Origin: a virus | Direction: 5' to 3' (one strand) | Virus record (IMG/VR): IMGVR_UViG_3300020045_002218 | Coordinates: 1 to 64,000 of that record | DNA length: 64,000 bases | In this document: one piece after another, positions 1-64,000 of the stretch | Position numbering within the stretch: the stretch's first letter is position 1 | How the letters are laid out: every line of letters begins with the position of its first letter | Made by a program: the position numbers and the translations under genes | Notes under the pieces: generated by a model | Databases searched by the model: none | What the model saw: only the letters and a program-made list of their open reading frames with translations | What the model was told of the DNA's origin: nothing

Positions 1-35
1 ATACTGATCATAAGGGATTGTAAACTTATTTAGGG

Positions 36-65
36 TTTACACTTACAAAGATAATATGGTACTAT
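36..65 (+). promoter_or_regulatory. Putative sigma70-like promoter for the HNH ORF
   Basis: TTTACA-18 nt-TACTAT with extended -10 TG, about 30 nt upstream of ATG 96. Confidence 0.45.
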
Positions 66-95
66 ATCCTTTTCTAAACAACTAGGTGTAGTATC

Positions 96-713
96 ATGTT
101 TCTAATCCAAAAATTACCATCAAAAGAAGTAACCAGTAAAACTGGTATTGTTAAAATGAGATCTCAAGGACTATTCAAATGTCCTGTTTGTAAGAAAGAA
201 GTTATCAAAGATATTGATAATGGAAGAAAGATAGAAACTTGTAGTAAACAATGTAGAATATACCCAGATCTTAAACACGGAATGTGTGGTACTCCAATTC
301 ATAATATTTGGAGAAGTATGAAAGGTAGATGTGACAGTAACTCTGTAAATTCTATCAACTATAAATACTATGCTGGTAAAGGGATTACATACCAAGAATC
401 TTGGAAAGAATTTAGTAACTTTTTAGCTGATATGATAGGTACATTTGAACCAGGATTATCACTAGATAGAATTGATCCAAACGGTAATTATACAAAAGAA
501 AATTGCCAATGGATTACGCTAGAAGAAAATATGCGAAAAGATCAAATTAAGCCAATATATAAATACACACTAGAGGGTGTTTATGTTTGTTCTTATGAAT
601 CAGTAGCAGAAGCAGTATTAGCAGGTGAAGCTCCATTTAGTTCTAGTCTCTCCAGAGTAGCAAGAGGGGAGAGAACTCAATATAAAGGATTCATCTGGAA
701 ATACGAAGAGTAG
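96..713 (+). CDS. HNH homing endonuclease with N-terminal Zn finger and C-terminal NUMOD1-like DNA-binding domain
   Basis: CPVC..CSKQC; WRSMKGRC..YAGKGI..W..FSNFLADM; SLDRIDPNGNYTKENCQW; C-terminal YESVAEA...YKGFIWKY. Confidence 0.88.
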   Translation: MFLIQKLPSKEVTSKTGIVKMRSQGLFKCPVCKKEVIKDIDNGRKIETCSKQCRIYPDLKHGMCGTPIHNIWRSMKGRCDSNSVNSINYKYYAGKGITYQESWKEFSNFLADMIGTFEPGLSLDRIDPNGNYTKENCQWITLEENMRKDQIKPIYKYTLEGVYVCSYESVAEAVLAGEAPFSSSLSRVARGERTQYKGFIWKYEE

Positions 714-845
714 TACAAAGTATAGACTAAACAGAGAAAGTGCCTAGAATCAAAGATTTGGTGCTTTCCTGTTGATGTTTATGATAGTCAGGATATTCGT
801 ATCCATTGCCGTAGGAATGACCTACATAATTAAAAGAGAAATACA

Positions 846-1163
846 ATGAATGATAAAGAAATGGAACAACAAATTGTAGCTAAAGGATTAACTGCTCCAA
901 GGGTAACACTAGATAATCTAAACCAAGTAATCAAAGATATTGAAATTGTTAAGTTTGTTACTAAAGGAAATAAAGTTTTAAGATGGGCTGTACTTACAAT
1001 GAAAAATGGTTTTGCTGTTGTTGGTAATCCATCTGCAAGTGTATCTCCTGAAAATGATGATGCTGAAATTGGGGAAAGAATTGCTATTGAAAATTCTAAA
1101 AATAAAGTTTGGGAATTAGAAGGATATGCTTTAGCTTCTAAATTACATACTCAAGGAGAATAA
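846..1163 (+). CDS. Phage protein, N4 gp49/Sf6 gp66-like family
   Basis: APRVT...LRWAVLTMKNGFAVVG..SASVSPENDDAEIGERIA motif. Confidence 0.75.
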   Translation: MNDKEMEQQIVAKGLTAPRVTLDNLNQVIKDIEIVKFVTKGNKVLRWAVLTMKNGFAVVGNPSASVSPENDDAEIGERIAIENSKNKVWELEGYALASKLHTQGE

Positions 1164-1164
1164 C

Positions 1165-1725
1165 ATGACAGAAATAGATCAAGAGGAACTAACCCTATTA
1201 AAAGAAAGAGCTAATTTAATGGGTATCCAATATCATCCTAGTATTGGGTTGAATACACTAAGAGATAAAGTTAAATCAGCTTTAGACTTAGATAACTCAG
1301 CAACATCTGTAGATACAACAAGTGTTAATATGTCTGAGTTTGTAGAGACATTAGGACAAAAGAAAGCAAGACTTAAGAAGGATGCAGAGAAATTAGTTAG
1401 AATTAGAATCTCTTGTATGAATCCTTCTAAAGCAGAAATTCCAGGTGAAGTTGTATGTGTAGGTAATAAGTTCATAGGACAAATTACTCAATATGTACCG
1501 TTCAATAATGAACCTATCCATGTAAGACAAATTATTTTAGATAGATTACAAGAAAGAACATATACACATCATTACACAGCACAAGGTAAGTCTGGTAAAG
1601 ATGAGAGTAAGAATAAACAAGTAAAAGAATTTAACATTGAAATTCTTCCTTTCTTAACAGAACAGGAAATTAAAGACTTAGCTCATCAACAAGCTATTAC
1701 AGATAGATTAAAAGATGGAGATTAA
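1165..1725 (+). CDS. N4 gp55-like protein
   Basis: ELTLLKERANLMGIQYHPSIG...LVRIRISCMNPSK motif; position at start of the gp55-gp50 late cluster. Confidence 0.75.
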   Translation: MTEIDQEELTLLKERANLMGIQYHPSIGLNTLRDKVKSALDLDNSATSVDTTSVNMSEFVETLGQKKARLKKDAEKLVRIRISCMNPSKAEIPGEVVCVGNKFIGQITQYVPFNNEPIHVRQIILDRLQERTYTHHYTAQGKSGKDESKNKQVKEFNIEILPFLTEQEIKDLAHQQAITDRLKDGD

Positions 1726-1728
1726 ACC

Positions 1729-2052
1729 ATGTTTGTAAAAGATACTGCTATAACCCTTACTTGTGTATTAGCTCCTACACCAGGAACATATATTGAAACT
1801 GATTTTGATTTGGAAGTTACTCTTCCAGATAAATCTGTAGTATATGATGAAGACTTAACATCAGTAAGTTATGTTGCACCAACATCTACAACTGAAGGAA
1901 GTATTGTATTTTCATACACTCCTACAGTAGCTGGATTACATGAATTAGTTATTGCTACAGGAACATCTCTAGTACATACAAATCATGTAAAAACATTATT
2001 AAATGTTATTGAAGCAACAACAGTAAAAACAATTAGAGCAACACTTCCATAA
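1729..2052 (+). CDS. Small beta-rich (Ig-like) putative virion protein
   Basis: Thr/Val-rich, FSYTPTVAGLHELVI Ig-like motif, late cluster. Confidence 0.5.
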   Translation: MFVKDTAITLTCVLAPTPGTYIETDFDLEVTLPDKSVVYDEDLTSVSYVAPTSTTEGSIVFSYTPTVAGLHELVIATGTSLVHTNHVKTLLNVIEATTVKTIRATLP

Positions 2053-2061
2053 GGAATTAAT

Positions 2062-4383
2062 ATGTCAGTAGCATTCTCAGAGGTAGCTAATTTATTTGAC
2101 CCTATAATGGGGAGTATCAACGATAAATTAGTTATTGAATTTGAAAAGAATAGACTCAAAGGAGCTGATTATGCTGCTGTATATGCTCAAGCTATTGAGT
2201 CATCTTTACAACAAGTAGTTCAGTTAATATTAGGTACAGACCAGAGAGAACTCTTAGCAGCACAAGTAGAAGAAGTAGGAGCAAAGATAGCACTATCAAA
2301 CCAAGAATTAATTAACCTTGGTTTAGAAGCTCTTAACATACCAAAACAAGGTTTGATATTAGACTCTCAATTAGAAGATTCTCAAGCCAAGATAGCCTTA
2401 ACTATTGCTCAAAAGGATCAAGTTATTGAAGAAACTAAAAATGTACCTAAAGAAGGGTTAATTTTAGATGCTGAGTTGTTAATCAAAGAAGAACAGATTA
2501 TTGCTTCTCAAGCTGATACTCAATATAAAATAGAACAAGTAGAACTTACTAAAGCAGAAATAAAACTTAAAGAGTCTCAAGTATTACTATCTGAAAAAGA
2601 GTTAGAATTTAAGACTGTAGAGTTTAACCAAAAATTACCTTTAGAAATTCAAAAACTTTCTAATGAAACTACTTTAGTTGGTGTACAAACAGATGAAGTA
2701 TCTGCACAAATAACTAAGATAAGCGAAGATGTTAAGTTAATACCAAAACAAGGACAATTGTTAGATCAACAAGTTCTTAATGCAGTACAGGATGTACTTA
2801 AATCACAGGCTGAAGTAGTCAATCTTGGTAAACAAGGAGAGTTAATTACATCTCAAATTAGTGAATCAGATTCAAAAGTATTATTAACTTCTGCACAAGC
2901 AGAACTTGCAGATAAAAATGTTATTAAAGCAGATTCAGAAATTGCTTTAGCAGTACAGGAAGTATTAGTTAAACAACAAGAAGTATTATCTTCAATTGCA
3001 GAGGTAGCTACACTTAATGCTAAATTACCTAACATAGTTAAAGAAGGTACATTGCTTGATTCTCAAGTTATTAAGCTTGAATCAGACAATACTTTAACTA
3101 CAAAACAAATAGAAGTTGCTACACAAGATATATTGTTGAAACAACAAAATGTTCTTAATGCAGCTCAAGAGGTATTAAAATCACAAGCAGAGGTTATAAA
3201 TTTAGCTAAACAAGGTGAGTTAATTACTGCTCAAGTATCTGAAACAGATTCTAAAATTCTACTTACATCAGCTCAAGCCAGTAGAACTGATAAAGAAGTT
3301 ATTAAGATGGATTCTGAAATAGCTATAGCTCAACAAGAAGTATTGGTTAAACAACAAAATGTTCTAAGTTCTATAGCTGAAGTAGCTACCTTAAACGCTA
3401 AGTTACCTAATATTAGTAAGGAAGGAGACTTACTTGATGGTCAAGTATTAAAAATTACCTCGGATATTACTCTTACTGAAAAACAAATAGAGGAAGCAAC
3501 TCAAGATATTTTAGTTAAACAACAAAACGTATTAAATGCAATTCAAGAAGTTTTAAAATCTACTGCTGAAGTAGAAACATTAAATGCTAAATTGATTAAT
3601 ATACCTGTTGAAGGTGATTTACTTGAAGCTCAAATATACAAATTGTTAAAAGATGCTCTTAAAACAGATGCAGATATTATTAATATTTCTGCTGATACTA
3701 ATAAGACAAATGCTGAAACATTGATTGTTCCTAAAGAAGGTTTAATTCTTGATGCTAAACTTCCTAATGTATACAAAGAAGGTAAAGTATTAGATGGTCA
3801 ATATGATAAGTTAGTTGGGGATTACTTACTTGTAGTTCAAGAGAAACTTAATAGAATTGCTGAAGCACTTAACATTCCTAAAGAAGGTGCTAAGCTTGAT
3901 GCTGAGACTGCTAATGTTGTTGGTAAGACTTCTTTGATACCTAAAGAATCTGAATTAATGGATGCTAAGATTGTTAATTTATTAAGAGAGAATGCTAACT
4001 TAGAAGAGCAATTAAGGTTATTAACTATTCAAGGAGATAATTTAGTTAAAGAAGGTAACAACTTAGATAAACAAGTAGAGATTGCTACTGAAGAATTAGC
4101 TATTAAGAAAGAAGAAGTTAAAAAGATGCCAGCAGAAATATGTTTAATTAAAGCTCAAGCATGGAATCAAAGAGCTAGTGCTAAACATACAGATGCTTTA
4201 ATCGGACCAGAGAGAGCAAGATGGGCAGCAGAAGCTTTAGGACACATGGTTTCTGACCATGCTACTGCAATAAGCCATGACCCTTCCATAGGTTCTGCTT
4301 TCTCTGATGGATCATTACAAGCACATGCTACTAGAGTAGAGCAACTTGCACAACAAAAAAATAATACGGAAAATGGTTGTTAA
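2062..4383 (+). CDS. N4 gp54-like structural protein, expanded by coiled-coil repeats
   Basis: N-terminal EFEKNRLKGADYAAVY motif; repeated (I/V)PKEG.LLD units; synteny. Confidence 0.65.
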   Translation: MSVAFSEVANLFDPIMGSINDKLVIEFEKNRLKGADYAAVYAQAIESSLQQVVQLILGTDQRELLAAQVEEVGAKIALSNQELINLGLEALNIPKQGLILDSQLEDSQAKIALTIAQKDQVIEETKNVPKEGLILDAELLIKEEQIIASQADTQYKIEQVELTKAEIKLKESQVLLSEKELEFKTVEFNQKLPLEIQKLSNETTLVGVQTDEVSAQITKISEDVKLIPKQGQLLDQQVLNAVQDVLKSQAEVVNLGKQGELITSQISESDSKVLLTSAQAELADKNVIKADSEIALAVQEVLVKQQEVLSSIAEVATLNAKLPNIVKEGTLLDSQVIKLESDNTLTTKQIEVATQDILLKQQNVLNAAQEVLKSQAEVINLAKQGELITAQVSETDSKILLTSAQASRTDKEVIKMDSEIAIAQQEVLVKQQNVLSSIAEVATLNAKLPNISKEGDLLDGQVLKITSDITLTEKQIEEATQDILVKQQNVLNAIQEVLKSTAEVETLNAKLINIPVEGDLLEAQIYKLLKDALKTDADIINISADTNKTNAETLIVPKEGLILDAKLPNVYKEGKVLDGQYDKLVGDYLLVVQEKLNRIAEALNIPKEGAKLDAETANVVGKTSLIPKESELMDAKIVNLLRENANLEEQLRLLTIQGDNLVKEGNNLDKQVEIATEELAIKKEEVKKMPAEICLIKAQAWNQRASAKHTDALIGPERARWAAEALGHMVSDHATAISHDPSIGSAFSDGSLQAHATRVEQLAQQKNNTENGC
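2797..3560 (+). repeat. Intragenic tandem duplication, 378 nt (126 aa) period
   Basis: LKSQAEV.NL.KQGELIT.Q...IAEVATLNAKLPNI.KEG.LLD...KQQNVLNA.QEV occurs twice (from 2797 and 3175). Confidence 0.85.
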
Positions 4384-4387
4384 ATAA

Positions 4388-6892
4388 ATGGCATATAATG
4401 AAGAAGAATATCCTTTTACAAAAATTACTGGAATAAATTTATGTAATAATGTAAGAGATTTTAACCAAGACGCTTTATTAAATAATAATTTTGGTTTTGA
4501 TTACATAGATTCTCTTCTTCATGCTCAAGCTAATCAATATAGTTATAAAGTAGATATACATCATAAATTATTAACACAAGAAAGGGAGTCTATGACTCCT
4601 TTTCCTTTTGGTAATTGTAAATCTTATTTTAGCTATACAGGTATTGATGGAACTACTTTATTAAAAGAATGTAAAGAGTACATAAGAAACAAACAAAATG
4701 ATGTATTACTTAAATTACAAAAAGTAGCACCTTATATTGCTGCATACGGTTTACCTGATTTTGATCCAATCAGGATTGCTGCTGAAAATAAAGTAATACA
4801 AGATAAAATAGATGTAAAAGAGTCTGAAGTTAAAGCTATTCAAACCAAGATAAATAATTTATCTATTGAGATTACTCAAGCTAATTGTTTAAATCAGTAT
4901 TTAGATGAATTACCTATTAAAGCAGCAATAGTAGTTCAACAAGATTTACTTCATAAAAAAGAAAAAGAAGTAGAAGATTTACATTGGGAAAAATATTGCT
5001 TATTTAGATGTACATCAAATATTTTAGGTAATCATCAAAGTATTGCAGAAGCTAACGTAGCTACACACATGTTATGGATGTCCTATCCATTAAATATAAA
5101 GATTACTGGAGTTATAATAACAAAACATTATCCAACATTTTATGTAGCCAAACACACTTTAGAGAAGTATGGGCATGTAGTTTTCTGGAGTACATATACA
5201 GAAGAGGGATATAACGATAATTGGACTTCACCTTATTTTAGTGAAGGTTACTTAGGTTTTGATGGCTTAAGTATTAATGCTAAAGACTCTTCTATTATAA
5301 AAATTAAATATCAAAAACATGAAACAAGTTTTACATCACAAATAACTAATATAGAAGAAGAAATATATGTTGAACCAAAGGAAGATTATTTAGTTACATG
5401 TGAAATGGTTGGTGCTACGGGATGGAGTTCACCAATATACTTAACATCTAAAGATTGTCCTTCACTACTTTTAAGTTTAGAAGAACAATTACTTGATAAA
5501 GAATATGGTTCTATTATTCCTATAAGACAGAACAATACAACACATATTAATGAACTAAGAGATGATCCAATAAATCTATCTTATGAAGAGTTATTAAGAC
5601 ATCTATATGTAAGTATGTATAATTTATCAGATAAAATAGATGAAGTTGGTTTAGAAGAAGTTATTACACAAACACAGTATGGTACATCTAAGTTACCTTT
5701 ATCTTCTTACATATCTACTATGTATTTTCACCAAGGTATTTCTTTAGCTACAGTAGAATATTCTTCTATTTGGTATTTAGCTGAGTTCTTTAACTCATTA
5801 CCTACAATAGGTAAAGATGATTTTGAATCTTATAAAGAATCTATTGGTATAAACTATTTGAATACCTCTGTACCTTATCTATTAGAAAATAGAGTAAGTA
5901 TTAGAAATAAAGTAGTAGAAACACTTATCAGTTATTCTTATATTGAAAAAGAAATTGTTGGTGAAGAATTAGAAGTAGAAGGGAGACTTAAAGGAAGGGT
6001 AGGTAATGCAACTATTCTATGTACTCCAGGAGAAACATTAAATGTTCCTTACGCAAATAATACAAGAATAGTTAGTCAATCTCTTAGTGGTTTATTTGGA
6101 TATAACTTTGGGTTACATGGTTCACCTATTAATTTAGAAACCAGTACAGTAGAATTAAAAGTACAAACAGGTAAAGGAACAATCCTTAAATTAACTATAC
6201 ATGGTTTATATATTAAGAATACTCTTAATTATGGTTATCCTATTAAAGCTGAAAAGGATATTCAGTATTTAGTTGATACTTATGAAGAACCATTAGAAGG
6301 TAATTATCAGAGTAAAAAAGACATAGTGTACTCGACAGTTAAACCAATGAAAGATGATGTTACTAAAGAGACATCAATAAATAGTATTATACCTTCTGAA
6401 GAGTTAAATCTTACAGGTATGGTAATTCCTTTATGGAATCATAACATCCGTACAACTGATTTTAGAGGTCTTCTTTATGGTAAAAATATGATTGATAGGG
6501 TTATGTACGATAGTCTTAATATAGGCATTGTAGCAGCCTTAACAGATGAGCAATTAGATCCTTTTCAGGTAGGTACTGACGATACATGGATTGATAAAAC
6601 AAAGAGAGAATATACTCTTACTGCTTACTTAGATAATTTTATTTCTAGTACACAAAAAGATACAGAGTCAGAAGAAGAATTTAAAGAAAGAACTAAGACT
6701 TTTACTAAGTTTAAAGATGATGTTACAGTAGCTGTAAATGTAGCTGTTAATAGATATATTCCTTCTAAACCAGTAGATACTTCTAAGAATCCAAGATTCT
6801 TATCTAATCAATATAGACTAGCAGAAGTAATAAATACACGAAAGAATATAGAATCTGATGCTGCATCAATTCTAGTAACTAATCAAATATAA
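4388..6892 (+). CDS. N4 gp53-like structural protein (putative)
   Basis: 834 aa; size and position between gp54-like gene and ejection proteins. Confidence 0.5.
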   Translation: MAYNEEEYPFTKITGINLCNNVRDFNQDALLNNNFGFDYIDSLLHAQANQYSYKVDIHHKLLTQERESMTPFPFGNCKSYFSYTGIDGTTLLKECKEYIRNKQNDVLLKLQKVAPYIAAYGLPDFDPIRIAAENKVIQDKIDVKESEVKAIQTKINNLSIEITQANCLNQYLDELPIKAAIVVQQDLLHKKEKEVEDLHWEKYCLFRCTSNILGNHQSIAEANVATHMLWMSYPLNIKITGVIITKHYPTFYVAKHTLEKYGHVVFWSTYTEEGYNDNWTSPYFSEGYLGFDGLSINAKDSSIIKIKYQKHETSFTSQITNIEEEIYVEPKEDYLVTCEMVGATGWSSPIYLTSKDCPSLLLSLEEQLLDKEYGSIIPIRQNNTTHINELRDDPINLSYEELLRHLYVSMYNLSDKIDEVGLEEVITQTQYGTSKLPLSSYISTMYFHQGISLATVEYSSIWYLAEFFNSLPTIGKDDFESYKESIGINYLNTSVPYLLENRVSIRNKVVETLISYSYIEKEIVGEELEVEGRLKGRVGNATILCTPGETLNVPYANNTRIVSQSLSGLFGYNFGLHGSPINLETSTVELKVQTGKGTILKLTIHGLYIKNTLNYGYPIKAEKDIQYLVDTYEEPLEGNYQSKKDIVYSTVKPMKDDVTKETSINSIIPSEELNLTGMVIPLWNHNIRTTDFRGLLYGKNMIDRVMYDSLNIGIVAALTDEQLDPFQVGTDDTWIDKTKREYTLTAYLDNFISSTQKDTESEEEFKERTKTFTKFKDDVTVAVNVAVNRYIPSKPVDTSKNPRFLSNQYRLAEVINTRKNIESDAASILVTNQI

Positions 6893-6906
6893 TTAAGGAA
6901 TTACTT

Positions 6907-8241
6907 ATGGCAGGTAAGAAACGCAAAATAACAAGAGAACCTTTTAGTTACCCAAGAGAATTAACCTCTCAATTAGATTCTTATGGAGGTACTTCAAGAC
7001 CTTTACAAGATTTAGCTCTTAAAGAAGAATTTGCAAAATTAAATAATACAAAATCTAGTATTCCTTATGAACAACCAATAGTTAGAAATACAGAAGACGT
7101 GTTAAAAAGTTTTACACCTAACGGTGCATCACCTACAACAAAAATTTCTGGAAGTTCTGTACCTTTAAGAAATACACCATCAATTAAATTATCTAATCCA
7201 GCACAACCAGCTTCTATTGCTACACCTGGTATGGTTGACATACAACCTACACAAGCTAAACCAAATATATTATCTAATATTGGTTCTAAGATTGTTAATG
7301 GTAAGCCTGGTGTATCAGAAGTTATAAGAGGTAAGTTACCTATTAATGCTATTAAAGGTGGAGCAATGTTAGCTCCTTCGTTTATAGCTTCATCAAATAT
7401 TTTAGGCAATAACAACACAGAATCTTTGATAAATGATTACACTAATAAGGAACAAAATAACTTTAAACAACCTATATTATCTGAGTTATCTCAAGGTATT
7501 CAAAATCCAAGTACATTACCAAAACACTTAGCTAATATAGCTTCAGATGGTATTGCTAGTGCTTGGAATAGTTCAGATTTTGGTAATACTAAATTAGGTT
7601 CTGCAATAGGTAATTTTGCTGGTGGATTAAGACAAACTGCAACTACTGTAAATGAATATCCTTACATGGCTAAAGCAAATCAAGCAATTCAACAAGGTAT
7701 TGCTGGAGGTATCGATTTAGCAGGATTTGGGTATAATGATTCAACACAACAAATAGGTAGTGTTATACCTACACAAATACCTACTTCAGCTACATCGCCT
7801 GTAAATCAAACATCTCCGTTTAAAAATACTGGATTGCCTAATGCAGAAATAAATTCTTTATTACAACAGAGACAACCTACACAAAATATGAGTTCTGTAG
7901 AACAACCTAAAACAAATGTCTTAGGTGAACCTATTCAGGCTACAGGTGTTGAAGGTGTGCAAGTACAGCAAGGTGCTAATGGTGTTCCTATGTATTCTAA
8001 AACAGGTACAGTACCTAACACATCGGGAATTAAGTATGATGATATGTCTCCTGGAAGAACAACCATTAATGGTAAAGTAGATAGAAATTCTGAATGGTTT
8101 AAAAGAAATGACGCTATAGCTCATCCATCAAGAATTACTGCTAATGTTGGAGGAATACAATACAATACAGGTAATCCAACAACATCTAATATTGATTTTA
8201 CACAAATGGAATCAAGACCTGAATTCTTAAGAAGGTACTAA
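6907..8241 (+). CDS. Putative internal virion/ejection protein
   Basis: Low-complexity Gly/Asn/Gln/Pro-rich, no Cys, upstream of vRNAP. Confidence 0.5.
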   Translation: MAGKKRKITREPFSYPRELTSQLDSYGGTSRPLQDLALKEEFAKLNNTKSSIPYEQPIVRNTEDVLKSFTPNGASPTTKISGSSVPLRNTPSIKLSNPAQPASIATPGMVDIQPTQAKPNILSNIGSKIVNGKPGVSEVIRGKLPINAIKGGAMLAPSFIASSNILGNNNTESLINDYTNKEQNNFKQPILSELSQGIQNPSTLPKHLANIASDGIASAWNSSDFGNTKLGSAIGNFAGGLRQTATTVNEYPYMAKANQAIQQGIAGGIDLAGFGYNDSTQQIGSVIPTQIPTSATSPVNQTSPFKNTGLPNAEINSLLQQRQPTQNMSSVEQPKTNVLGEPIQATGVEGVQVQQGANGVPMYSKTGTVPNTSGIKYDDMSPGRTTINGKVDRNSEWFKRNDAIAHPSRITANVGGIQYNTGNPTTSNIDFTQMESRPEFLRRY

Positions 8242-8242
8242 A

Positions 8243-9067
8243 ATGACACCACAACAATTTCAAGCAATGAATGAAGAAACTACTAGAAGAAATAATGCTC
8301 TAGTAAGGGAAGAACAAGATTCTATCTTTAATAGATGGAATACTCAACAACAAGCAATTACTCCTTTAGATGCTTGGGAACAAAGAAGAGCAGCAGAAAT
8401 AGAAGTACAAAAAGCTAATCCAATATTTCAAAAGGAGCAAGAGAAAAAAGACTTAATAGCTAATCTTCAAGGTGCAGGTAGGGCTATGCAAGATGCACAA
8501 TCCATCAGTGGATATACGCATAATGGTTTAGATGTTCATCAAGGTCAAGATGGTAAATACTATGCTCAAGATGCTCAAGGTAATGCTTATGAAGCTCCAC
8601 AAGATCAATTGAAACCAAAATATTCTATTGACAGAGGTCAAGCATTAATGAGTATGTTAAATGCAGGAAATACTCATGCTATTCCTGTGTTTGCTGCTAC
8701 TCAAGATAAAGAGTCTGGTAAATTAGGTTTTGCAGAACAACTTGCTTTAGCTCAAGTAAAAGGTAATAATCAACAGGATTTATGGGAAGCTAAACAACAA
8801 GCAAGAGAGAATGCTTCTGATGATAAAATGACAGGATATTCTAAAGCTAAAGATATTGTAGGTAATTTATCTCCTTGGTTTGGTGATAATGAATATGCGA
8901 CAAACGAAGCAACAAATATTGTAGGTCAAGCATTAGTTGATCCAAGATATAAAAAAGCAGATGTAATTAACGCAGCTAATAAAGCTAAAGCAGCATCAAG
9001 TCAATGGTATAAAGGAAAAACAGATTTTGATGCTCAAGAGTTTATTAGACAATTAACAGGTAACTAA
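8243..9067 (+). CDS. Putative internal virion/ejection protein
   Basis: Gln/Ala-rich, no Cys, directly upstream of vRNAP as N4 gp51/gp52. Confidence 0.5.
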   Translation: MTPQQFQAMNEETTRRNNALVREEQDSIFNRWNTQQQAITPLDAWEQRRAAEIEVQKANPIFQKEQEKKDLIANLQGAGRAMQDAQSISGYTHNGLDVHQGQDGKYYAQDAQGNAYEAPQDQLKPKYSIDRGQALMSMLNAGNTHAIPVFAATQDKESGKLGFAEQLALAQVKGNNQQDLWEAKQQARENASDDKMTGYSKAKDIVGNLSPWFGDNEYATNEATNIVGQALVDPRYKKADVINAANKAKAASSQWYKGKTDFDAQEFIRQLTGN

Positions 9068-9075
9068 GGAAAATA

Positions 9076-12000
9076 ATGTCTACTACGTTTAATAATAATA
9101 CAACTTTCAATAACAATTCTTTTGAAGATACAGCTACACCTTTAATACAACAAAAGAAATTAAGTTTATTAGATAGTGTATTTAATAAAAGAAATGAACT
9201 TGGTTTCAGTTCAGCTAATTTAAAGGATAGAGAAGTACAAGCATTAGATGCTGATACAGTAAGAATCAATCCTAGTGTAGCTGATAAGGCTTATGATCCT
9301 TTTGTTAAACCAGTAGATGTAAGACTTAAAAGTAATAACTTTGGTGAATCATTTAATGCTTTTGAAACTTCACATGGTAATGAGAATGACCCTGAAGTAG
9401 CTGCTAGATTACAGAAGCAAAGAGATGTTATTGATAATGAGTGGACTCATGGATGGTTTAATCCCGCTACAAACCAAGATGTGTATGATAGAGGTGTTGC
9501 TGGTAAACAATTATTAGCAGATAAGCTTAAACAAGTTAATGAAGGTAAAACTGGATTAGACTTTGCTTTAGGTGAAAGAGATAAGTTTGGTAGACCATTA
9601 GGTGATATGAAATTATCTAATGAGAATACTTCTGTTATTGATTCTATGAATACTCCTGAAATTAACTCAGCATATAACACACCTTATAATTTTGCTAAAG
9701 TAAATCAAGATAATAATATTATAGATCATGCTAAAGATGCTTTAGCTAGTTTTGGTACTGGTGCTACTGTACTTGCAGGTCAAGGACTTGTTGGTATGGC
9801 TGATTTAGCTCAATACGGAGTTAAGAAAGGTTTAACAGCTTTAGCTGATAAAGGTTCTGATTATGATAGAGCTATTAATGAAGCTCCGTCAATAACAGAT
9901 CAGTTACAAGAAGTTGGGTATGACCCATTAAGAACTAAAACTACATTAGATGAAGTTTTACATTCAAAAGAATGGATTAAGAAAGAAGCAGAAATGCAGA
10001 ATGTTATTTCTAAATCTGATGGTGAATGGGATGCAGCTAAAAATACTTTTGAATTCTTAGTTAATAATCCAGCACATTTATTAACTAGTGCTGTATCAGA
10101 ATCTTTACCACTAATGCTTGGAGGTATGGGTGTTACTCAAGCAGTAAGTAAAAACTTAGCTAAAAAGACATTGGAAAATGCTTTAAGAAATACTTCAAAA
10201 GATAGCTTAAAAATACTTGGTGCTGGTGCAGTAACCGAAGGATTACAATCTGCTGGTGCAATAGCTGATACTGCTGATTTACATGGTAGAACACAAGACC
10301 AATATGCTCCTAATGCACTATTAGCTGGTTTAGGTACTGGTGTTATTAATATGGGTATGAATACTGCTTTAGGTGATATAGCTACAAATATTGCTACTAG
10401 AGGTGCAGTAGGTAAAACAGGTATAGTTAAATCAATTCTATCTGAAGGTGCAGAAGAAGCTCAACAAACAGCTTTAGAAACCATAAATACTAATATTGCT
10501 GAAGGTGAAAAAGACATCTTTAAAGGTATTGGTTCAGAAACTGTATTAGGTACTGCTGCTGGTATGGCAACTGGTGGAGGTATGGCAATTCCTCATAGTG
10601 CTATAAATGCTCTACAAGCTCGTAAAACACCTGAAGACACACAAACACTTACTGAAGATGTAAACACCTCTACAAACGAAGATTTGCACCCTTCTGTTGG
10701 AGTATTTACAGATAAAGTAAACCAAATAAAGAATGAAGTGGATCCTGTAGTAAAACAACAAACAGTAGAAGAATCAATTAATGAACTCCCTACTGATGCT
10801 TCTCTTAAGGATAGAAAAGAAGTACAAAACCAAGTTAATACTATGGTTAGTAGTATTGATGAAACTTCTTTATCATCTGAATTTAAAGCTAAACAAACAG
10901 AATTTAATACCCAAATACAGGCTGAAGATGAGTTACAAGCATTAGATGTATCTACCATTAAACCAGAAGAACAAGATAAAGCAATAGAGAATATTTCAGC
11001 TAAAGTAAATACTCTAGTATCTAAACCAGATAAAGCTACAGTAGATTCTCTTGTAAAGGTAAGTGATACCTTTGCTACTAAGTATCAAGATTCAGATACT
11101 ATTAATGATCCCTTGGTTCAAACTGTACTTAAACAAGAGACATCTAAAATGTCTCCTTCAGAGACTGCTACAGCTCAAAAAGAAGCTAAGGCAAAGGTTG
11201 ATGAGGGTAAACAAGTTACACCCTCTAAAATAGAAGATTTAGTACTTTCTAAACCTAATATAGATGAATACAAAGTTAAGGTTGAAACTATTACAGATGA
11301 CAATAGACAGGAAATTATAAACCAAGGTATTAAAAATTATTCTCATGATGGTACTTTACCTGAAAAGATTCAAATGGCTACTGCTATTGGTAAAGCTAGA
11401 GATGGTTATAATTCACCTGAACATGACGCAATCTACAGACAAGTTAATGCAGAGATAACATTACAACACTGGGCAAAACAAGCTGCCTTTAAAAGTATGA
11501 TTAGTGATCCAGCTAATACAATAGAAGATATTGAAGCTGATCTTGTTAGTAATTCTACAGATTCTACATCAACTAATACTGGTTCAATATTTAATGATAT
11601 TGGTAGAACTAAAGATAAAGATACATTAAATATTCTTAAAGATATTTCTATAGCTAAACAAAAAGAATATGCAGATAGTGATTCAGTTAATGATCCTTAT
11701 GTATTAGCTACTACTGGTATTGAAACTAAGAACTTAGAACCTAGAGCATCTGAAACATTCTCTGCTGTTATGAGAGGAGAATATAAAGGAGATCTTAATG
11801 AACCTTTACTTAGATTATCTGCTAACTTAACTAACCCAAAAGATAAAGATACTGCTATATCAGCATTAACAAAAACTATCTCTAAAGTATATTCAGATAA
11901 AGTAGATATTACTGACACTACTGAAAGAACAGTTAAACAAGCATTAAATACTATTAATGGTTTAGTTACTAATAAAGGTACTATTACTATTGAACCAAGT

Positions 12001-15000
12001 GATTCATTAGAAGAGATACATAGAAAGATATTACCTATATTTGGTTCAACAATGATTGAAGGTGATACAAGTAAGTTATCTCCAGAATTTGTTAAATCTA
12101 ATAATGAATTAGTTACTGCTTTAAAAGAGCATGAAACTAAATACTTAAAAGGTAAATCTACAGAAGAAGTAGCTAATGATAAATTGGTAGGTGGTGGTAA
12201 GTTACCTAGTTATAAAGATCATGTTGGTTTAATTCACTTAGCTTTAGCTAATAATGCTAGTAAAGAGTTCATTCAAGCCAAGGTAAATAAATTATCTAAA
12301 TGGGTATCTTATGATGCTAATAGGGCTAAGTTATTCACTAAACTATCTACGACTACTAATGAAGAAGAGAAAGCTAATTTAGTAGAACAGCTTAAAGGTA
12401 AAAATCCCTTTACAAGTAATGAAGGATTATCATTTACAACTGGTTCAGTAAAATTAGCTGAACAGTTAAATGATGAATCTAAAATAATGGTAGATGCTTT
12501 AACCAATATGCAGAATGAAGTTAATACTCATTTTGGTATTACAACACAAGTAACTCCTACACAATCAGGTAAAGGTTTAGTTAAAAAAGTTCCTGGTGTT
12601 ACTACTAAAGCACAACAAGTAAAAACTACAAGACTTAAAAATATTTCAAATCATGTAAATACTATATTAAAAGATACTGCTCTTACAGAAGAGTTTATGA
12701 AGTCTTTTATTGATACAGGTGAAATTAAGCTTAAAGAACTTAATGCTGATATTGCTGATTTTCAAAAACAACAAATAACTAATGAACCTGAGTTTGCTCC
12801 GTTTGATGATACTAATATTCCAGAAAATATAGATGATAATTTAGAGTCTACGGTAGATGTAGAATCCTCTACAAGCAATGAAACAACTAAACCTGAAGAA
12901 GTTATTACCTCAGAAGATAAAACTCCTGTAATCGAAGATTTGGAGGATTCTGATGAGTCTTTAGAAGATAAATTAAATCGTATATGGCAAGAAAGATATG
13001 ATGCAGAAATGCAACAACAAGAAGAATTCTTTCAACCTACAGCTAAGACAGAACATTACGTTGTAAACTCAGAATCCTTTCCTAGATATGATGATGAGAA
13101 CCTAGTTAAAATAAATACCTTGGTTCAAAATCTAGTTAAGTTCGATGACACGTTAGATATGCCTAAAGCTATTGAATACATTCAAAAAGCTTTAAAAGGT
13201 AAAACAGATAAGTTACCTAAAAATATTCAAGATAGGTTAAATAGACCTATGGTTCAAGAAAAGCTTAAAGAGATTAAACCATATAGTTTAATTTTAGAAG
13301 ATTCTACAAATAAAACTAAACATAAGTTTACTCAAAAGTTTCATTCTTTTAGGAATGTATTTATAAATGGGATACAACAATTTAAAGTTGTTGATGGCGA
13401 AAGGAAACCTATAAAGAAAGCAAACTTACCTATTCATAATATGATTCTTAGAATGTTTAAACCAGAATCGATAGAAAACAAATCTCTTTATAACAAGTAT
13501 CCTAATCTATTTAAAAATCTTTTTAATATTCCTGAATACTTTAGAGATGTTGTTAAAACTAAAGAAGGTGAAAGAGCATTTATACAACTAAGGAATGAAG
13601 AAGCTAGATTTCAAAAAGCATTTCAATATACATTCAAATTTGAAGTAAATGATAAAGTAGATCCTTTATATATGTTTACTAATGATAAGCATGAAGTAGA
13701 ACCAAATATTGTATCAGCTATATTTGTAGCTAGTATGGATTGGATGTTATCTAAAGGAAGAGATACATTATATAACTTTCCTAAAGATGCTAAAGCAATT
13801 GTAGGTATGAAAGAAGAAGATACACTTGAGCCTTTAATAGTAAATGAATTAGCAACTAAAGGTAGTGTAAGAACTGTTATTGCTAATGCTATAGGAAATA
13901 CAGCATTTGCTAATTTAAAATTTAAACCAAGTGATACATATTCAGAGGCTGAAATAGCTAAATTAAAATTAGCTTTAGGTTTACATGCTGTAAACACAAT
14001 GGTCAATTTAGGATATGTAGAAGTATCTGGAGCAATAGAAACAACTACATTTAATTCATTTAAGTTTAATAATTTACTTAATTGGAAATATGTTAATCCA
14101 AAATTACCTGCTGATACTCAGAAAGAGTCTGTTGTATTTATTCGTATTGCTAATGAAATGAAAGATGGTGTTCATGAAATTAGGGAGGATATTAAGAAGA
14201 AATTAGATACTATTAAAGCGGGTGTTAAAGAAGTAAATAAATTATTTGATATTGAATACTCAAAAGAATTACCTAGATTATTTGAACCAACTGAAGATGA
14301 TATTTATACTTATCTTGGGGGTAATAAAGAAACAGGTGAAAAACCTAGAGCATTACACTCAAACCAAGTAATTGCAAATAGAAGAGTTAAAAATCTTACT
14401 AAGTATATTCAGCAAGCACATACAATGAATATACCTGTTAATGCTTTAGCTGTAGCTTTAGGTAAAGATGCTATTAAAGATATTGTTATGGGTAAAGACT
14501 GGAAGTTACCTCAACAACAACATACAGCTAAATCTTTTGAAGGTAAATTACGTTCATTTGAAAATAATTACGAAGACTTTGAAACACTAAATAAACTTGG
14601 TTCAAGTGATCCAGAACACAGTATTTACCATTTATCTACTTACTGGAAACAAGGTAGAGTTGGAGGTTCATCAGTAGGACATCCACAAAACAATAAAGAA
14701 GTAAGAAATTTATCTGCACCTAAATCTCAAATAGTAAAGGTTAAAGCTAAAGATGATGTTCTTAGAGTTGAATTCAAATTAGCTGTATTAGAAGCATTTG
14801 GTAAAGCAGCTAAGTCATTTTTAAACATTCAAGAAATTGAAGAAGCATATATAGAATTAGAAACCAAGTATGCTGATGCTATACAAGCAATCAAAACTTG
14901 GGAAGAAACTAAAGAATTAGATAAACAAGTAATTATTGCTGCTGCTCAAGAAGGGGGAGAGAAAACGCATTCATTAGCAGGATTAATGGCATTAGCACAA

Positions 15001-18000
15001 TACTCACCAGATAAAGAGTTTACTTCGTATATTGGAAGAGAAGTCGATGGTATTACTAACGGAGTATTAATTGGTTTAGTTCTTCTTTCAGGTGTTAATA
15101 ATTTTGATGTTTATAAAGATGTGTTATCAGCAGCAGGATTATTTGAAGATCCTAACATGACTTATGCACAATGGGAAAGAGAAGTTAATGCAGAGGGAAT
15201 TACTAATTTAGATAACTATAAAAAAATTACGAGAACATTTTTTGATGAGTTAGAGAATATTTCTGAGAATGCTTTACACGATAGATTAGGCAGTAATTCT
15301 AAAGCTAAGTTTCAAGCTATTAAAGATTTAACTGGAGAATTAGTTACACAACCTTCTATAGATGAAATAGGTAATGAAGTTAAAAGTGTTATTACTAAAG
15401 CAGGAAGAAACTTCTCTAAACCATTATTATTACTTACTATGTTTGGTAAGTCTGCTACTAAACTAGCAAATTCTAAAGGTGATGATGTAGTAACAGCTTT
15501 TTATGAACAATTAGCTAAATTATATAATGAAGCTAAAGCTTCAGAAGAAAAGGTAGATAGGGAAGCTGTAAGAAGTTTAATTAATAAAATTGAAACTATC
15601 TTAGGTAAACCCCTTTTAGGTAATATTGTTGAAGATGGTAAACTTAAAAAAGTTAGTGAAAGTTCAAGAGAGAATGTATTAGTACCTCTTACTGCAAGCA
15701 ATATGCTTAATTTTAAGCTTACAAACCAAGATAATAAAACTATTGTAGAGACAGTAAGTAGATTATATAAACCTGAAATTACAGCAGCTATTGATGCTTT
15801 CTTTGGTGCTACTATTGCTAATAGAAAGATACTTAATGATGCTTATTATATTGTGGGTGAAGTATTTAAACTTGGTTTGAAAAAGGAATTAACAGCATTT
15901 TCAAAGAAGTATAAAAGAGAACCTTCAGAAGTAGAATTTGATAATATCTTAGAGAAGTTAAAAGCTATTCAACCTTTAGCTCCTACTTCAGATGCTACAG
16001 GACTAGAACATCATGTACAGTTATGGGATTCTTCTAAGAGTTCTATTCAAAGAGATAACTATGGTACTCAAGTAAATTTCAATCATCCTGAAGGAGTAAT
16101 GATTGATTATACGATTTTAGATAGAGAAGGTAACTTAGGTTACTATAACATAAAACTACCTAAATCAGCATCAGGACATGCTGTAGGATTAGTATTAGAT
16201 TCTCTTGGTGTAGGTGTAGCTATTATGCACATACATAACAAAGATTCAGAGGTAATAGTAGATACAATGTCCTCAGAGTTTACTGGTTTAGGTGTTCATG
16301 ATGCTTGGATATTTAATATAGCTCAAGCTGTATCTGGATCTGCTTTTATGAACCAATCTCTTAATAAGCATCTTAGAAATACTGACGTATTTAAAGGAGC
16401 AGTTGATTCAATAAACAGAGTAATGAAGTATCTTGAATCTAATGAAGATATTTTAGAAACAATAAATATTGAACTTGTTAATACAACAAATCCTGATAAG
16501 GGTATGTTTAAAATGCAAAGATTCTATGACTTAACAGATAAAGTATTTACTCCACAATTTGAAAATTTAGATCAATATGTAGAATATCTTAAGGCTGTAA
16601 GTGCTGAATTAAAAACTCAAAGAGATGAACAAATATTTAAGAATATTCCTCCAACAGGTGTTAAACAGTATGGTGGTACTGATGGAAGTCAAGATGTTAA
16701 AGATATTGCTGACTCAGAAGCTCAAATAGAAGCAAATAGAGCTGTTAGAGAAGCAGCTAAGGCTAAAGCAGCTAAAGAAATACAAGATGCTAAGGATGAA
16801 GCAGAGCGTAAAGCTAAGGAAGATGAAGAAGCATTTAACGATGAAACATCTAAAGTATTTATATACAAAGATGTTTCTATTGATACAGCATTTGCTTTAG
16901 GTAAAGAACAAAAAATAGTCTTACGAGAATTAATTGATTTTCTTAACTCAGATTTTATATCTAGTGATCCTAAAACCTTTATACATACTGTAAGTGGAGC
17001 AGCAGGAACAGGTAAAACAAGCATTATCGGGTATTTAGAACAATATATGCGTAAAGCTAATAAGTATGAACCCCCTTTCAAATATGCAGCTCCTACACAT
17101 GCAGCTACAGCACAATTAGCCGTTGCTATAGCTAATACTGGTGGTACAGAATATCCACTAACAGTTAAATCTAGTTGGTATTTAAACACTTCTGGAAAAA
17201 CTCCTGTATGGTTATTTACAAAGAAAATGGGAGATAATAATAGTGTGCTTGTTGTTGATGAATCGTCTATGGTTGAAAATGATGAAATAGATGGTTTAAT
17301 TAAAGCAATGCAAAAACCTATGCAAATGAATGTTAAGAAAGTCATTTTAATAGGTGATGAAAAACAACTTCCAGAAGTTAAAGAAAATTCAAGAGAGAAG
17401 CAAACTCAAGTATCTAAAGCTTTTAGAGAGTTTAATGTATCAAATTTAACTAAAGTATACAGACAAAAGGAAAATTTACTTTTATCTATTTTAGGTAAAA
17501 TGAGAGCTTCTGTAACAGATAATTTATATAAACCCAAACCAAATGCTTCTAAAGAAAATATAGAGTTTTTACCTATAAAAAGAGATTTCTTTATAGCATT
17601 TGTTGAAGCATATAAAAGAAATCCTACAGAGACTATAGCAGTAACATTTACAAATACTGGAGTAGCTCAGTTAAATAAATTTATTAGAAAAGAAACATTA
17701 AAAGATAAATCAGCTTTTACTCAAGAAGGTGAAACAGTTGTAGGATATGCAGGATACGGAAATAAAACAATTGAAGGACAGCATATCGCTAATTCATTAG
17801 CATATAAACTTGATAGTATTAAACATATTTCTGGAATACAGGGCGTAGTCTTGGATGCTACATCACCTAAATTAAATAAAATAAATGAATCAGAAATGTC
17901 TGTAGATGCTGATGCTTCAGCAATTTACTTACAACTATCCGATACAGATTCTCTTAATATCGAGGGGGAAAATAAAAATTATGTTGCTAATAATACATAC

Positions 18001-21000
18001 ATAAGCGATATTTTTAAAAAAATATATGATTTAAGTGATTCTTTTTATAAAACGCCGTATACAAGTAGTGGATTTACGCAGTATAAAAATTCTTTAAAAA
18101 AATTAACACAAGTTTTAGCAGGCATAGCTTTAGGGGATGATTATATTTATAACCCTAAAACAGAAAGAATGGAATTACTCAAGAATAATTCTGTAGTTGC
18201 TTCACCTAGAGTAAAAAAAGATATTACTTTTCCTAAAGGTATTGATTACGGATATGCAGTAACTATTCATAAATCCCAAGGAATAACAATGGAAAATGTA
18301 TTCTTTGATGCTTCATTTTTAGGTGATAAAGACGTAGCTATTATGAATAAAGATAGGCAAGTAACAACACTTAAACAAAGCCTTGCTTATGTAGCTATGA
18401 GTAGAGCATCTAAAAAATTAACTGTGTTTGCTGGTGAAACTCCTTTTACAGAGTATGTTGAAGGTACTTCCAAACAAGAAACTAAAACTAAACCAAGTGA
18501 AACCAATAAAGAAGAAGTACCTCATTTAGTCATTACTCCAATACAAGCAGTAGATAATAAAGCTACCATTAAAGGTAAATTAGCTAATAAGTTTATTGGA
18601 TTTGCTGAAGGTATTAATAATAGTTCAACAGGAGAGTATGCTAAACAAGCTGGAGATAAAGCTAATACAGGTGTATATACTTCTGATGATATTATCTTTG
18701 TTTCTGTTCCTGGTAAACGAGGTAATGCTGAAGTAAGGAAAGCACAACAAACCAAGACTATTAAAGAAGCTATTAAAGCATTAGAAGCAGGAGCTACACT
18801 ACTTACTGACAACGAAAAGTATGTTACATCAAGTGAATATAATGAAGGTGAGTTACGCCTTAGAAATAACTTATTACATAAAGGATATAAGTATTCTGAG
18901 ATAACTTCTGAAGGTCAAGTAATTGGTAAATGGAATAAAGAAGAAGTAAAACCTACAGCAACTCAAACCAATGAAAATAATAAACTTCTTGGTTCAACAC
19001 CTAATGCTAAAGATTTACTTACAGAAAAAGCAGACTTAATTAAAGATGTTACTGCTGAGAATATAGTATCTGAGTTTGATGCTATGCCTAAAGGTGAAGA
19101 TGAAACACATAATACATTCTTAAGAAACTTTGTATCTCAAGTAATAGCTCCAGTAGTAGAACAAACTGAATTACTTTTGTTTAGTAAAGCTACATATAAC
19201 TATGGACAGTATTCTGCTGAGTTAAAGAAAGTAGCTATTAACTTAGGTCAAGCAATGTCTAAGGATTTAGATAAGTTTCAGATGTCTGCACAAGAAGTAT
19301 TTGCTCATGAATTTGTGCATGTAGTTCAATGGGCTGCTTATGGACTATATGATAACAAGCATATTAGAAATATAGTTGATACACTGTTCTATAAACTAGA
19401 GCATGAATTTAATAAATACAAAGCAAGACATCCAGAAGATAAATCTTTAGACAAGTGGGATGGTTATGTATTTAATAATAAAGACTTTATTGATGTAACT
19501 GTTCATAATACAACTACTGGTAAACCAATGGTTGTTAAATATAATAGAGGTATTCAAGAATTCTTAGCATTTGGTTCAACTAATAAAGAATTTAGAGAAT
19601 TACTTACAAAGCTTAAACCAAGACAATTAAAAGTAACTGAGGTAAGTGCATCTACAGTAAGTGATGAAATAAGAGAAGCTACTTGGATTGAAGTAATATC
19701 TAATGTTCTTAAGAAAGTATTAGATTCATTTATTAGATTAGCTAAAGGTAAAAATTCTTTAGATCCATTAATTATTTTTGATAAGAATGTAAGATTTATT
19801 TTAGCTGCTAATGGTAAAACAGGTTACTTAAATACGACAGTTCCTATAGTAGATAGAGGAGATACTTTTATATCTGAAAAAGCTAAGGATGTAGGGTTAG
19901 GTGTACTTAAGTTTGTAGCTAAAGGTAGAGGATCTAAAATTCAGATTATTGATTCACTTGGTAAGTATGCTGATACTCTTCCATCTATTGGAGGATTTGA
20001 AACCAATAAAGTAATAAGAGAAACTCTTAAACTCATTAAACATGAACCAACTAGAAATATGTTATTGGATACTGTTAATGACATTAAAGGAACTACGGAA
20101 GCTAATAAACCTTTAGAGAATGCAATTCTTAATCAAGGTACTATTGAAGGTGAACGTAATACAGCTACAGCTAAAGATGTACAAGAGTATCAAAAGAAAG
20201 TAGGTGTACTTAGTGATTTACAAGATACAGCATTTAAAAATGTTGTATTGTCAGGTGAATTATTCTCTGTAAGAGATAACTATCCAACTAATTTTATTAA
20301 GTTATTAGAGGATAAATCTGAATTAAACCTAGAGATTAAGACTTTAGAATCACAAATACCTAAGTTAGTTAGTGATACTAACAATCTAGCTAGTATGATG
20401 GTGTTAGGTAAATATACAGAAACTGGTTTGGGTAAACATAATGCTGCTTTAGTAGCTAAACAAGGAAGGAATATTCCTCAAGATAAGTATCAAAAAGAAT
20501 TAGATTTAGTGACTAAATTAAGTAGATTGTATGCTATTGGTTTACAAGATGTGAACCAAGTAAATGAAGTAGTTAAGTTACTTAAAGATAAACCACAAGC
20601 AATGAATGAAGTAATGAATGTACATAGAGAGAATGTAAGAAAAGCTCATGAAGAAGGACATGCTCTTACTATTCATGATGGTGAGATACCTACATCATAT
20701 AACCCATTTAGGTCTATTCATTTAGGTACTAAAGAAGATGAGAAATTCTTAGTAGAGAATTGGGGAGCAACTATTATTGGTAACTTAGAAAGAGATCCTA
20801 ATGATTCTTTAACTACTCCAGGTGTGTTGTATTTAATTACTGAAAAGACTCAACAGGATTATGATTCTAAAGCTATGGCTTTTGTAAGTAGAAACTCAGA
20901 ATCAAGTAACTTTCATTCTGGTTTTGTTATGACAGATAGGTTTAAAGCAGCAGAGAATAGAGAGAAAGCTAAACTAAAGGATGCTGGTATTAAATCAACT

Positions 21001-22485
21001 AACAACATCAAACAAAAGAATAACTCTAATGTTTCAAGGGTAGCTATATTTAATCAACAAGGTAAAGTTATTAGATATGAATATGTCTTGGATAAAGCTA
21101 CTAAGGACAAGTATCTTAAACCAACGGTTAATGCTTTCAAAGATTTAGCTACTCAGAAGAATGCTATAACTTATACAAATGAAGCTATTAAACTTAATAA
21201 ACAGTTGGTAGATAAGTTATATAACTACTGGAAAGGGTTAGGTCATAAAACAAGACACGATATGCTTTGGGTTGGTTCAGAAGGTAAATACAAAGACTTA
21301 TGGAATATGATTCCTACTGAAACTAAAGCTTATTTTGAAACTAAATTTGGTACTGCAAAGGGCTTTTATATGGCAGAAGAGGAATTAAGAACTGTGTTTG
21401 GTTATAGAAAACAAACTATAACTAATTGGATTCAACCTGTATTAGAGGATGATTTGAAAAGACATATTGGTAATCACATTTACTATATGGTTAAGAGATT
21501 AGGATTTAACCTAGCTACTATTACAGCAATGGAATCTATGTGGATTGAAGGTATCTCTTTTGCTAAAGATACTATTGTAGTGAAGAGTGGTGTTGTATCA
21601 GCAGCTAATGAGTCAAGTAACTTTATGACTGCTAAATTAGAAGGTATGCCTATACCATTCTATTATGAAAACAAGATTAGAGCTATGAAAGCAGAACAAC
21701 AATTTAGAAGAGATTCTGATGCTTTATTATCACATTTAAGTAATGCTTATGGTAATCCAGAATATATAACTGAAGCTATTGATTATGAGATGAATAAGCT
21801 TAAATCAGCTATATCTAATAACCCAATGGCATTCTTACATGATGAAGGGTTAGCTTCTACTATAGCAGAAGAGAATGCTCACAAAGATAAACATGAAACC
21901 AAGCTATATTCTAAGACTGAAAGAGCTAGAAACTTATTTGATAAATTACCTAAAGTAGTTAAGGATACGCTTAAAGTAGCAACAATATCAGAAGGTACTA
22001 AGATATATACCTTAATGAATGAGATAGCTCAAATGGGAGATATTACATCAAGGTTTGCTCTTATTGCTTGGGAAGCAGAGAAAGCTAAACGTAGTGGTAC
22101 TAAATTTGATTATGAATCAGCTATAGATAAAGCTAAATTCTTATTTATTCAATATCATTCAGTTACTAATGATAAAGTTCAATGGGGAAATGATATTGGT
22201 TTAATTATGTTTAGTAAATTTGGTACTAAAGCTATAGGTGTATTAGCTCACATGTTTGGTAATCATGCAGGTAGGTTATTAGCATTAGGAATACTTGAAG
22301 ATGTATTAAGTGCTTCTGATTGGATATGGAATACAAGTCTTAATAAATTTGCTATACCTACTTCATCTTTATATGCAGCAATTGATGCTAGTCCAATAGC
22401 AAATGCTTTAATTACTCCTCCAGCATATATGCCTAAAGAGTTATTTTCTAAGCTAGGTATCTTACCTGTAGTATCTGGATTATAG
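9076..22485 (+). CDS. Virion-encapsidated RNA polymerase (N4 gp50-like) with SNase-like, SF1B helicase and zincin domains
   Basis: 4469 aa, no Cys seen; motif A REVDGITNG (~15046), motif B RNFSKPLLLLTMFG (15406-15447), motif C GVHDAW (~16300); helicase motifs 16996-18420; AHEFVH at ~19303. Confidence 0.95.
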   Translation: MSTTFNNNTTFNNNSFEDTATPLIQQKKLSLLDSVFNKRNELGFSSANLKDREVQALDADTVRINPSVADKAYDPFVKPVDVRLKSNNFGESFNAFETSHGNENDPEVAARLQKQRDVIDNEWTHGWFNPATNQDVYDRGVAGKQLLADKLKQVNEGKTGLDFALGERDKFGRPLGDMKLSNENTSVIDSMNTPEINSAYNTPYNFAKVNQDNNIIDHAKDALASFGTGATVLAGQGLVGMADLAQYGVKKGLTALADKGSDYDRAINEAPSITDQLQEVGYDPLRTKTTLDEVLHSKEWIKKEAEMQNVISKSDGEWDAAKNTFEFLVNNPAHLLTSAVSESLPLMLGGMGVTQAVSKNLAKKTLENALRNTSKDSLKILGAGAVTEGLQSAGAIADTADLHGRTQDQYAPNALLAGLGTGVINMGMNTALGDIATNIATRGAVGKTGIVKSILSEGAEEAQQTALETINTNIAEGEKDIFKGIGSETVLGTAAGMATGGGMAIPHSAINALQARKTPEDTQTLTEDVNTSTNEDLHPSVGVFTDKVNQIKNEVDPVVKQQTVEESINELPTDASLKDRKEVQNQVNTMVSSIDETSLSSEFKAKQTEFNTQIQAEDELQALDVSTIKPEEQDKAIENISAKVNTLVSKPDKATVDSLVKVSDTFATKYQDSDTINDPLVQTVLKQETSKMSPSETATAQKEAKAKVDEGKQVTPSKIEDLVLSKPNIDEYKVKVETITDDNRQEIINQGIKNYSHDGTLPEKIQMATAIGKARDGYNSPEHDAIYRQVNAEITLQHWAKQAAFKSMISDPANTIEDIEADLVSNSTDSTSTNTGSIFNDIGRTKDKDTLNILKDISIAKQKEYADSDSVNDPYVLATTGIETKNLEPRASETFSAVMRGEYKGDLNEPLLRLSANLTNPKDKDTAISALTKTISKVYSDKVDITDTTERTVKQALNTINGLVTNKGTITIEPSDSLEEIHRKILPIFGSTMIEGDTSKLSPEFVKSNNELVTALKEHETKYLKGKSTEEVANDKLVGGGKLPSYKDHVGLIHLALANNASKEFIQAKVNKLSKWVSYDANRAKLFTKLSTTTNEEEKANLVEQLKGKNPFTSNEGLSFTTGSVKLAEQLNDESKIMVDALTNMQNEVNTHFGITTQVTPTQSGKGLVKKVPGVTTKAQQVKTTRLKNISNHVNTILKDTALTEEFMKSFIDTGEIKLKELNADIADFQKQQITNEPEFAPFDDTNIPENIDDNLESTVDVESSTSNETTKPEEVITSEDKTPVIEDLEDSDESLEDKLNRIWQERYDAEMQQQEEFFQPTAKTEHYVVNSESFPRYDDENLVKINTLVQNLVKFDDTLDMPKAIEYIQKALKGKTDKLPKNIQDRLNRPMVQEKLKEIKPYSLILEDSTNKTKHKFTQKFHSFRNVFINGIQQFKVVDGERKPIKKANLPIHNMILRMFKPESIENKSLYNKYPNLFKNLFNIPEYFRDVVKTKEGERAFIQLRNEEARFQKAFQYTFKFEVNDKVDPLYMFTNDKHEVEPNIVSAIFVASMDWMLSKGRDTLYNFPKDAKAIVGMKEEDTLEPLIVNELATKGSVRTVIANAIGNTAFANLKFKPSDTYSEAEIAKLKLALGLHAVNTMVNLGYVEVSGAIETTTFNSFKFNNLLNWKYVNPKLPADTQKESVVFIRIANEMKDGVHEIREDIKKKLDTIKAGVKEVNKLFDIEYSKELPRLFEPTEDDIYTYLGGNKETGEKPRALHSNQVIANRRVKNLTKYIQQAHTMNIPVNALAVALGKDAIKDIVMGKDWKLPQQQHTAKSFEGKLRSFENNYEDFETLNKLGSSDPEHSIYHLSTYWKQGRVGGSSVGHPQNNKEVRNLSAPKSQIVKVKAKDDVLRVEFKLAVLEAFGKAAKSFLNIQEIEEAYIELETKYADAIQAIKTWEETKELDKQVIIAAAQEGGEKTHSLAGLMALAQYSPDKEFTSYIGREVDGITNGVLIGLVLLSGVNNFDVYKDVLSAAGLFEDPNMTYAQWEREVNAEGITNLDNYKKITRTFFDELENISENALHDRLGSNSKAKFQAIKDLTGELVTQPSIDEIGNEVKSVITKAGRNFSKPLLLLTMFGKSATKLANSKGDDVVTAFYEQLAKLYNEAKASEEKVDREAVRSLINKIETILGKPLLGNIVEDGKLKKVSESSRENVLVPLTASNMLNFKLTNQDNKTIVETVSRLYKPEITAAIDAFFGATIANRKILNDAYYIVGEVFKLGLKKELTAFSKKYKREPSEVEFDNILEKLKAIQPLAPTSDATGLEHHVQLWDSSKSSIQRDNYGTQVNFNHPEGVMIDYTILDREGNLGYYNIKLPKSASGHAVGLVLDSLGVGVAIMHIHNKDSEVIVDTMSSEFTGLGVHDAWIFNIAQAVSGSAFMNQSLNKHLRNTDVFKGAVDSINRVMKYLESNEDILETINIELVNTTNPDKGMFKMQRFYDLTDKVFTPQFENLDQYVEYLKAVSAELKTQRDEQIFKNIPPTGVKQYGGTDGSQDVKDIADSEAQIEANRAVREAAKAKAAKEIQDAKDEAERKAKEDEEAFNDETSKVFIYKDVSIDTAFALGKEQKIVLRELIDFLNSDFISSDPKTFIHTVSGAAGTGKTSIIGYLEQYMRKANKYEPPFKYAAPTHAATAQLAVAIANTGGTEYPLTVKSSWYLNTSGKTPVWLFTKKMGDNNSVLVVDESSMVENDEIDGLIKAMQKPMQMNVKKVILIGDEKQLPEVKENSREKQTQVSKAFREFNVSNLTKVYRQKENLLLSILGKMRASVTDNLYKPKPNASKENIEFLPIKRDFFIAFVEAYKRNPTETIAVTFTNTGVAQLNKFIRKETLKDKSAFTQEGETVVGYAGYGNKTIEGQHIANSLAYKLDSIKHISGIQGVVLDATSPKLNKINESEMSVDADASAIYLQLSDTDSLNIEGENKNYVANNTYISDIFKKIYDLSDSFYKTPYTSSGFTQYKNSLKKLTQVLAGIALGDDYIYNPKTERMELLKNNSVVASPRVKKDITFPKGIDYGYAVTIHKSQGITMENVFFDASFLGDKDVAIMNKDRQVTTLKQSLAYVAMSRASKKLTVFAGETPFTEYVEGTSKQETKTKPSETNKEEVPHLVITPIQAVDNKATIKGKLANKFIGFAEGINNSSTGEYAKQAGDKANTGVYTSDDIIFVSVPGKRGNAEVRKAQQTKTIKEAIKALEAGATLLTDNEKYVTSSEYNEGELRLRNNLLHKGYKYSEITSEGQVIGKWNKEEVKPTATQTNENNKLLGSTPNAKDLLTEKADLIKDVTAENIVSEFDAMPKGEDETHNTFLRNFVSQVIAPVVEQTELLLFSKATYNYGQYSAELKKVAINLGQAMSKDLDKFQMSAQEVFAHEFVHVVQWAAYGLYDNKHIRNIVDTLFYKLEHEFNKYKARHPEDKSLDKWDGYVFNNKDFIDVTVHNTTTGKPMVVKYNRGIQEFLAFGSTNKEFRELLTKLKPRQLKVTEVSASTVSDEIREATWIEVISNVLKKVLDSFIRLAKGKNSLDPLIIFDKNVRFILAANGKTGYLNTTVPIVDRGDTFISEKAKDVGLGVLKFVAKGRGSKIQIIDSLGKYADTLPSIGGFETNKVIRETLKLIKHEPTRNMLLDTVNDIKGTTEANKPLENAILNQGTIEGERNTATAKDVQEYQKKVGVLSDLQDTAFKNVVLSGELFSVRDNYPTNFIKLLEDKSELNLEIKTLESQIPKLVSDTNNLASMMVLGKYTETGLGKHNAALVAKQGRNIPQDKYQKELDLVTKLSRLYAIGLQDVNQVNEVVKLLKDKPQAMNEVMNVHRENVRKAHEEGHALTIHDGEIPTSYNPFRSIHLGTKEDEKFLVENWGATIIGNLERDPNDSLTTPGVLYLITEKTQQDYDSKAMAFVSRNSESSNFHSGFVMTDRFKAAENREKAKLKDAGIKSTNNIKQKNNSNVSRVAIFNQQGKVIRYEYVLDKATKDKYLKPTVNAFKDLATQKNAITYTNEAIKLNKQLVDKLYNYWKGLGHKTRHDMLWVGSEGKYKDLWNMIPTETKAYFETKFGTAKGFYMAEEELRTVFGYRKQTITNWIQPVLEDDLKRHIGNHIYYMVKRLGFNLATITAMESMWIEGISFAKDTIVVKSGVVSAANESSNFMTAKLEGMPIPFYYENKIRAMKAEQQFRRDSDALLSHLSNAYGNPEYITEAIDYEMNKLKSAISNNPMAFLHDEGLASTIAEENAHKDKHETKLYSKTERARNLFDKLPKVVKDTLKVATISEGTKIYTLMNEIAQMGDITSRFALIAWEAEKAKRSGTKFDYESAIDKAKFLFIQYHSVTNDKVQWGNDIGLIMFSKFGTKAIGVLAHMFGNHAGRLLALGILEDVLSASDWIWNTSLNKFAIPTSSLYAAIDASPIANALITPPAYMPKELFSKLGILPVVSGL

Positions 22486-22525
22486 CCTAGAATGTACGAG
22501 GATTGAGTATAAGAGAGGTAAGTTA

Positions 22526-22559
22526 ATTGAGCTATACAAAGTGTTATGTATAGCTCAAT
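22526..22559. terminator. Hairpin at convergence of late (+) and middle (-) transcription
   Basis: ATTGAGCTATACA-8 nt-TGTATAGCTCAAT, 13-bp perfect inverted repeat. Confidence 0.7.
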
Positions 22560-22565
22560 ATAAAC

Positions 22566-22731
22566 TTATTTAGAAGATTCTTCTTCTTCGTCTTCCATAC
22601 CAAACATAAGAGCAATAATCCATATTCCTCCTATACCTAACATGATAGGAATTATTACAACACCAACAGATAATATAATAAAACCTATTACTACTACTGC
22701 TGTTGCTTTAAGAATATCTACAAACTGCATA
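22566..22731 (-). CDS. Small membrane protein
   Basis: Hydrophobic MQFVDILKATAVVVIGFIIL... with acidic tail; start set at the internal Met. Confidence 0.55.
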
Positions 22732-23037
22732 TTAACCAAATACCTGTGTATCAGGGTCAATATCAGCATCCTCTAGTTCTACTTCTACAGGTACACCTTC
22801 ATCAATATCATCCTGAATTGATCTTACTTCTTGAAAAGCTTGTTGTGATAAATCTACTACAGGCATATTACTTGTTTGTGGTTCTAATGCAATAGTTGCA
22901 TATACACCTCTTTCACCTCTACCTGCTACAACAGTAACTATTGCTGACATACCTTCAAATCTAACACCATGCTTTTCTGCATAATCTAACAATGCTTGGT
23001 TTACTTCTTGTTCTGTTAATGTTACTTCTTGTTTCAT
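22732..23037 (-). CDS. N4-like conserved hypothetical protein
   Basis: LTEQEVNQAL.DY...VAGRGERGVYATI motif; end of middle cluster. Confidence 0.6.
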   Translation of the reverse strand: MKQEVTLTEQEVNQALLDYAEKHGVRFEGMSAIVTVVAGRGERGVYATIALEPQTSNMPVVDLSQQAFQEVRSIQDDIDEGVPVEVELEDADIDPDTQVFG

Positions 23038-23038
23038 G

Positions 23039-23215
23039 CTACTCTCCTAAAAATGTACCTGTGTTACAAAAATGAACCAATGACTCTAATATTAATTCTT
23101 CTGCGTAGTTAATTACTTCAAGACACTCTTCAAGAGTTTCTTGAATACTTTGTAAAATGAATTCTGCTTTCTCTTCTGCTGAACTGTAATTTGTATCTTC
23201 TAATTTTACTATCAT
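23039..23215 (-). CDS. Hypothetical protein
   Basis: ORF coupled to upstream gene by ATGA overlap. Confidence 0.5.
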   Translation of the reverse strand: MIVKLEDTNYSSAEEKAEFILQSIQETLEECLEVINYAEELILESLVHFCNTGTFLGE

Positions 23216-23598
23216 GTTACCTCTGTTATGTGAATTGTACATCGTGGATTATCTTTTGATATTCCTCCGAAACTATTACTTGAACCAATAATATATAAGT
23301 AATTATCATCCTTGATAATACCTGCTCCTGTGAGACTATCTTCAAAGAACTTACTTATAACTGCCATTGAATTATTTAGATCATGAATTCTTTTATCTTG
23401 ATACCAGAATTCATAGTGAATCTTTACTTTATCCATTTGAGGTAAAGCAAAGATTTGTTGTTGTACTTGTTTTTGAAATTCTATCTTAGCTTGGTTTAGA
23501 ATATGATGATGTGCATTTCTATAATTATTCATAGAGCAAGCAAACCATTTCTTACCTACAAGAACTCTAAGAGGTACTTCAATTACAAAAATCTGCAT
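23212..23598 (-). CDS. RusA-like Holliday junction resolvase
   Basis: HDLNN...KFFEDSL..AGIIKDDN RusA-type motif. Confidence 0.75.
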   Translation of the reverse strand: MQIFVIEVPLRVLVGKKWFACSMNNYRNAHHHILNQAKIEFQKQVQQQIFALPQMDKVKIHYEFWYQDKRIHDLNNSMAVISKFFEDSLTGAGIIKDDNYLYIIGSSNSFGGISKDNPRCTIHITEVT

Positions 23599-23725
23599 AA
23601 ATTAATTTAGCATATTCTTGAATCATTTCACTTTGTTCTTCGTTAGATGCTTTTAACATAAACTCATAAAAATTTGTTAATAATTCTTCTAACTGAATAA
23701 TATCTTCATTCATTTAAAGCTCCAT

Positions 23726-23748
23726 AAAGGCTCATTTAAGAGCCTTTA
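23726..23748 (-). terminator. Intrinsic terminator-like hairpin after SSB
   Basis: TAAAGGGCTC-ATTTAA-GAGCCTTTA. Confidence 0.55.
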
Positions 23749-23764
23749 ATTAAAAGTAAATTAA

Positions 23765-24469
23765 CTATTCAAATTTGTTTTCTGAAGCTATAGGTGAACC
23801 ACTTACAACTCCACCAACTACAGCTTTAAACTTATCTTGAAGCTTACCTTCAAACTTCTCTTTCCAAGCTTCAATGAAAACAGGAGTAGTTAATTTCTTA
23901 TCTAACTCTTCTTTAGTAAAACCTTCATTAGAGAAGATTTTAGAAATAGAATTCTCAATACGTTCTTCATTAATAGGAACATATTTACCTGTAGCATCTT
24001 GAGCTTGTTTATTAACTCTTGTTTCTAAGATACCTAAAGTAACTTTCTTACCAATTACATCCATGTACATATCTACTTGAATCTTTTCATCTTTGGTAAA
24101 TTGCTTAATAACAGTTTTCTTTTCTTCAGATGCAGATACTTCAACGAGAGATTTACCTACTGCCATACGACAAATAGCATCTAAATGTTGTTTACCAAAG
24201 GTATCAACTTTCTTACCTTTAGTATCTCCCCAGTTAGAGATTGTAGTCATAGAACCATCTTTATCCATAAAGTAAATACATGGATTAAATGTTTTCTTAT
24301 CAGCAGTTTCTAATACTAACTGCATAGATGTACTACCGCCTTTATTCTTTACGGGGTACATAGATTTGATAGTGAATTCGTATACTCCACTATCTAAAGT
24401 AAATTTACCACCACCTAATGTATCTTTTTCTATTACTTGAACTGTACCTGTGCTTTCTACTAATGCCAT
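23765..24469 (-). CDS. N4 gp45-like single-stranded DNA-binding protein
   Basis: EKDTLGGG..LDSGVY motif; position after ATPase. Confidence 0.8.
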   Translation of the reverse strand: MALVESTGTVQVIEKDTLGGGKFTLDSGVYEFTIKSMYPVKNKGGSTSMQLVLETADKKTFNPCIYFMDKDGSMTTISNWGDTKGKKVDTFGKQHLDAICRMAVGKSLVEVSASEEKKTVIKQFTKDEKIQVDMYMDVIGKKVTLGILETRVNKQAQDATGKYVPINEERIENSISKIFSNEGFTKEELDKKLTTPVFIEAWKEKFEGKLQDKFKAVVGGVVSGSPIASENKFE

Positions 24470-24478
24470 TTTGTTTCC

Positions 24479-25195
24479 TTAATTGTAATATTGTTGTAAT
24501 CTATCCAACACAAGTTGAACATCATTATTTATAAAAGTCTCTTCTTTAGTCCATAAACCAAGATGACTTCTCATTCTTTCATTAACTGTATCTTTAGTCA
24601 ATTTGGTTTGAAATACATACTTAAAACCAAGAATCTCATCATCTTCTGTAATTGTTAATAATGGATTTTGGTATGCAGTAAGTTTAGTTAATGGAAGTTT
24701 CTTGCTACTAATTACAGTCGTGAAGTACGACTCCAATCCAAGGTTCTTTAATGAACCTTTAACTGTAGCCATAGTTTCACTAATCATTTCAGTTTCATTA
24801 ACTACATCCATTGTGTGTGTAATGAAGATAATGTTCTTAGTTGATTTAGCTACTTGGTCTTGCATTAATGTTTTAAAGAATTGAGCATAGTTACCCCACG
24901 CTTTCATACCATTGGTTGCAGGAATAACATACTGAGATTCATACTGTTCCATTAAAAATGATAATGAATCAATTACAATGGTATGGATTTTATCTAACTC
25001 TTTATAACTAGAAATCCAGCCAGGTAAATCTACAGGATCGGTAATTATTCTTTCATTAAATTTATGATTGAAGGGAAGTGGTTTACCTGCTTCGCAGTTG
25101 AGATAAAGTACACCTTCAGGATTCTTTATATTCTGAAGACTTGCACTTTTACCAGTTGCACTCTTACCGCTTAGTAATATAACTTTATTTTGCAT
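24479..25195 (-). CDS. N4 gp44-like AAA ATPase (Sak4-like)
   Basis: GKSATGKS Walker A, YLNCEAGK, IVIDSL Walker B. Confidence 0.85.
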   Translation of the reverse strand: MQNKVILLSGKSATGKSASLQNIKNPEGVLYLNCEAGKPLPFNHKFNERIITDPVDLPGWISSYKELDKIHTIVIDSLSFLMEQYESQYVIPATNGMKAWGNYAQFFKTLMQDQVAKSTKNIIFITHTMDVVNETEMISETMATVKGSLKNLGLESYFTTVISSKKLPLTKLTAYQNPLLTITEDDEILGFKYVFQTKLTKDTVNERMRSHLGLWTKEETFINNDVQLVLDRLQQYYN

Positions 25196-25360
25196 TTCTC
25201 TCCTTTATCTTCTTTGGTTCACTAACAAGAATACTTGCTGGTAAGGTTATTGTTTCCATTAAGTCTAGGAAAGAAGAATTAAGAATTACTTCTTTAGCTT
25301 CTTTCTTAGTGTCAGCAACAATAGTTTGTTTTACTTGAATGTAATATGTTAATTCATACA

Positions 25361-27508
25361 CTATTTATCTCTCTGTGCAATACGTTTAAATACAGTTTTC
25401 ATTACAGAAGTTAGTATTTCTACTTCTTCTAATTTATCTCTGAGTTTATTATTAAACTCCAATACCTTGGATTGAATAACATCTTCACTTAAACCAGAAT
25501 CTACTAACATTAAAGCATATTTAATTAACTGGTTTGATCTATTACCATCTCCTGTTTTTGACAAGAACCAGCGTTCAATATTAGTTAAAGCTTGTGTATC
25601 TAAAATAACTTTCTTCTGTTCCTCTGCTTTAGCTGTCTTTGGAATGAATCCAAGTGCGTCTAACAGAATACCTTCATTATAGTGATATTCTCCTTTATGG
25701 CTTAACCACTTCCTACTTCTTTGACCTGTCTTATCATCGATAACCTTGAATGGAAGCCAAGCAAATATGTTCTGCATAAACTCAGTAAAGTCTTCTGCAC
25801 TTAGTTTAAGTTCATGGCTTATAGGAAACACTATTCTAAAGCGATTCTCCTTGTCTGTATGACGTTTAGTTGTATATATGAGGTAAGTGTATTCCTTAAG
25901 CAATAACTGAGCTGTAGCAATAGAAATACCACCATCTACATCTATTACAATCATATTGAATCCAGGAATAGCATTCTTTTCATTTCTATAGTTATCTATC
26001 ATATGATGGTTAATCCAATGATACCCATCCATTTGAGTAAGAATATGTAAGTCTTTCCATGAAGTATTCTTAACTACAGGATTATAACCCTCAGCTAACT
26101 GGGTAGAGCAAGCTAATATTAGTTTATCTAAATTGGTTTCTTTTAATGATTCTCCTTTAAGAAATTCAATACCATCTAGGTATAATTTTTTAATGATAAT
26201 GTTATTTTTATATCCATAAGCTGTAGCTAAAGTGATTAATTCTCTTTTTTGAGATTCACTACCTTTAAGTACATTGGCTTCAATTAAATCTACTTGTGTA
26301 ACTTCTGTATTAGTTGAAGCTAAATACTTAGCTAATCTTACATAAGGTCTTTCTCTAGTAAGAATCTTATCAAATGCTTTACCAGAATCTTCTACAAGCT
26401 TCATAGCTGCATGTAAATGGTACATAGTAACCCTAGCTGAATCATCAATAAAAGCATAAGCTCCAGCTAATTTAAGTACCTTAAAATATCTATGAGTTAT
26501 TTCTGCTTTACGGATAGTTTCATGTTCACCTAACGATGCTCCAATCTCTTCACAATCAAGTTTATACTGCAATAATTCAATACTTACTTCATCTGACATG
26601 TAAACAGTATTATTGAAGTTTGCTATATCAGCTAATGCACCTAATCTATCTGAGATAGTTTTAAGATTTTCTTCATGTGTTGTATCCTTAAGTAAGTGGA
26701 ATAATTCAATAGCTGTTAGTTTAGTAGCTTCTTCATTTACTTGACCATACCCAAATAAACATCTTCTTGCATAACCTGTAGCTAACATCTTATCAAATTC
26801 TTCTTCATTCTTAGAACCATCTAATAACTTAGTTGGTTCACCAAAGAGAAGCATATTAGCAGGTACTCTACCAATAATTTCTTTACTTCTTACATTGTCT
26901 TTTGTGTGTTTAATGAGCTTTTCACTTATTTCACCAGTATCATAAGATTCAAGATATGCAGCAAATAATTCAGCATTAGCTGAAAGATTAGAAGCAATCT
27001 CATCCATGATAAAGTTAAGACTACCAGCTTTAATCATTAAAAGTGATCTACGAAATTGTTTATAGGCTGGACTTGTACCACTATCAAATGAAAACAAATA
27101 AGGACATTCAATTTCCTTTTCTACCTTCTTCACTTCATCTTCAAGTTCTGTACTATTCTTAATACTTCGTTTAGTAGCAATATCCATAATTGCAATATCT
27201 GTTACATAAGGAAGAGTTTCTTCAATAAATTTATATCTGAATTGGTTTATTACTTTATCTTTAATAATAGCTAAAGACTTGTTCTTTGAGAAGCCACTGG
27301 GTGCGAGGTTAATAACATAAGAATTAATAGGAATAATTCCTCTATCTTGTGTAAATATATTTATTCTCATTGATGAAGCAATTTGACATAAAGAGAATGC
27401 TACTAGATTTCTAAAGAATGCTCTATCAGATACTTGAGTTAAGATGCATTGAGCATCAACAATAGTTTCTGCTAAAGCAAAATGAGGTTTATCTTGTAAA
27501 TCAATCAT
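25361..27508 (-). CDS. N4 gp43-like DNA primase (DUF3987-like N-terminus, AEP domain, PriCT-like C-terminus)
   Basis: APSGFSK; VIDVDGG; YTTKRH..RFRIVFP; GDGNRSNQLIKYA. Confidence 0.85.
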   Translation of the reverse strand: MIDLQDKPHFALAETIVDAQCILTQVSDRAFFRNLVAFSLCQIASSMRINIFTQDRGIIPINSYVINLAPSGFSKNKSLAIIKDKVINQFRYKFIEETLPYVTDIAIMDIATKRSIKNSTELEDEVKKVEKEIECPYLFSFDSGTSPAYKQFRRSLLMIKAGSLNFIMDEIASNLSANAELFAAYLESYDTGEISEKLIKHTKDNVRSKEIIGRVPANMLLFGEPTKLLDGSKNEEEFDKMLATGYARRCLFGYGQVNEEATKLTAIELFHLLKDTTHEENLKTISDRLGALADIANFNNTVYMSDEVSIELLQYKLDCEEIGASLGEHETIRKAEITHRYFKVLKLAGAYAFIDDSARVTMYHLHAAMKLVEDSGKAFDKILTRERPYVRLAKYLASTNTEVTQVDLIEANVLKGSESQKRELITLATAYGYKNNIIIKKLYLDGIEFLKGESLKETNLDKLILACSTQLAEGYNPVVKNTSWKDLHILTQMDGYHWINHHMIDNYRNEKNAIPGFNMIVIDVDGGISIATAQLLLKEYTYLIYTTKRHTDKENRFRIVFPISHELKLSAEDFTEFMQNIFAWLPFKVIDDKTGQRSRKWLSHKGEYHYNEGILLDALGFIPKTAKAEEQKKVILDTQALTNIERWFLSKTGDGNRSNQLIKYALMLVDSGLSEDVIQSKVLEFNNKLRDKLEEVEILTSVMKTVFKRIAQRDK

Positions 27509-27520
27509 TGTTATCCTATG

Positions 27521-27865
27521 TTAAAAAGGAACTTCGTATTTAATACCTTCAGGTAAATCTTCTCTATTTACTTTACCTTGCCAGATACGAGATATTTTAG
27601 TTCTACTGAAATTAGTACTAAATACCATGTTTAGGTAATCACACAATTCTTCTGTAGTTTCATACCTTTCTGACTTATCAAAGAAATCATTATGATTTTC
27701 TTGAATAGCTTTCATTTCAATAACAAAATCGTACATACCTTGGGTTAGTTTAGTAGTATCACTCGGCTTACGATAAGATTTTGATCTAGGTTGAATTACT
27801 TCAATTGGTTTTTTAGATTTAAAAATTCTTGTAAACCAAGAACTCCAAGCTTTTTGTGTTGACAT
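27521..27865 (-). CDS. Hypothetical protein, possible DNA-binding
   Basis: ORF; start set at MSTQKAW downstream of the conserved hairpin motif. Confidence 0.5.
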   Translation of the reverse strand: MSTQKAWSSWFTRIFKSKKPIEVIQPRSKSYRKPSDTTKLTQGMYDFVIEMKAIQENHNDFFDKSERYETTEELCDYLNMVFSTNFSRTKISRIWQGKVNREDLPEGIKYEVPF

Positions 27866-27919
27866 GTTTTTATATCTTATGTTTGGGAATTTAGTGGCGT
27901 AAGCCACAATGAAAGGTTT

Positions 27920-27999
27920 AAGCTAACTTGGAATTGAACCAAGATACTCTATACAAACTCTTACTATGTATAGGTTCTTTACCGTTAAGATACTAGCTT
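27920..27999 (-). tRNA. tRNA-like RNA or pseudo-tRNA with abnormal anticodon arm
   Basis: Acceptor AAGCTAG/TTAGCTT; D arm TCTT-AACGGTA-AAGA; T arm CTTGG-TTCAATT-CCAAG; 7-bp anticodon stem with 11-nt loop; no CCA. Confidence 0.6.
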
Positions 28000-28006
28000 A
28001 AATTTA

Positions 28007-28960
28007 TTAAATAAGACCTTGGTTTACAAGATCTTTATATTGACTACATACAGAAGATGCAGAACAATAACCACACCTTACTGCTTTACCTTTAATCTCA
28101 GTTACATAACCACCTTTAGACGTTTCTTTATGAGCATCATAAGCATTATCAAAATTCTTAGTAGAACGTGATTGTCCTTGAGCTTTGTAATACTTAAACA
28201 CAGAATCACTCATCCAGAGTTCTTCTTTATTTTCTTTACATAAAGGTAGTTCTGATTCAGGTGAATTAATATACTGGTTTATTAAACCAAGTTTATTAAT
28301 AAGATATTGTTCTGTCTCTTGAATACTAAGTAACTTAAACTTTTGTTCTAACCATCTTTGTTTAGGGTATAAAGGATTCTTAATAGCTTCAAGACTATTC
28401 CAGTCTGTAAACAACCAGAGAATACTAAAATCTTCTTCTGTTACTTTATCTTGGTTTAACCATCTATATATACTAGCTTGAAGAATATCTTTCTTATCAT
28501 TAGATGAATTAAGATATGCCCACACTTTTCTATTCTTTAAGTCATTTAGTCTTCCATCAATCACTAAATCAAACTTACCTGATACATTCCAACCAGCTAT
28601 TTGTTGGATAGATCTTTGCTCTACATATACAGGAATATCATATTCATTAACATAACTTGGATTAATAACAAATTTTCTAACAATAGTTGGTGGATAACCT
28701 AATTCCTCTAAAGCTTTATAAGGATTAAGCCAAGCTTGTTCTAAAGCACTATGTAATGCAGTACCATACATACTCGCTACCATATCAGATACGTCTTTAG
28801 TACCTTCTCCAGTAGCTCTCATACCTAGAATTATTTGTCTTACAGAATCAAGTAAGGTAGTAACAGATATAGTGTTAGGTTCATCAGAATGGTCATATAG
28901 GTCATTAACGAATAACACACATAATGCTAAAGGAATTCCCGTTTCATTTGAATACTTCAT
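28007..28960 (-). CDS. N4 gp42-like PD-(D/E)xK (Cas4-like) exonuclease
   Basis: GTALH, VEQR, SGKFDLV..DLK, QASIY, C-terminal CGYC...CSQ. Confidence 0.85.
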   Translation of the reverse strand: MKYSNETGIPLALCVLFVNDLYDHSDEPNTISVTTLLDSVRQIILGMRATGEGTKDVSDMVASMYGTALHSALEQAWLNPYKALEELGYPPTIVRKFVINPSYVNEYDIPVYVEQRSIQQIAGWNVSGKFDLVIDGRLNDLKNRKVWAYLNSSNDKKDILQASIYRWLNQDKVTEEDFSILWLFTDWNSLEAIKNPLYPKQRWLEQKFKLLSIQETEQYLINKLGLINQYINSPESELPLCKENKEELWMSDSVFKYYKAQGQSRSTKNFDNAYDAHKETSKGGYVTEIKGKAVRCGYCSASSVCSQYKDLVNQGLI

Positions 28961-29199
28961 GTAACAGATTGTCCTTTCATTAAATTTACTCCTTGTAAAT
29001 ATCCTGCATTAAACACTTCTTGAAATTCTGATTCTAAATTATTAGCAACTTTAATTAAGTCTTCTCCTTGTAAATCTTCATAAGCAATCCACAAAAAATC
29101 ATTATCATCTAAATCATTGCTTTGTAATCTATTCCACACACCTTCTTGAATAGGATCACAAAACATAATACCTATAGTTTTATCTTGTGCTAGTGTCAT
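28957..29199 (-). CDS. Hypothetical protein
   Basis: Tightly packed co-oriented ORF. Confidence 0.55.
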   Translation of the reverse strand: MTLAQDKTIGIMFCDPIQEGVWNRLQSNDLDDNDFLWIAYEDLQGEDLIKVANNLESEFQEVFNAGYLQGVNLMKGQSVT

Positions 29200-29415
29200 T
29201 TAAGATTCCTCAATTTCAAATGTACCTTTAGAGGTTGTAGCAATAAGTTTAGACACAAAAGTATCATCATCTATTTGGCAAGCTTGTTTCTTTAAGGAAT
29301 CTAAGATATGTGTGTAGAATCCAATAAGTTCAAATACATTAAAACCATCATTTGTTCTATTAATATGTAAAGTATTATCTTCTGATTCTTCTATAATTAA
29401 CGAATAATGTTTCAT
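29200..29415 (-). CDS. Hypothetical protein
   Basis: Tightly packed co-oriented ORF. Confidence 0.55.
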   Translation of the reverse strand: MKHYSLIIEESEDNTLHINRTNDGFNVFELIGFYTHILDSLKKQACQIDDDTFVSKLIATTSKGTFEIEES

Positions 29416-29700
29416 TTAAAAGTCCTGTATAATTGATGTTTCATCATCTACTTTAATTACAGTAGTATGTTCTTCTAATTCTTCCATAGAATCTAAACCA
29501 TAATTAGATAGATGATTCTCATTTGAATCTTCTGAGTATTCACAACACAATGCTATTACATCTAATTCATGTTGTTTAGTATCTTCTTCTAATCCTTCTA
29601 AGTATTCAAATAAAGCAGATAAACCTTCATAACTAAAGTTATCAGGTCTTAGAGTATTAAAAGCATCATGAAAGCTTGATTTACTAACTTGAATGTACAT
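29416..29700 (-). CDS. Conserved phage hypothetical protein
   Basis: RPDNFSYEGLSALFEYLE...ELDVIALCCEYSE motif typical of small phage proteins. Confidence 0.6.
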   Translation of the reverse strand: MYIQVSKSSFHDAFNTLRPDNFSYEGLSALFEYLEGLEEDTKQHELDVIALCCEYSEDSNENHLSNYGLDSMEELEEHTTVIKVDDETSIIQDF

Positions 29701-30079
29701 TTAACAATTCCTTAATACCTTTCATCATTGCTTCCTTTCTTGCTTTAGATTCTGGTGATTTCATTATTTTCCCATTCTCATCCTTAACAATAGCATCTTG
29801 GTTTGAGACTTTACTCATGTTATTTTTATGGACTAATTCCCAAGCTTTATGAACATCAATACCCATACTTAATAGTAAACCAAGTGTAACTACAATTACA
29901 TCACAGGATTCTTTAATAATATTTTCATCTGGTTCAGAATTCACTATTGCAGCATAAAGTTCATTATATTCTTCTCCAATAAGATTAAAATATAAAGATT
30001 GTTGATCTTCATTATATGTAGTTGTACTCTGATTACCTAAGTACATAAAGCTGGTTTGGTCTGTAATCATATCTGTCAT
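29684..30079 (-). CDS. MazG-like/all-alpha NTP pyrophosphohydrolase
   Basis: LIGEEYNEL..KESCD..VHKNNMSK..KDENGKIMK. Confidence 0.85.
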   Translation of the reverse strand: MTDMITDQTSFMYLGNQSTTTYNEDQQSLYFNLIGEEYNELYAAIVNSEPDENIIKESCDVIVVTLGLLLSMGIDVHKAWELVHKNNMSKVSNQDAIVKDENGKIMKSPESKARKEAMMKGIKELLNVHSS

Positions 30080-30303
30080 ATTGTCACCTCTTGTGTATTT
30101 AATAAGATACCTAATGTTGAAGTATCCAAGTTTAGAACAAAGCTATAATGACTTTTTGGAAACCAATTATCATTAAAACCTATTGAAAAGTTATCTGTAT
30201 TAGGATTTATCTTTATATAATTACCAGATACAAATTCACCTTCATAATCATAATCTTGTTCAATAGAGAATTTATCTCCAATGTTTAATTCACTTAGAAT
30301 CAT
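30076..30303 (-). CDS. Hypothetical protein
   Basis: Coupled ORF. Confidence 0.55.
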   Translation of the reverse strand: MILSELNIGDKFSIEQDYDYEGEFVSGNYIKINPNTDNFSIGFNDNWFPKSHYSFVLNLDTSTLGILLNTQEVTI

Positions 30304-31126
30304 TTTCTATTTCCTGTCTGTAGGATTTCCATCCTTTTAAATTACCTTTACCCTGTCCTGGTGTACATATATGCTCAAAGGGACTTGCATGTATAGGTAT
30401 TGCTTTAGATAAAGCATCTGTAATACGAATAGCTTTATCAATTGATGTATCATTAGTTCTATAACTTACTTGAGCGCAACAACTAACAGATACTTTTTTA
30501 GCTTGCTCTATAGTAAAACAAAGTATTCCATTATCTTTGGAATATTTCAATTCTTTTTGATATGTTCTCCAGTTGGATACATAAGGAGTATGCCATTCAC
30601 CTTCTTTAAGTAATACTGGTTTAGAATTCTCTAAAGCTACTTTAATTTTATAAGCTAAATCAGCTATCTCAGGCTGAGCATCTGGGTGTAACCTAAGAGA
30701 GATGAAATTATCAAAATCAGTGCTTGTAACAATAGTCTTAATATAAGACGCATATTCTGTATTCCTATTTGCTAGTTGTTTGTGTACTCCTACGGAGCTT
30801 AAAAGATATGAACCAAGTAAATTAATACATACGCCTGTCTTCCATAGAGCATTAGCTATAAAGATTCTTGGTTTAGATAATTGTACTTTAGCTTGCATAC
30901 CTGATTGGTTAGCCCCCCAATACCAAGGAACAAACACATTGTTCCAGATATTCTTAAGCATAGTTTTAACTGGTATAGCTCTACTTGATGCTGTATTGCG
31001 TGAGAAGACTCTATGAGTATTGAATTCAGCTAGAATGATTCTAGGGTATTCAAGTTCTAGTGTAGTAACTCTGTCTCCAGATTCATTAATAGAATCTGCT
31101 ATTACTTTTGCTGATGTGTTATTCAT
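30290..31126 (-). CDS. thyX: Flavin-dependent thymidylate synthase (phage type)
   Basis: AEFNTHRVFSRNTASSRAIP; LRLHPDAQPEI; HASPFEH. Confidence 0.9.
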   Translation of the reverse strand: MNNTSAKVIADSINESGDRVTTLELEYPRIILAEFNTHRVFSRNTASSRAIPVKTMLKNIWNNVFVPWYWGANQSGMQAKVQLSKPRIFIANALWKTGVCINLLGSYLLSSVGVHKQLANRNTEYASYIKTIVTSTDFDNFISLRLHPDAQPEIADLAYKIKVALENSKPVLLKEGEWHTPYVSNWRTYQKELKYSKDNGILCFTIEQAKKVSVSCCAQVSYRTNDTSIDKAIRITDALSKAIPIHASPFEHICTPGQGKGNLKGWKSYRQEIENDSK

Positions 31127-31307
31127 TATTTAATTCCGAAGTAGATATATAATCAATATACATTTTAATTACCTGTCCATTATTATTACCATCTTTAAGA
31201 AAATTTCTTAAGGACGAAATAAATTTACTTATATACTCATCATTGTATTCTTGTCTTAAATGATTATGTAACTTCTGTATATTGTATTCTTCTAAAGTTT
31301 TATTCAT
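31119..31307 (-). CDS. Hypothetical protein
   Basis: Coupled ORF. Confidence 0.5.
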   Translation of the reverse strand: MNKTLEEYNIQKLHNHLRQEYNDEYISKFISSLRNFLKDGNNNGQVIKMYIDYISTSELNNE

Positions 31308-31681
31308 TAAAATTTACTCTTAAAATGTAATGTATGCTTGCCTGAAAAGTACGTCAAATTGGAACGTACAGGCTGTTTATGTTGTGCTACAAATAAAGTA
31401 ATCTCTTTGTATACATTACGTTCTTTAATACGCTTAAATCGAGCTGTAGTGTATTGTGGACTATGAACTATGTCACATAAATGAGACGACTTAGCACCGT
31501 ATTTCTTTGGATTACTCTTTCTGTTATTTGCTACTTGTAATACCTTAAGCCAAGATGATCTATCTTCTCTAGCTTCAAAGTAAATATTCTGACTAGCACA
31601 TACCATTTCTGATTTAGTTAAAGCATTAACATTAAAAGATAAACCAAGTAAACATATTAGTAATAGTTTATTCATTTTCAA
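31307..31681 (-). CDS. SleB/Hydrolase_2-like cell wall hydrolase with signal peptide
   Basis: Hydrophobic leader ending VNA; C..QNIYFEAR.E; NR; LCDIV..P.QY. Confidence 0.7.
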   Translation of the reverse strand: MKMNKLLLICLLGLSFNVNALTKSEMVCASQNIYFEAREDRSSWLKVLQVANNRKSNPKKYGAKSSHLCDIVHSPQYTTARFKRIKERNVYKEITLFVAQHKQPVRSNLTYFSGKHTLHFKSKF

Positions 31682-31979
31682 TAATCATTTCCTTCCATCT
31701 CTCAAGAGTAAGAATAACTTCATCTATATCTTGGTGTAATGGTTTAATTGATTTACCTGCTCTAAGTAATTTCTTAATTGCATGTTGTTGTGCAGGATTA
31801 GTTATTTGGAATATTTCAAGTATTCTGTAAACATCTACTTTAATTCCTTTAAAAGAGAATCTATAGTGTTTACCTAAATCTTCCTTAATTCCTGTAATAT
31901 TCTTTTCTTCCATATCCATCCAATTTCTAAAATTTCTTTGTTGATTTACAAACCAAGAATTACGCATCTTCATCCTCAT
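31668..31979 (-). CDS. Conserved phage protein
   Basis: VDVYRILEIF..TNPAQQHAIKKLLRAGK motif. Confidence 0.6.
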   Translation of the reverse strand: MRMKMRNSWFVNQQRNFRNWMDMEEKNITGIKEDLGKHYRFSFKGIKVDVYRILEIFQITNPAQQHAIKKLLRAGKSIKPLHQDIDEVILTLERWKEMIIENE

Positions 31980-32190
31980 CTAATGTTTGTTGCATAACAC
32001 AAGTGCTACATTGTGTAGCATTAAGTAATCTTAACCTTGTTGGTTCAATTTCTCTACCACAAGATTTACATCTTCTTGGATTACCATCCCAACCATCACA
32101 CCTGATTCTATTAGCTAATCTCATTTCAAGTGTTTTTTGTTCAAATGATGCACCAGAGTCTGCATCTACAAAATTATCAAAATCACTCAT
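31960..32190 (-). CDS. TraR/DksA-like C4 zinc-finger protein
   Basis: N-terminal D..D.D; CKSCGREIEPTRL...ATQCSTC. Confidence 0.75.
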   Translation of the reverse strand: MSDFDNFVDADSGASFEQKTLEMRLANRIRCDGWDGNPRRCKSCGREIEPTRLRLLNATQCSTCVMQQTLDEDEDA

Positions 32191-32369
32191 GCTAGTAGAA
32201 TCTCTGGTAAAGGTTGCTTGAATAGAAACTCATGTAATTCTTGTTTCTTAGTTTGAATTACATCTTTATTATGAGAATCTACAGGAAGGTATATTTCACA
32301 TCCTGAATGATCTATTCCCATAATATATACTTTCTTTGTATTTAATGGAACATTGTTAAATGGATTCAT
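32187..32369 (-). CDS. Hypothetical protein
   Basis: Coupled ORF. Confidence 0.5.
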   Translation of the reverse strand: MNPFNNVPLNTKKVYIMGIDHSGCEIYLPVDSHNKDVIQTKKQELHEFLFKQPLPEILLA

Positions 32370-32520
32370 TTTTATTCTCTCTTATATAACGATAGGAATG
32401 GCATAAGTCACAATTACCTATACCTTTACATTTAGGACAAGGAATCATATTAACATTGTTAAACCAATGTTTATTATAATTCCACAAATTCCAACCAGGT
32501 TGTTTATATTTATTGTTCAT
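32356..32520 (-). CDS. Small zinc-finger protein
   Basis: CPKCKGIGNCDLC; start set at MNNKYK. Confidence 0.55.
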   Translation of the reverse strand: MNNKYKQPGWNLWNYNKHWFNNVNMIPCPKCKGIGNCDLCHSYRYIRENKNESI

Positions 32521-32604
32521 TTTTGTTAAGTACCTTGAGGCAAGCAACAGATTAGCAATGGTGGAATAGACCTAGGATTTACCACAAGATTTTACAAGGC
32601 ACTT

Positions 32605-32642
32605 AAAAAAAAAACCATTAACATATAAAGTATTGATGGTTT
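32605..32642 (-). terminator. Intrinsic terminator
   Basis: On -: AAAACCATCAATAC...GTTAATGGTTTT followed by a long T run. Confidence 0.6.
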
Positions 32643-32697
32643 GAGTTGAGGATTAACCTCGGAGGTGAAATACTATGTACGCATCACATAGTTTGGT

Positions 32698-32841
32698 TTA
32701 ATACACATAATACTAGGATTTATTGCGGATCTAACATTTGTTTTTACTAGCTTTACATAACCCCAACTATAACACTTTCTTATAGCTCGTTACTGTCCGT
32801 AATGATTCAACTGGTTTACCAGTATTCATTATATGTATTAA
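32698..32841 (-). ncRNA. Candidate structured ncRNA, about 144 nt
   Basis: Closing 14-bp stem TTAATACATATAAT/ATTATGTGTATTAA (one G-U on -) enclosing two hairpins; no ORF. Confidence 0.4.
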
Positions 32842-32948
32842 ATTTGGAGCAGGTCGTAGGGAAAACACGAAATAAGTTTAACAATTCTTTATCAGGAATT
32901 CAACTTTAAGTAGTTATCAGGCTATTCTACTTGAGCCATGACTTTATA

Positions 32949-33131
32949 CTAACGAAACACTGTTATCTCTTCTAAATGGTTTATGAGGTTTAAAGTATAT
33001 AACCTCTTACGAACTTCATTATTGTATAATCTCCAAAGTGCTGTGGAATAGCTTAACCTAACAGTGCTACATAAAAACCACCTTAATATATGGGTTAGTA
33101 TTGTTAAAAAACATATCAAATTCCTTTTCAT
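32949..33131 (-). CDS. Hypothetical protein
   Basis: Co-oriented ORF. Confidence 0.4.
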   Translation of the reverse strand: MKRNLICFLTILTHILRWFLCSTVRLSYSTALWRLYNNEVRKRLYTLNLINHLEEITVFR

Positions 33132-33167
33132 TGTGGGTAAAAGTGGCAGAATGCCACATTTAAAATA

Positions 33168-33416
33168 TTATCTGTTTTGTCTGAGGTCAGCTAAAGAACG
33201 AGTAAGATCCATTGAAGCTCTTTTTAAAGAGCTAGTCTGTTTTACACCAGATACTAGATAATCTGGATTGTCTGTATAAGTAAAAAATTTATTAGGGTTT
33301 GTGTTGTGTCTTGCTCTAGCTTGAATTTCTTCTTCGCTTAAAGCTAATACTGTATCTATTTTTGAAATAAGTAATTCAGCACTATCTCTAACTAAAAGTA
33401 AAGTTGTTTTATTCAT
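33168..33416 (-). CDS. Hypothetical protein
   Basis: SLKRASMDLTRSLADLR motif; coupled ORF. Confidence 0.55.
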   Translation of the reverse strand: MNKTTLLLVRDSAELLISKIDTVLALSEEEIQARARHNTNPNKFFTYTDNPDYLVSGVKQTSSLKRASMDLTRSLADLRQNR

Positions 33417-33631
33417 AATTTTTGTAATGTAAGTTTAATTTGTTCATTAGACATATCATGTAACTGTCTAATGAATTTATTCATTCTTATACTCATGGGT
33501 TCATAAAATATTGTTTTAAGATACTCTCGATAGTCTCTAAACCCAGAATAATATATTAAACCTACATCTAATAATATAGAATGAAGTTCTTGGTTCTCTG
33601 TTGTTGAAGTAAATCCTTTTTGTTTTTCCAT
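33413..33631 (-). CDS. Hypothetical protein
   Basis: Coupled ORF. Confidence 0.5.
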   Translation of the reverse strand: MEKQKGFTSTTENQELHSILLDVGLIYYSGFRDYREYLKTIFYEPMSIRMNKFIRQLHDMSNEQIKLTLQKL

Positions 33632-33632
33632 G

Positions 33633-33860
33633 TTATGCGTTTAAGTGATAAATTAATTGTATACAATTTCCTAAAATAGATAGTGAAAGTAACCAGAGTA
33701 TTAAAAATGATTTCATTCTTTCATCAGAAAGTTCTGAATGTAATGCTCTCCATTGAGATAACATACCATCAATTTCTTGTATAGCTTCTTTTCTTTTTAT
33801 CCATTCTCCTTTAGGATCTTCTAACATTCCTTTAAACCGTGTATGTCTAAATCGTTTCAT
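33633..33860 (-). CDS. Hypothetical membrane-anchored protein
   Basis: C-terminal hydrophobic helix. Confidence 0.5.
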   Translation of the reverse strand: MKRFRHTRFKGMLEDPKGEWIKRKEAIQEIDGMLSQWRALHSELSDERMKSFLILWLLSLSILGNCIQLIYHLNA

Positions 33861-34960
33861 TTATTTCCCTTACAAATATCAAGTATTTGTTTTATTGTTG
33901 AGTTGTTTGGTAATCCAATAGGTGTACTCCAGTTAGGATAGAATAAATCTACACTAGCTGAAATCTTTACAATATCGTGCTGTATTGCTTCTAATTCTTG
34001 CCAAGCCATACACTCAGTTAATTTCTTATTAAACCATTCTACACAGCCTATAGTGTCTTTAATCAGGTAATACTGAGCATCATGTATATGTGCTGATGGT
34101 TTAATATCTAAAGCATATTTAGATGCTAATACTCTTTGTTGCATCTCAATAGCAGATCTATTATTAAGTAATCCATACGATTGACCTAAAGCATTACCTG
34201 CTGTTCTTGATTCAGCTTTAGCTTCATTAGGTGTATTTTTATTACCTAAAATAGTTTGTTTAAGAATAGGCGTTCTAACTCTTAAACCAAATGCACAAGT
34301 AACATAACCATCTTTAGTTGCTTGTACTAATTGAGTATGAACCCATTCATCACTTACTTGATAAAGCTTATGATAATTGGTTTCAATTTGTTTAGCTCTT
34401 TCAACAGGTAAACCAAGATTCTTAACTAAGGTACTCCAAGTACCCTGATAAGTTAAGGCAAATGTTGGACACTTACTTTCTTGTCTCCAGTAAGGATATA
34501 CCTTAGCAATTGAATTAATAGACTCTACAGTATTTACTATATCAGGAAATTGTTCAGGAAAGTAAGCATAAGCTCTTAACGAATGTCCATCAAAACCGTC
34601 AACGTAACATTTTAGTTTGTTGGGATCTTTAGTTGTAAGAGCAGATACTTTGTCCTCTAAAGCGTCAAAATCAGCTCCAGCAAATATCCATCCTTTAGGA
34701 GCAATAAAACATTTCTTAATTAACTTTCCATATTGACTATTAGAAGGCAAATTTTGTAAATTCGGGGATGAACTACTTAATCTACCTGATACAGTTCCTC
34801 CAAGGTTAAAATTACCATGCAGGTAATAATAACCATCATCCTTTAATATTGACTTCTCTTTAAATGCAGATATGAATGTAGAGAGAATTTTCTCGACTGC
34901 TGATAATTCAATGAGTGCTTTTAGTAGTTTAGCAATTTCTATTGCTTCTTGTTTTGTCAT
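33857..34960 (-). CDS. DNA polymerase family A, C-terminal polymerase subunit (split gene)
   Basis: GGTVSGRLSSSSPNLQNLP; motif A GADFDALEDK; motif B RQESKCPTFALTYQG; motif C IHDAQY; ATG 34960 overlaps the upstream stop (ATGA). Confidence 0.92.
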   Translation of the reverse strand: MTKQEAIEIAKLLKALIELSAVEKILSTFISAFKEKSILKDDGYYYLHGNFNLGGTVSGRLSSSSPNLQNLPSNSQYGKLIKKCFIAPKGWIFAGADFDALEDKVSALTTKDPNKLKCYVDGFDGHSLRAYAYFPEQFPDIVNTVESINSIAKVYPYWRQESKCPTFALTYQGTWSTLVKNLGLPVERAKQIETNYHKLYQVSDEWVHTQLVQATKDGYVTCAFGLRVRTPILKQTILGNKNTPNEAKAESRTAGNALGQSYGLLNNRSAIEMQQRVLASKYALDIKPSAHIHDAQYYLIKDTIGCVEWFNKKLTECMAWQELEAIQHDIVKISASVDLFYPNWSTPIGLPNNSTIKQILDICKGNK

Positions 34961-35106
34961 AAACATCTTTGCCAAAGAATATTTAATCCACCTACTACAG
35001 CTCCTAAAAGATAATTTAACTCTTTAATAGGATTTACTTCCATTACTAAATAAGCTAAACCAAGATTTGCTATTAGTATTAATGTTTGTTTAAGTACACA
35101 ATTCAT
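34957..35106 (-). CDS. Small membrane protein between the polymerase halves
   Basis: MNCVLKQTLILIANLGLAYL...LLGAVVGGLNILW. Confidence 0.45.
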   Translation of the reverse strand: MNCVLKQTLILIANLGLAYLVMEVNPIKELNYLLGAVVGGLNILWQRCL

Positions 35107-35317
35107 AAGTAACATCCTCAAGTAAATAATCTCTTGCTTGTAAAGCATAAGCATAAATATGATTCATATCATCTCTTCCATAAGTATCAATATCAAAGTA
35201 ATCTTCTTCATCAATCTCAGGAAATTCTTCTGATAAATACTCATAATAATTCTGTTCTTCAGTATAGATAACATTATCTACAAGTTTTTGAAATACTTCT
35301 TTATGTGTTTTATTCAT
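35090..35317 (-). CDS. Hypothetical acidic protein
   Basis: Coupled ORF. Confidence 0.55.
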   Translation of the reverse strand: MNKTHKEVFQKLVDNVIYTEEQNYYEYLSEEFPEIDEEDYFDIDTYGRDDMNHIYAYALQARDYLLEDVTYELCT

Positions 35318-35467
35318 TTGTATTGCTCACATTGATCTTGTTGATCACTAAAGTTACTACAAGGATTGTTAATATCTACAGTAATATTTAAAGCTATAAA
35401 AAGTAATACAGTTAAAATAATTAAATCAAGGAATATAATAAATTCGTTTAAAAACTGTAAGGACTCT

Positions 35468-35755
35468 TTAATCATGACCTTCACTTAATATTATAGACTT
35501 TAATGATTCAAAAGCTTCTGGAAGTATTTGTAATAATTGTTCCTTATAGTCACCTAACCAAAAACCTATTTTTATGTTTTGTTTAGAATGATGTAGTATT
35601 TCGTTTTGTTCTAAAAGAGTTTTATTAATACTTTCTAATGAAATAGTTTTTTCTTCTAACTCATTTACTTTATTTGTTAAATCTATAATTTGCATACGAG
35701 AATGTGAAAGTATATATAACACCTTTTTTGTTTCTTCATCTAATTCAGTATTCAT
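35468..35755 (-). CDS. Hypothetical coiled-coil protein
   Basis: Coupled ORF with SD GGAGG. Confidence 0.55.
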   Translation of the reverse strand: MNTELDEETKKVLYILSHSRMQIIDLTNKVNELEEKTISLESINKTLLEQNEILHHSKQNIKIGFWLGDYKEQLLQILPEAFESLKSIILSEGHD

Positions 35756-35973
35756 TTGATTACCTCCATATAGTTAGTTGGTTCAAAGTCTTCATCTAAT
35801 TTAAAAATAACTATACCATTTCTATCTAATCCCCATCTAACCGCAAACCAACAACCTTCTTCAATATCATTTTCTGTAAAGGTGTTATGTTGAGGATTCT
35901 CTTTAAAATGTTTAGCTGCTTTAAGAACAAAAACTTCTTCTTCTTTTCTAGCTGATAAGTAAATATGTTTCAT
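35752..35973 (-). CDS. Hypothetical protein
   Basis: Coupled ORF with SD GGAG. Confidence 0.55.
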   Translation of the reverse strand: MKHIYLSARKEEEVFVLKAAKHFKENPQHNTFTENDIEEGCWFAVRWGLDRNGIVIFKLDEDFEPTNYMEVIK

Positions 35974-36191
35974 TTAAACTCCAAAGGTAATTCTAAATGT
36001 GATACAAGTAATTTAATAAATGTACATAATTCTTCTTTTGATAATTTACAAGAATCATAATCAGCAACTGAAATATAACAAGTACCATTTGGTTTACTTT
36101 CAAAAGATAATCCAGCTAATTCTATCTCTTTCTTATCTTTAAATTTAAAAGCATAAGCATCTTTATTACCTATAGGTATGTGTTGTTCCAT
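35970..36191 (-). CDS. Hypothetical protein
   Basis: SD AAGGA, co-oriented. Confidence 0.55.
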   Translation of the reverse strand: MEQHIPIGNKDAYAFKFKDKKEIELAGLSFESKPNGTCYISVADYDSCKLSKEELCTFIKLLVSHLELPLEFK

Positions 36192-36203
36192 TATTCTTCC
36201 TTA

Positions 36204-36410
36204 TTAATCAATATAACAATATTCAATAGTTTCTGAGCCTGTCAGTCTATCAATTCTTTTGAATTTTAATTTTATTCTTATGTATTCAGATCCTTCTAGT
36301 CTTTGATTATGGTATTCTTTATACCATTTTTCAGAAATCTCTTTAATAGGTTCTTCACGATACCGATTAAATAAACGATCCCAAAGATTTAATTTCTCAG
36401 GTTCAGCCAT
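36204..36410 (-). CDS. Hypothetical protein
   Basis: Starts MAEPEK right after the stop of the polymerase N-terminal half. Confidence 0.55.
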   Translation of the reverse strand: MAEPEKLNLWDRLFNRYREEPIKEISEKWYKEYHNQRLEGSEYIRIKLKFKRIDRLTGSETIEYCYID

Positions 36411-36411
36411 G

Positions 36412-38007
36412 TTACTCTTCCTCAAATATTTCTGATAATGATTCATCTAATTTAAATGAATCTTCTGTTAAACCAAACTCTGATAAGAGTTGATTATATT
36501 TTTTAAGTAATATCTTACCTCCTGTTGCACCTAAGCCCGTATCTGTTCTATCAGTAATCTCAAAGCCTAATTGATTGTAAACCAATTCAATTAACTGTTT
36601 AGGACTACTAGGGTTGAATGTAACTGGTTTAGGTATTTCTCTTGGTTTGATATTCTCAGGTTTCTTAGCTTTAGCTTTTCTATCTTCATAATCTTTAATC
36701 CAAGCTTGATTAGTAAGTGTTTCCTCTAACTGCTTAATTAAAGGATTATCTTGTATCTGAGCTAATTGAATATCTTTAATAGCTATTAACTCTTGTTCTG
36801 CTTTAAGAACTCGGTTCATGTCCAAGACCATTCCAGTTAATTCCATCTGAAGAATTACTTTTACAGAAGGAATAAAGATAGTATTGTAAATATCAAGTTG
36901 ATTATCAGCTACCATTATTGGATAGTTCTTTTTATAAAGATACCAAGTAGCTAAACAGTCTGTAAGGTTATATCTCAGTAAATCTTGCTTAGATATTAAC
37001 CTAATATCTTTAATATCCTCTTGAGCATAGTTACCCGTATATTCATGTGTATTTGGTTTAAGACCTAATGTATTACCTGCACATGAATTAGTAGCTAAGT
37101 ATGTAATGAGTTTTGTATCATCAACATTCTTAGTCATTACTTCTAAACCATAAAGTAATCCTTGCTGATCTAATAAGTTATTCATGAATAATTCATATAG
37201 GATAACCTTAGCATCATATCCAATATTGTGATATATAAGCTTTCCTTTATATGATTCAAAAAATTGTTTTAATAATGCTTTCTTATCATAGTTATCTATG
37301 TGATTTTGAAAGTAATTAGAAGATATTCCCTCTATATCTATAGAATCATAATCAATACAAAAAGCAATACCATTATGTTCATCCCAAGCAAATGCAATTG
37401 TACCAATACCTGCTTCATTGAAAGATAAGCTAAAGGCTTCTATGTCTACCGTTAAGGCATCATACTGATGTAACCTATCCAACCATAAGGCTATCTCTTC
37501 TATCGTGTCAGGATACGCTTCAGATTCAATAATATCACTACCTATTTCCTTATATGAACCAAGTACATGATTAGCTAAAGTAGATAGTGATAAATCAATT
37601 TTGCTTTGTTTACTTGGATCATAAAATAACACTTTGTAATTAAGAGATAGAATACAATTTATGTGTTCATATCCTTTAATCTTACAAGGTAAGATATACC
37701 CTAAATGAGGATCTACTTTAGTTACTCCTGTTAGGTATTTGAAATATGTACCATCACAAACTAACAAGGTATCTATCCCTAATGAGTGCAATGCAGGAAG
37801 TAAGCTACTTAGATATTCCTTGGCTTGAGAAGCTGTAGGTTTATCATATTTGAGACTAAAAGAGATTATAGTTGAAACATCCAATCCTAGAGCCTCTAAG
37901 GGGTCTAAATAATGCTTTTGGACTTCAGGTAATGAAAGACAAGTTTCTTTCATTAACAAGGCTATATGGAGATTCTCAGTTGAATTATGATGTAATAGGT
38001 GTTTCAT
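36412..38007 (-). CDS. DNA polymerase family A, N-terminal subunit (N4-type N-domain, 3'-5' exonuclease, start of thumb)
   Basis: ExoI DIEAFSL, ExoII YHNIGYD, ExoIII YNLTDCLATW; QMELTGM; FNPSSPKQL; TDTGLGATGG. Confidence 0.9.
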   Translation of the reverse strand: MKHLLHHNSTENLHIALLMKETCLSLPEVQKHYLDPLEALGLDVSTIISFSLKYDKPTASQAKEYLSSLLPALHSLGIDTLLVCDGTYFKYLTGVTKVDPHLGYILPCKIKGYEHINCILSLNYKVLFYDPSKQSKIDLSLSTLANHVLGSYKEIGSDIIESEAYPDTIEEIALWLDRLHQYDALTVDIEAFSLSFNEAGIGTIAFAWDEHNGIAFCIDYDSIDIEGISSNYFQNHIDNYDKKALLKQFFESYKGKLIYHNIGYDAKVILYELFMNNLLDQQGLLYGLEVMTKNVDDTKLITYLATNSCAGNTLGLKPNTHEYTGNYAQEDIKDIRLISKQDLLRYNLTDCLATWYLYKKNYPIMVADNQLDIYNTIFIPSVKVILQMELTGMVLDMNRVLKAEQELIAIKDIQLAQIQDNPLIKQLEETLTNQAWIKDYEDRKAKAKKPENIKPREIPKPVTFNPSSPKQLIELVYNQLGFEITDRTDTGLGATGGKILLKKYNQLLSEFGLTEDSFKLDESLSEIFEEE

Positions 38008-38353
38008 AAATATTACCTATAACTTCACATTCTTTATGATAAAAAGCTAAAATTACATTTCCCATAACAAAACATCCATCTTTAAAAGAGATTGCAAATT
38101 TAGAATGATTCCACGGTACAGAAACTAAATCACCTTCAAAGAGTTCTTTACCATTTTTATCTTTTAAACCAGTAAACTGTCCTTCAGATCCTTTTACTAC
38201 TTCATATCCTTGAACATTTGCTTTTCTATAAGGCTCATTAGTAACAAGCCATATTCTAGGTAAAATATTACCATCACCAGAATCTGAACAAATACCTATC
38301 CCATATATCCATCCTTTATCTAAACTGAACCCTCTAAACTTACTTTCTCTCAT
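37985..38353 (-). CDS. YopX family protein
   Basis: MRESKFRG..GWIYG; GQFTGLKDKNGKELFEGD; EVIGNIYE. Confidence 0.9.
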   Translation of the reverse strand: MRESKFRGFSLDKGWIYGIGICSDSGDGNILPRIWLVTNEPYRKANVQGYEVVKGSEGQFTGLKDKNGKELFEGDLVSVPWNHSKFAISFKDGCFVMGNVILAFYHKECEVIGNIYETPITS

Positions 38354-38562
38354 TGTTTTACCCTCTTTTCAATATACTCAATACACCATAAACTACCAAC
38401 CACATAACCAACATGATATGTAGTACCATCTTTACTATCTTGAAACATCCTTGTACACTTCCCTCCTAAATTACTTTGTAACTCTTTTACATTTTTAGCT
38501 CTGTGTACTTGATTGTACTGGTCTATGAATATTCGTTTCATTTTTAAATACTCTTGATCCAA
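38350..38562 (-). CDS. Hypothetical protein
   Basis: Co-oriented ORF; probable start MKRIFID. Confidence 0.55.
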   Translation of the reverse strand: MDQEYLKMKRIFIDQYNQVHRAKNVKELQSNLGGKCTRMFQDSKDGTTYHVGYVVGSLWCIEYIEKRVKQ

Positions 38563-39421
38563 ATATTAATAATTGTTTAATGTCTAGCTTGTGACATCCG
38601 ATACAAAGTACATTATCTTTCAAAGAAATAACTGTGTAGGTATTATCAATCTTTAAACCAATAACATCTTTACCATCTCTAAGTAACTCATACAATTCTT
38701 TTACTTTATCTTTATGAATTGTAATACCTTGAGTAGTTTGAATTTCTTGAGTCTTTTCGTTGTATCTTAATCTAGTTAAACCAGTATATGAGTAACAAGA
38801 ATTAGCTTCAAAGTTTAACCATAGAGCTAACTGCTCTTCACCTTTTAATGCTCTAAACTCATCTTCTTTTTGTTGTTTAAGAATACGTTGATGAGCTTTA
38901 TCATTTTCCTTGGTTTGCCATTCGGCATAATTAGGTATGTAATCTACTGGAAGAAATTCATTCTCTAACCATCTAAAGTCTGCTAAAGAGCATTGTTCAG
39001 GATATAAAGCAACTAACTTAAGAACATTAATTCTTTCATGGTTTGCTGTTTGAAGATATTCTAACTTTCTACTAATAGCTTTAGGTATTTTATTTAAAGT
39101 ATCTTTAATTAAACCAATATTCCTTTGTATTAATACTCTAGGTGTTTGTGAAGGATCTTCTACATAAATGATATTCCAATTAGAAGGAATAGCACTTCTT
39201 AAGAGTGATTGTTGTTTTGATGTAGTATTAGAAAAACTTCTTGTATCTACTAATATGGTTTGATTAGGGAGTTTCTTACCTATCATTGCTCCATAACGGT
39301 AGCTGTATAGGTCATTGCCCTCAGCAAACATTCTATTGTTTGGGGTATGACCTTCAAAACTATCATCTCCATATATCCAAGCATGTAATAACTGGTTGTA
39401 TCCTGAATAAGCTTTAATCAT
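38495..39421 (-). CDS. Conserved phage hypothetical protein
   Basis: LYSY...FSNTTSKQQS N-terminal motif; IQTTQG, IGCH C-terminal motifs. Confidence 0.6.
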   Translation of the reverse strand: MIKAYSGYNQLLHAWIYGDDSFEGHTPNNRMFAEGNDLYSYRYGAMIGKKLPNQTILVDTRSFSNTTSKQQSLLRSAIPSNWNIIYVEDPSQTPRVLIQRNIGLIKDTLNKIPKAISRKLEYLQTANHERINVLKLVALYPEQCSLADFRWLENEFLPVDYIPNYAEWQTKENDKAHQRILKQQKEDEFRALKGEEQLALWLNFEANSCYSYTGLTRLRYNEKTQEIQTTQGITIHKDKVKELYELLRDGKDVIGLKIDNTYTVISLKDNVLCIGCHKLDIKQLLIFGSRVFKNETNIHRPVQSSTQS

Positions 39422-39608
39422 CTAGTAAGTCTCTTTCTGTGATAGTCCATCCATCAGATTCAAAAATAGTTTCTTCTGAATTTGTTGCTATAACTAGATG
39501 ATCATTATATAAACCATAGGTATCTGAACTGTCACTACAAGTAAAGTAAATATACGCATTATACTTTTTAAGTAATGCAGCTAATTCTATTTTTAAATTA
39601 GTATTCAT
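39414..39608 (-). CDS. Hypothetical protein
   Basis: Coupled ORF. Confidence 0.5.
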   Translation of the reverse strand: MNTNLKIELAALLKKYNAYIYFTCSDSSDTYGLYNDHLVIATNSEETIFESDGWTITERDLLDD

Positions 39609-39838
39609 AATTCTTCCAATTGTTTCTTTAATTGTTCATGTATTGCTTCATAGTAATCTTCTGTTAATAACAAATCTAACAAAGTATTTCCACTATCAAT
39701 TCTATATTCAAATTCCATATCTTCATCTGGATATTGGAATTCAGGATGTTCAGTATTACATTTAACTGCTGGATAAAACTCTGTTACTTCAATATCAACT
39801 GAAGTACCTTTAATTTGTATTTGGTATGTTCCTTTCAT
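39605..39838 (-). CDS. Hypothetical protein
   Basis: Coupled ORF. Confidence 0.5.
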   Translation of the reverse strand: MKGTYQIQIKGTSVDIEVTEFYPAVKCNTEHPEFQYPDEDMEFEYRIDSGNTLLDLLLTEDYYEAIHEQLKKQLEEL

Positions 39839-39844
39839 TATTTA

Positions 39845-39871
39845 TAAGCAGTTTATTGTCATGCTTAGGAC
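39845..39871 (-). ncRNA. Compact H-type pseudoknot motif, copy 1
   Basis: GTC-CTAAGCAT-GAC-AATAAAC-TGCTTA. Confidence 0.55.
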
Positions 39872-39877
39872 GTAAGA

Positions 39878-40261
39878 TTAATCTTCTAAGTCAGTTAGTT
39901 GCTTTTCAAGATCTTCAATACTCAAAGCATCTAATGATGCTTCTTTCTTATTTGCAAGTTTCTCACGAATAATTCTTGCTTGATTAGTTCTTAAAGCTTT
40001 AGTTTCTTTAGCTTGTTTATCAGCTAATTTAGATTCAATAACTGCTTTAACAACATCTCGCATTAACTCTAATTCTTTAGTTAAATGAGATCTTGGAGCT
40101 AACAATGTTGGACGCATTCTAGTATCAAGATTGTCACATAAAACTCCATAAGCAGTATCAAGTCTTTCTAGTGAATAACTCCATAAATCTTCAGTTGTTA
40201 CTTCACCATTACCTAAGTTAAATCTTATGTGTTGTTTTGTTGCTTCTAAGAAAATACTCAT
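39878..40261 (-). CDS. Conserved phage protein, coupled to the 655-aa protein
   Basis: IFLEATK...RF...GEVTTEDLW...LSIEDLEK. Confidence 0.65.
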   Translation of the reverse strand: MSIFLEATKQHIRFNLGNGEVTTEDLWSYSLERLDTAYGVLCDNLDTRMRPTLLAPRSHLTKELELMRDVVKAVIESKLADKQAKETKALRTNQARIIREKLANKKEASLDALSIEDLEKQLTDLED

Positions 40262-42225
40262 ACTTTTACCTTTAAATATCTTGTGAATGAACCAGTTACT
40301 TTAACAATAAATTCTGCTGGTTGAGTTGAAGAGAATCCTAAACCAGATAATTGATTATCTGATTCTGGTACTCTAAGTTTATTACCTAATACTTCAAATA
40401 CCTTACGATGTTTTTGTAATTCAGGTTTAAGGAATTCATTGAAGAATCCTCTTGGTGGTTCTGGATTTAAACAATCTTCTAAAATAAAGAAGGTATGTTT
40501 ATTACCTCTAGCATACTCTTCTGATAAGAAGTTAGGACTTCTTAAGATAGATTTTACTTTATGAAAGCCATTGGTATTAATATTCCAAATTTGTTTAGTA
40601 ATACCTTTTGAAGTATTATCTAACGAATTTTGAAACACTAATCCTTCTTGTGTAATAAGAATTTCTGCTACTTGAATCTTAGCATTACCTGCCACTGGTT
40701 TATCATAAGAAAAACTATATACTTGACCTTCATACTCAATCTCTGCTGTAAATCCAGCAGAACTTCTTGATGAAGAGTAGTTGTGTACAAATAGCTCAGT
40801 TACTCCATAAGGAGTTCTTTCCCAAATGATGTTTTCAACAGCTACTTTACCGCCAGGATTAATAATATCTACGTCTAGCATTCCAGTTAATCTTGAACGA
40901 CTTCCCTTGTTACTAAAGTAAATTTCATGACCATCTGGTTCAATAGCATGAGCATCAAAGTCAATATTATTAGTACCTTCTGTATTCCATTGGATTGAGA
41001 ACCTTAATGCACCCTCAACTTGTCCTCCAGCATCTTTAACTCTTTGCTTCATAGAATCAGCTACATCACCTGAATAACTAAAAGCAATATCATTACTCCA
41101 AGGGAATAATAATGGAGCTTCTTTGTCTTGTGCAGCAGTTAAAGACATTAAGTTACCTGACTGTTTACTTTCAAATAATACTTCAATAGCTTTAGCTGTA
41201 GGAACAACATTTTTAATAAAAGCTTCTAATGAAATTTCTTCTACTTTAGATAATTTCTTTGGATTGATGGTTTCAGTAGCTAATATATCAAATACATCTT
41301 TTTCTTTTGTAATACTTCTATCAATAAAGATAACTTGTTCTACAGATAAATCATCAATTACTGCATAACGTCTTTGTAAAGATTCTGTTAAACCAAGTTC
41401 TTGAATAGTAGCTTTAGCATCTTCTACCATTCTAGGTGTTACTAATGAAGTAGGTCTTTTGTAATTAGCTGGAGCAACAATAGCTTCAAATTTTCTTACA
41501 GCTTGGTCTAATTCCATTTCATTACTTAAATCTACAAGCAATGTACCAATAGCTGTATTACGAATCTTTCCTCCAGAAGTATAATTACTCCAAGCATAAA
41601 TATCTTTTGAAGTAGATTTATCATAAGCTTTTTTGTGAGCTAAGAAAGTAGATAACATAGCTTTAAACTCAGATCCTCTATAAAGAGAATTCTGTTCAAT
41701 TAACTCTAAAACAGTTTCAATAGAATCAATTGTGATTTCATCTAAACTTCTTTTGAATACTTGTTTAGTTGAAGATGATTCTCCAATAATGGAATCAATA
41801 GATAAACTACCTTTATAAACTTTGGTTTTAGGTAATTCAACATAGAAATGAGTCCATTTAACTAATTCTTTAGTAACGTTAAAGTCAGTACCTAACTTAG
41901 CATGATCACATAAGTATTCTGATTGAATAGATGCTTCTCTAACAAGCTTACCTAATACTTTAGGCACTTCTGTAAAAAGTCCATCTACATCAAAATCCCA
42001 CATAGTAACAATCTTGTTATCTATGATAGCTACAATATTTCCATATTGTCTAATAAATGATTTACAACAATTACAGTTGTGTTCTTGTTTAATAACTGGA
42101 TCAGCAAAGCAATCAAGATAAGCTTCCCATAAAGCATTTCTTTCAAGATTTACTACAAATAATTTGTGTTGACTCATTGAATCAAATTGATTCTTTACTG
42201 CTGTTTTAATATTTTGAAATGACAT
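40258..42225 (-). CDS. Conserved phage protein with HNCNCC metal motif and YfaP/TerD-like beta-sandwich
   Basis: HNCNCCKSFIRQYG; LRFSIQWN..DFDAH.IEPDG.EIYF..GMLDVD..VENIIW. Confidence 0.65.
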   Translation of the reverse strand: MSFQNIKTAVKNQFDSMSQHKLFVVNLERNALWEAYLDCFADPVIKQEHNCNCCKSFIRQYGNIVAIIDNKIVTMWDFDVDGLFTEVPKVLGKLVREASIQSEYLCDHAKLGTDFNVTKELVKWTHFYVELPKTKVYKGSLSIDSIIGESSSTKQVFKRSLDEITIDSIETVLELIEQNSLYRGSEFKAMLSTFLAHKKAYDKSTSKDIYAWSNYTSGGKIRNTAIGTLLVDLSNEMELDQAVRKFEAIVAPANYKRPTSLVTPRMVEDAKATIQELGLTESLQRRYAVIDDLSVEQVIFIDRSITKEKDVFDILATETINPKKLSKVEEISLEAFIKNVVPTAKAIEVLFESKQSGNLMSLTAAQDKEAPLLFPWSNDIAFSYSGDVADSMKQRVKDAGGQVEGALRFSIQWNTEGTNNIDFDAHAIEPDGHEIYFSNKGSRSRLTGMLDVDIINPGGKVAVENIIWERTPYGVTELFVHNYSSSRSSAGFTAEIEYEGQVYSFSYDKPVAGNAKIQVAEILITQEGLVFQNSLDNTSKGITKQIWNINTNGFHKVKSILRSPNFLSEEYARGNKHTFFILEDCLNPEPPRGFFNEFLKPELQKHRKVFEVLGNKLRVPESDNQLSGLGFSSTQPAEFIVKVTGSFTRYLKVKV

Positions 42226-42276
42226 GATAATTCTCTTTGTAAGTGATATGGTTTATAAAGCCATAGAAATGAATAA

Positions 42277-42304
42277 TGAGTAGTTTTACTTCATACTCAG
42301 GAAG
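42277..42304 (-). ncRNA. Compact H-type pseudoknot motif, copy 2
   Basis: CTTC-CTGAGTAT-GAAG-TAAAAC-TACTCA. Confidence 0.55.
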
Positions 42305-42457
42305 GATTTGTAATCTACCAATCAACGGATGGAGGTACTTAGCTTACAGTGGCTAGACTTTTTTATTGCTGAACACTATTCCGAAAATTAATATCTCGAA
42401 CCAGACATCGAACCTGAATTTTATAACCTTTCCCGTGTTTTTGATAAGGCAACAATA

Positions 42458-42487
42458 AAAGCATTTTTAAGACTTACTCAGGTCTTA
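42458..42487 (-). ncRNA. Compact H-type pseudoknot motif, copy 3
   Basis: TAAGAC-CTGAGTAA-GTCTTA-AAAA-TGCTTT, stem 2 with G-U pairs. Confidence 0.5.
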
Positions 42488-42604
42488 GGATAGTCAGTCG
42501 CACGCAGAAGCACTAAATTAATAAGCTGTGAACCATGACATTGTAACGCTAGTACATATTGTACTTATCCTTTTAAAGCATTTTATTGGCTGCAAGCCAC
42601 ATTG

Positions 42605-43864
42605 TTAAATGAATACAAACCATCTATTATCGAGTATCTCAATAAACTCTTTACTATCTTTAACTGGTTTACCTGTAGCTCTAGCTTCAGCTCTTGTTTT
42701 AAATGATTGTACATCTTTACCTTGAACACGTTCTTTTAGTTTGTGTTGTACAGGTACAGGTGATTTAGTAGGAAATGTTTTACCTTTAACTTCAGGTAAT
42801 TCAACTACACCATTTACTTTCTTTAGTTCATATTGTTTTAAATCTTCTTCAGTAAATTCAGTACCAATCTCTTCCCAATACAATACACCTGAACCTCTAG
42901 GTAATAGTCTATTGTGACTCATGGATTGAATGAATATGTCATAGTTACCATGATCTCCAGGATGTAATCTTACATTCTGAATCTTAGATAAACCAAGCAT
43001 ATCTCTTGCGTTGTCACCAGCAAATACTTTACCTGTCGTTCTATCTCTAATAAGAATTAATTTCTTAGGTTGAACTCTTGCTTCAGTCTTAATAAGTTGA
43101 TAGAAAGCACTACCTTTAAGAAATTTCATTCTATGTTCAAGAATGAAAGACATAATCTCAGTACGATCATATTGAGCTTTATCAGGTACAACATACAAAG
43201 ATACTTTAGATGTAATATCTTCTAACTGGTTTGTGTTTACATTTTCTACAGAAGAATAGAATGAACTTGAATTTGTTTGACCTGTACTTCTTGCTTTGAA
43301 ATAGGTATTTAATGCTTGTTCATTAGCTTGTGTAGCTTTTTCCATACCTTCAGATGTAGTATCCCATACTTGGATATTTCCTTTTGGAATACCAATACTA
43401 GATAAATCTGAAGCATTAGCTGGTACACGACATACAATAGTCCATCTATTGTCTAAAGTTTTGATAATATTAGTAAGTTCGTAATGTTTAATTCTTGATG
43501 TATTTTCATTACCATCAGTAGTAATCATTAATAAAAAAGATACATGATTTTTTGTAGCATCGGGTAACGATTTACATAATTCAATTGCATCTGCTATAGC
43601 ATCCCATAAAGGTGTCATATTATCTGCTTTCCAATCTTTAACTGGAAGTAGTACATGAGGATTAGAATTAACTACTGTACGTCTTACAGGGTTAAAGTTA
43701 AATCCAAAATCAATAACAGATACAATAGTATCTAATTTCTCTTGGTTTGCTGCATTTACTACTGCTTGAATATTTCTATTATAATCTTTAATAGCAGCAG
43801 TTTTTAAAGATTGCATACTACCTGAATGATCGTTAATAAAAACTATATATTGTTTATTTTGCAT
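42605..43864 (-). CDS. von Willebrand factor A domain protein
   Basis: MIDAS DHSGSM; TPLWDAI; ITTDGNENTS. Confidence 0.85.
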   Translation of the reverse strand: MQNKQYIVFINDHSGSMQSLKTAAIKDYNRNIQAVVNAANQEKLDTIVSVIDFGFNFNPVRRTVVNSNPHVLLPVKDWKADNMTPLWDAIADAIELCKSLPDATKNHVSFLLMITTDGNENTSRIKHYELTNIIKTLDNRWTIVCRVPANASDLSSIGIPKGNIQVWDTTSEGMEKATQANEQALNTYFKARSTGQTNSSSFYSSVENVNTNQLEDITSKVSLYVVPDKAQYDRTEIMSFILEHRMKFLKGSAFYQLIKTEARVQPKKLILIRDRTTGKVFAGDNARDMLGLSKIQNVRLHPGDHGNYDIFIQSMSHNRLLPRGSGVLYWEEIGTEFTEEDLKQYELKKVNGVVELPEVKGKTFPTKSPVPVQHKLKERVQGKDVQSFKTRAEARATGKPVKDSKEFIEILDNRWFVFI

Positions 43865-43878
43865 AAATTTTTCTCATA

Positions 43879-43904
43879 AAAAACTCCTATTTATTAGGAG
43901 TTTT
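43879..43904 (-). terminator. Intrinsic terminator after nrdJ
   Basis: AAAACTCCTA-loop-TAGGAGTTTT(TT). Confidence 0.65.
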
Positions 43905-43935
43905 ATTTGTTGGATGTTAGTGGTGGTACACCACA

Positions 43936-45912
43936 TTATTTAATAGGACACATACCACTTGCACAATCTTGAGAATCTATTTCATTATCATTAGAATCTA
44001 AATTAGGTAATACAAACTCTTTTAATGTTGATACATATTCTTCATAAGTTTCTTTAGTAACTACTTCTTGTGGAAGATAAGCATATCCTAAGTCTTGTGC
44101 AGTTTTAGTAGGATCAGCTTTATATAGAAAGCTTACTCCTACATAAATATCCCAATTATTAAGTAACCAGTTAATAATATCTTTTACTTCATTTGGTTCA
44201 TAAGAAATAGTACAAGATACATTCTGTTGACACCAATGTACTTGATATTTCTTATATCTTTCTAACTGTTCAATAGCTGTTTCTTGGTTTACTTCTACAA
44301 TACCATGTGAAGTCTTAACTTTAGTAAATGGTACATTTTCCCATTTAAGTGGAAAAGTAACCAACATACCTTCAGAGTCTAATGGATTATTCCATACCTT
44401 ATAACCAGCATCTTTCAATGCAGGTAGTAATGGATCATGTTTACCAAAGTTTACGTTATTAAAAATATATTTACCTAAAGAAGTATGTAAACCTTCTTGA
44501 CACATAAACACCTTAGATAAAGTACCACTTGGTTTAACTAAAGTAATGTTTTTAGGTCTTTGTAAACCTAATTCATCAGCCATAGAATATGCTGCTGATA
44601 TAGCTTCACGTTTCATTATCTCTAAATCATATTCTGATAAATCAGGTCTTTGAGAAATACCTGTTAAGCCAATACCACATAATCTAAAGAATTCATTGTT
44701 AAGATGCCAAGCTTCTTGTAATACACCATCTTCAAGATTAACAAGAGTTTGTCTGTAGTTAGCTCTAGCAGCATAATATATGGTTTTAAGTAAACCTGAA
44801 GTATCTCCAATAAACTTAGATACATCAATTTCAACAAGATTACAGAATCCTTTGTTAGGTAATAATACTTCCGCGCACGGGTTGAGTAGATTAAACCAAG
44901 GTGCTTTAGTAAGTGCAGTAGCTCCATTAATGAATCCTGGTTCACTGCCACCTGAATCTTCCATAAGATTAAAAATATGCTCTAATTCTTTTTTACTTGG
45001 CTTATCATAAAATATTAAAGAGTTATTGGATTGACTTCTTTGAGAGTTACCATTCCAAAATTCTCTTTTAGCTACAGCAAACTCTTCCCATTCAGGTTGA
45101 TTGTACTCAAATAAGGCAATCTGAGCTGATCTACGGCTTGATAAGATTGTACCTAACCAATTAACTATATCCAGAATATCAATGCGTGAGAGCAATTCTC
45201 CTGCCTTTTTATTCATGATATTAGCTATAGCTACAAATGCTTTACTAATAGCTTCATCACCTGAACTAATCCAACCATACCCTTTAAGTCTACTACCTGC
45301 TGGACGTAGTTCAGAGAAGTCAAATACAAGCTTATTTGCTGGATATTTACCTGCAAGAATCTTACCTATAGATTTACTCCAAGCTTCTGCACTATCACCT
45401 ACTCTGATAGTCCATACACCTTTCTCAAATGTTTCTATATTTTTCTCTAATCCTCCTTTAGAGGTACGTTTAGTTCTAATGACATCAATAGTAGGAATAG
45501 GTTTAAAGAAGCCATTAAGAGTACCTACCTTAGGCTTAAATCCTACGCCACATCCCTGCATTAAAAGCCAAAGTACATCAACCATATCATATACAGTTTC
45601 AACAACAATACCTGAACAATTGAACATTGATGATTCTCTTACTTTAGATAAATCTGTACCACCTAACCACAATGTTCTTCCAGATACAGAACATTTCTTC
45701 TGTAACATTAAATTGTAAAAAGCAGATAACTCTAATTCTTCATCTATAGAAAGAGTTCTACCTAAAGCTCTTTCCCATAACCATGCTTGATGATTTTGTA
45801 CTCTAAAGCAAATATCTTCCCATGATTCGTATTGAGTTTCTTCCTCATTCAAAGGACGTGCATACGTCCTACGAACAATTACATCACTTCTTGTTTGTAA
45901 CGGATTATTCAT
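43936..45912 (-). CDS. nrdJ: Class II (B12-dependent) monomeric ribonucleotide reductase
   Basis: GRTLW.GGT; FNC; LMQGCGVGF; RRSAQI; NPCAE; CNLVEI; KPSGT; C-terminal CASGMCP. Confidence 0.92.
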   Translation of the reverse strand: MNNPLQTRSDVIVRRTYARPLNEEETQYESWEDICFRVQNHQAWLWERALGRTLSIDEELELSAFYNLMLQKKCSVSGRTLWLGGTDLSKVRESSMFNCSGIVVETVYDMVDVLWLLMQGCGVGFKPKVGTLNGFFKPIPTIDVIRTKRTSKGGLEKNIETFEKGVWTIRVGDSAEAWSKSIGKILAGKYPANKLVFDFSELRPAGSRLKGYGWISSGDEAISKAFVAIANIMNKKAGELLSRIDILDIVNWLGTILSSRRSAQIALFEYNQPEWEEFAVAKREFWNGNSQRSQSNNSLIFYDKPSKKELEHIFNLMEDSGGSEPGFINGATALTKAPWFNLLNPCAEVLLPNKGFCNLVEIDVSKFIGDTSGLLKTIYYAARANYRQTLVNLEDGVLQEAWHLNNEFFRLCGIGLTGISQRPDLSEYDLEIMKREAISAAYSMADELGLQRPKNITLVKPSGTLSKVFMCQEGLHTSLGKYIFNNVNFGKHDPLLPALKDAGYKVWNNPLDSEGMLVTFPLKWENVPFTKVKTSHGIVEVNQETAIEQLERYKKYQVHWCQQNVSCTISYEPNEVKDIINWLLNNWDIYVGVSFLYKADPTKTAQDLGYAYLPQEVVTKETYEEYVSTLKEFVLPNLDSNDNEIDSQDCASGMCPIK

Positions 45913-45921
45913 ATAACTCCT

Positions 45922-46350
45922 TTATAAAAGTGGTTTAGCCTTAATAATTAATTCTTTGTGGTTCTCTAAAAATCTATCTCTAATTTCTGCTGTTGGGAAA
46001 GCTAAAAAATAAGAAAATGTATAATACCAATTCTTAAGAATATTATCTTTATCAAACTGTATTACAAATTTTTTAACTTCTTCTGTCCAATCAGGAATCC
46101 AATCACCATTAACATCTTTCATTAACTGACTTAACATAGCTAAAGCAATGCAAGTTTCTGCTTGTTCTTTAGTAGCAAATAATCTTTTTGTAGTAGTTCC
46201 TTTATCTATAAAATATCCATTAATAGTTTTTAATTCTTCCCAACAAGTAACTTGCTTCTTCTCCTCTTTCTTAAATTTAATACAAGTAAAAGATGAATTT
46301 TCTTCATCTACAATATACCCTTTAGGTACTTTAATATTTAATTCATTCAC
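45922..46350 (-). CDS. Hypothetical phage protein
   Basis: NGDWIPDW..FLAFPTAEIRDRF motif. Confidence 0.6.
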   Translation of the reverse strand: MNELNIKVPKGYIVDEENSSFTCIKFKKEEKKQVTCWEELKTINGYFIDKGTTTKRLFATKEQAETCIALAMLSQLMKDVNGDWIPDWTEEVKKFVIQFDKDNILKNWYYTFSYFLAFPTAEIRDRFLENHKELIIKAKPLL

Positions 46351-46769
46351 CTTATTTTCCTTTCTTAATAGTTACTGGTTTAAATTCTCTACAACTTGGT
46401 GACACAGAAGAGTTATTATTCAAAAATAAATAACATACTCGTTTAACTCCTGTATCACCTAATGTTTTAAAGAATGTGCATTCATTACAAGTTTGTTTCT
46501 TCACTCTTATCCTTATCTAATTTAGATCTTGCAAACCAAGCTTGTTCTGCTGAGCCTTCATCTAAATCATAATTACCCTCACAATCAAACCATTCTTTAA
46601 ATAGCTTTAATTCTTTTGATTCTTGTTCTGTCATAATTAACCTACTAAAAATGTTTGTTGATATTCATCTAATACAAGAAGAAATTTTCTATATTCTTCT
46701 TTAAGTAAAAGATACTTTCTTTCAATTTCTAAAAGTTCTTGATGTACTTCAACTGGTATTTCTATCATT

Positions 46770-46982
46770 TCATTTGATTTCATTTTGAGATCCCTTTATT
46801 AAGTCAAATCTAAAACATGTAGTTTCATTAGCATATCTTGGCTCACTACTATGTTTACATTTATTTAATGATGTAATATTTGATTGAAAGAACTCACAAT
46901 CTTTACATAAAAAAGTTCTTTCAAGTTTACGTTGTATATTTCTCTTCTTATTTAAGAGTCTACTTTTTTTACCTTTACTCAT
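46770..46982 (-). CDS. Small basic Cys-rich protein
   Basis: CKDC..CKH..C; start set at MSKGKK. Confidence 0.5.
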   Translation of the reverse strand: MSKGKKSRLLNKKRNIQRKLERTFLCKDCEFFQSNITSLNKCKHSSEPRYANETTCFRFDLIKGSQNEIK

Positions 46983-47026
46983 AAAAGCACCTTTTATTTT
47001 TGGTAATTTAGTGGGCGTAGACCCCA

Positions 47027-47644
47027 TTAAGTTATCTCAATAACTGCATCTCTTGATAGTCCAGATCTACTCTTTACAATTTGAGCAGTCATTTTTGATC
47101 CTGTTCTGTTGAAGATAAACCCACTTGAACATTGTTCTTCTAATGCTCTTGCACCATAGAAATGTTGCTCTGCTGATTTTAGTTGCTTGTTCTTGTATAC
47201 ATGATGAACTAAGATGATAGTACATTGTGTTTTCGTTACAATAGCTTTTAAGCTATTAATGATATTAAGAACATCTGCATTGTTATCCGTATCCTTATTC
47301 ATAAATGAAGCCATCATCTTAAATGAATCAATAATGATAATTGTACTTGGTTCACTGTCTTGTCTTAATGTACTGAAGAAGTCTTCATACTCTTCTTCAT
47401 TTACAGGAACATTATACATTTCCTTATCATAGCAAGGAGCAGAATCAAAATTAAAGTGTACAATTTCGTACCCTTCTTTTCTCCATTCTTCAGATTTATT
47501 GTGTAAGAATGTGGTCTTTCCTGTACCTGCCAACGAAGCAATTACATTTATGTCTGCTTTGATAAACAGCTTATCCTTATCTAAACACGTTACTGGTTTC
47601 AAGATACACTTCCCATATTTAGTTTCAACTGTTGGAATTAACAT
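47027..47644 (-). CDS. RecA-fold AAA_25/RepA-like (SF4-related) P-loop ATPase
   Basis: ASLAGTGKT Walker A; IIIIDSF Walker B; IILVHH; YGARAL; VKSR; SD AAGGA before ATG 47644. Confidence 0.7.
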   Translation of the reverse strand: MLIPTVETKYGKCILKPVTCLDKDKLFIKADINVIASLAGTGKTTFLHNKSEEWRKEGYEIVHFNFDSAPCYDKEMYNVPVNEEEYEDFFSTLRQDSEPSTIIIIDSFKMMASFMNKDTDNNADVLNIINSLKAIVTKTQCTIILVHHVYKNKQLKSAEQHFYGARALEEQCSSGFIFNRTGSKMTAQIVKSRSGLSRDAVIEIT

Positions 47645-47783
47645 TAGTTTCCTTAGAGCATAAAAAAACCTCAATAACTGTGAGTAGTGGTCACACCTAA
47701 AGAGGTTTAAAAGGATCACCTTTTGAGCTAAGTTCCCACTACGGACATACTTCAAAAGAAGATAGAATTTTAGTGGTTGTAAC

Positions 47784-47829
47784 TAGAATTCTTCAGAAGA
47801 ATTCTAACATTTTTGTTAAGAAAAAGCAA
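47784..47829 (-). promoter_or_regulatory. Sigma70-like promoter with palindromic operator
   Basis: TTGCTT-17 nt-TAGAAT; the -10 box lies in an 11-bp perfect inverted repeat TAGAATTCTTC-A-GAAGAATTCTA. Confidence 0.65.
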
Positions 47830-47874
47830 TAGTTATTTTTATTTATGGGTGAATAGCGGTGGAACACCGCATTA

Positions 47875-48306
47875 TTAAGATATTCCTATAAATACTGTTT
47901 TAGCTTTTGAATGCTGAGTAATTAAACCATGCGTATTAAAGTCGTTGAAGGTATATAGCTTATTAACCTCTAAGATGGTTTCTTGTTCTTCTTTCCATAA
48001 AATAATGTTTGATGAACATTTGATGGGTATTAGTATACATCTCTTAGATACACCATCTGTATGACTATCAATTGTACCTTCTATAATTAGTATTTGTATT
48101 GATAAATCTGTTTTATAAAGGTGATTTGGGATAGCTTTTAAAACTTCTTCTTGATAAGGTAACATTACAGGGTAATCATTTACAAAATATTGTTTACCTA
48201 TACCATTAAAATAAAATGTATTTGATGCAACATTAGGTAAAGCTTTAACCAAGGTTAAGAATTTAGATATGTTTATTTTCTTTTTTAACTCATATTTTCT
48301 TATCAT
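47875..48306 (-). CDS. Putative 2OG-Fe(II)/DSBH oxygenase-like protein
   Basis: HTD...ILIPI...FNDFNTHG (HxD...H). Confidence 0.5.
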   Translation of the reverse strand: MIRKYELKKKINISKFLTLVKALPNVASNTFYFNGIGKQYFVNDYPVMLPYQEEVLKAIPNHLYKTDLSIQILIIEGTIDSHTDGVSKRCILIPIKCSSNIILWKEEQETILEVNKLYTFNDFNTHGLITQHSKAKTVFIGIS

Positions 48307-48375
48307 AATCTTTAGGTATCTTATAGTATGTTTTTGGTAAAAATGACTTTTTAACCTTTAGGTTTAGAAAAAATA

Positions 48376-48405
48376 AGAACTTCCTACAATTAAGTAAGAA
48401 GTTCT
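48376..48405 (-). terminator. Terminator hairpin after RNAP2
   Basis: AGAACTTC..TAC-AATTAA-GTA..GAAGTTCT with T-rich tail on -. Confidence 0.6.
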
Positions 48406-48411
48406 ATTTTA

Positions 48412-49419
48412 CTAGCTGATAAAATATTCAGCGTCTCTTATTTTACCTTCTAATGAGGTGTCGTATTGTTTATATTTGATTGGTCTACCTAGAAGTTCTG
48501 AGATGATGTTAGACAAGTAATTCATCTTATAGAGTTCTATGCAAATATCTAAGTAGTGTTGTCTCATTGTATGTACATTATTTGGATGACAATAGAATGC
48601 GTCATGAATGGTTAATATATTAAAACCACTCTTATAACATCTTCTAGTAAGTTCTCTACTAATACAAGCATCGCAACTTTGCACAACATTTGCAATGATA
48701 GGTATAGCATAATCAGTACATACACCTTGTTTCATGTACTCATAAGTGAATGAACTCTTAGTTCCATGAATATCTCTAATACGGAGTGATGTATTCTCTG
48801 CTTCATGAGCTAATACTCTAGCAGTATGACCATCCCATAACGTCCATTGATATTCTCCTTTCTTAGGATTCCAAGCAGACTTTAAGTCTTTAGCAATCTC
48901 AATAGTACAAGGAACTATTTCTTGTTGTGCAGCATAAAACTGTGTTAGTTCTGGAGTACCTTCACCAAACAATTCTTTTGGTATTCTTGTAGAACCATAG
49001 ATTCCTCCTTTCATTAAAGCTGATTTAGCATCATCTCTAGCTACCTGAATTTCAGTATCTAAATGATTATTCATCTCTTGAGTAAGATTAGCATATACAT
49101 CTTGTACTTTACCTGTGTTAATTAGATTGGTTTGAATAAGAGTTTTCTCACATCCGACTAACAAACCAGCAATACTGATACCTGAAGCACTAGCATCAAG
49201 ACCCATAATGAAGTTCGTTGGTTTACCAGCTTGAACTAAACGTAGTGCATTAACTGCCTTTGCAAATAATAAGCTTTTCTTTGCAATACCAATTCCATCC
49301 TCTAAGTAAGGCATATTGTCTTTTGTCCATTCTACACGCTCTTCCCATGTACATTTATCATGTCCAAACTGTGAAGCCACATCTATCAACAAATACTCAT
49401 AAGGTGTAATCTTTTGCAT
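48412..49419 (-). CDS. RNA polymerase II subunit 2 (N4 gp16-like)
   Basis: YLLIDVASQFGHDK; GLDASASG (A); RDDAKSALMKGGIYG (B); TIHDAFYCHPN (C). Confidence 0.92.
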   Translation of the reverse strand: MQKITPYEYLLIDVASQFGHDKCTWEERVEWTKDNMPYLEDGIGIAKKSLLFAKAVNALRLVQAGKPTNFIMGLDASASGISIAGLLVGCEKTLIQTNLINTGKVQDVYANLTQEMNNHLDTEIQVARDDAKSALMKGGIYGSTRIPKELFGEGTPELTQFYAAQQEIVPCTIEIAKDLKSAWNPKKGEYQWTLWDGHTARVLAHEAENTSLRIRDIHGTKSSFTYEYMKQGVCTDYAIPIIANVVQSCDACISRELTRRCYKSGFNILTIHDAFYCHPNNVHTMRQHYLDICIELYKMNYLSNIISELLGRPIKYKQYDTSLEGKIRDAEYFIS

Positions 49420-49424
49420 AACCT

Positions 49425-50054
49425 TTACTCCACTAAATGAATTGTATTAGCTCTTTCAATCAGAGCATTCTTTAAACGTAAATCAGTTTGTTCTTCAGCT
49501 ATCTCTTTGATTAGGTTAGCTTTATATGTGCAGTAAGCTTCATGTGCTTCTTGTTCTATAACATACCTTCCTAAGTTAATGTCTTTATATCCGTTACTAC
49601 ACTGTGCTTTAAATTTTCCTGAAGCTTTTTCAAAGCTAACACCTAACTTGTACTTTCCTCGTCTACATTTAGATACATTACAAAGCTTATTTAATTTTTG
49701 TGAAACAAAGATACATGTATTAGGCGAATACTCTTTATTACCCTTTACTAATAAATCTTTATCTAACTGTTTGTTCTGCCAGTCTTGTGTTTGCATCCAT
49801 TTCTTAAAATTAGAGAATACTAACCATTCATTACAAACAGAACATCCTATATATGTAGGGTATTTATCTAACCATTCCTGTGCATAACACCTTTGTAACA
49901 TACTTTGCCACACTTTATAGTATGGACAAGTTACTTGTTTATCTTTTCTTGGTACTACTTGATAAGTAGCATCATTAGTACCAACACCATAGACAGGTTT
50001 ACGCATTGCTAAGCTTAATTTATTAACTGGTATCTCTTTAAATTCGTTAATCAT
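49425..50054 (-). CDS. Free-standing HNH (AP2-associated) homing endonuclease
   Basis: VYGVG.ND; WQSMLQRCY; CSVCNEW..FSNF; LDKDLL..NKEYSPNTC; AP2-like GV...INLGRY..EAHEAY. Confidence 0.85.
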   Translation of the reverse strand: MINEFKEIPVNKLSLAMRKPVYGVGTNDATYQVVPRKDKQVTCPYYKVWQSMLQRCYAQEWLDKYPTYIGCSVCNEWLVFSNFKKWMQTQDWQNKQLDKDLLVKGNKEYSPNTCIFVSQKLNKLCNVSKCRRGKYKLGVSFEKASGKFKAQCSNGYKDINLGRYVIEQEAHEAYCTYKANLIKEIAEEQTDLRLKNALIERANTIHLVE

Positions 50055-50183
50055 TTTATTTATTCCATAAAAAAAGACGTACTTCAAACAGGGTGGAATT
50101 AGCAGAATATTGAGCTACCCATTTGAATACGTCTTTGTTTAAATACTCTTTTATGTGATTCCACTCACATGCTTATTGTATCA

Positions 50184-51107
50184 TTAATCTAATGCTATGT
50201 ACTCCTCTTTTGCTATGTTTATGACACTTTTATCATACTCGGATGATTGGTAGTTAATACTATATCCACTTGAATATAATCTACCTCTACTATCATAACG
50301 ATGTAGTAAATAGAACTTATCTGGAAGTTCATTATACAAAGAGTATGTTTCAGCTTTAGCTAATTCAAACTGATGTTTGATTTCTTCTAACTGAAGTACA
50401 GTTTTATCTTTGTACTCATCTTTCATCTTAAATTCTTTATCCCACTCTAATACGAATGAATCTAAAGATAATTCAATAGCATTTTGTATGTTTAATATAT
50501 CTAAAGATATTTTAAGATCATGATGATTATGTCTTTTCAAGACACAATGTTCTTTAAACGTTAAGAAACCGCAGTCATCATTACTAACAACTTTGTTTGG
50601 TTTACATAACATAGGTGGTAAGAATTTGGTTCTGTTTATAGCTTGTAATGTTATTGGTTCAAGTTTGTACACACTTCTAATACATAGTTCTTTAGAACTA
50701 TTATGGTAGATGTTATATAAGTCACTTGCACATAGTACAAATAAAATGTCTGCTGCTGTTTTAACACCGTCAATATCATCTAAGTATTTCAAAGAAGGGT
50801 ATATAGCTCCGCATACAGCTTGAATACTTTGACTATCTGAACTAAGACAAGCTATTAATACATCCATGACTAACTCATCACCATCAATAAATCCATTATA
50901 TAAATGATCTATCAAATGTGTTACTCTTGCTCCTCTTGAATAGAGATATTCTTTACTTAAGAAATCAGCAAGTAACTGTTTACATTGAGTAATCTTACCA
51001 TCAAGATTACGTTCAATGTCTTCCCTGACAAGTCTTCTAATATTCTTTTTATTAAAAGATTCCTCATTATGAATCTGTTCTAATCTGTCTAACATACTGT
51101 TCACCAA
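50184..51107 (-). CDS. RNA polymerase II subunit 1 (N4 gp15-like)
   Basis: FLPPMLCKP; FYLLHRYDSRGRLYSSGYSINYQ. Confidence 0.9.
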   Translation of the reverse strand: MVNSMLDRLEQIHNEESFNKKNIRRLVREDIERNLDGKITQCKQLLADFLSKEYLYSRGARVTHLIDHLYNGFIDGDELVMDVLIACLSSDSQSIQAVCGAIYPSLKYLDDIDGVKTAADILFVLCASDLYNIYHNSSKELCIRSVYKLEPITLQAINRTKFLPPMLCKPNKVVSNDDCGFLTFKEHCVLKRHNHHDLKISLDILNIQNAIELSLDSFVLEWDKEFKMKDEYKDKTVLQLEEIKHQFELAKAETYSLYNELPDKFYLLHRYDSRGRLYSSGYSINYQSSEYDKSVINIAKEEYIALD

Positions 51108-51250
51108 GATTTAGTTACACAACAAGCATCCATACTATTTTTGTAATAGTTATACCAATACTCTCTTGCTTCCAAGGTAGAGAATTCTTTAGTTGTTGGT
51201 TTAGATAATGGAGTCCAATATCTATATGTAATTGTGTACATGACTATCTC

Positions 51251-51589
51251 CTAAATACTTACATTAACATCTGCAATTGGGTATTTATGACAAGCTTCTA
51301 ATAATTTTTCAAGCCAAGGAATAAATTGTTTATATGTTCCCCAACCATTAGAAGCATCAAATTGTTTGAAATACTCAGGCTGATTCTTCATTACTACTAA
51401 AGCATTAGATATTAATTCAATGTAATCTTCAGCTTTTGTAATACCTTGTGTATGCCACAAAGCTTCGTAAATACCTGCTTTTTCAGCCATAGTATTTAAG
51501 TTATGTGTAATATTTGCACTGAATACTTCGTGTTGAATTATCTCTTTTCCTGTATTTAAAGGTAATGTAAACCATATATCTAAACTCAT
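51251..51589 (-). CDS. Conserved phage hypothetical protein
   Basis: NITHNLNTMAEKAGIYEALW..NGWGTY motif. Confidence 0.65.
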   Translation of the reverse strand: MSLDIWFTLPLNTGKEIIQHEVFSANITHNLNTMAEKAGIYEALWHTQGITKAEDYIELISNALVVMKNQPEYFKQFDASNGWGTYKQFIPWLEKLLEACHKYPIADVNVSI

Positions 51590-51731
51590 TTCACACCTCT
51601 TACATAATGAGCAATACCTGTCATATCAGATTCTTTTACTGCTTGTTGTCTATCACTCGTTGGTTTAGCAATTAAACCAGTACGAGAATTAATAACGTAG
51701 TACATAACACACCTCATGTTAAAGTTGATTA

Positions 51732-51750
51732 CCACCTCATAGAATGCCTT
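51732..51750 (-). promoter_or_regulatory. Phage-specific 19-bp promoter-like repeat, copy 1
   Basis: AAGGCATTCTATGAGGTGG upstream of SD GAGG and ATG. Confidence 0.6.
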
Positions 51751-51802
51751 TAAACCAAATAAAACAAGTAGTTAAAGGTAAAGGACTATCTTTAGCTTTG
51801 GG

Positions 51803-51830
51803 AGTAAAGTGGACGTAAGTCCACTTTACT
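51803..51830. promoter_or_regulatory. GTGG..CCAC hairpin motif, longest copy (candidate hairpin promoter)
   Basis: AGTAAAGTGGAC-GTAA-GTCCACTTTACT; related copies at 27894, 42587, 43920, 47011, 47856, 53512. Confidence 0.55.
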
Positions 51831-51845
51831 AATAAGAAAAACAAA

Positions 51846-51865
51846 GGACTCCATTTAAGGAGTCC
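51846..51865 (-). terminator. Intrinsic terminator
   Basis: GGACTCC-ATTTAA-GGAGTCC followed by TTTGTTTTT on -. Confidence 0.7.
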
Positions 51866-51872
51866 AATAGTT

Positions 51873-52229
51873 TTAGAAATTCAAGATGTCAGTAACATCA
51901 TCAATCGGAGTGGCATCACTGAATACAGCAGTACCTGCATGAATTGCAAGTAATGTAGATGCACTGTAACCTGATAAAATTCCAAGTACAACATCAGAAG
52001 GATTTCTGACAATTGCAAAAGCTTTACCATTCTTGTTTTTGCCTTCAACAACTTTTAATTTACGTTGTTTTTCAGGATCATTTAACGCAACAAGAACACG
52101 TTGAAATTGTGATTCATTGATGTGGTTACTTAATGAGAAGAATCCCAATTGATCACCTGATTCAGAATTAATAAATGCTTGTTTTACAGTTGAGTTAGTT
52201 ACTGCTGGAACTGTTTCTTGATATGCCAT
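51873..52229 (-). CDS. Early protein; possible N4 gp2-like ssDNA-binding RNAP II cofactor
   Basis: Size about 118 aa, early position upstream of RNAP II genes, AFIN..QLGFFSL; weak. Confidence 0.35.
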   Translation of the reverse strand: MAYQETVPAVTNSTVKQAFINSESGDQLGFFSLSNHINESQFQRVLVALNDPEKQRKLKVVEGKNKNGKAFAIVRNPSDVVLGILSGYSASTLLAIHAGTAVFSDATPIDDVTDILNF

Positions 52230-52266
52230 TGTAATCACCATAATTGTTATTGTGGACGGAATTGTC

Positions 52267-52285
52267 CTACTACATAAAATGCTTT
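52267..52285 (-). promoter_or_regulatory. 19-bp promoter-like repeat, copy 2
   Basis: AAAGCATTTTATGTAGTAG. Confidence 0.65.
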
Positions 52286-52692
52286 TAAAATTTGTAAACC
52301 AACAGTTAAATAAATAACTGCTGGTTCATGATTAAATTAAACCTAATTCTTTACATGCTTGAGTGTAAGCATTAGCTTCACGTTGCTTACGATCACGTTC
52401 TTCAGCTTCATAAGCTTTAAGAATCTCTTTTTGTTCACGAAAGAAGAGTCTACGATTTTCTTCACGCTCAGTTAATTCTTTTTTATACATTGACATGGAT
52501 ATTCTCCTAATCGTTGCTTAGAACGCATTTTCATGCGTATGAGAGGTATTCCCAAATAAAACCAATAACTAAGATTGATAGTAATAGCCAACCTTCTTTT
52601 GGAAATTTGGGTTTATCACATTGAATGATGAGATTTTTATTAAATTTATATGACATAAATACTCCTAAAGCACATCCATGTGCCATGTTAAG

Positions 52693-53223
52693 TTAATAAG
52701 AACAAGCTTCTATTTCACAAGCTTGTATTAATATATTCAAATCTGATTCCCAAGTAGGGTTAAACATATTAATAACTGGAATATCTTGTTGAATAGCTAA
52801 TCTAATAGCTTGACCAGTACCGCCAGTGTTATAGTCTGTTTTGGTTTCAGCTCCATCAGGAGTCCAACACAATACAAAGTCAACAGGTGATTTAAGATCA
52901 ACACCAAGAATTTGATGACAATTTCTAGCCATTAATTTTCTAGCACCTTGAGATAATCTATCCCAAGCTGGATGAAGTGATTTAGCTAATTCCATTGCTT
53001 CATTACTGACTGTTACAATGCCTGTAAAACAATCATTAAATCCCTTCCAAGGAATGAATTCAATTTTGTTAGTACAACCACCACTGAATGCTTTATCAGC
53101 ACCATCAGCAGCTCCTGAATACAATGTAAAACCAATTGACTCAAGTTCACCTGCTACATCAGACATAATAGCTAATATGTCTATTGGTGTTTTACGACTA
53201 CCAATTCCTGCATACGTTTTCAT
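52693..53223 (-). CDS. SLOG/DprA-like nucleotide-binding protein
   Basis: YAGIGSRKTP; SGAADGAD; LMARNCHQILG; GGTGQAIRLA. Confidence 0.85.
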   Translation of the reverse strand: MKTYAGIGSRKTPIDILAIMSDVAGELESIGFTLYSGAADGADKAFSGGCTNKIEFIPWKGFNDCFTGIVTVSNEAMELAKSLHPAWDRLSQGARKLMARNCHQILGVDLKSPVDFVLCWTPDGAETKTDYNTGGTGQAIRLAIQQDIPVINMFNPTWESDLNILIQACEIEACSY

Positions 53224-53250
53224 AACATATACTCCAAGTTAAGTTAATTT

Positions 53251-53269
53251 TCACTATATAGAATGCTTT
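53251..53269 (-). promoter_or_regulatory. 19-bp promoter-like repeat, copy 3
   Basis: AAAGCATTCTATATAGTGA upstream of SD GGAG. Confidence 0.65.
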
Positions 53270-53529
53270 TAAGATTGTATAAAGACTTGTTAAGAAGTAT
53301 TAGTAGTTACTTTCTAAGTCAGATATTTCTTCTTCAAGATCATAAACTTCATCTTTGAGTTGATTTATTTGTCGTTGAAGTGAAGGAATATCTAAGTTGT
53401 AAACATACTCTTTTAATTCTTCAAGAGTAAGAGAAGGAAGTTTAAGAACTTCATCAATGGTAAAATTTGAAGGTATCATAATAGTTCTATAAGATTGTTA
53501 GTAGTATCTTAGTGGACGTTAGTCCACAT

Positions 53530-54040
53530 TGTAATTAGTGTTTAGTGTAATTTTAGTTTTTTATTATTTGTAGATAGAATGTTAAATTGTATAAAATTTA
53601 CACAATAACAATATATAGACATATCCTGTATCTTGACTACTATATGTAGTATTAAGAGATAATATTTGTATAATATTTATACAATATAAATATTCTTCCT
53701 ATTAATAACTAAGGTTATTAGGACTAACTTATTGTTTTATATAACAACTAATAATTATATTGGTTCATTATTTTACTTTTACTCTAAAATATGGTATTAA
53801 TACTACATTGTATTTGTATCATTCAAACACAAAGCCTTTATGACTTATATGTATTTACAGATGAACCATAACTGATTGGACTCTCTATAAGGCTTTGAAC
53901 TGTTCTCATGATACAAACACAAAGTAGTATAAATACTTCAATTTAAGGATAGAGTTCTTTACTCAGACTATCTCTGCTGTGTGCTTTATGTGTAGCTTTA
54001 AAGCTTAAAGACTCAAACCAATTAAGGAATGAGTCTTTAT
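53530..54040. other. AT-rich non-coding region with large inverted repeats (candidate origin)
   Basis: ATTGTATAAAAT...ATTTTATACAAT (53585-53685); TTTGTATCAT..CAAAGCCTT...AAGGCTTTG..ATGATACAAA (53813-53917). Confidence 0.4.
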
Positions 54041-54043
54041 TGT

Positions 54044-54226
54044 TTAGAATGGATCTTGACCTTCATCAATTAATGTGATGTAACCATCAGATGTAAGAAC
54101 ACCTTTATATGGTTTTGGTTCATCTTCGAGTATTGCATCACAAGAGATGCAATGATGATAGTCATCAGCTGTTACAGTCTGAACTGTTTTACAAAGACGA
54201 CAAGTAACTTCAATTGTTTCACACAT
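54044..54226 (-). CDS. Small zinc-ribbon early protein
   Basis: CRLC...CISC; SD AGGAG before MCETIE. Confidence 0.65.
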   Translation of the reverse strand: MCETIEVTCRLCKTVQTVTADDYHHCISCDAILEDEPKPYKGVLTSDGYITLIDEGQDPF

Positions 54227-54261
54227 GGTAGTTCTCCTGATCAGGGAATAGACAACATTGT

Positions 54262-54280
54262 CTATTACATTAAATGCCTT
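54262..54280 (-). promoter_or_regulatory. 19-bp promoter-like repeat, copy 4
   Basis: AAGGCATTTAATGTAATAG. Confidence 0.65.
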
Positions 54281-54294
54281 AAAGAAAAAACATA

Positions 54295-54314
54295 AGCTAC
54301 TCCGAAGAGTAGCT
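54295..54314 (-). terminator. Intrinsic terminator with UUCG loop
   Basis: AGCTACTC-TTCG-GAGTAGCT then TATGTTTTT on -. Confidence 0.75.
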
Positions 54315-54498
54315 ATTTGTTTAGTCTTCAGAATGTTCCTCATTCCAAGTATTTAACCATTCATTACCATTTTCAAGTGATAACTCTTCTTCATCGTAAG
54401 AAACTACTTCAATAGTTCCATCTGGATTAACTAAGTAAGTCATTGTATTCACCTTTATTATTGTTATTAAAAGAGACTCATCCATGAGTCAATAAGAT

Positions 54499-54870
54499 TT
54501 AACCTTCGTTAGCTTTATCCAAGTCATTAAGCTTTGAATTAACCTTGCGTTGCATCTCGAAACATTGTTCAAGATAAGCATCAAGTTCAACATCAGACAT
54601 AGCTGAGATGTCCACTTTACCAAGTTTATCGGTAACACGAACAATTGCATCAAGTGATAGATTCAATGCAGCAGATTCAGCTTTCTGACGTTTAAGGATT
54701 GAATCCATTTCATTTGCACCATAAGCAAATGCACCATCAACCATGTCAATAGCATGTACAGTTGCTGATGCACCTTTACTGATAACTAAACCTGCTGCTG
54801 TTGTCACTTGAGGTAACAATGCAATAGATTGTGATGCAGCTTGTAACAGTTCTTTAGTGAATGCACTCAT
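54499..54870 (-). CDS. First early protein (hypothetical, helical)
   Basis: SD AGGAG before MSAFTKE; nearest gene to the inferred genome end. Confidence 0.65.
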   Translation of the reverse strand: MSAFTKELLQAASQSIALLPQVTTAAGLVISKGASATVHAIDMVDGAFAYGANEMDSILKRQKAESAALNLSLDAIVRVTDKLGKVDISAMSDVELDAYLEQCFEMQRKVNSKLNDLDKANEG

Positions 54871-54933
54871 TGTAATACTCCTAATAGGATTAACACCATG
54901 TTCATGACACATGATGAGACACATGAATTGTAT

Positions 54934-54952
54934 CTACTACATTGAATGCTCT
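54934..54952 (-). promoter_or_regulatory. 19-bp promoter-like repeat, copy 5
   Basis: AGAGCATTCAATGTAGTAG. Confidence 0.65.
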
Positions 54953-54959
54953 TCATATA

Positions 54960-55240
54960 TAGCTCTATATGCTACGAGAATGACGTATAAGCAACGATAA
55001 GACATAAGTAATGCAATCGTGTACGTTATGACTAATGGTGGGGTGTATATTCAAATATGGTATTCATAGACTCTATAGGGGGGGTATCTTAGGTTTGTGA
55101 CTGAACTGAGGTAGTGTAATGGATTAGTACATAAATTATGTAAATTCTTAAAACTTTTTGTTCCAAAAAATTTTCAATAGACTTATACACAATTTATATT
55201 TTTCTTGAAAAGTTTTTGTTTACCAAAAAATATTAAAATA
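54960..55240. other. Inferred genome terminus / terminal repeat junction
   Basis: Non-coding divergence point of early (-) and late (+) genes; G7 run at 55078-55084 and A/T tracts. Confidence 0.5.
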
Positions 55241-55241
55241 C

Positions 55242-55271
55242 TGGACTATCTCTTTCTCTTAGATTTATACT
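55242..55271 (+). promoter_or_regulatory. Putative sigma70-like late promoter
   Basis: TGGACT-18 nt-TATACT upstream of the endolysin. Confidence 0.4.
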
Positions 55272-55300
55272 ATTAGAAACCTAAACCATAAGAGATTGTT

Positions 55301-55672
55301 ATGTATTCATTAAGTGAAAAATCAATAAACAGATTGGAAGGAGTTAATTCTTCCTTGGTTCAAGTAGTTAAAAGAGCTATAGAATTAACCACTATAGACT
55401 TTGGTGTTACTGAAGGATTAAGAACAGTAGAGAGACAAAAAGAATTATTTGCTACTGGTAAGTCTCAAACCATGAAATCTAAACATATTGTAGGTAGAGC
55501 TGTAGATTTAGTAGCTATGCCTAATGGTAGAGTATCTTGGGAATGGAAATACTATATTCATATTGCTACTGCTATGAAACAAGCTGCTAAAGAGTTAGGT
55601 GTAGATATTGAATGGGGTGGTGATTGGACTACTCTTAAAGATGGTGTTCACTTTCAATTAAAGGATAAATAA
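55301..55672 (+). CDS. Endolysin, peptidase M15 family (L-Ala-D-Glu type)
   Basis: EGLRTVERQ; SKHIVGRAVD; WGGDW..DGVHFQL. Confidence 0.92.
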   Translation: MYSLSEKSINRLEGVNSSLVQVVKRAIELTTIDFGVTEGLRTVERQKELFATGKSQTMKSKHIVGRAVDLVAMPNGRVSWEWKYYIHIATAMKQAAKELGVDIEWGGDWTTLKDGVHFQLKDK

Positions 55673-55848
55673 TGAGAATTACATTAGATTTTGAACATTC
55701 ACATGAGTTAATAGATTTACTTAAATCACTTGGTTCAAGTCTTAAAAAAGATGAACCATGTATAGAGTTACAAGAAACATATCCAAGAGAATTTGAAGAT
55801 TCTTTTTCTCCTTTAAATACATTTGGATATATGGATGACTTAACATGA
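55672..55848 (+). CDS. Hypothetical protein (58 aa)
   Basis: ATG overlaps endolysin stop (TAATG); read by hand. Confidence 0.5.
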   Translation: MRITLDFEHSHELIDLLKSLGSSLKKDEPCIELQETYPREFEDSFSPLNTFGYMDDLT

Positions 55849-56018
55849 ATACAAATACAGCAATTAAAATTTGTAGCAATCATCTTCAATGGAGTAAGAC
55901 AGGTAATCATATTAAATATGAAGAATTAAATACTACTTTATTTCAGATAGCTTTAGAACATTTAATTACTTTGGCTCAATCTGTTGAGAAAGAAGGTAAT
56001 GGACTAGGTGACAAGTGA
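55845..56018 (+). CDS. Hypothetical protein (57 aa)
   Basis: ATGA overlap with previous ORF; read by hand. Confidence 0.45.
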   Translation: MNTNTAIKICSNHLQWSKTGNHIKYEELNTTLFQIALEHLITLAQSVEKEGNGLGDK

Positions 56019-56337
56019 TTTGTAATCATGATTGGTTTAAAACTAATCAAACTAAAAGAGAGTGTAATAAGTGTTCTTGTACGGAATTTTTAATACATAA
56101 TATTTGGGTTAAAGGGGTAAATAATGGAAAATATTTTTTATAGATTTTACTGGTTTTCAAAAAAAAAAAAAAAGTTATATGTATATAAATAATCTACATG
56201 ATTTTATTATAGGGTAATTACCTGCTTAAAAAGCTTTTAATAAAAATTATAAATTATAAATAATGAACACACACACTATAATTTTCTGGAAGTAACTGGC
56301 TGAAAGCCAGTTACTAAATAATAAAATAGGAATATAA

Positions 56338-56568
56338 ATGAAAATATTTGATGTATTAAAAATAGGTAATAGCTTATCTGATCCTTCTTGGTGGAAGAAA
56401 GTTCAATCTTTTATTAACTTAATTTCTGGTACTGCACCATTAATTATTATTACTGTACCTATTACAAAAAATTTACTTACAGTAGATAACATACTGGCAC
56501 TTAGTTCAAGTGTTGCAGCTTTGAATGTTTATTTTACAGTAGCTACGTCTAAAAAAATAGGATTATGA
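56338..56568 (+). CDS. Putative holin
   Basis: 76 aa, two hydrophobic segments, basic C-terminus ATSKKIGL, near endolysin. Confidence 0.55.
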   Translation: MKIFDVLKIGNSLSDPSWWKKVQSFINLISGTAPLIIITVPITKNLLTVDNILALSSSVAALNVYFTVATSKKIGL

Positions 56569-57464
56569 ATCTTTTTTATATTTGCGGAAATACTGGTCAT
56601 ATCGTTAATTCTGATTTAGCTTGCAATATTTCAGATTTTCAAGGTAATACACTTGATGGAATAAGTGTAGAAGGTAATATTTTATGGATTATAGGTGATG
56701 ACTCTGATGGTAATTACTGTTTAAATGGTACAGTAAATCCATTAGGGATTGATTTAATAAATCCTATTAGATCTTTTCTCTGGAAATATACTGATATATG
56801 TAGCAATGGTATAAATGTCTGTGCTGTAGGATTACAAAATAATGATCCTATCGGATTATTTACTTTTACAATGGAAAGTTATCGATTAGAATCGTCTACA
56901 ACAAGTTGGAATAGTGTAGTGTATGGTAAAAATAAATTTATAACTGTTGGAATAAATATAGATAATAAATTAGAAATTGCAATAAGTTTAGATGGATTTA
57001 CTTATGATAGTTTTAATGAGATTACAGAAACATCTGTATTACCAAAAATAACTTTTGGTAATGATATTTTTATTATTTGTAGTAATGCTTTATATAAATC
57101 TATAGATGGTGATATTTGGGAAAGCATATATAATAATTTTACTTCATGGATAGATGTTAATTATAACAGTAATGGATTTTTAGCTATTAATGGTACACAA
57201 AGTGCTTCATCTATAGACGGTATTACTTGGGAAATACGCATATTACCTACAATATCTGGTGTAACATGGCAAAAATTAACATCTAACGGGGATGTTATTT
57301 GTATGAGTTTTTATGATGGTATACAGACTATGGTAGTAATTTTTTCACAAGATAATGGTGTAACATGGAGTAACTCACAAACACTTACAAATGTTAATGG
57401 TAATATATTTGCTTTACATTCAGCTAAATTTTGGAATCTTTTTAAACAATCTTATGAAACATGA
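56565..57464 (+). CDS. Beta-propeller (BNR/Asp-box repeat) putative virion or receptor-binding protein
   Basis: Repeated S.DG..W motifs (SIDGDIW, SIDGITW, SQDNGVTW). Confidence 0.6.
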   Translation: MNLFYICGNTGHIVNSDLACNISDFQGNTLDGISVEGNILWIIGDDSDGNYCLNGTVNPLGIDLINPIRSFLWKYTDICSNGINVCAVGLQNNDPIGLFTFTMESYRLESSTTSWNSVVYGKNKFITVGINIDNKLEIAISLDGFTYDSFNEITETSVLPKITFGNDIFIICSNALYKSIDGDIWESIYNNFTSWIDVNYNSNGFLAINGTQSASSIDGITWEIRILPTISGVTWQKLTSNGDVICMSFYDGIQTMVVIFSQDNGVTWSNSQTLTNVNGNIFALHSAKFWNLFKQSYET

Positions 57465-58153
57465 ACAATTTAACCTTAGAACAGTTTAAAGAAGTTTTAC
57501 CTAAGCATGTAAGAGGAAGTCTTACTCAAGAAATTGTAGATGAAATTAATACTAATATTACTGATCCTATTTTAGGTAAAGTATATAGAGATAATTTACT
57601 AAGTTATACTTCAGTAATGAATGAAGGTAGATTTAAAACTACTGATTACATTAATGCTGTTAGGTATGTCAGTAATAGGATGATGAGTGATAGTAATGTA
57701 TCCGCTTACTTAAAGACATTTCCTGATAAACATCAATGGTTTATTGAAGAGGGTACTTCTGCTAAAGATATTAGTAGTTATGTTGCTATGTTTGTTAAGG
57801 GTAAGTTAGTTCAAGCTATTATGGCACAAACTCTTACTCCCTTTCATATCTTAAATCAGGAATATCATCAGAAAGCTTTAAATGTTTTAGTTGAGTTAAT
57901 GTTTAATGCTAAATCTGAAAAAGTTAGATGTGATTCTGCAAAAAATGTTATGGATGCTCTTAAACCACCAGAAGATACTAAAATAGAAATTAATGTTGGT
58001 TTAAAAGAAGATAGTAAATTACAAGAAATAAAACAATATATGCTAGAATTAGCAGCATTACAACATAGAAACATAGAGCTAGGAATTACCTCTGCTAAAG
58101 AAGTTGCTCACAGTACATTAACTGTTATTGAAGGTGAGTTTACAGATATTTAA
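57461..58153 (+). CDS. N4 gp69-like protein (putative terminase small subunit)
   Basis: YINAVRYVS...AY.KTFP; AKSEKVRCDSA..LKPPE. Confidence 0.75.
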   Translation: MNNLTLEQFKEVLPKHVRGSLTQEIVDEINTNITDPILGKVYRDNLLSYTSVMNEGRFKTTDYINAVRYVSNRMMSDSNVSAYLKTFPDKHQWFIEEGTSAKDISSYVAMFVKGKLVQAIMAQTLTPFHILNQEYHQKALNVLVELMFNAKSEKVRCDSAKNVMDALKPPEDTKIEINVGLKEDSKLQEIKQYMLELAALQHRNIELGITSAKEVAHSTLTVIEGEFTDI

Positions 58154-58191
58154 TATTATGATAGTCTATATTTATTTTCAAAGGAATTAGT

Positions 58192-58557
58192 ATGGCAACT
58201 GATTTAAAAGATTTTAGACGTGGTGATACATTTCTTTTAAAATTTAATTTTGGAACTGGAATAAACATTACTGATTGGAATATTACATTTTCTTTAAGAG
58301 ATACTTTTACTTCAGCTTTAGTTACATCAGTTAAACGTACTGCTGGTGATTATCCATTAGATGAAGTATTAAATGGCATTTTTTATTACTTTTATGATTC
58401 AGAATCTTCTCAATTATTAGTACCTAAAAAGTATAAATATGATTTACAATTAGTAATTCCTGGTATACATAAACAAGTTCATACATTACTTCCTAAAGAT
58501 GAAAATTATAATGAACCCTTAATAATACTTCCTGATGTTACTTGGATTGATATATAA
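58192..58557 (+). CDS. BppU-like Ig-fold structural protein
   Basis: RGDTF...YKYDLQL...PDVT. Confidence 0.55.
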   Translation: MATDLKDFRRGDTFLLKFNFGTGINITDWNITFSLRDTFTSALVTSVKRTAGDYPLDEVLNGIFYYFYDSESSQLLVPKKYKYDLQLVIPGIHKQVHTLLPKDENYNEPLIILPDVTWIDI

Positions 58558-59033
58558 TGGATAATTATACTGTTGAGTATGTTGATATAGTTCCTATTAA
58601 TGTAAATGAAGGTACTCAATCTTTTATTTTTGAAGAAATTCAAACATTTAATATTATTCCTACAGAAACTTTAGTCGTAAATAACGGTTCAATATCAATA
58701 AATTCTTTTAAGCAAATAGCTATAAGAGATATTGGAGGATTAAGAGTTTTACTTGCAGATCAATCTTATGCAGATCAATCAGATATTTCTTCTTACGGAA
58801 AAGTTATTGGATTTTCTAAAGGAGCAGTAGTTACAGGAGATTTATTAGAAATAGTAACTGCTTCTAAATTAGATGGATTTACAGGACTTATTCCTAATGG
58901 ACAAATATATCTTGATTTAAATGGATTAATTACTCAAACAGTTCCTATATCAGGATTTATACAACAATTAGGTGTTGCTTTAACATCTACAACTATTTTG
59001 GTAAATATAAATTTACCTTTTTTACTTTCTTAA
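58557..59033 (+). CDS. Putative capsid cement/decoration-like protein
   Basis: GLIPNGQIYL..NG.ITQT.P..GFIQQLGVA. Confidence 0.5.
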   Translation: MDNYTVEYVDIVPINVNEGTQSFIFEEIQTFNIIPTETLVVNNGSISINSFKQIAIRDIGGLRVLLADQSYADQSDISSYGKVIGFSKGAVVTGDLLEIVTASKLDGFTGLIPNGQIYLDLNGLITQTVPISGFIQQLGVALTSTTILVNINLPFLLS

Positions 59034-59042
59034 GGATTTCAA

Positions 59043-59639
59043 ATGGCAGTTAATAAATATTTTACAAATAATGCAGGTGTACTTACAGAAGTAATTGCTC
59101 CTACTACATCTACTGGTGCAGGTGATTCAGGTAAAATTGTAGCTCTTAATGCTTCAGGTATTTTAGATCCAACTATTGTAAATAGTAAAACAACTTCAGC
59201 AGGTGCAGGTGACAGTGGTAAATTACCTGCATTAGATGGATCAGGTAAATTAGATACCTCATTTATGCCTACAGGTATTGGTGCAGATACAGCTTCAATT
59301 GCTACTTCAGAAACTTTAGCAGCAGGAGATTTAATTAATGTTTGGAACAATGCTGGCACAGCAGCTGTACGAAAAGCTGATGCTACCACTTCTGGGAAGG
59401 AAGCACATGGATTTGTTCTTGCAGCATTTACTCATCCTACAAATGCTACAGTATATTTTGAAGGTTCAAATTCAGCTAAAACTGGATTGACTCCAGGTAA
59501 GCAATTTTTATCTACTACAGCAGGTGGATGTACGACTACTGCCCCAGAAGGATCAGGCAACGTGGTTCAGAGAGTCGGATTTGCTACCAGCGCGACATCG
59601 ATAAACTTTCAATCAAACGAGCCATTGACACTAGCATAA
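59043..59639 (+). CDS. Putative decoration/fibre protein
   Basis: Twice-repeated TS.GAGDSGK..AL..SG.LD; RKADA..AHGFVL; GLTPGKQFLSTTAG. Confidence 0.6.
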   Translation: MAVNKYFTNNAGVLTEVIAPTTSTGAGDSGKIVALNASGILDPTIVNSKTTSAGAGDSGKLPALDGSGKLDTSFMPTGIGADTASIATSETLAAGDLINVWNNAGTAAVRKADATTSGKEAHGFVLAAFTHPTNATVYFEGSNSAKTGLTPGKQFLSTTAGGCTTTAPEGSGNVVQRVGFATSATSINFQSNEPLTLA

Positions 59640-59643
59640 TCCG

Positions 59644-60237
59644 ATGGCAGATAGAAAGCCTATTGTAAATTCAAATGGAACAAAGTCAGAGTTGTCTTTG
59701 GGCGATTATATGGATTTGTTTGGCTTAAAGTTACGCAATACAGCCAACACGTTTAGCTCTACATTCGTTAGCGCAGCAACCGCAAACCGCACAATCACAA
59801 TACCCGACAAAGATTTCACAATTGCTGGGCTGGATGATTTAACGGCTTTAGCGAGCATGTTAAACCCCGTCGGTACTATACGAGAGTTTAGCGTATCGAC
59901 GAATCCCGCGTCTTTGCTTGGGTTTGGGACGTGGACGGAATTTGGAACAGGAAGAGTCACAGTCGCAATTGACGCTGGACAAGTCGAATTTGACACGAAT
60001 GGCGAAACGGGCGGTGAGAAAGCTCATTTATTGACTAGCGCGGAAAGCGGTGTTCCCGCCCATACACATTCTATTGCTAATGTTGGTCTAGTGTCAGGCA
60101 GTCAATATGCAGGAGGAGCAAGCATTTCGCAAACTGGCAGTAGAATTACTGCAGCGAATACCGCAGCTAATGCGGCATCGGCACATAATAACTTGCAGCC
60201 GTATATCGTTGTTTATCGCTGGGTAAGAACGGCTTAA
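59644..60237 (+). CDS. Tail fibre/baseplate (T4 gp10/gp12 C-terminal-like) protein
   Basis: PVGTI..NPASLLGFGTW..GRVTV; GGEKAH.LT..E.PAHTH; HNNLQPYIVVYRWVRTA. Confidence 0.75.
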   Translation: MADRKPIVNSNGTKSELSLGDYMDLFGLKLRNTANTFSSTFVSAATANRTITIPDKDFTIAGLDDLTALASMLNPVGTIREFSVSTNPASLLGFGTWTEFGTGRVTVAIDAGQVEFDTNGETGGEKAHLLTSAESGVPAHTHSIANVGLVSGSQYAGGASISQTGSRITAANTAANAASAHNNLQPYIVVYRWVRTA

Positions 60238-60578
60238 CTCTCCATCGTTCAGATTCAACTATTGAAATTGAGGCAATAGTTACACTAAGTTCAAGTACTA
60301 TTGTAAACATAATAAGTGGTTTGTTTACAAATTTAAGTTCTGATGCTATAAGTGTTGGATATTTAACTGTAGAAGGAGTAAACCGAATAGAACAATGTAC
60401 ATTAAAAGGTATTATTCCAGCAAATACACATGGAACTAATACTATAAATCTTTCAGTGATGTCTGGCGGATATTCTGTAAGCACAACGTACTTTAATAGA
60501 CGTTTTTCAGATAGTGCAACAGTGCCTATGTTTGGTGGACTTCTAGCAAGTACAATCATAGTACGAGAATATGTATAA
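60238..60578 (+). pseudogene. Orphan 3' gene fragment (open frame with no plausible start)
   Basis: Frame open 60192-60578 with no ATG/SD near its 5' end; beta-rich fibre-like C-terminus; begins at a GC-to-AT switch. Confidence 0.45.
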
Positions 60579-60603
60579 CTATAATTAAGTAGAATATATT
60601 TAT

Positions 60604-60957
60604 ATGATAGAACCAATTTCAGTAATTTCAGAAGCAAAAGACGGTTATCAATTATCTTTAGGTATGCTAACAATTCTAATATTAGGATTTTCTTGGTTTA
60701 TTATTAAATATTTTGAAATTACAAAAAATCAAGATATTAAAGATACTGAGAATAATATAAGAATTGATAAAATTAATAAAGAGCATACTGATCAAGTTGA
60801 TAAAATTCATTTAGAACATAGCAATAGGATAGAAAGATTAATTGAATCACATAGAGCAGAAGTTTCCACTACTCTTGATAAACTTACTTCTACACTACAT
60901 GACTTACATATTGCACTTGAAAAACGTGTAGTTTCATTTAGAAATAATGAATCCTAA
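60604..60957 (+). CDS. Membrane protein (holin/antiholin-like)
   Basis: One TM segment followed by a charged coiled coil. Confidence 0.5.
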   Translation: MIEPISVISEAKDGYQLSLGMLTILILGFSWFIIKYFEITKNQDIKDTENNIRIDKINKEHTDQVDKIHLEHSNRIERLIESHRAEVSTTLDKLTSTLHDLHIALEKRVVSFRNNES

Positions 60958-62527
60958 AACAGTTGTAGAATATTTAAATAATATTTCATATAAAGAAGAT
61001 ACTAATTATGTACCTTCTTTATTTGCACTTGAATTTATTAATTTTATTAAGCTTGTTAATGGTGAGACAGGAGAAGAACACAAAACTCCTGTAATTCATT
61101 TTAAGATGTTAGATACAATCCAAGGTAAAGAAACAGATATTATCAATATGCTATTTAGAGGTAGTGCTAAAACTACGATAATGGCTGAGTATTTAATTCT
61201 TTATATTGGTACTTATGGTTCAATACCTAATTTTGGTAAAATATCTTTAGGGCTTTATGTTTCAGATTCCATTGAAAATGGTGTTAAAAACATGAGAAAG
61301 AACTTAGAGTATAGGTGGCAAAATAGTTCTTTCTTACAGGAATACATACCTTCTACAAGGTTTACAGATGTAAGGTGGGAGTTTGTTAATGCTGATGGAA
61401 TACAAACTGTATTCAAAGGATACGGTGCAAAAACGGGAGTGAGAGGAGCTAAGGAAATGGGTCAAAGACCTTACTTAGCAATATTAGATGACTTAGTTTC
61501 AGATGAAGATGCAAGGTCAGTAACAGTTATTGCAAGCATAGAAGATACTGTTTATAAAGCTATCGACTATGCACTACACCCAACTAGAAGAAAAGTAGTT
61601 TGGAACGGTACACCATTTAATTCAAGAGATCCTTTATACAAAGCAGTAGAATCTGGTGCATGGAAAGTAAATGTATTTCCTGTGTGTGAACATTTTCCCT
61701 GTACCAAAGAAGAGTTTAATGGTGCATGGGAAGATAGGTTTACTTATGAATATGTTCAAGAGAAATATATTAAAGCACTTAAAGCAGGAAAAATAGATAC
61801 ATTTAACCAAGAATTAATGTTAAGGATTATGAGTGATGAAGATAGGCTTATTACTGATTCAGATATTAGATGGTTTAAAAGAGAATCGGTATTAAAGAAT
61901 AAAGGAATATTTAATTTCTATATTACAACTGACTTTGCAACAAGTGAAAAGACTTCTGCTGACTTTAGTGTTATCTCTGTATGGGCTTATAATGCTAATG
62001 GTGACTGGTTCTGGGTTGATGGAATATGTAAGAAACAAACTATGGAAAAGAATGTAGATGAATTATTTCGTTTATCTCAAATGTATAAACCACAACAAGT
62101 AGGTATAGAAGTTACAGGTCAACAAGGAGGATTCATTCAATGGATTGAAGGAGAAATGATGAATAGAAATATTTGGTTTACTATTGCTAGTGATAATAAT
62201 TCTTCTAAACCTGGAATAAGACCTAACACTAACAAAATGCAGAGATTCAATATTGTTGTACCTTGGTTTAAGACTCATAAGATTTACTTTCCAGAAGAGT
62301 TAAAACTAGAACCAGCAATAGTAGAGTGTATGGATGAATTAAAATTAGCTAGTGCTGGAGGATTCAAATCTAAACATGATGACTTTATAGATACTATTAG
62401 TATGCTTAGTTCAATAACTCCTTGGAAACCAAGTCAAGATATTCCTGTTAAAGATACTACACAAACTTCTATATGGGAACTTGACATACCAGAAGAAAGA
62501 AACTACATTAGCTCATATATTGTATAA
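60947..62527 (+). CDS. terL: Terminase large subunit (N4 gp68-like)
   Basis: FRGSAKTT Walker A; ILDDL Walker B; GTPF; TTDFATS..ADFS; KHDDFIDTIS. Confidence 0.95.
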   Translation: MNPKTVVEYLNNISYKEDTNYVPSLFALEFINFIKLVNGETGEEHKTPVIHFKMLDTIQGKETDIINMLFRGSAKTTIMAEYLILYIGTYGSIPNFGKISLGLYVSDSIENGVKNMRKNLEYRWQNSSFLQEYIPSTRFTDVRWEFVNADGIQTVFKGYGAKTGVRGAKEMGQRPYLAILDDLVSDEDARSVTVIASIEDTVYKAIDYALHPTRRKVVWNGTPFNSRDPLYKAVESGAWKVNVFPVCEHFPCTKEEFNGAWEDRFTYEYVQEKYIKALKAGKIDTFNQELMLRIMSDEDRLITDSDIRWFKRESVLKNKGIFNFYITTDFATSEKTSADFSVISVWAYNANGDWFWVDGICKKQTMEKNVDELFRLSQMYKPQQVGIEVTGQQGGFIQWIEGEMMNRNIWFTIASDNNSSKPGIRPNTNKMQRFNIVVPWFKTHKIYFPEELKLEPAIVECMDELKLASAGGFKSKHDDFIDTISMLSSITPWKPSQDIPVKDTTQTSIWELDIPEERNYISSYIV

Positions 62528-62536
62528 GGAATATAA

Positions 62537-63166
62537 ATGTTAGTTAGTGATTTTTTAAATATTGTTAAATCAGGTAATTTATCTGAAACTAAAGTTACAG
62601 ATGCTAGTCTTCTTAATTTTTTAAACTTAGGTTTAAATGAATTATATGGTAAATATAGTCTTAATATAAAAGAAGAAAATTATGTTTTAACTTCAGATAC
62701 AGAATATGATTTACCAGATGATTTTATTTCATGTATTAAAGTAACATCCCCTTCTGAATATCATAGAGATACTAATGGTAATATAGCTAAACTATCAGAT
62801 TCGTTATTTGAATTATCTATTAATGTGTATGGTGATTGGAATAGTTTATTAATTACTGAATTTGGTATGTTAAAAATAGATAAGCCTATTGTAGGACAAT
62901 CTATTAGATTAATTTATAAAGCATCTCCAAAACAACTTACATCTTCTAATTTAACTTCTAAACTTAAAATAGGTAATCAATACTTAGAAGCATTATCTAT
63001 GTATATGACTTATCTTGGATTTATGCAGAATGGTGGTGGTACTCAAGGAGATTCAAATACTTATCTTAATAGATATGTAATGGCTTGTAATAATTTAGAA
63101 ACTAATGGAGATACAAGTAAAATATCTAATGTAAATAATAAATTTAATGAAAGAGGATTTGTATAA
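62537..63166 (+). CDS. N4 gp67-like head-tail adaptor
   Basis: FLNLGLNELY...YLEAL.MY...NNKFNERGFV; position after terL. Confidence 0.7.
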   Translation: MLVSDFLNIVKSGNLSETKVTDASLLNFLNLGLNELYGKYSLNIKEENYVLTSDTEYDLPDDFISCIKVTSPSEYHRDTNGNIAKLSDSLFELSINVYGDWNSLLITEFGMLKIDKPIVGQSIRLIYKASPKQLTSSNLTSKLKIGNQYLEALSMYMTYLGFMQNGGGTQGDSNTYLNRYVMACNNLETNGDTSKISNVNNKFNERGFV

Positions 63167-64000
63167 TGCCAACTCCAGAAGATTATGCTTTATCTGCTGC
63201 ATCCTCTGCTAATGATGCTTTATTAAGTGCATTATTAGCTACTGCTAAATCTGTTCTTACAAGTGAAGATCAGGTAGCTGCTGCTCAGTGGGCTGCTGAT
63301 GCTTATACTTATATGCTTAATTGTCAAAATGGCGTAAGTATTGTAAATAATAATTCTTCTATTGAAGCTACTATATTAGCTTTAGCTACAGATTTTGCTA
63401 CAAAGTACCTTGGCTCACATTCTACTGCCCCTGTATCAGCACAAATTGGAGCACAATATTGGAATAGTACAGATATAACAATGTATACTTGGGATGGTAC
63501 ATCTTGGATAATTCCTAGATCTTTATTTGATGGAAATATTAATGCAGGAACATCAAGTGTTTCTGAAGGTAAAGTTCAATTACGAAGAGATTTAGCAGGT
63601 TTATGGACAGTATCTAATCCTATATTATCTATAGGTGAGTTAGGTATTGAAACAGATACTGGATTTATAAAGATAGGTGATGGAGCATCTCCTTGGGTAG
63701 ATTTGCTATATTCAGGATCTCCTAAAAGTGTTATTACAGGAATTGAAAATGTAAATAATACTTCTGATGTTAATAAACCTGTATCTACTTTACAAGCTAC
63801 TGCTATTCAAACAGCTTTAAATACTGCTAAAGCATATACAGATACTTCTAGGTTAGGACATTTAATTGATGTAGGTGAATATTCTGTAGCAATATCTAAT
63901 GCTTATCCTATATCAGGAGGTTCAGGTATTTCAGGAACTATTCTAAAAGGAAATGTATTTAATTGCACTGGTTCAGGTACTATTAACTCTTTATCTATAA
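63166..64000 (+). CDS. Tail fibre protein, partial (runs off window)
   Basis: Hand translation MPTPEDY...VQLRRD..W..SNPIL..GELGIETDTG..KIGDG..W..L.Y (Mtd-N/hyaluronidase-like)...NVNNTSDVNKPVST; open to the window end. Confidence 0.8.
   Translation, partial: MPTPEDYALSAASSANDALLSALLATAKSVLTSEDQVAAAQWAADAYTYMLNCQNGVSIVNNNSSIEATILALATDFATKYLGSHSTAPVSAQIGAQYWNSTDITMYTWDGTSWIIPRSLFDGNINAGTSSVSEGKVQLRRDLAGLWTVSNPILSIGELGIETDTGFIKIGDGASPWVDLLYSGSPKSVITGIENVNNTSDVNKPVSTLQATAIQTALNTAKAYTDTSRLGHLIDVGEYSVAISNAYPISGGSGISGTILKGNVFNCTGSGTINSLSI

What the first reader, a model, noticed from the sequence alone, without database searches (positions are those of the whole stretch)
16890..18430. Complete SF1B (Dda/RecD-like) helicase embedded in the virion RNA polymerase
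Seen: about 200 aa after RNAP motif C, a ~510-aa block has the SF1B motifs in order (GAAGTGKT, APTHAA, VVDESSM, LIGDEKQLP, LTKVYRQ, TFTN, YAVTIHKSQG, LAYVAMSRA), in frame and flanked by charged linkers. Known: N4 vRNAP (~3500 aa) has no helicase; it needs single-stranded hairpin promoters, host gyrase and host SSB. Inference: this phage may inject a transcription-unwinding machine that opens its own templates, aids genome entry or starts replication. This is the best candidate for an undescribed system here.
Basis: partly seen in the sequence, partly recalled or inferred. Interest (0 to 1): 0.88.

Follow-up and report, generated by a model that had tools for sequence, protein, structure and literature searches.

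The report
Helicase cassette inside N4-like virion polymerase
An uncultured N4-like phage has an intact DNA helicase inserted in the flexible hinge of the giant RNA polymerase it injects with its DNA; the helicase belongs to a clade otherwise found in the unrelated giant polymerases of crAss-like phages, which may explain how such polymerases get the single-stranded template they need.

Summary
ORF 9076-22485 (+) encodes one 4469-aa protein. All SF1B motifs lie at residues 2641-3111. The helicase model is confident (pLDDT 92) and best matches T4 Dda.

The host protein is a divergent N4-like virion RNA polymerase (vRNAP). The helicase is part of a 758-aa cassette: a charged linker, the helicase and a small alpha/beta domain. 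The cassette sits where N4 gp50 has a 23-residue disordered linker between the polymerase and the C-terminal domain.

Sister phages with 88-93% identical C-terminal domains lack the helicase. At the same slot they carry a DprA-like module, another module or nothing. One diverged fragment (P0002) has the same fusion.

The helicase groups with helicases embedded in crAss-like two-barrel virion polymerases, not with the stand-alone N4-type helicase. That crAss-type fusion is already in RefSeq (cr118_1 gp14), and this scan noted it before on other DNA. I found no N4-like version elsewhere.

The whole chain, helicase included, has no cysteine, as in N4 gp50.

The most likely function, which is inferred, is an injected 5'-3' motor that opens or keeps single-stranded the early template. 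I class it as a new variant of a known kind. No read-level check was possible.

The parts
9076..22485 (+). Whole vRNAP gene: 4469 aa, no cysteine, last gene of the late (+) operon and convergent with the replication module
   Evidence: ORF list and translation. phrog_2206 'virion RNA polymerase' E 2.7e-207. tblastn to annotated Schitoviridae vRNAPs at 20-26% identity. Cysteine count 0.
9076..11775 (+). N-terminal domain (aa 1-900), the counterpart of the membrane-associated NTD of N4 gp50
   Evidence: 36-40% identical to the N-termini of P0152-P0154. Domain scheme of N4 gp50 from PMC13434306. Boundaries are approximate.
11776..16701 (+). T7-like single-subunit RNAP core (aa ~901-2542). Motif A is EVDGITNG (Asp1991, nt 15046-15063). 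Motif B is R..K..LTMFG (nt 15406-15447, Phe in place of N4 Tyr1675). Candidate motif C is GVHDAW (nt 16291-16308).
   Evidence: BLASTP to N4 gp50 aa 1350-1699, E 1e-14, aligns motifs A and B. The same motifs are kept in P0152-P0155. Motif C was assigned by pattern only and was not aligned by BLAST.
16702..16842 (+). Charged Glu/Lys/Ala-rich linker (aa 2543-2589); left edge of the inserted cassette
   Evidence: Homology to sister vRNAPs ends after the conserved ...GGVKQYGG (aa ~2528-2541). Composition.
16843..18450 (+). SF1B (Dda-type) helicase domain, aa 2590-3125, with all motifs intact. The Walker A lysine is K2647.
   Evidence: All-library phmmer gave 102 cluster representatives at E<1e-30. 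AlphaFold2 pLDDT 92, pTM 0.91. Foldseek top matches are DSH9 8jx6 (E 4e-23) and T4 Dda 3upu (E 4e-21), then RecD, RecD2 and Pif1. It is the only SF1B helicase in the window.
18493..18975 (+). Small alpha/beta domain of unknown family (aa 3140-3300, folded core ~3159-3290) plus a linker; right part of the cassette
   Evidence: Homologues occur inside crAss-type giants (P0007 E 1e-48; also P0021, P0106, P0027, P0042) and in the slot of P0152 (E 4e-6). AlphaFold2 pLDDT 84, core above 90. No clear PDB match: Foldseek E >= 6e-3, VIA-align Z <= 5.5. No Pfam or Atlas hit.
18976..22482 (+). C-terminal domain (aa 3301-4469) with the zincin-type HEFVH at aa 3411 (nt 19306-19320). Nucleotide similarity to sister phages resumes sharply at nt 18989.
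   Evidence: 92-93% aa identity to P0152 and P0154, 59% to P0153, 88% to G001. 91% nt identity from 18989 (G002) or 19056 (G001). Weak BLASTP to N4 gp50 aa 2701-3441 (E 1.5e-7), and N4 has HELVH at 2228. The N4 C1 subdomain carries the HExxH (PMC13434306). MPTase reading from PMC5512222.

Best explanation
SHOWN. The gene encodes a genuine N4-like virion RNA polymerase with an N-terminal domain, a T7-like RNAP core and a C-terminal domain carrying HExxH. A 758-aa cassette sits in the flexible hinge between the polymerase and the C-terminal domain. The cassette is a charged linker, an intact Dda-type SF1B helicase and a small alpha/beta domain. The hinge is a variable cargo slot. In sister phages it is empty or holds a DprA-like module or another module. 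The helicase and the other slot modules belong to a set otherwise found in the C-terminal parts of crAss-like two-barrel virion RNAP giants. The modules were therefore probably exchanged horizontally between two unrelated kinds of injected polymerase. The chain, helicase included, has no cysteine, as in N4 gp50. INFERRED. The helicase is packaged and injected as one more bead on the vRNAP chain. Once refolded in the cytoplasm it uses ATP to move 5'-3' on single-stranded DNA, which is the direction of the polymerase along the non-template strand. In this way it opens or keeps open the early promoter and transcription region, and possibly strips the transcript. It would thus supply the single-stranded template that N4 obtains from host gyrase and SSB.
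For: Architecture. Insert boundaries: P0153 joins the RNAP directly to the CTD (P0001 aa 2536 aligns with 2454, and 3287 with 2470), and the conserved edges are GGVKQYGG and GSTPNAKDLLTEKAD. Nucleotide similarity to the syntenic sister genomes G001 and G002 stops at 15890 and resumes at 18989 at 91%. The slot corresponds to the disordered 23-aa RNAP-CTD linker of N4 gp50, described as 'beads on a string' (PMC13434306). Alternative cargo: DprA-like phrog_768 in G002/P0154 (E 2.7e-10) and in G001 (E 1.8e-10). The same module lies just upstream of the helicase in 20 or more crAss-type giants or fragments. Origin: 56 of the 70 giant hits carry the crAss RNAP block, which matches annotated crAssphage RNAP catalytic subunits. 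In the tree, P0001+P0002 (support 100) nest in an 86-row clade dominated by those giants, while the stand-alone N4-type helicase RPP1 gp53 falls in the other clade. A real, conserved fusion: P0002 comes from another dataset and is colinear across both junctions in one HSP, with 35% identity overall, 46% in the helicase, and all motifs kept. Adaptation to the injected life style: 0 Cys in 4469 aa; 46 of 54 helicase domains inside crAss giants are Cys-free, against 4 Cys in RPP1 gp53 and 0.3-2.6% Cys in the window's other large ORFs (0.8-2.6% in its replication and transcription enzymes). Function: both vRNAP types transcribe single-stranded or denatured DNA but not native duplex DNA in vitro (phi14:2 gp66, bioRxiv 10.1101/2020.03.07.982082; N4, PMC4496689). 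N4 needs gyrase for hairpin extrusion and SSB for template recycling. One alternative slot module (DprA-like) also belongs to a family annotated for single-stranded DNA. The 5'-3' polarity of SF1B helicases (Dda, RecD2) is established knowledge.
Against: There is no biochemical, proteomic or transcript evidence. The cassette is dispensable in this lineage: P0153 has an empty slot, and G001 and G002 have no SF1B helicase. It therefore cannot be a core requirement of the polymerase. Rapid cargo turnover beside a 91%-identical CTD resembles the arms-race behaviour of polyvalent-protein effectors (PMC5512222). Whether the helicase stays attached or is cut off by the HExxH domain is unknown. An SF1B helicase needs a 5' single-stranded entry site, and none has been identified. 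I did not identify N4-type hairpin promoters in the early region. The tree is FastTree, midpoint-rooted, with many weak inner branches, so the direction of transfer is not proven. Reads could not be checked.
Confidence: 0.5

Rival explanations
1. The helicase is an independent injected effector. It would be one of several interchangeable cargo domains of a polyvalent protein, released by the HExxH peptidase. It would act on host or defence targets, for example by clearing DNA-bound host proteins, countering restriction or R-loop-based immunity, or protecting the incoming DNA end. It would have no mechanical link to transcription.
For: N4-like vRNAPs are classed as polyvalent proteins with an MPTase and variable extra domains (ART, lysozyme, PBECR1) (PMC5512222). 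The slot changes cargo between phages whose flanking CTD is 88-93% identical. The cassette is flanked by long charged or low-complexity linkers that could be cleavage sites.
Against: The same helicase clade is found again and again joined to RNA polymerases of two unrelated folds, both dependent on single-stranded DNA. One alternative module (DprA-like) belongs to a family annotated for single-stranded DNA rather than being a typical toxin or modifier. Peptidase activity of the N4 HExxH domain has not been shown in the papers read.
Confidence: 0.25
2. It is the phage's replication or recombination helicase moved into the vRNAP gene. It would stand in for the N4 gp37-type helicase and act at the start of DNA replication or in recombination-dependent replication.
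For: N4 (gp37) and Roseovarius phage RPP1 (gp53) have a stand-alone SF1B helicase just upstream of the DNA polymerase. This window has none at that place or anywhere else. RPP1 gp53's only match in the window is the embedded helicase (27% identity, E 1e-14).
Against: The 97-100% complete sister genomes G001 and G002 have no SF1B helicase over the Pfam cut-off, while the positive controls matched. The lineage therefore replicates without one. The tree puts the embedded helicase with the crAss-giant clade, not with gp53. The gene is late and lies in the structural operon. The Cys-free composition fits a packaged protein. The window omits several kb of the genome, so a stand-alone copy there is not strictly excluded.
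Confidence: 0.1
3. It is a genome-entry motor. Anchored to the membrane through the vRNAP N-terminal domain, the helicase/translocase would help pull the DNA into the cell.
For: In N4, genome entry beyond the first ~500 bp depends on vRNAP, and vRNAP is membrane-associated (PMC4496689, PMC13434306). Whether transcription is part of the ejection motor is listed as an open question in PMC13434306.
Against: SF1B enzymes move on single-stranded DNA, not duplex DNA, according to established knowledge of Dda and RecD2. Sister phages manage without it. This reading overlaps with the best explanation and is hard to separate from it by sequence.
Confidence: 0.08
4. It is an artefact or a dead domain: a chimeric assembly joining a helicase gene to a vRNAP gene, or an inactive relic kept as a spacer.
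For: The exact protein is not in the 15-billion-protein collection. No reads could be laid on the junctions.
Against: The frame is continuous over 13.4 kb. GC3 is uniform at 0.12-0.16 across all segments. The cassette has no cysteine, like the rest of the chain. P0002 is independent and colinear across both junctions. All catalytic motifs are intact and conserved at 46% identity. The model is confident. There are no promoter or terminator signals above chance at the junctions.
Confidence: 0.03

Closest known systems
Escherichia phage N4 gp50 virion RNA polymerase (Schitoviridae; 3500 aa; PMC13434306, PMC4496689)
   Same: Both have the same three-part plan (NTD, T7-like RNAP, CTD with HExxH) and the same genomic place at the end of the late operon, next to the gp42-45-like exonuclease, primase and Sak4-like genes. 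RNAP motifs A and B align. Both have no cysteine. Both phages encode the two RNAPII subunits.
   Different: Identity is only ~24% over the alignable RNAP core. A 758-aa helicase cassette replaces the 23-residue RNAP-CTD linker. Motif B has Phe where N4 has Tyr. The phage has no gp37-type stand-alone helicase.
crAss-like giant virion RNAP-helicase proteins, e.g. cr118_1 gp14 (Suoliviridae, 4946 aa, annotated 'exonuclease V') and more than 50 metagenomic cluster representatives
   Same: The helicase is from the same clade, at 33-46% identity to the first hundred or so hits (E below 1e-30) and mostly 35-42% to the crAss-type giants. Both are joined to a packaged RNAP that needs single-stranded DNA. 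Both share accessory modules (the DprA-like module and the small alpha/beta domain). Both are nearly free of cysteine.
   Different: The polymerase there is a two-barrel DFDxD enzyme unrelated in fold to the T7-like N4 core. The helicase there is usually at the extreme C-terminus, whereas here it is internal, between the RNAP and a 1170-aa CTD.
T4 Dda and deep-sea helicase DSH9 (SF1B; PDB 3upu, 8jx6)
   Same: They share the fold (Foldseek E 4e-21 to 4e-23, TM up to 0.69 on the target) and all SF1B motifs.
   Different: Identity is 17-20%. The domain here is about 90 aa longer, with added elements between motifs IV and V. Dda and DSH9 are free-standing proteins, whereas this one is a domain of an injected 4469-aa chain.
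Polyvalent proteins of phages and conjugative elements (Iyer, Burroughs, Anand, de Souza, Aravind 2017; PMC5512222)
   Same: It is a giant multidomain protein delivered with the DNA. It carries a zincin-like HExxH domain and a variable set of extra domains. N4-like vRNAPs are named as members.
   Different: The extra domains listed for N4-like RNAPs in that paper are ART, lysozyme and PBECR1. The helicases listed for polyvalent proteins are SNF2-type SF2 helicases and plasmid UvrD-like SF1 helicases. A Dda-type SF1B helicase or a DprA-like module in an N4-like vRNAP is not mentioned in the passages found.
Stand-alone replication-module helicase of Schitoviridae (N4 gp37; Roseovarius phage RPP1 gp53)
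   Same: It is an SF1B helicase and shows weak similarity (27% over ~220 aa, E 1e-14).
   Different: It belongs to a different clade and a different locus (replication module against late operon). It contains cysteine (4 in 424 aa) and is not fused.

Membership tests
SF1B (Dda/RecD/Pif1-type) helicases | Ordered motifs I (Walker A), Ia, II (DExx), III (GDxxQ), IV, V and VI | tested here: met
   GAAGTGKT, APTHAA, VVDESSM, LIGDEKQLP, LTKVYRQ, HKSQG and VAMSRA are all present, in order. They are conserved in the family alignments. AAA_30 matches at E 3.6e-19; UvrD_C_2 at E 2e-5 (24.8 bits, below its 27.4-bit cut-off).
SF1B (Dda/RecD/Pif1-type) helicases | Two RecA-like domains with 1B and 2B accessory domains, as in Dda or RecD2 | tested here: met
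   AlphaFold2 pLDDT 92. The Foldseek top matches are Dda-type, then RecD, RecD2 and Pif1, all at probability 1.00.
SF1B (Dda/RecD/Pif1-type) helicases | ssDNA-dependent ATPase with 5'-3' translocation and unwinding | not testable with these tools
   This needs the purified domain and polarity substrates.
N4-like virion RNA polymerase (Schitoviridae gp50 family) | Homology to the gp50 RNAP core, with catalytic motif A Asp and motif B Arg/Lys | tested here: met
   phrog_2206 E 2.7e-207. BLASTP to N4 gp50 E 1e-14 aligns EVDGITNG with EADGVTNG and R..K. Motif C was assigned by pattern only. The motif B Tyr is Phe here.
N4-like virion RNA polymerase (Schitoviridae gp50 family) | Tripartite NTD-RNAP-CTD chain with HExxH in the first CTD subdomain | tested here: met
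   HEFVH at aa 3411 against HELVH at aa 2228 in N4. The CTD aligns to N4 aa 2701-3441.
N4-like virion RNA polymerase (Schitoviridae gp50 family) | N4-like genome context: RNAPII subunits, gp42-44-like replication genes, vRNAP at the end of the late operon | tested here: met
   compared with the N4 gene map.
N4-like virion RNA polymerase (Schitoviridae gp50 family) | Packaged in the capsid and injected; transcribes early genes from hairpin promoters | not testable with these tools
   There is only the indirect cysteine-free signature. No hairpin promoter was identified.
Polyvalent proteins (PMC5512222) | Large multidomain protein of a phage with a zincin-like MPTase domain and variable effector domains | tested here: met
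   The HExxH motif and weak SprT/eCIS-core-type matches in relatives. Variable slot content among sister phages.
Polyvalent proteins (PMC5512222) | Processing into separate units by its own peptidase after delivery | not testable with these tools
   This needs virion and infected-cell proteomics.
crAss-like two-barrel virion RNAP (phi14:2 gp66 type) | DFDxD two-barrel catalytic block | tested here: not met
   A profile of the block from 12 giants hits 59 of the helicase-bearing proteins but not P0001 or P0002. P0001 is therefore not a member; only its helicase and accessory domain are shared.
Schitoviridae replication helicase (N4 gp37 / RPP1 gp53) | Stand-alone gene upstream of the DNA polymerase that groups with gp37/gp53 | tested here: not met
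   There is no such gene in the window. The embedded helicase falls in a different, strongly separated clade.

The most novel reading that the evidence does not exclude
There may be a small, horizontally exchanged 'template-access toolkit': an SF1B helicase, a DprA-like single-strand binder and an unnamed alpha/beta domain. Two unrelated kinds of injected phage RNA polymerase, N4-like (T7 fold) and crAss-like (two-barrel), would plug this toolkit into flexible hinges of their giant chains. This would make early transcription of the incoming duplex genome independent of host gyrase and SSB.
Probability: 0.3. Interest if true: 0.8.

Novelty: new variant of a known kind. Interest (0 to 1): 0.62.

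Why it matters
N4 and crAss-like virion polymerases share an unsolved problem. In vitro both transcribe only single-stranded or denatured DNA, yet they must start on a freshly injected duplex genome. N4 solves this with host gyrase and SSB. For crAss-like phages the answer is unknown.

The same helicase clade, and the same accessory modules, are joined to both polymerase types. This gives a concrete, testable candidate for a phage-borne solution.

This phage and its sisters also form a natural experiment. Their C-terminal domains are 88-93% identical, and the slot holds a helicase, a DprA-like module or nothing. The cassette also shows that the RNAP-CTD hinge of the N4-type enzyme tolerates a 760-residue insertion, and that a two-lobed helicase can apparently be threaded through the tail with the rest of the chain. 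If the function is instead anti-defence, it adds a new cargo type to polyvalent proteins.

Tried and rejected
The chimera question rests on indirect evidence.
- Megablast of 7 kb against 50,697 phage records gave no match.
- tblastn of the helicase against the same records gave only four weak hits, none inside a vRNAP. Its sensitivity was low, because most N4-type gp37 helicases were also missed.
- A single-sequence scan of IMG/VR found no close relative of the helicase.
- phmmer of P0001 or of its RNAP core against PDB sequences gave nothing. The link to N4 rests on the PHROG profile and on direct BLASTP to gp50.
- A whole-length profile of five vRNAPs gave no domain line against N4 gp50.
- The small alpha/beta domain gave no Pfam hit, no usable Atlas hit, only weak Rossmann-like Foldseek rows and VIA-align Z <= 5.5. 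It remains unnamed.
- A P-loop or PNK-like kinase in the slots of P0152 and P0154 was looked for by Walker A pattern and not found.
- Separate expression of the helicase from an internal promoter: consensus sites were below the shuffled expectation (12 found against 20 expected).
- The search for N4-type hairpin promoters gave a repeated 25-nt motif and three GC-rich GAA-loop hairpins, but no convincing promoter family.
- No tRNA genes were found to hint at the host.
- The survey with N4 gp50 listed only its 120 nearest relatives, so it says little about distant Schitoviridae.

Full report
**1. The observation**

The window holds one uninterrupted ORF, 9076-22485 on the + strand, encoding 4469 aa. 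They run from GAAGTGKT at residue 2641 (nt 16996) to LAYVAMSRA at residue 3103 (nt 18382-18408).

- Pfam AAA_30 matches residues 2636-2806 at E 3.6e-19. UvrD_C_2 matches 3058-3117 at 24.8 bits, below its 27.4-bit cut-off.
- PHROGs gives 'Dda-like helicase' for 2538-3119 (E 3e-50) and 'virion RNA polymerase' (phrog_2206, E 2.7e-207) for the polymerase part.
- An AlphaFold2 model of residues 2590-3125, built on 48 aligned relatives, has mean pLDDT 92 and pTM 0.91.
- Its best Foldseek matches in the PDB are the Dda-type helicases DSH9 (8jx6, E 4e-23) and T4 Dda (3upu, E 4e-21), followed by RecD, RecD2 and Pif1.

**2. The host protein and the phage**

The neighbours are those of an N4-like phage:

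- both subunits of an N4-type RNAPII (50184-51107 and 48412-49419, - strand);
- DNA polymerase A in two pieces;
- exonuclease, primase and an AAA_24 (Sak4-like) protein, in the N4 order gp39-gp44 (compare);
- ribonucleotide reductase and terminase.

The polymerase core matches annotated Schitoviridae vRNAPs at only 20-26% identity, so the phage is distant from cultured ones. Direct BLASTP to N4 gp50 (E 1e-14) aligns motif A (EVDGITNG against EADGVTNG, the catalytic Asp) and motif B (R..K). The C-terminal domain aligns weakly to N4 residues 2701-3441, and both proteins carry one zincin-type HExxH ahead of it. N4 gp50 itself matches only the four N4-RNAP Pfam families and no helicase. None of its 120 nearest relatives matches the helicase profile.

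**3. The helicase is part of an insert in a variable hinge**

The nearest vRNAPs found are P0152 (3780 aa), P0153 (3642 aa) and P0154 (4267 aa), all from ~72-78 kb contigs.

- They are 44% identical to this protein in the RNAP core.
- P0152 and P0154 are 92-93% identical over the last ~1170 residues; P0153 is 59% identical there.
- None of the three has the helicase.

P0153 passes from the conserved ...GGVKQYGG directly to the conserved ...STPNAKDLLTEKAD. In the window protein these two edges are about 760 residues apart.

Two near-complete IMG/VR genomes, G001 (74.3 kb) and G002 (72.0 kb, which holds P0154), are syntenic with the window at 65-91% nucleotide identity. Their similarity stops at window nt 15890 and resumes sharply at 18989 at 91%.

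The insert therefore spans about residues 2543-3300. It has three parts:

- a Glu/Lys/Ala-rich linker (32% acidic residues);
- the helicase;
- a ~130-residue alpha/beta domain that folds confidently (core pLDDT above 90) but has no clear match in Pfam, the Atlas or the PDB.

In N4 gp50 the corresponding place is a 23-residue disordered linker (2102-2123) between the RNAP and the CTD. That protein is described as 'beads on a string' (PMC13434306).

The slot carries other cargo in the sisters:

- G002/P0154 and G001 carry a DprA-like module (phrog_768, E 2.7e-10 and 1.8e-10).
- P0152 carries a homologue of the small alpha/beta domain plus an unknown part.
- P0153 carries nothing.

**4. Where the helicase comes from**

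A search of 1.84 billion cluster representatives gave 102 hits below E 1e-30, at 33-46% identity. Most lie inside proteins of 2000-6300 aa, usually near the C-terminus. Only one hit, P0002, shares the N4-type polymerase and C-terminal domain. P0002 is a 2229-aa fragment from an 8.2-kb JGI contig. It is colinear with the window protein across both junctions in a single alignment.

Twelve of the giants share an invariant G-DFDxDK block. The block of one IMG/VR example (L003, a 5243-aa ORF) matches annotated RNAP catalytic subunits of crAssphage, crAss001 and Cellulophaga phages. A profile of that block hits 56 of the 70 helicase-bearing hits of 2000 aa or more, but not P0001 or P0002. The RefSeq crAss-like phage cr118_1 encodes such a protein. 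Its gp14 is 4946 aa, is annotated 'exonuclease V', and has the RNAP block at 2777-3406 and the helicase at 4427-4921.

In a FastTree tree of 129 helicase domains, P0001 and P0002 pair with support 100. They nest in an 86-row clade dominated by the crAss-type giants. The stand-alone N4-type helicase of Roseovarius phage RPP1 falls in the other main clade. The DprA-like slot module of P0154 is also found in 20 or more crAss-type giants or their fragments, typically just upstream of their helicase. The small alpha/beta domain occurs in several of them as well.

The most economical reading is that modules moved between the giant polymerases of crAss-like and N4-like phages. The direction of transfer is not proven, because the tree is unrooted in effect and many inner branches are weak.

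**5. Signs that the fusion is real and adapted**

- The frame is open over 13.4 kb.
- GC3 is 0.12-0.16 in every segment.
- Promoter-like and terminator-like sites inside the region do not exceed the shuffled expectation.
- P0002 shows that the same join has been kept at 35% overall identity and 46% helicase identity, with all motifs intact.
- The whole 4469-aa chain has no cysteine. The same holds for N4 gp50 (3500 aa), P0002, P0152-P0155 and the G001 vRNAP, and for 115 of 120 close N4 relatives.
- The window's other large ORFs have 0.3-2.6% cysteine, apart from one ORF with none. Its replication and transcription enzymes have 0.8-2.6%.
- Helicase domains inside crAss-type giants are cysteine-free in 46 of 54 cases, while RPP1 gp53 has four cysteines.

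I read the cysteine pattern as the signature of proteins that are packaged and threaded through the tail. This is an inference; the paper read on N4 does not mention cysteine. Reads could not be examined.

**6. What it probably does**

Both kinds of virion polymerase are inactive on native duplex DNA and active on single-stranded or denatured DNA in vitro (phi14:2 gp66: bioRxiv 10.1101/2020.03.07.982082; N4: PMC4496689 and PMC13434306). N4 relies on host gyrase to extrude its hairpin promoters. It relies on host SSB to stabilise the template hairpin and displace the transcript. The authors of the 2026 N4 structure speculate that the CTD might bind or unwind DNA.

An SF1B helicase moves 5'-3' on single-stranded DNA (established for Dda and RecD2). 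On the non-template strand this is the same direction as the polymerase. The recurrent joining of this one helicase clade to two unrelated single-strand-dependent polymerases points to one model: an injected ATP-driven helper that opens or holds open the early template. A DprA-like module in the same slot of sister phages points the same way. I give this model about 0.5.

**7. Rival readings**

- **Independent effector (0.25).** The fast cargo turnover beside a nearly identical CTD also fits an independent polyvalent-protein effector, as described in PMC5512222.
- **Relocated replication helicase (0.1).** This is suggested by the absence of any other SF1B helicase in the window. It is weakened because G001 and G002 have none at all, while the positive controls matched.
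- **DNA-entry motor (0.08).** This overlaps with the best model and cannot be separated from it by sequence.
- **Artefact or dead domain (0.03).** This is unlikely, given the points in section 5.

**8. Novelty**

- The polyvalent-protein paper lists ART, lysozyme and PBECR1 as extra domains of N4-like RNAPs. It lists SNF2-type and plasmid UvrD-like helicases elsewhere, but no Dda-type helicase in a vRNAP.
- The N4 structure paper does not mention a helicase.
- Full-text searches found no paper on a vRNAP-helicase fusion in either phage group.
- The crAss-type fusion is in public reference genomes. Earlier follow-ups of this scan described it on other DNA, and I re-checked it on cr118_1.
- The scan holds no look-alike of this helicase sequence.
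- First-reader notes on the same record describe another vRNAP, beyond this window, with a kinase-like domain after the polymerase core. I could not check this, but it fits a variable slot.

I class the finding as a new variant of a known kind. It is a rare N4-type counterpart (two examples found) of a design known only from unstudied crAss-like records. It adds the observation that the two polymerase types share a pool of modules.

Noticed in passing
window 9076-22485 (whole vRNAP); also N4 gp50 in L095:14524-25026: There is no cysteine in 4469 residues. N4 gp50 (3500 aa), P0002, P0152-P0155 and the G001 vRNAP also have none, as do 115 of 120 close N4 relatives. The phage's replication and transcription enzymes have 0.8-2.6% Cys.
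   Followed up: partly
window 15406-15447: vRNAP motif B reads R-NFS-K-PLLLLTM-F-G. It has Phe where N4 gp50 has Tyr1675, the position equivalent to T7 RNAP Y639, which from my own knowledge sets rNTP/dNTP discrimination. P0152-P0155 keep the same Phe, so it is a lineage trait.
   Followed up: partly
window 11776-16701 against 18976-22482, compared with G001 (L091-L094) and G002 (L087-L090): The gene is strongly mosaic. The C-terminal domain is 88-93% identical to sister phages, while the RNAP core is only 25-44% identical and the tail and structural genes at 1-9000 are barely alignable.
   Followed up: partly
window 33857-38007 (-): DNA polymerase A is encoded as two ORFs (36412-38007 and 33857-34975), with about 1.4 kb of small ORFs between them.
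   Followed up: no
window 48412-51107 (-): An HNH endonuclease ORF (49425-50087, phrog_953 E 4e-85) lies between the two N4-type RNAPII subunit genes.
   Followed up: no
window 52267-54958: A 25-nt motif (CTACTACATAAAATGCTTTTAAAAT and variants) recurs four times at about 1-kb spacing in the presumed early region. It may be a promoter or another punctuation signal.
   Followed up: no
window 33143-33157, 47856-47870, 56291-56315: Three GC-rich perfect hairpins with a GAA loop stand out in a 30% GC genome. At least two lie between ORFs, and one has an 11-bp stem in the region between the divergent operons. They are candidate vRNAP promoter or terminator hairpins.
   Followed up: no
G001 and G002 whole records; window 38000-43900: This phage lineage has no stand-alone SF1B helicase at the place where N4 (gp37) and RPP1 (gp53) have one. 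Genes of unknown function (phrog_1735, phrog_26613/VWA-like, phrog_7247) lie there instead.
   Followed up: partly
alignment A1 (crAss-type giants P0004-P0034), last residues: The crAss-type RNAP-helicase giants are almost cysteine-free, yet they keep an invariant cysteine two to three residues from the C-terminus (C4842 of P0006).
   Followed up: no
L091:3-2702 (-) joined with the end of L094: The G001 contig is circularly permuted inside its vRNAP gene. Joining the contig ends gives one open 4560-aa frame with an ~890-aa slot that holds a DprA-like module plus unidentified sequence.
   Followed up: partly

Follow-up and report, generated by a model that had tools for sequence, protein, structure and literature searches.

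The window analysed here is a stretch of 64,000 nucleotides (positions 1 to 64,000 of the IMG/VR virus record IMGVR_UViG_3300020045_002218), and within it a giant gene encodes phenylalanine at the motif-B position where the virion RNA polymerase (vRNAP) of coliphage N4 has tyrosine and where the engineered Y639F mutant of T7 RNA polymerase has phenylalanine. The question raised by this locus is whether the substitution marks an enzyme with unusual products, suited to the helicase that is fused to it, or an ordinary state of the vRNAP family. The features by which the protein and its polymerase core can be recognized are the following.

9076..22485, + strand: giant virion RNA polymerase gene, an open reading frame whose translation is 4469 aa long and has no Cys

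13576..16875, + strand: polymerase core segment, residues 1501-2600, modelled with AlphaFold2

14653..14658, + strand: T/DxxGR motif, G1860-R1861, with R1861 invariant in alignments A1 and A2; equivalent to N4 G423-R424 by BLASTP and to WRGR of T7 by HMM

15046..15063, + strand: motif A, D1991-G-I-T-N-G1996, containing the catalytic Asp and the Gly that corresponds to T7 G542; both D1991 and G1996 are invariant, and the T7 counterpart is D537-GSCS-G542

16297..16302, + strand: motif C, H2408-D2409, containing the catalytic Asp; D2409 is invariant, and the pair is aligned with T7 H811-D812

Judged from its sequence and predicted fold, the 4469-residue protein is a genuine N4-type vRNAP (PHROG 2206; Schitoviridae gp50-like) of an N4-like phage, since the match to PHROG 2206, the ordered motifs, the mini-vRNAP fold, the giant size and the lack of cysteine were all found in it. 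Residues 913-2626 match PHROG 2206, 'virion RNA polymerase', with an E value of 2.7e-207. The catalytic motifs T/DxxGR, A, B and C follow one another in this order, and R1861, D1991, R2111, K2115, G2124 and D2409 occupy invariant or nearly invariant columns. Cysteine is absent from all 4469 residues, as it is from N4 gp50 and from all eight relatives checked. When the AlphaFold2 model of the core (23-sequence alignment; pLDDT 77, pTM 0.74) was compared with the PDB, the ten best matches were N4 vRNAP entries only, including 9pnq, 3c3l and 2po4 (E ~1e-25, TM 0.62-0.65), and these were followed by T7 and mitochondrial RNA polymerases. By tblastn the protein is ~22-26% identical to the vRNAPs of 125 cultured Schitoviridae. 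Pfam detects only the helicase in it and not the polymerase core, and no match was obtained either by blastn of 4 kb against phage records or by phmmer of the polymerase core against PDB sequences. BLASTP against the N4 mini-vRNAP (from NC_008720) produced one alignment of 370 residues (E 5e-11), which spans T/DxxGR, motif A and motif B and which at motif A sets EVDGITNG here against EADGVTNG in N4. The neighbouring genes encode an N4-type primase (25361-27508, E 4.8e-282), a split DNA polymerase A, a ribonucleotide reductase and a large terminase. A direct-repeat search of the window gave no convincing early-promoter family.

The residue in question lies in motif B, for which two features have to be given.

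15406..15447, + strand: motif B, R2111-x3-K2115-x7-F2123-G2124, located from the DNA, by BLASTP and by HMM, and lying at the end of model helix 608-622

15442..15444, + strand: TTT codon of F2123, equivalent to N4 Y678 and T7 Y639, in a column occupied throughout the family by Tyr or Phe and by no other residue

The nucleotides at 15406-15447 read AGA AAC TTC TCT AAA CCA TTA TTA TTA CTT ACT ATG TTT GGT and, in frame with 9076-22485, translate to R-NFS-K-PLLLLTM-F-G. DNA and translation both bear out what the earlier note had claimed, namely an exact motif-B spacing in which the tyrosine has become phenylalanine at residue 2123, encoded by TTT at 15442-15444. BLASTP pairs RNFSKPLLLLTMFG with RGIAKNPLTITIY678G of N4, and the tyrosine which the note ascribed to the N4 enzyme could be read as Y678 from the N4 sequence itself. 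In the vRNAP-core HMM, the T7 segment R627-SVT-K631-RSVMTLA-Y639-G falls on the same motif-B columns, and F2123, at position 623 of the model, closes the helix 608-622 as Y639 closes the O-helix of T7. BLASTP, the family HMM and a profile-profile alignment agree on the equivalence with T7 Y639 that the note had drawn and alignment and model alike place F2123 at the position of N4 Y678 and T7 Y639.

An alignment of motif B across vRNAPs, the check that had been proposed for this reading, was run and revealed nothing other than tyrosine or phenylalanine at the column. In two samples that were both ranked by likeness to the Phe-type query, a choice that may inflate the proportion of Phe, the aromatic residue is Tyr in 83 and Phe in 65 of 148 representatives (the best 150 of 322 family hits, as 50% clusters, of which 148 had alignable cores), while 50 of the 79 scorable IMG/VR loci, out of 80 sampled, have Phe and 29 have Tyr. 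The 80 loci came from an alignment-based scan; a scan of IMG/VR with the single protein found no close relative. At least 14 switches between Tyr and Phe are implied by a maximum-likelihood tree of the representatives. Phe is the state throughout the protein's own clade of four (which includes P0002-4) and in its sister lineages P0010, P0011, P0013 and P0057. Among cultured phages, Phe is found in the Pseudomonas phages LUZ7, Pa2 (Litunavirus) and 98PfluR60PP, and Tyr in N4, Vibrio BUCT194 and Alteromonas PT15-A5. The Phe state is common in the family and has persisted for long in large clades. A supplementary legend of Ceyssens et al. (2010) already remarks on the substitution for N4-like phages. 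From the aligned family, phenylalanine at motif B is an ordinary and already known trait rather than an unusual one.

What a Phe-type enzyme does in the cell can be seen from LUZ7, for which nine early primary transcripts, most of them from N4-like hairpin promoters, were obtained by ONT-cappable-seq, and its early RNAs are normal 5'-triphosphate transcripts from hairpin promoters (PMC9163698). Because LUZ7 yields such ordinary early transcripts, Phe-type vRNAPs are, by analogy with it, RNA polymerases in vivo. Taken from LUZ7 transcriptomics and not from the enzyme of the window, the same analogy implies that the product in cells should be RNA; a literature search found no published biochemistry for any natural Phe-type vRNAP.

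In T7 RNA polymerase, Y639 is the main discriminator of the ribose, and H784 forms a hydrogen bond with the 2'-OH, for which G542 provides the space (review PMC11617373). The T7 double mutant Y639F/H784A is the more permissive enzyme (PMC4551944). The glycine has its counterpart in G1996, whose column is Gly in 80 of 80 IMG/VR loci. The histidine required a further alignment.

16234..16236, + strand: H2387 in I-H-N-K-D-S, the inferred equivalent of T7 H784 (hhalign)

With hhalign, family alignment A2 matched T7 alone in the T/DxxGR region only, and the C-terminal block was insignificant when a sub-HMM was compared with T7 alone; a nine-member T7-family profile then resolved the placement (probability 89%, E 2.5e-7). 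Anchored by motifs B and C, this alignment lays the vRNAP I-H-x-x-D-S on V-H784-S-Q-D-G of T7 and N-V-H-D-A on I-H811-D812. In the model, H2387 is located in the helix just ahead of the motif-C hairpin, as in T7. From the profile alignment and the secondary-structure position, rather than from superposed coordinates, we infer that H2387 is the equivalent of T7 H784.

The state of this histidine follows that of the motif-B aromatic. All 65 Phe-type representatives have His, and the 83 Tyr-type ones divide into 51 His, 27 Gln, 3 Ile, 1 Leu and 1 Gly, the last being N4. The IMG/VR loci gave the same picture, with His in 48 of 48 scorable Phe-type loci and 15 His, 13 Gln and 1 Thr among the Tyr-type. 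In both samples together, a residue other than His was found in 0 of 113 scorable Phe-type sequences versus 46 of 112 Tyr-type ones. On the tree, 13 separate losses of His were counted, none of which gives Phe together with non-His (p ~5e-4 under independence, a rough value). When columns were searched for that track the Tyr/Phe state in 14 independent pairs, the H2387 site and a nearby Ala/Ser site were found, and no further column co-varied consistently among these pairs. The cultured phages fit the rule that Phe occurs only with His, LUZ7 having Phe and His, and Vibrio BUCT194 and Alteromonas PT15-A5 each having Tyr and Gln.

From this distribution, the double loss of Tyr and His seems to be selected against. 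It is conceivable, at somewhat less than an even chance, that the tyrosine hydroxyl and the palm histidine are mutually buffering sensors of the 2'-OH, either of which may be lost but never both. Phe-type enzymes would then resemble T7 Y639F, being relaxed in vitro toward dNTPs and 2'-F-NTPs yet keeping a minimum of ribose discrimination.

The explanation that serves best overall, and which we consider very probable, is that the enzyme of the window is in the ordinary Phe state of its family, with the sugar check carried by His and Gly, RNA as the product and the helicase unlinked to the substitution. F2123 represents this state where the O-helix equivalent ends at its C-terminal side, a place at which an aromatic ring is required for nucleotide insertion and translocation. 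The hydroxyl would be dispensable while the histidine is present, and across the family the site toggles freely between Tyr and Phe. Without the hydroxyl, the ribose would most likely be sensed through H2387, by a bond to the 2'-OH, and through G1996, by the room left for it; that these two residues carry the sugar check is drawn by analogy from T7. That cells contain far more rNTPs than dNTPs would also favour an RNA product. Injected with the DNA, the enzyme would make ordinary early RNA, and the fused helicase would act as an independent module. In vitro, dNTPs and 2'-F-NTPs would probably be accepted more readily than by a Tyr-type enzyme, as a tolerated by-product and not as a function; some relaxation toward these substrates in vitro, argued from the T7 mutant, has in our estimate slightly more in its favour than against it.

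The alternative that survives best concerns this last point. It holds that the conserved His and other changes fully restore ribose discrimination, so that Phe-type enzymes would have no extra permissiveness in vitro and no special value for modified RNA. The strictness of His in every Phe-type sequence and its frequent loss in Tyr-type ones can be read in this way, and the length of time for which large clades have kept Phe implies that it carries no fitness cost. Against it stands the T7 mutant Y639F, which reportedly (the work is that of Sousa and Padilla, 1995) discriminates much less well with H784 and G542 intact. Because this mutant, with both residues in place, still discriminates poorly, His and Gly may not restore full selectivity in the vRNAPs either, and the 14 independent pairs offer only the His site and the Ala/Ser site as co-varying changes. 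Overall, we regard complete compensation as unlikely, although with a share of the probability large enough to be taken seriously.

A second alternative gives the substitution a function and brings in the module that follows the polymerase core.

16843..18450, + strand: inserted Dda/RecD-like SF1 helicase module, residues ~2590-3125 (Pfam AAA_30, E 3.6e-19; AAA_19, PIF1 and UvrD_C_2)

This module is also detected as a Dda-like helicase by PHROG 325 (residues 2538-3119, E 3.2e-50). The earlier note had proposed that the lost hydroxyl is exploited, the enzyme working with the fused helicase to make primer-like or mixed RNA/DNA products. The proposal is not without grounds, as F2123 is exactly equivalent to T7 Y639 and N4 Y678, the polymerase shares its chain with a fused DNA helicase, engineered Y-to-F mutants accept dNTPs (PMC4551944), and N4 vRNAP is cited by Zhao et al. 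2009 (PMC2784036) for transcription and DNA replication alike. It gained no support from comparison with the relatives, however. Only two of 155 family proteins contain the helicase, the 4469-aa protein itself and the 2229-aa fragment P0012, which starts past motif B, so that its aromatic state lies outside the fragment. The Phe-type relatives P0002-4, P0010, P0011 and P0013 are without it, and because these helicase-less relatives share the Phe, the substitution is older than the fusion. Phenylalanine is common and has arisen repeatedly in vRNAPs lacking the helicase, the nearest relatives included. When the helicase module was searched for among giant proteins, the 56 best matches, all but three of which are 32-39% identical, included no protein with a vRNAP core (0 of 56); other accessory domains are present in them, and very few Cys. 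Since its best matches are without a vRNAP core, the helicase resembles an accessory unit shuffled among injected 'polyvalent' proteins, rather than a partner that evolved for a Phe-type polymerase.

Three further observations stand against a primer-making role. The phage encodes its own DNA polymerase A and, as a dedicated enzyme, a primase of the N4 type, the Phe-type phage LUZ7 shows normal early transcription with normal RNAs, and the steric-gate position invariably holds the Gly typical of RNA polymerases, with the His retained as well. We therefore consider an exploited loss of the hydroxyl highly improbable. A DNA polymerase- or primase-like enzyme was considered separately and rejected: the bulky steric gate of such enzymes (Glu in family A DNA polymerases) is absent, G1996 being Gly in an invariant column.

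The weakest alternative, that the true codon is TAT, turned into TTT by a one-base error of sequencing or assembly in a window taken from an uncultured assembly, has a negligible probability and is excluded because relatives at ~45% identity share the Phe: the three nearest relatives in a collection of 5.8 billion proteins, ~45% identical over the core, read R[NT]FAKPILLLTMFG, and Phe also fills this column in many further lineages. Contigs of related strains from three other metagenome runs agree; they span the codon and show no difference among those listed between 15367 and 15463, in a comparison that concerns contigs rather than reads and leaves 56 weaker differences outside the list. The error that the earlier note had named as fatal to its reading can accordingly be set aside. 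The related strains occur in freshwater and sediment metagenome runs, each of which holds a small share only.

For the window itself the import is small, the phenylalanine being typical of the lineage and having no particular bearing on the helicase fusion. The use for making modified RNA that the note had suggested is reasonable by analogy, and it is not specific to this enzyme, as dozens of natural Phe-type vRNAPs are at hand in addition to the engineered N4 Y678F and T7 Y639F. With a site that is only Tyr or Phe, switches frequently and is never Phe without His, nature has in effect run an experiment on the way in which the sugar is checked by single-subunit RNA polymerases, and this comparative pattern may be of interest to polymerase enzymologists and to makers of modified RNA. 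If the tyrosine hydroxyl and the histidine do buffer one another, Phe-type vRNAPs would be a diverse and ready-made set of ssDNA-templated polymerases for modified RNA.

The known system with the same residues at all three sugar-sensing positions, namely Phe, His and Gly, is T7 Y639F. It differs in being an engineered, promoter-specific enzyme of 883 aa whose relaxation was measured, whereas the natural state here is known from sequence. The double-loss state engineered in T7 as Y639F/H784A has 0 counterparts among the natural vRNAPs, of which 113 of the Phe type could be scored. Closer by family is the Y678F variant of the N4 mini-vRNAP, said to have been engineered by Kazmierczak et al. (EMBO J, 2002), in which the family, the position and the residue change are the same. 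N4, however, has Gly at the His site, and its Y678F variant is thus in the state of Phe with non-His that nature appears to avoid. Because N4 is without the His, the behaviour of this variant may, by the same comparison, overstate the relaxation to be expected here.

Natural phenylalanine at the motif-B tyrosine site is shared with the vRNAPs of LUZ7, LIT1/PEV2 and Pa2 (Migulavirinae) and of 98PfluR60PP, and LUZ7 also keeps the His alongside it. The vRNAPs of these Pseudomonas N4-like phages are virion proteins that carry out early transcription from hairpin promoters. They form a distant lineage, ~25% identical to the protein described here, are ~3400 aa long and have no helicase, and their motif B reads K-[QK]-PLTAMMFG versus KPLLLLTMFG here.

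Finally, coliphage N4 gp50 (mini-vRNAP residues 998-2103; 2po4, 3c3l and 9pnq) has the same fold (TM ~0.63, E ~1e-25), the same order of T/DxxGR, A, B and C, and the same giant, Cys-free chain, and its gene lies in a genome that likewise contains a primase, DNA polymerase A and terminase. The two proteins are ~24% identical over the core, and gp50, at 3500 aa, is without the helicase module. It has Tyr678 where Phe is found here and Gly where His2387 is found here. N4, with Tyr and no His, therefore represents the state complementary to the Phe and His of the present enzyme.

The vRNAP, the N4-type virion RNA polymerase encoded by ORF 9076-22485 (+ strand), carries a complete helicase inside its chain. 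This module and the other features considered here are located in the window as follows.

16843-18450, + strand: complete Dda/RecD-like SF1 helicase, vRNAP residues about 2590-3125
19306-19320, + strand: zincin-like HExxH motif, HEFVH at residue 3411, in the vRNAP C-terminal domain
2758-3560: tandem internal repeats with a period of 378 nt and ~73% identity, within ORF 2062-4383
33857-34975 and 36412-38007, - strand: DNA polymerase A in two ORFs, PHROG 17

The helicase is present as an insert, with the polymerase core on one side and the C-terminal domain on the other. Among the 155 vRNAP family proteins surveyed, the only other member bearing it was P0012, a fragment of 2229 aa. Using the module as query, 56 other giant multi-domain proteins were obtained, which are cysteine-poor, 2500-6300 aa in length and mostly 32-39% identical to it. 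The vRNAP core was sought in these proteins and was found in none of the 56, while AlkB-like, NADAR and kinase domains are examples of what they bear. Domains of these types suggest that the helicase is a module which has been shuffled among injected polyvalent proteins.

The HEFVH motif of the C-terminal domain lies within a conserved block of the vRNAP family, for which two alignments of family sequences (A1 and A2) gave the consensus MSAQE..VHEL.HA. Because of this location, the HExxH motif appears to be a general feature of vRNAPs and not peculiar to the present phage.

Elsewhere in the window, the N-terminus of the repeat-containing ORF matches PHROG 2050, a virion structural protein. The two DNA polymerase A ORFs are separated by a gap of ~1.4 kb, and both halves match the PHROG 17 profile at complementary positions, 518-922 and 931-1250.

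Cysteine is absent from the entire vRNAP (0 of 4469 residues), the helicase module included, and likewise from all eight relatives examined. This absence fits transit through the tail and periplasm, a route that has been proposed for N4.
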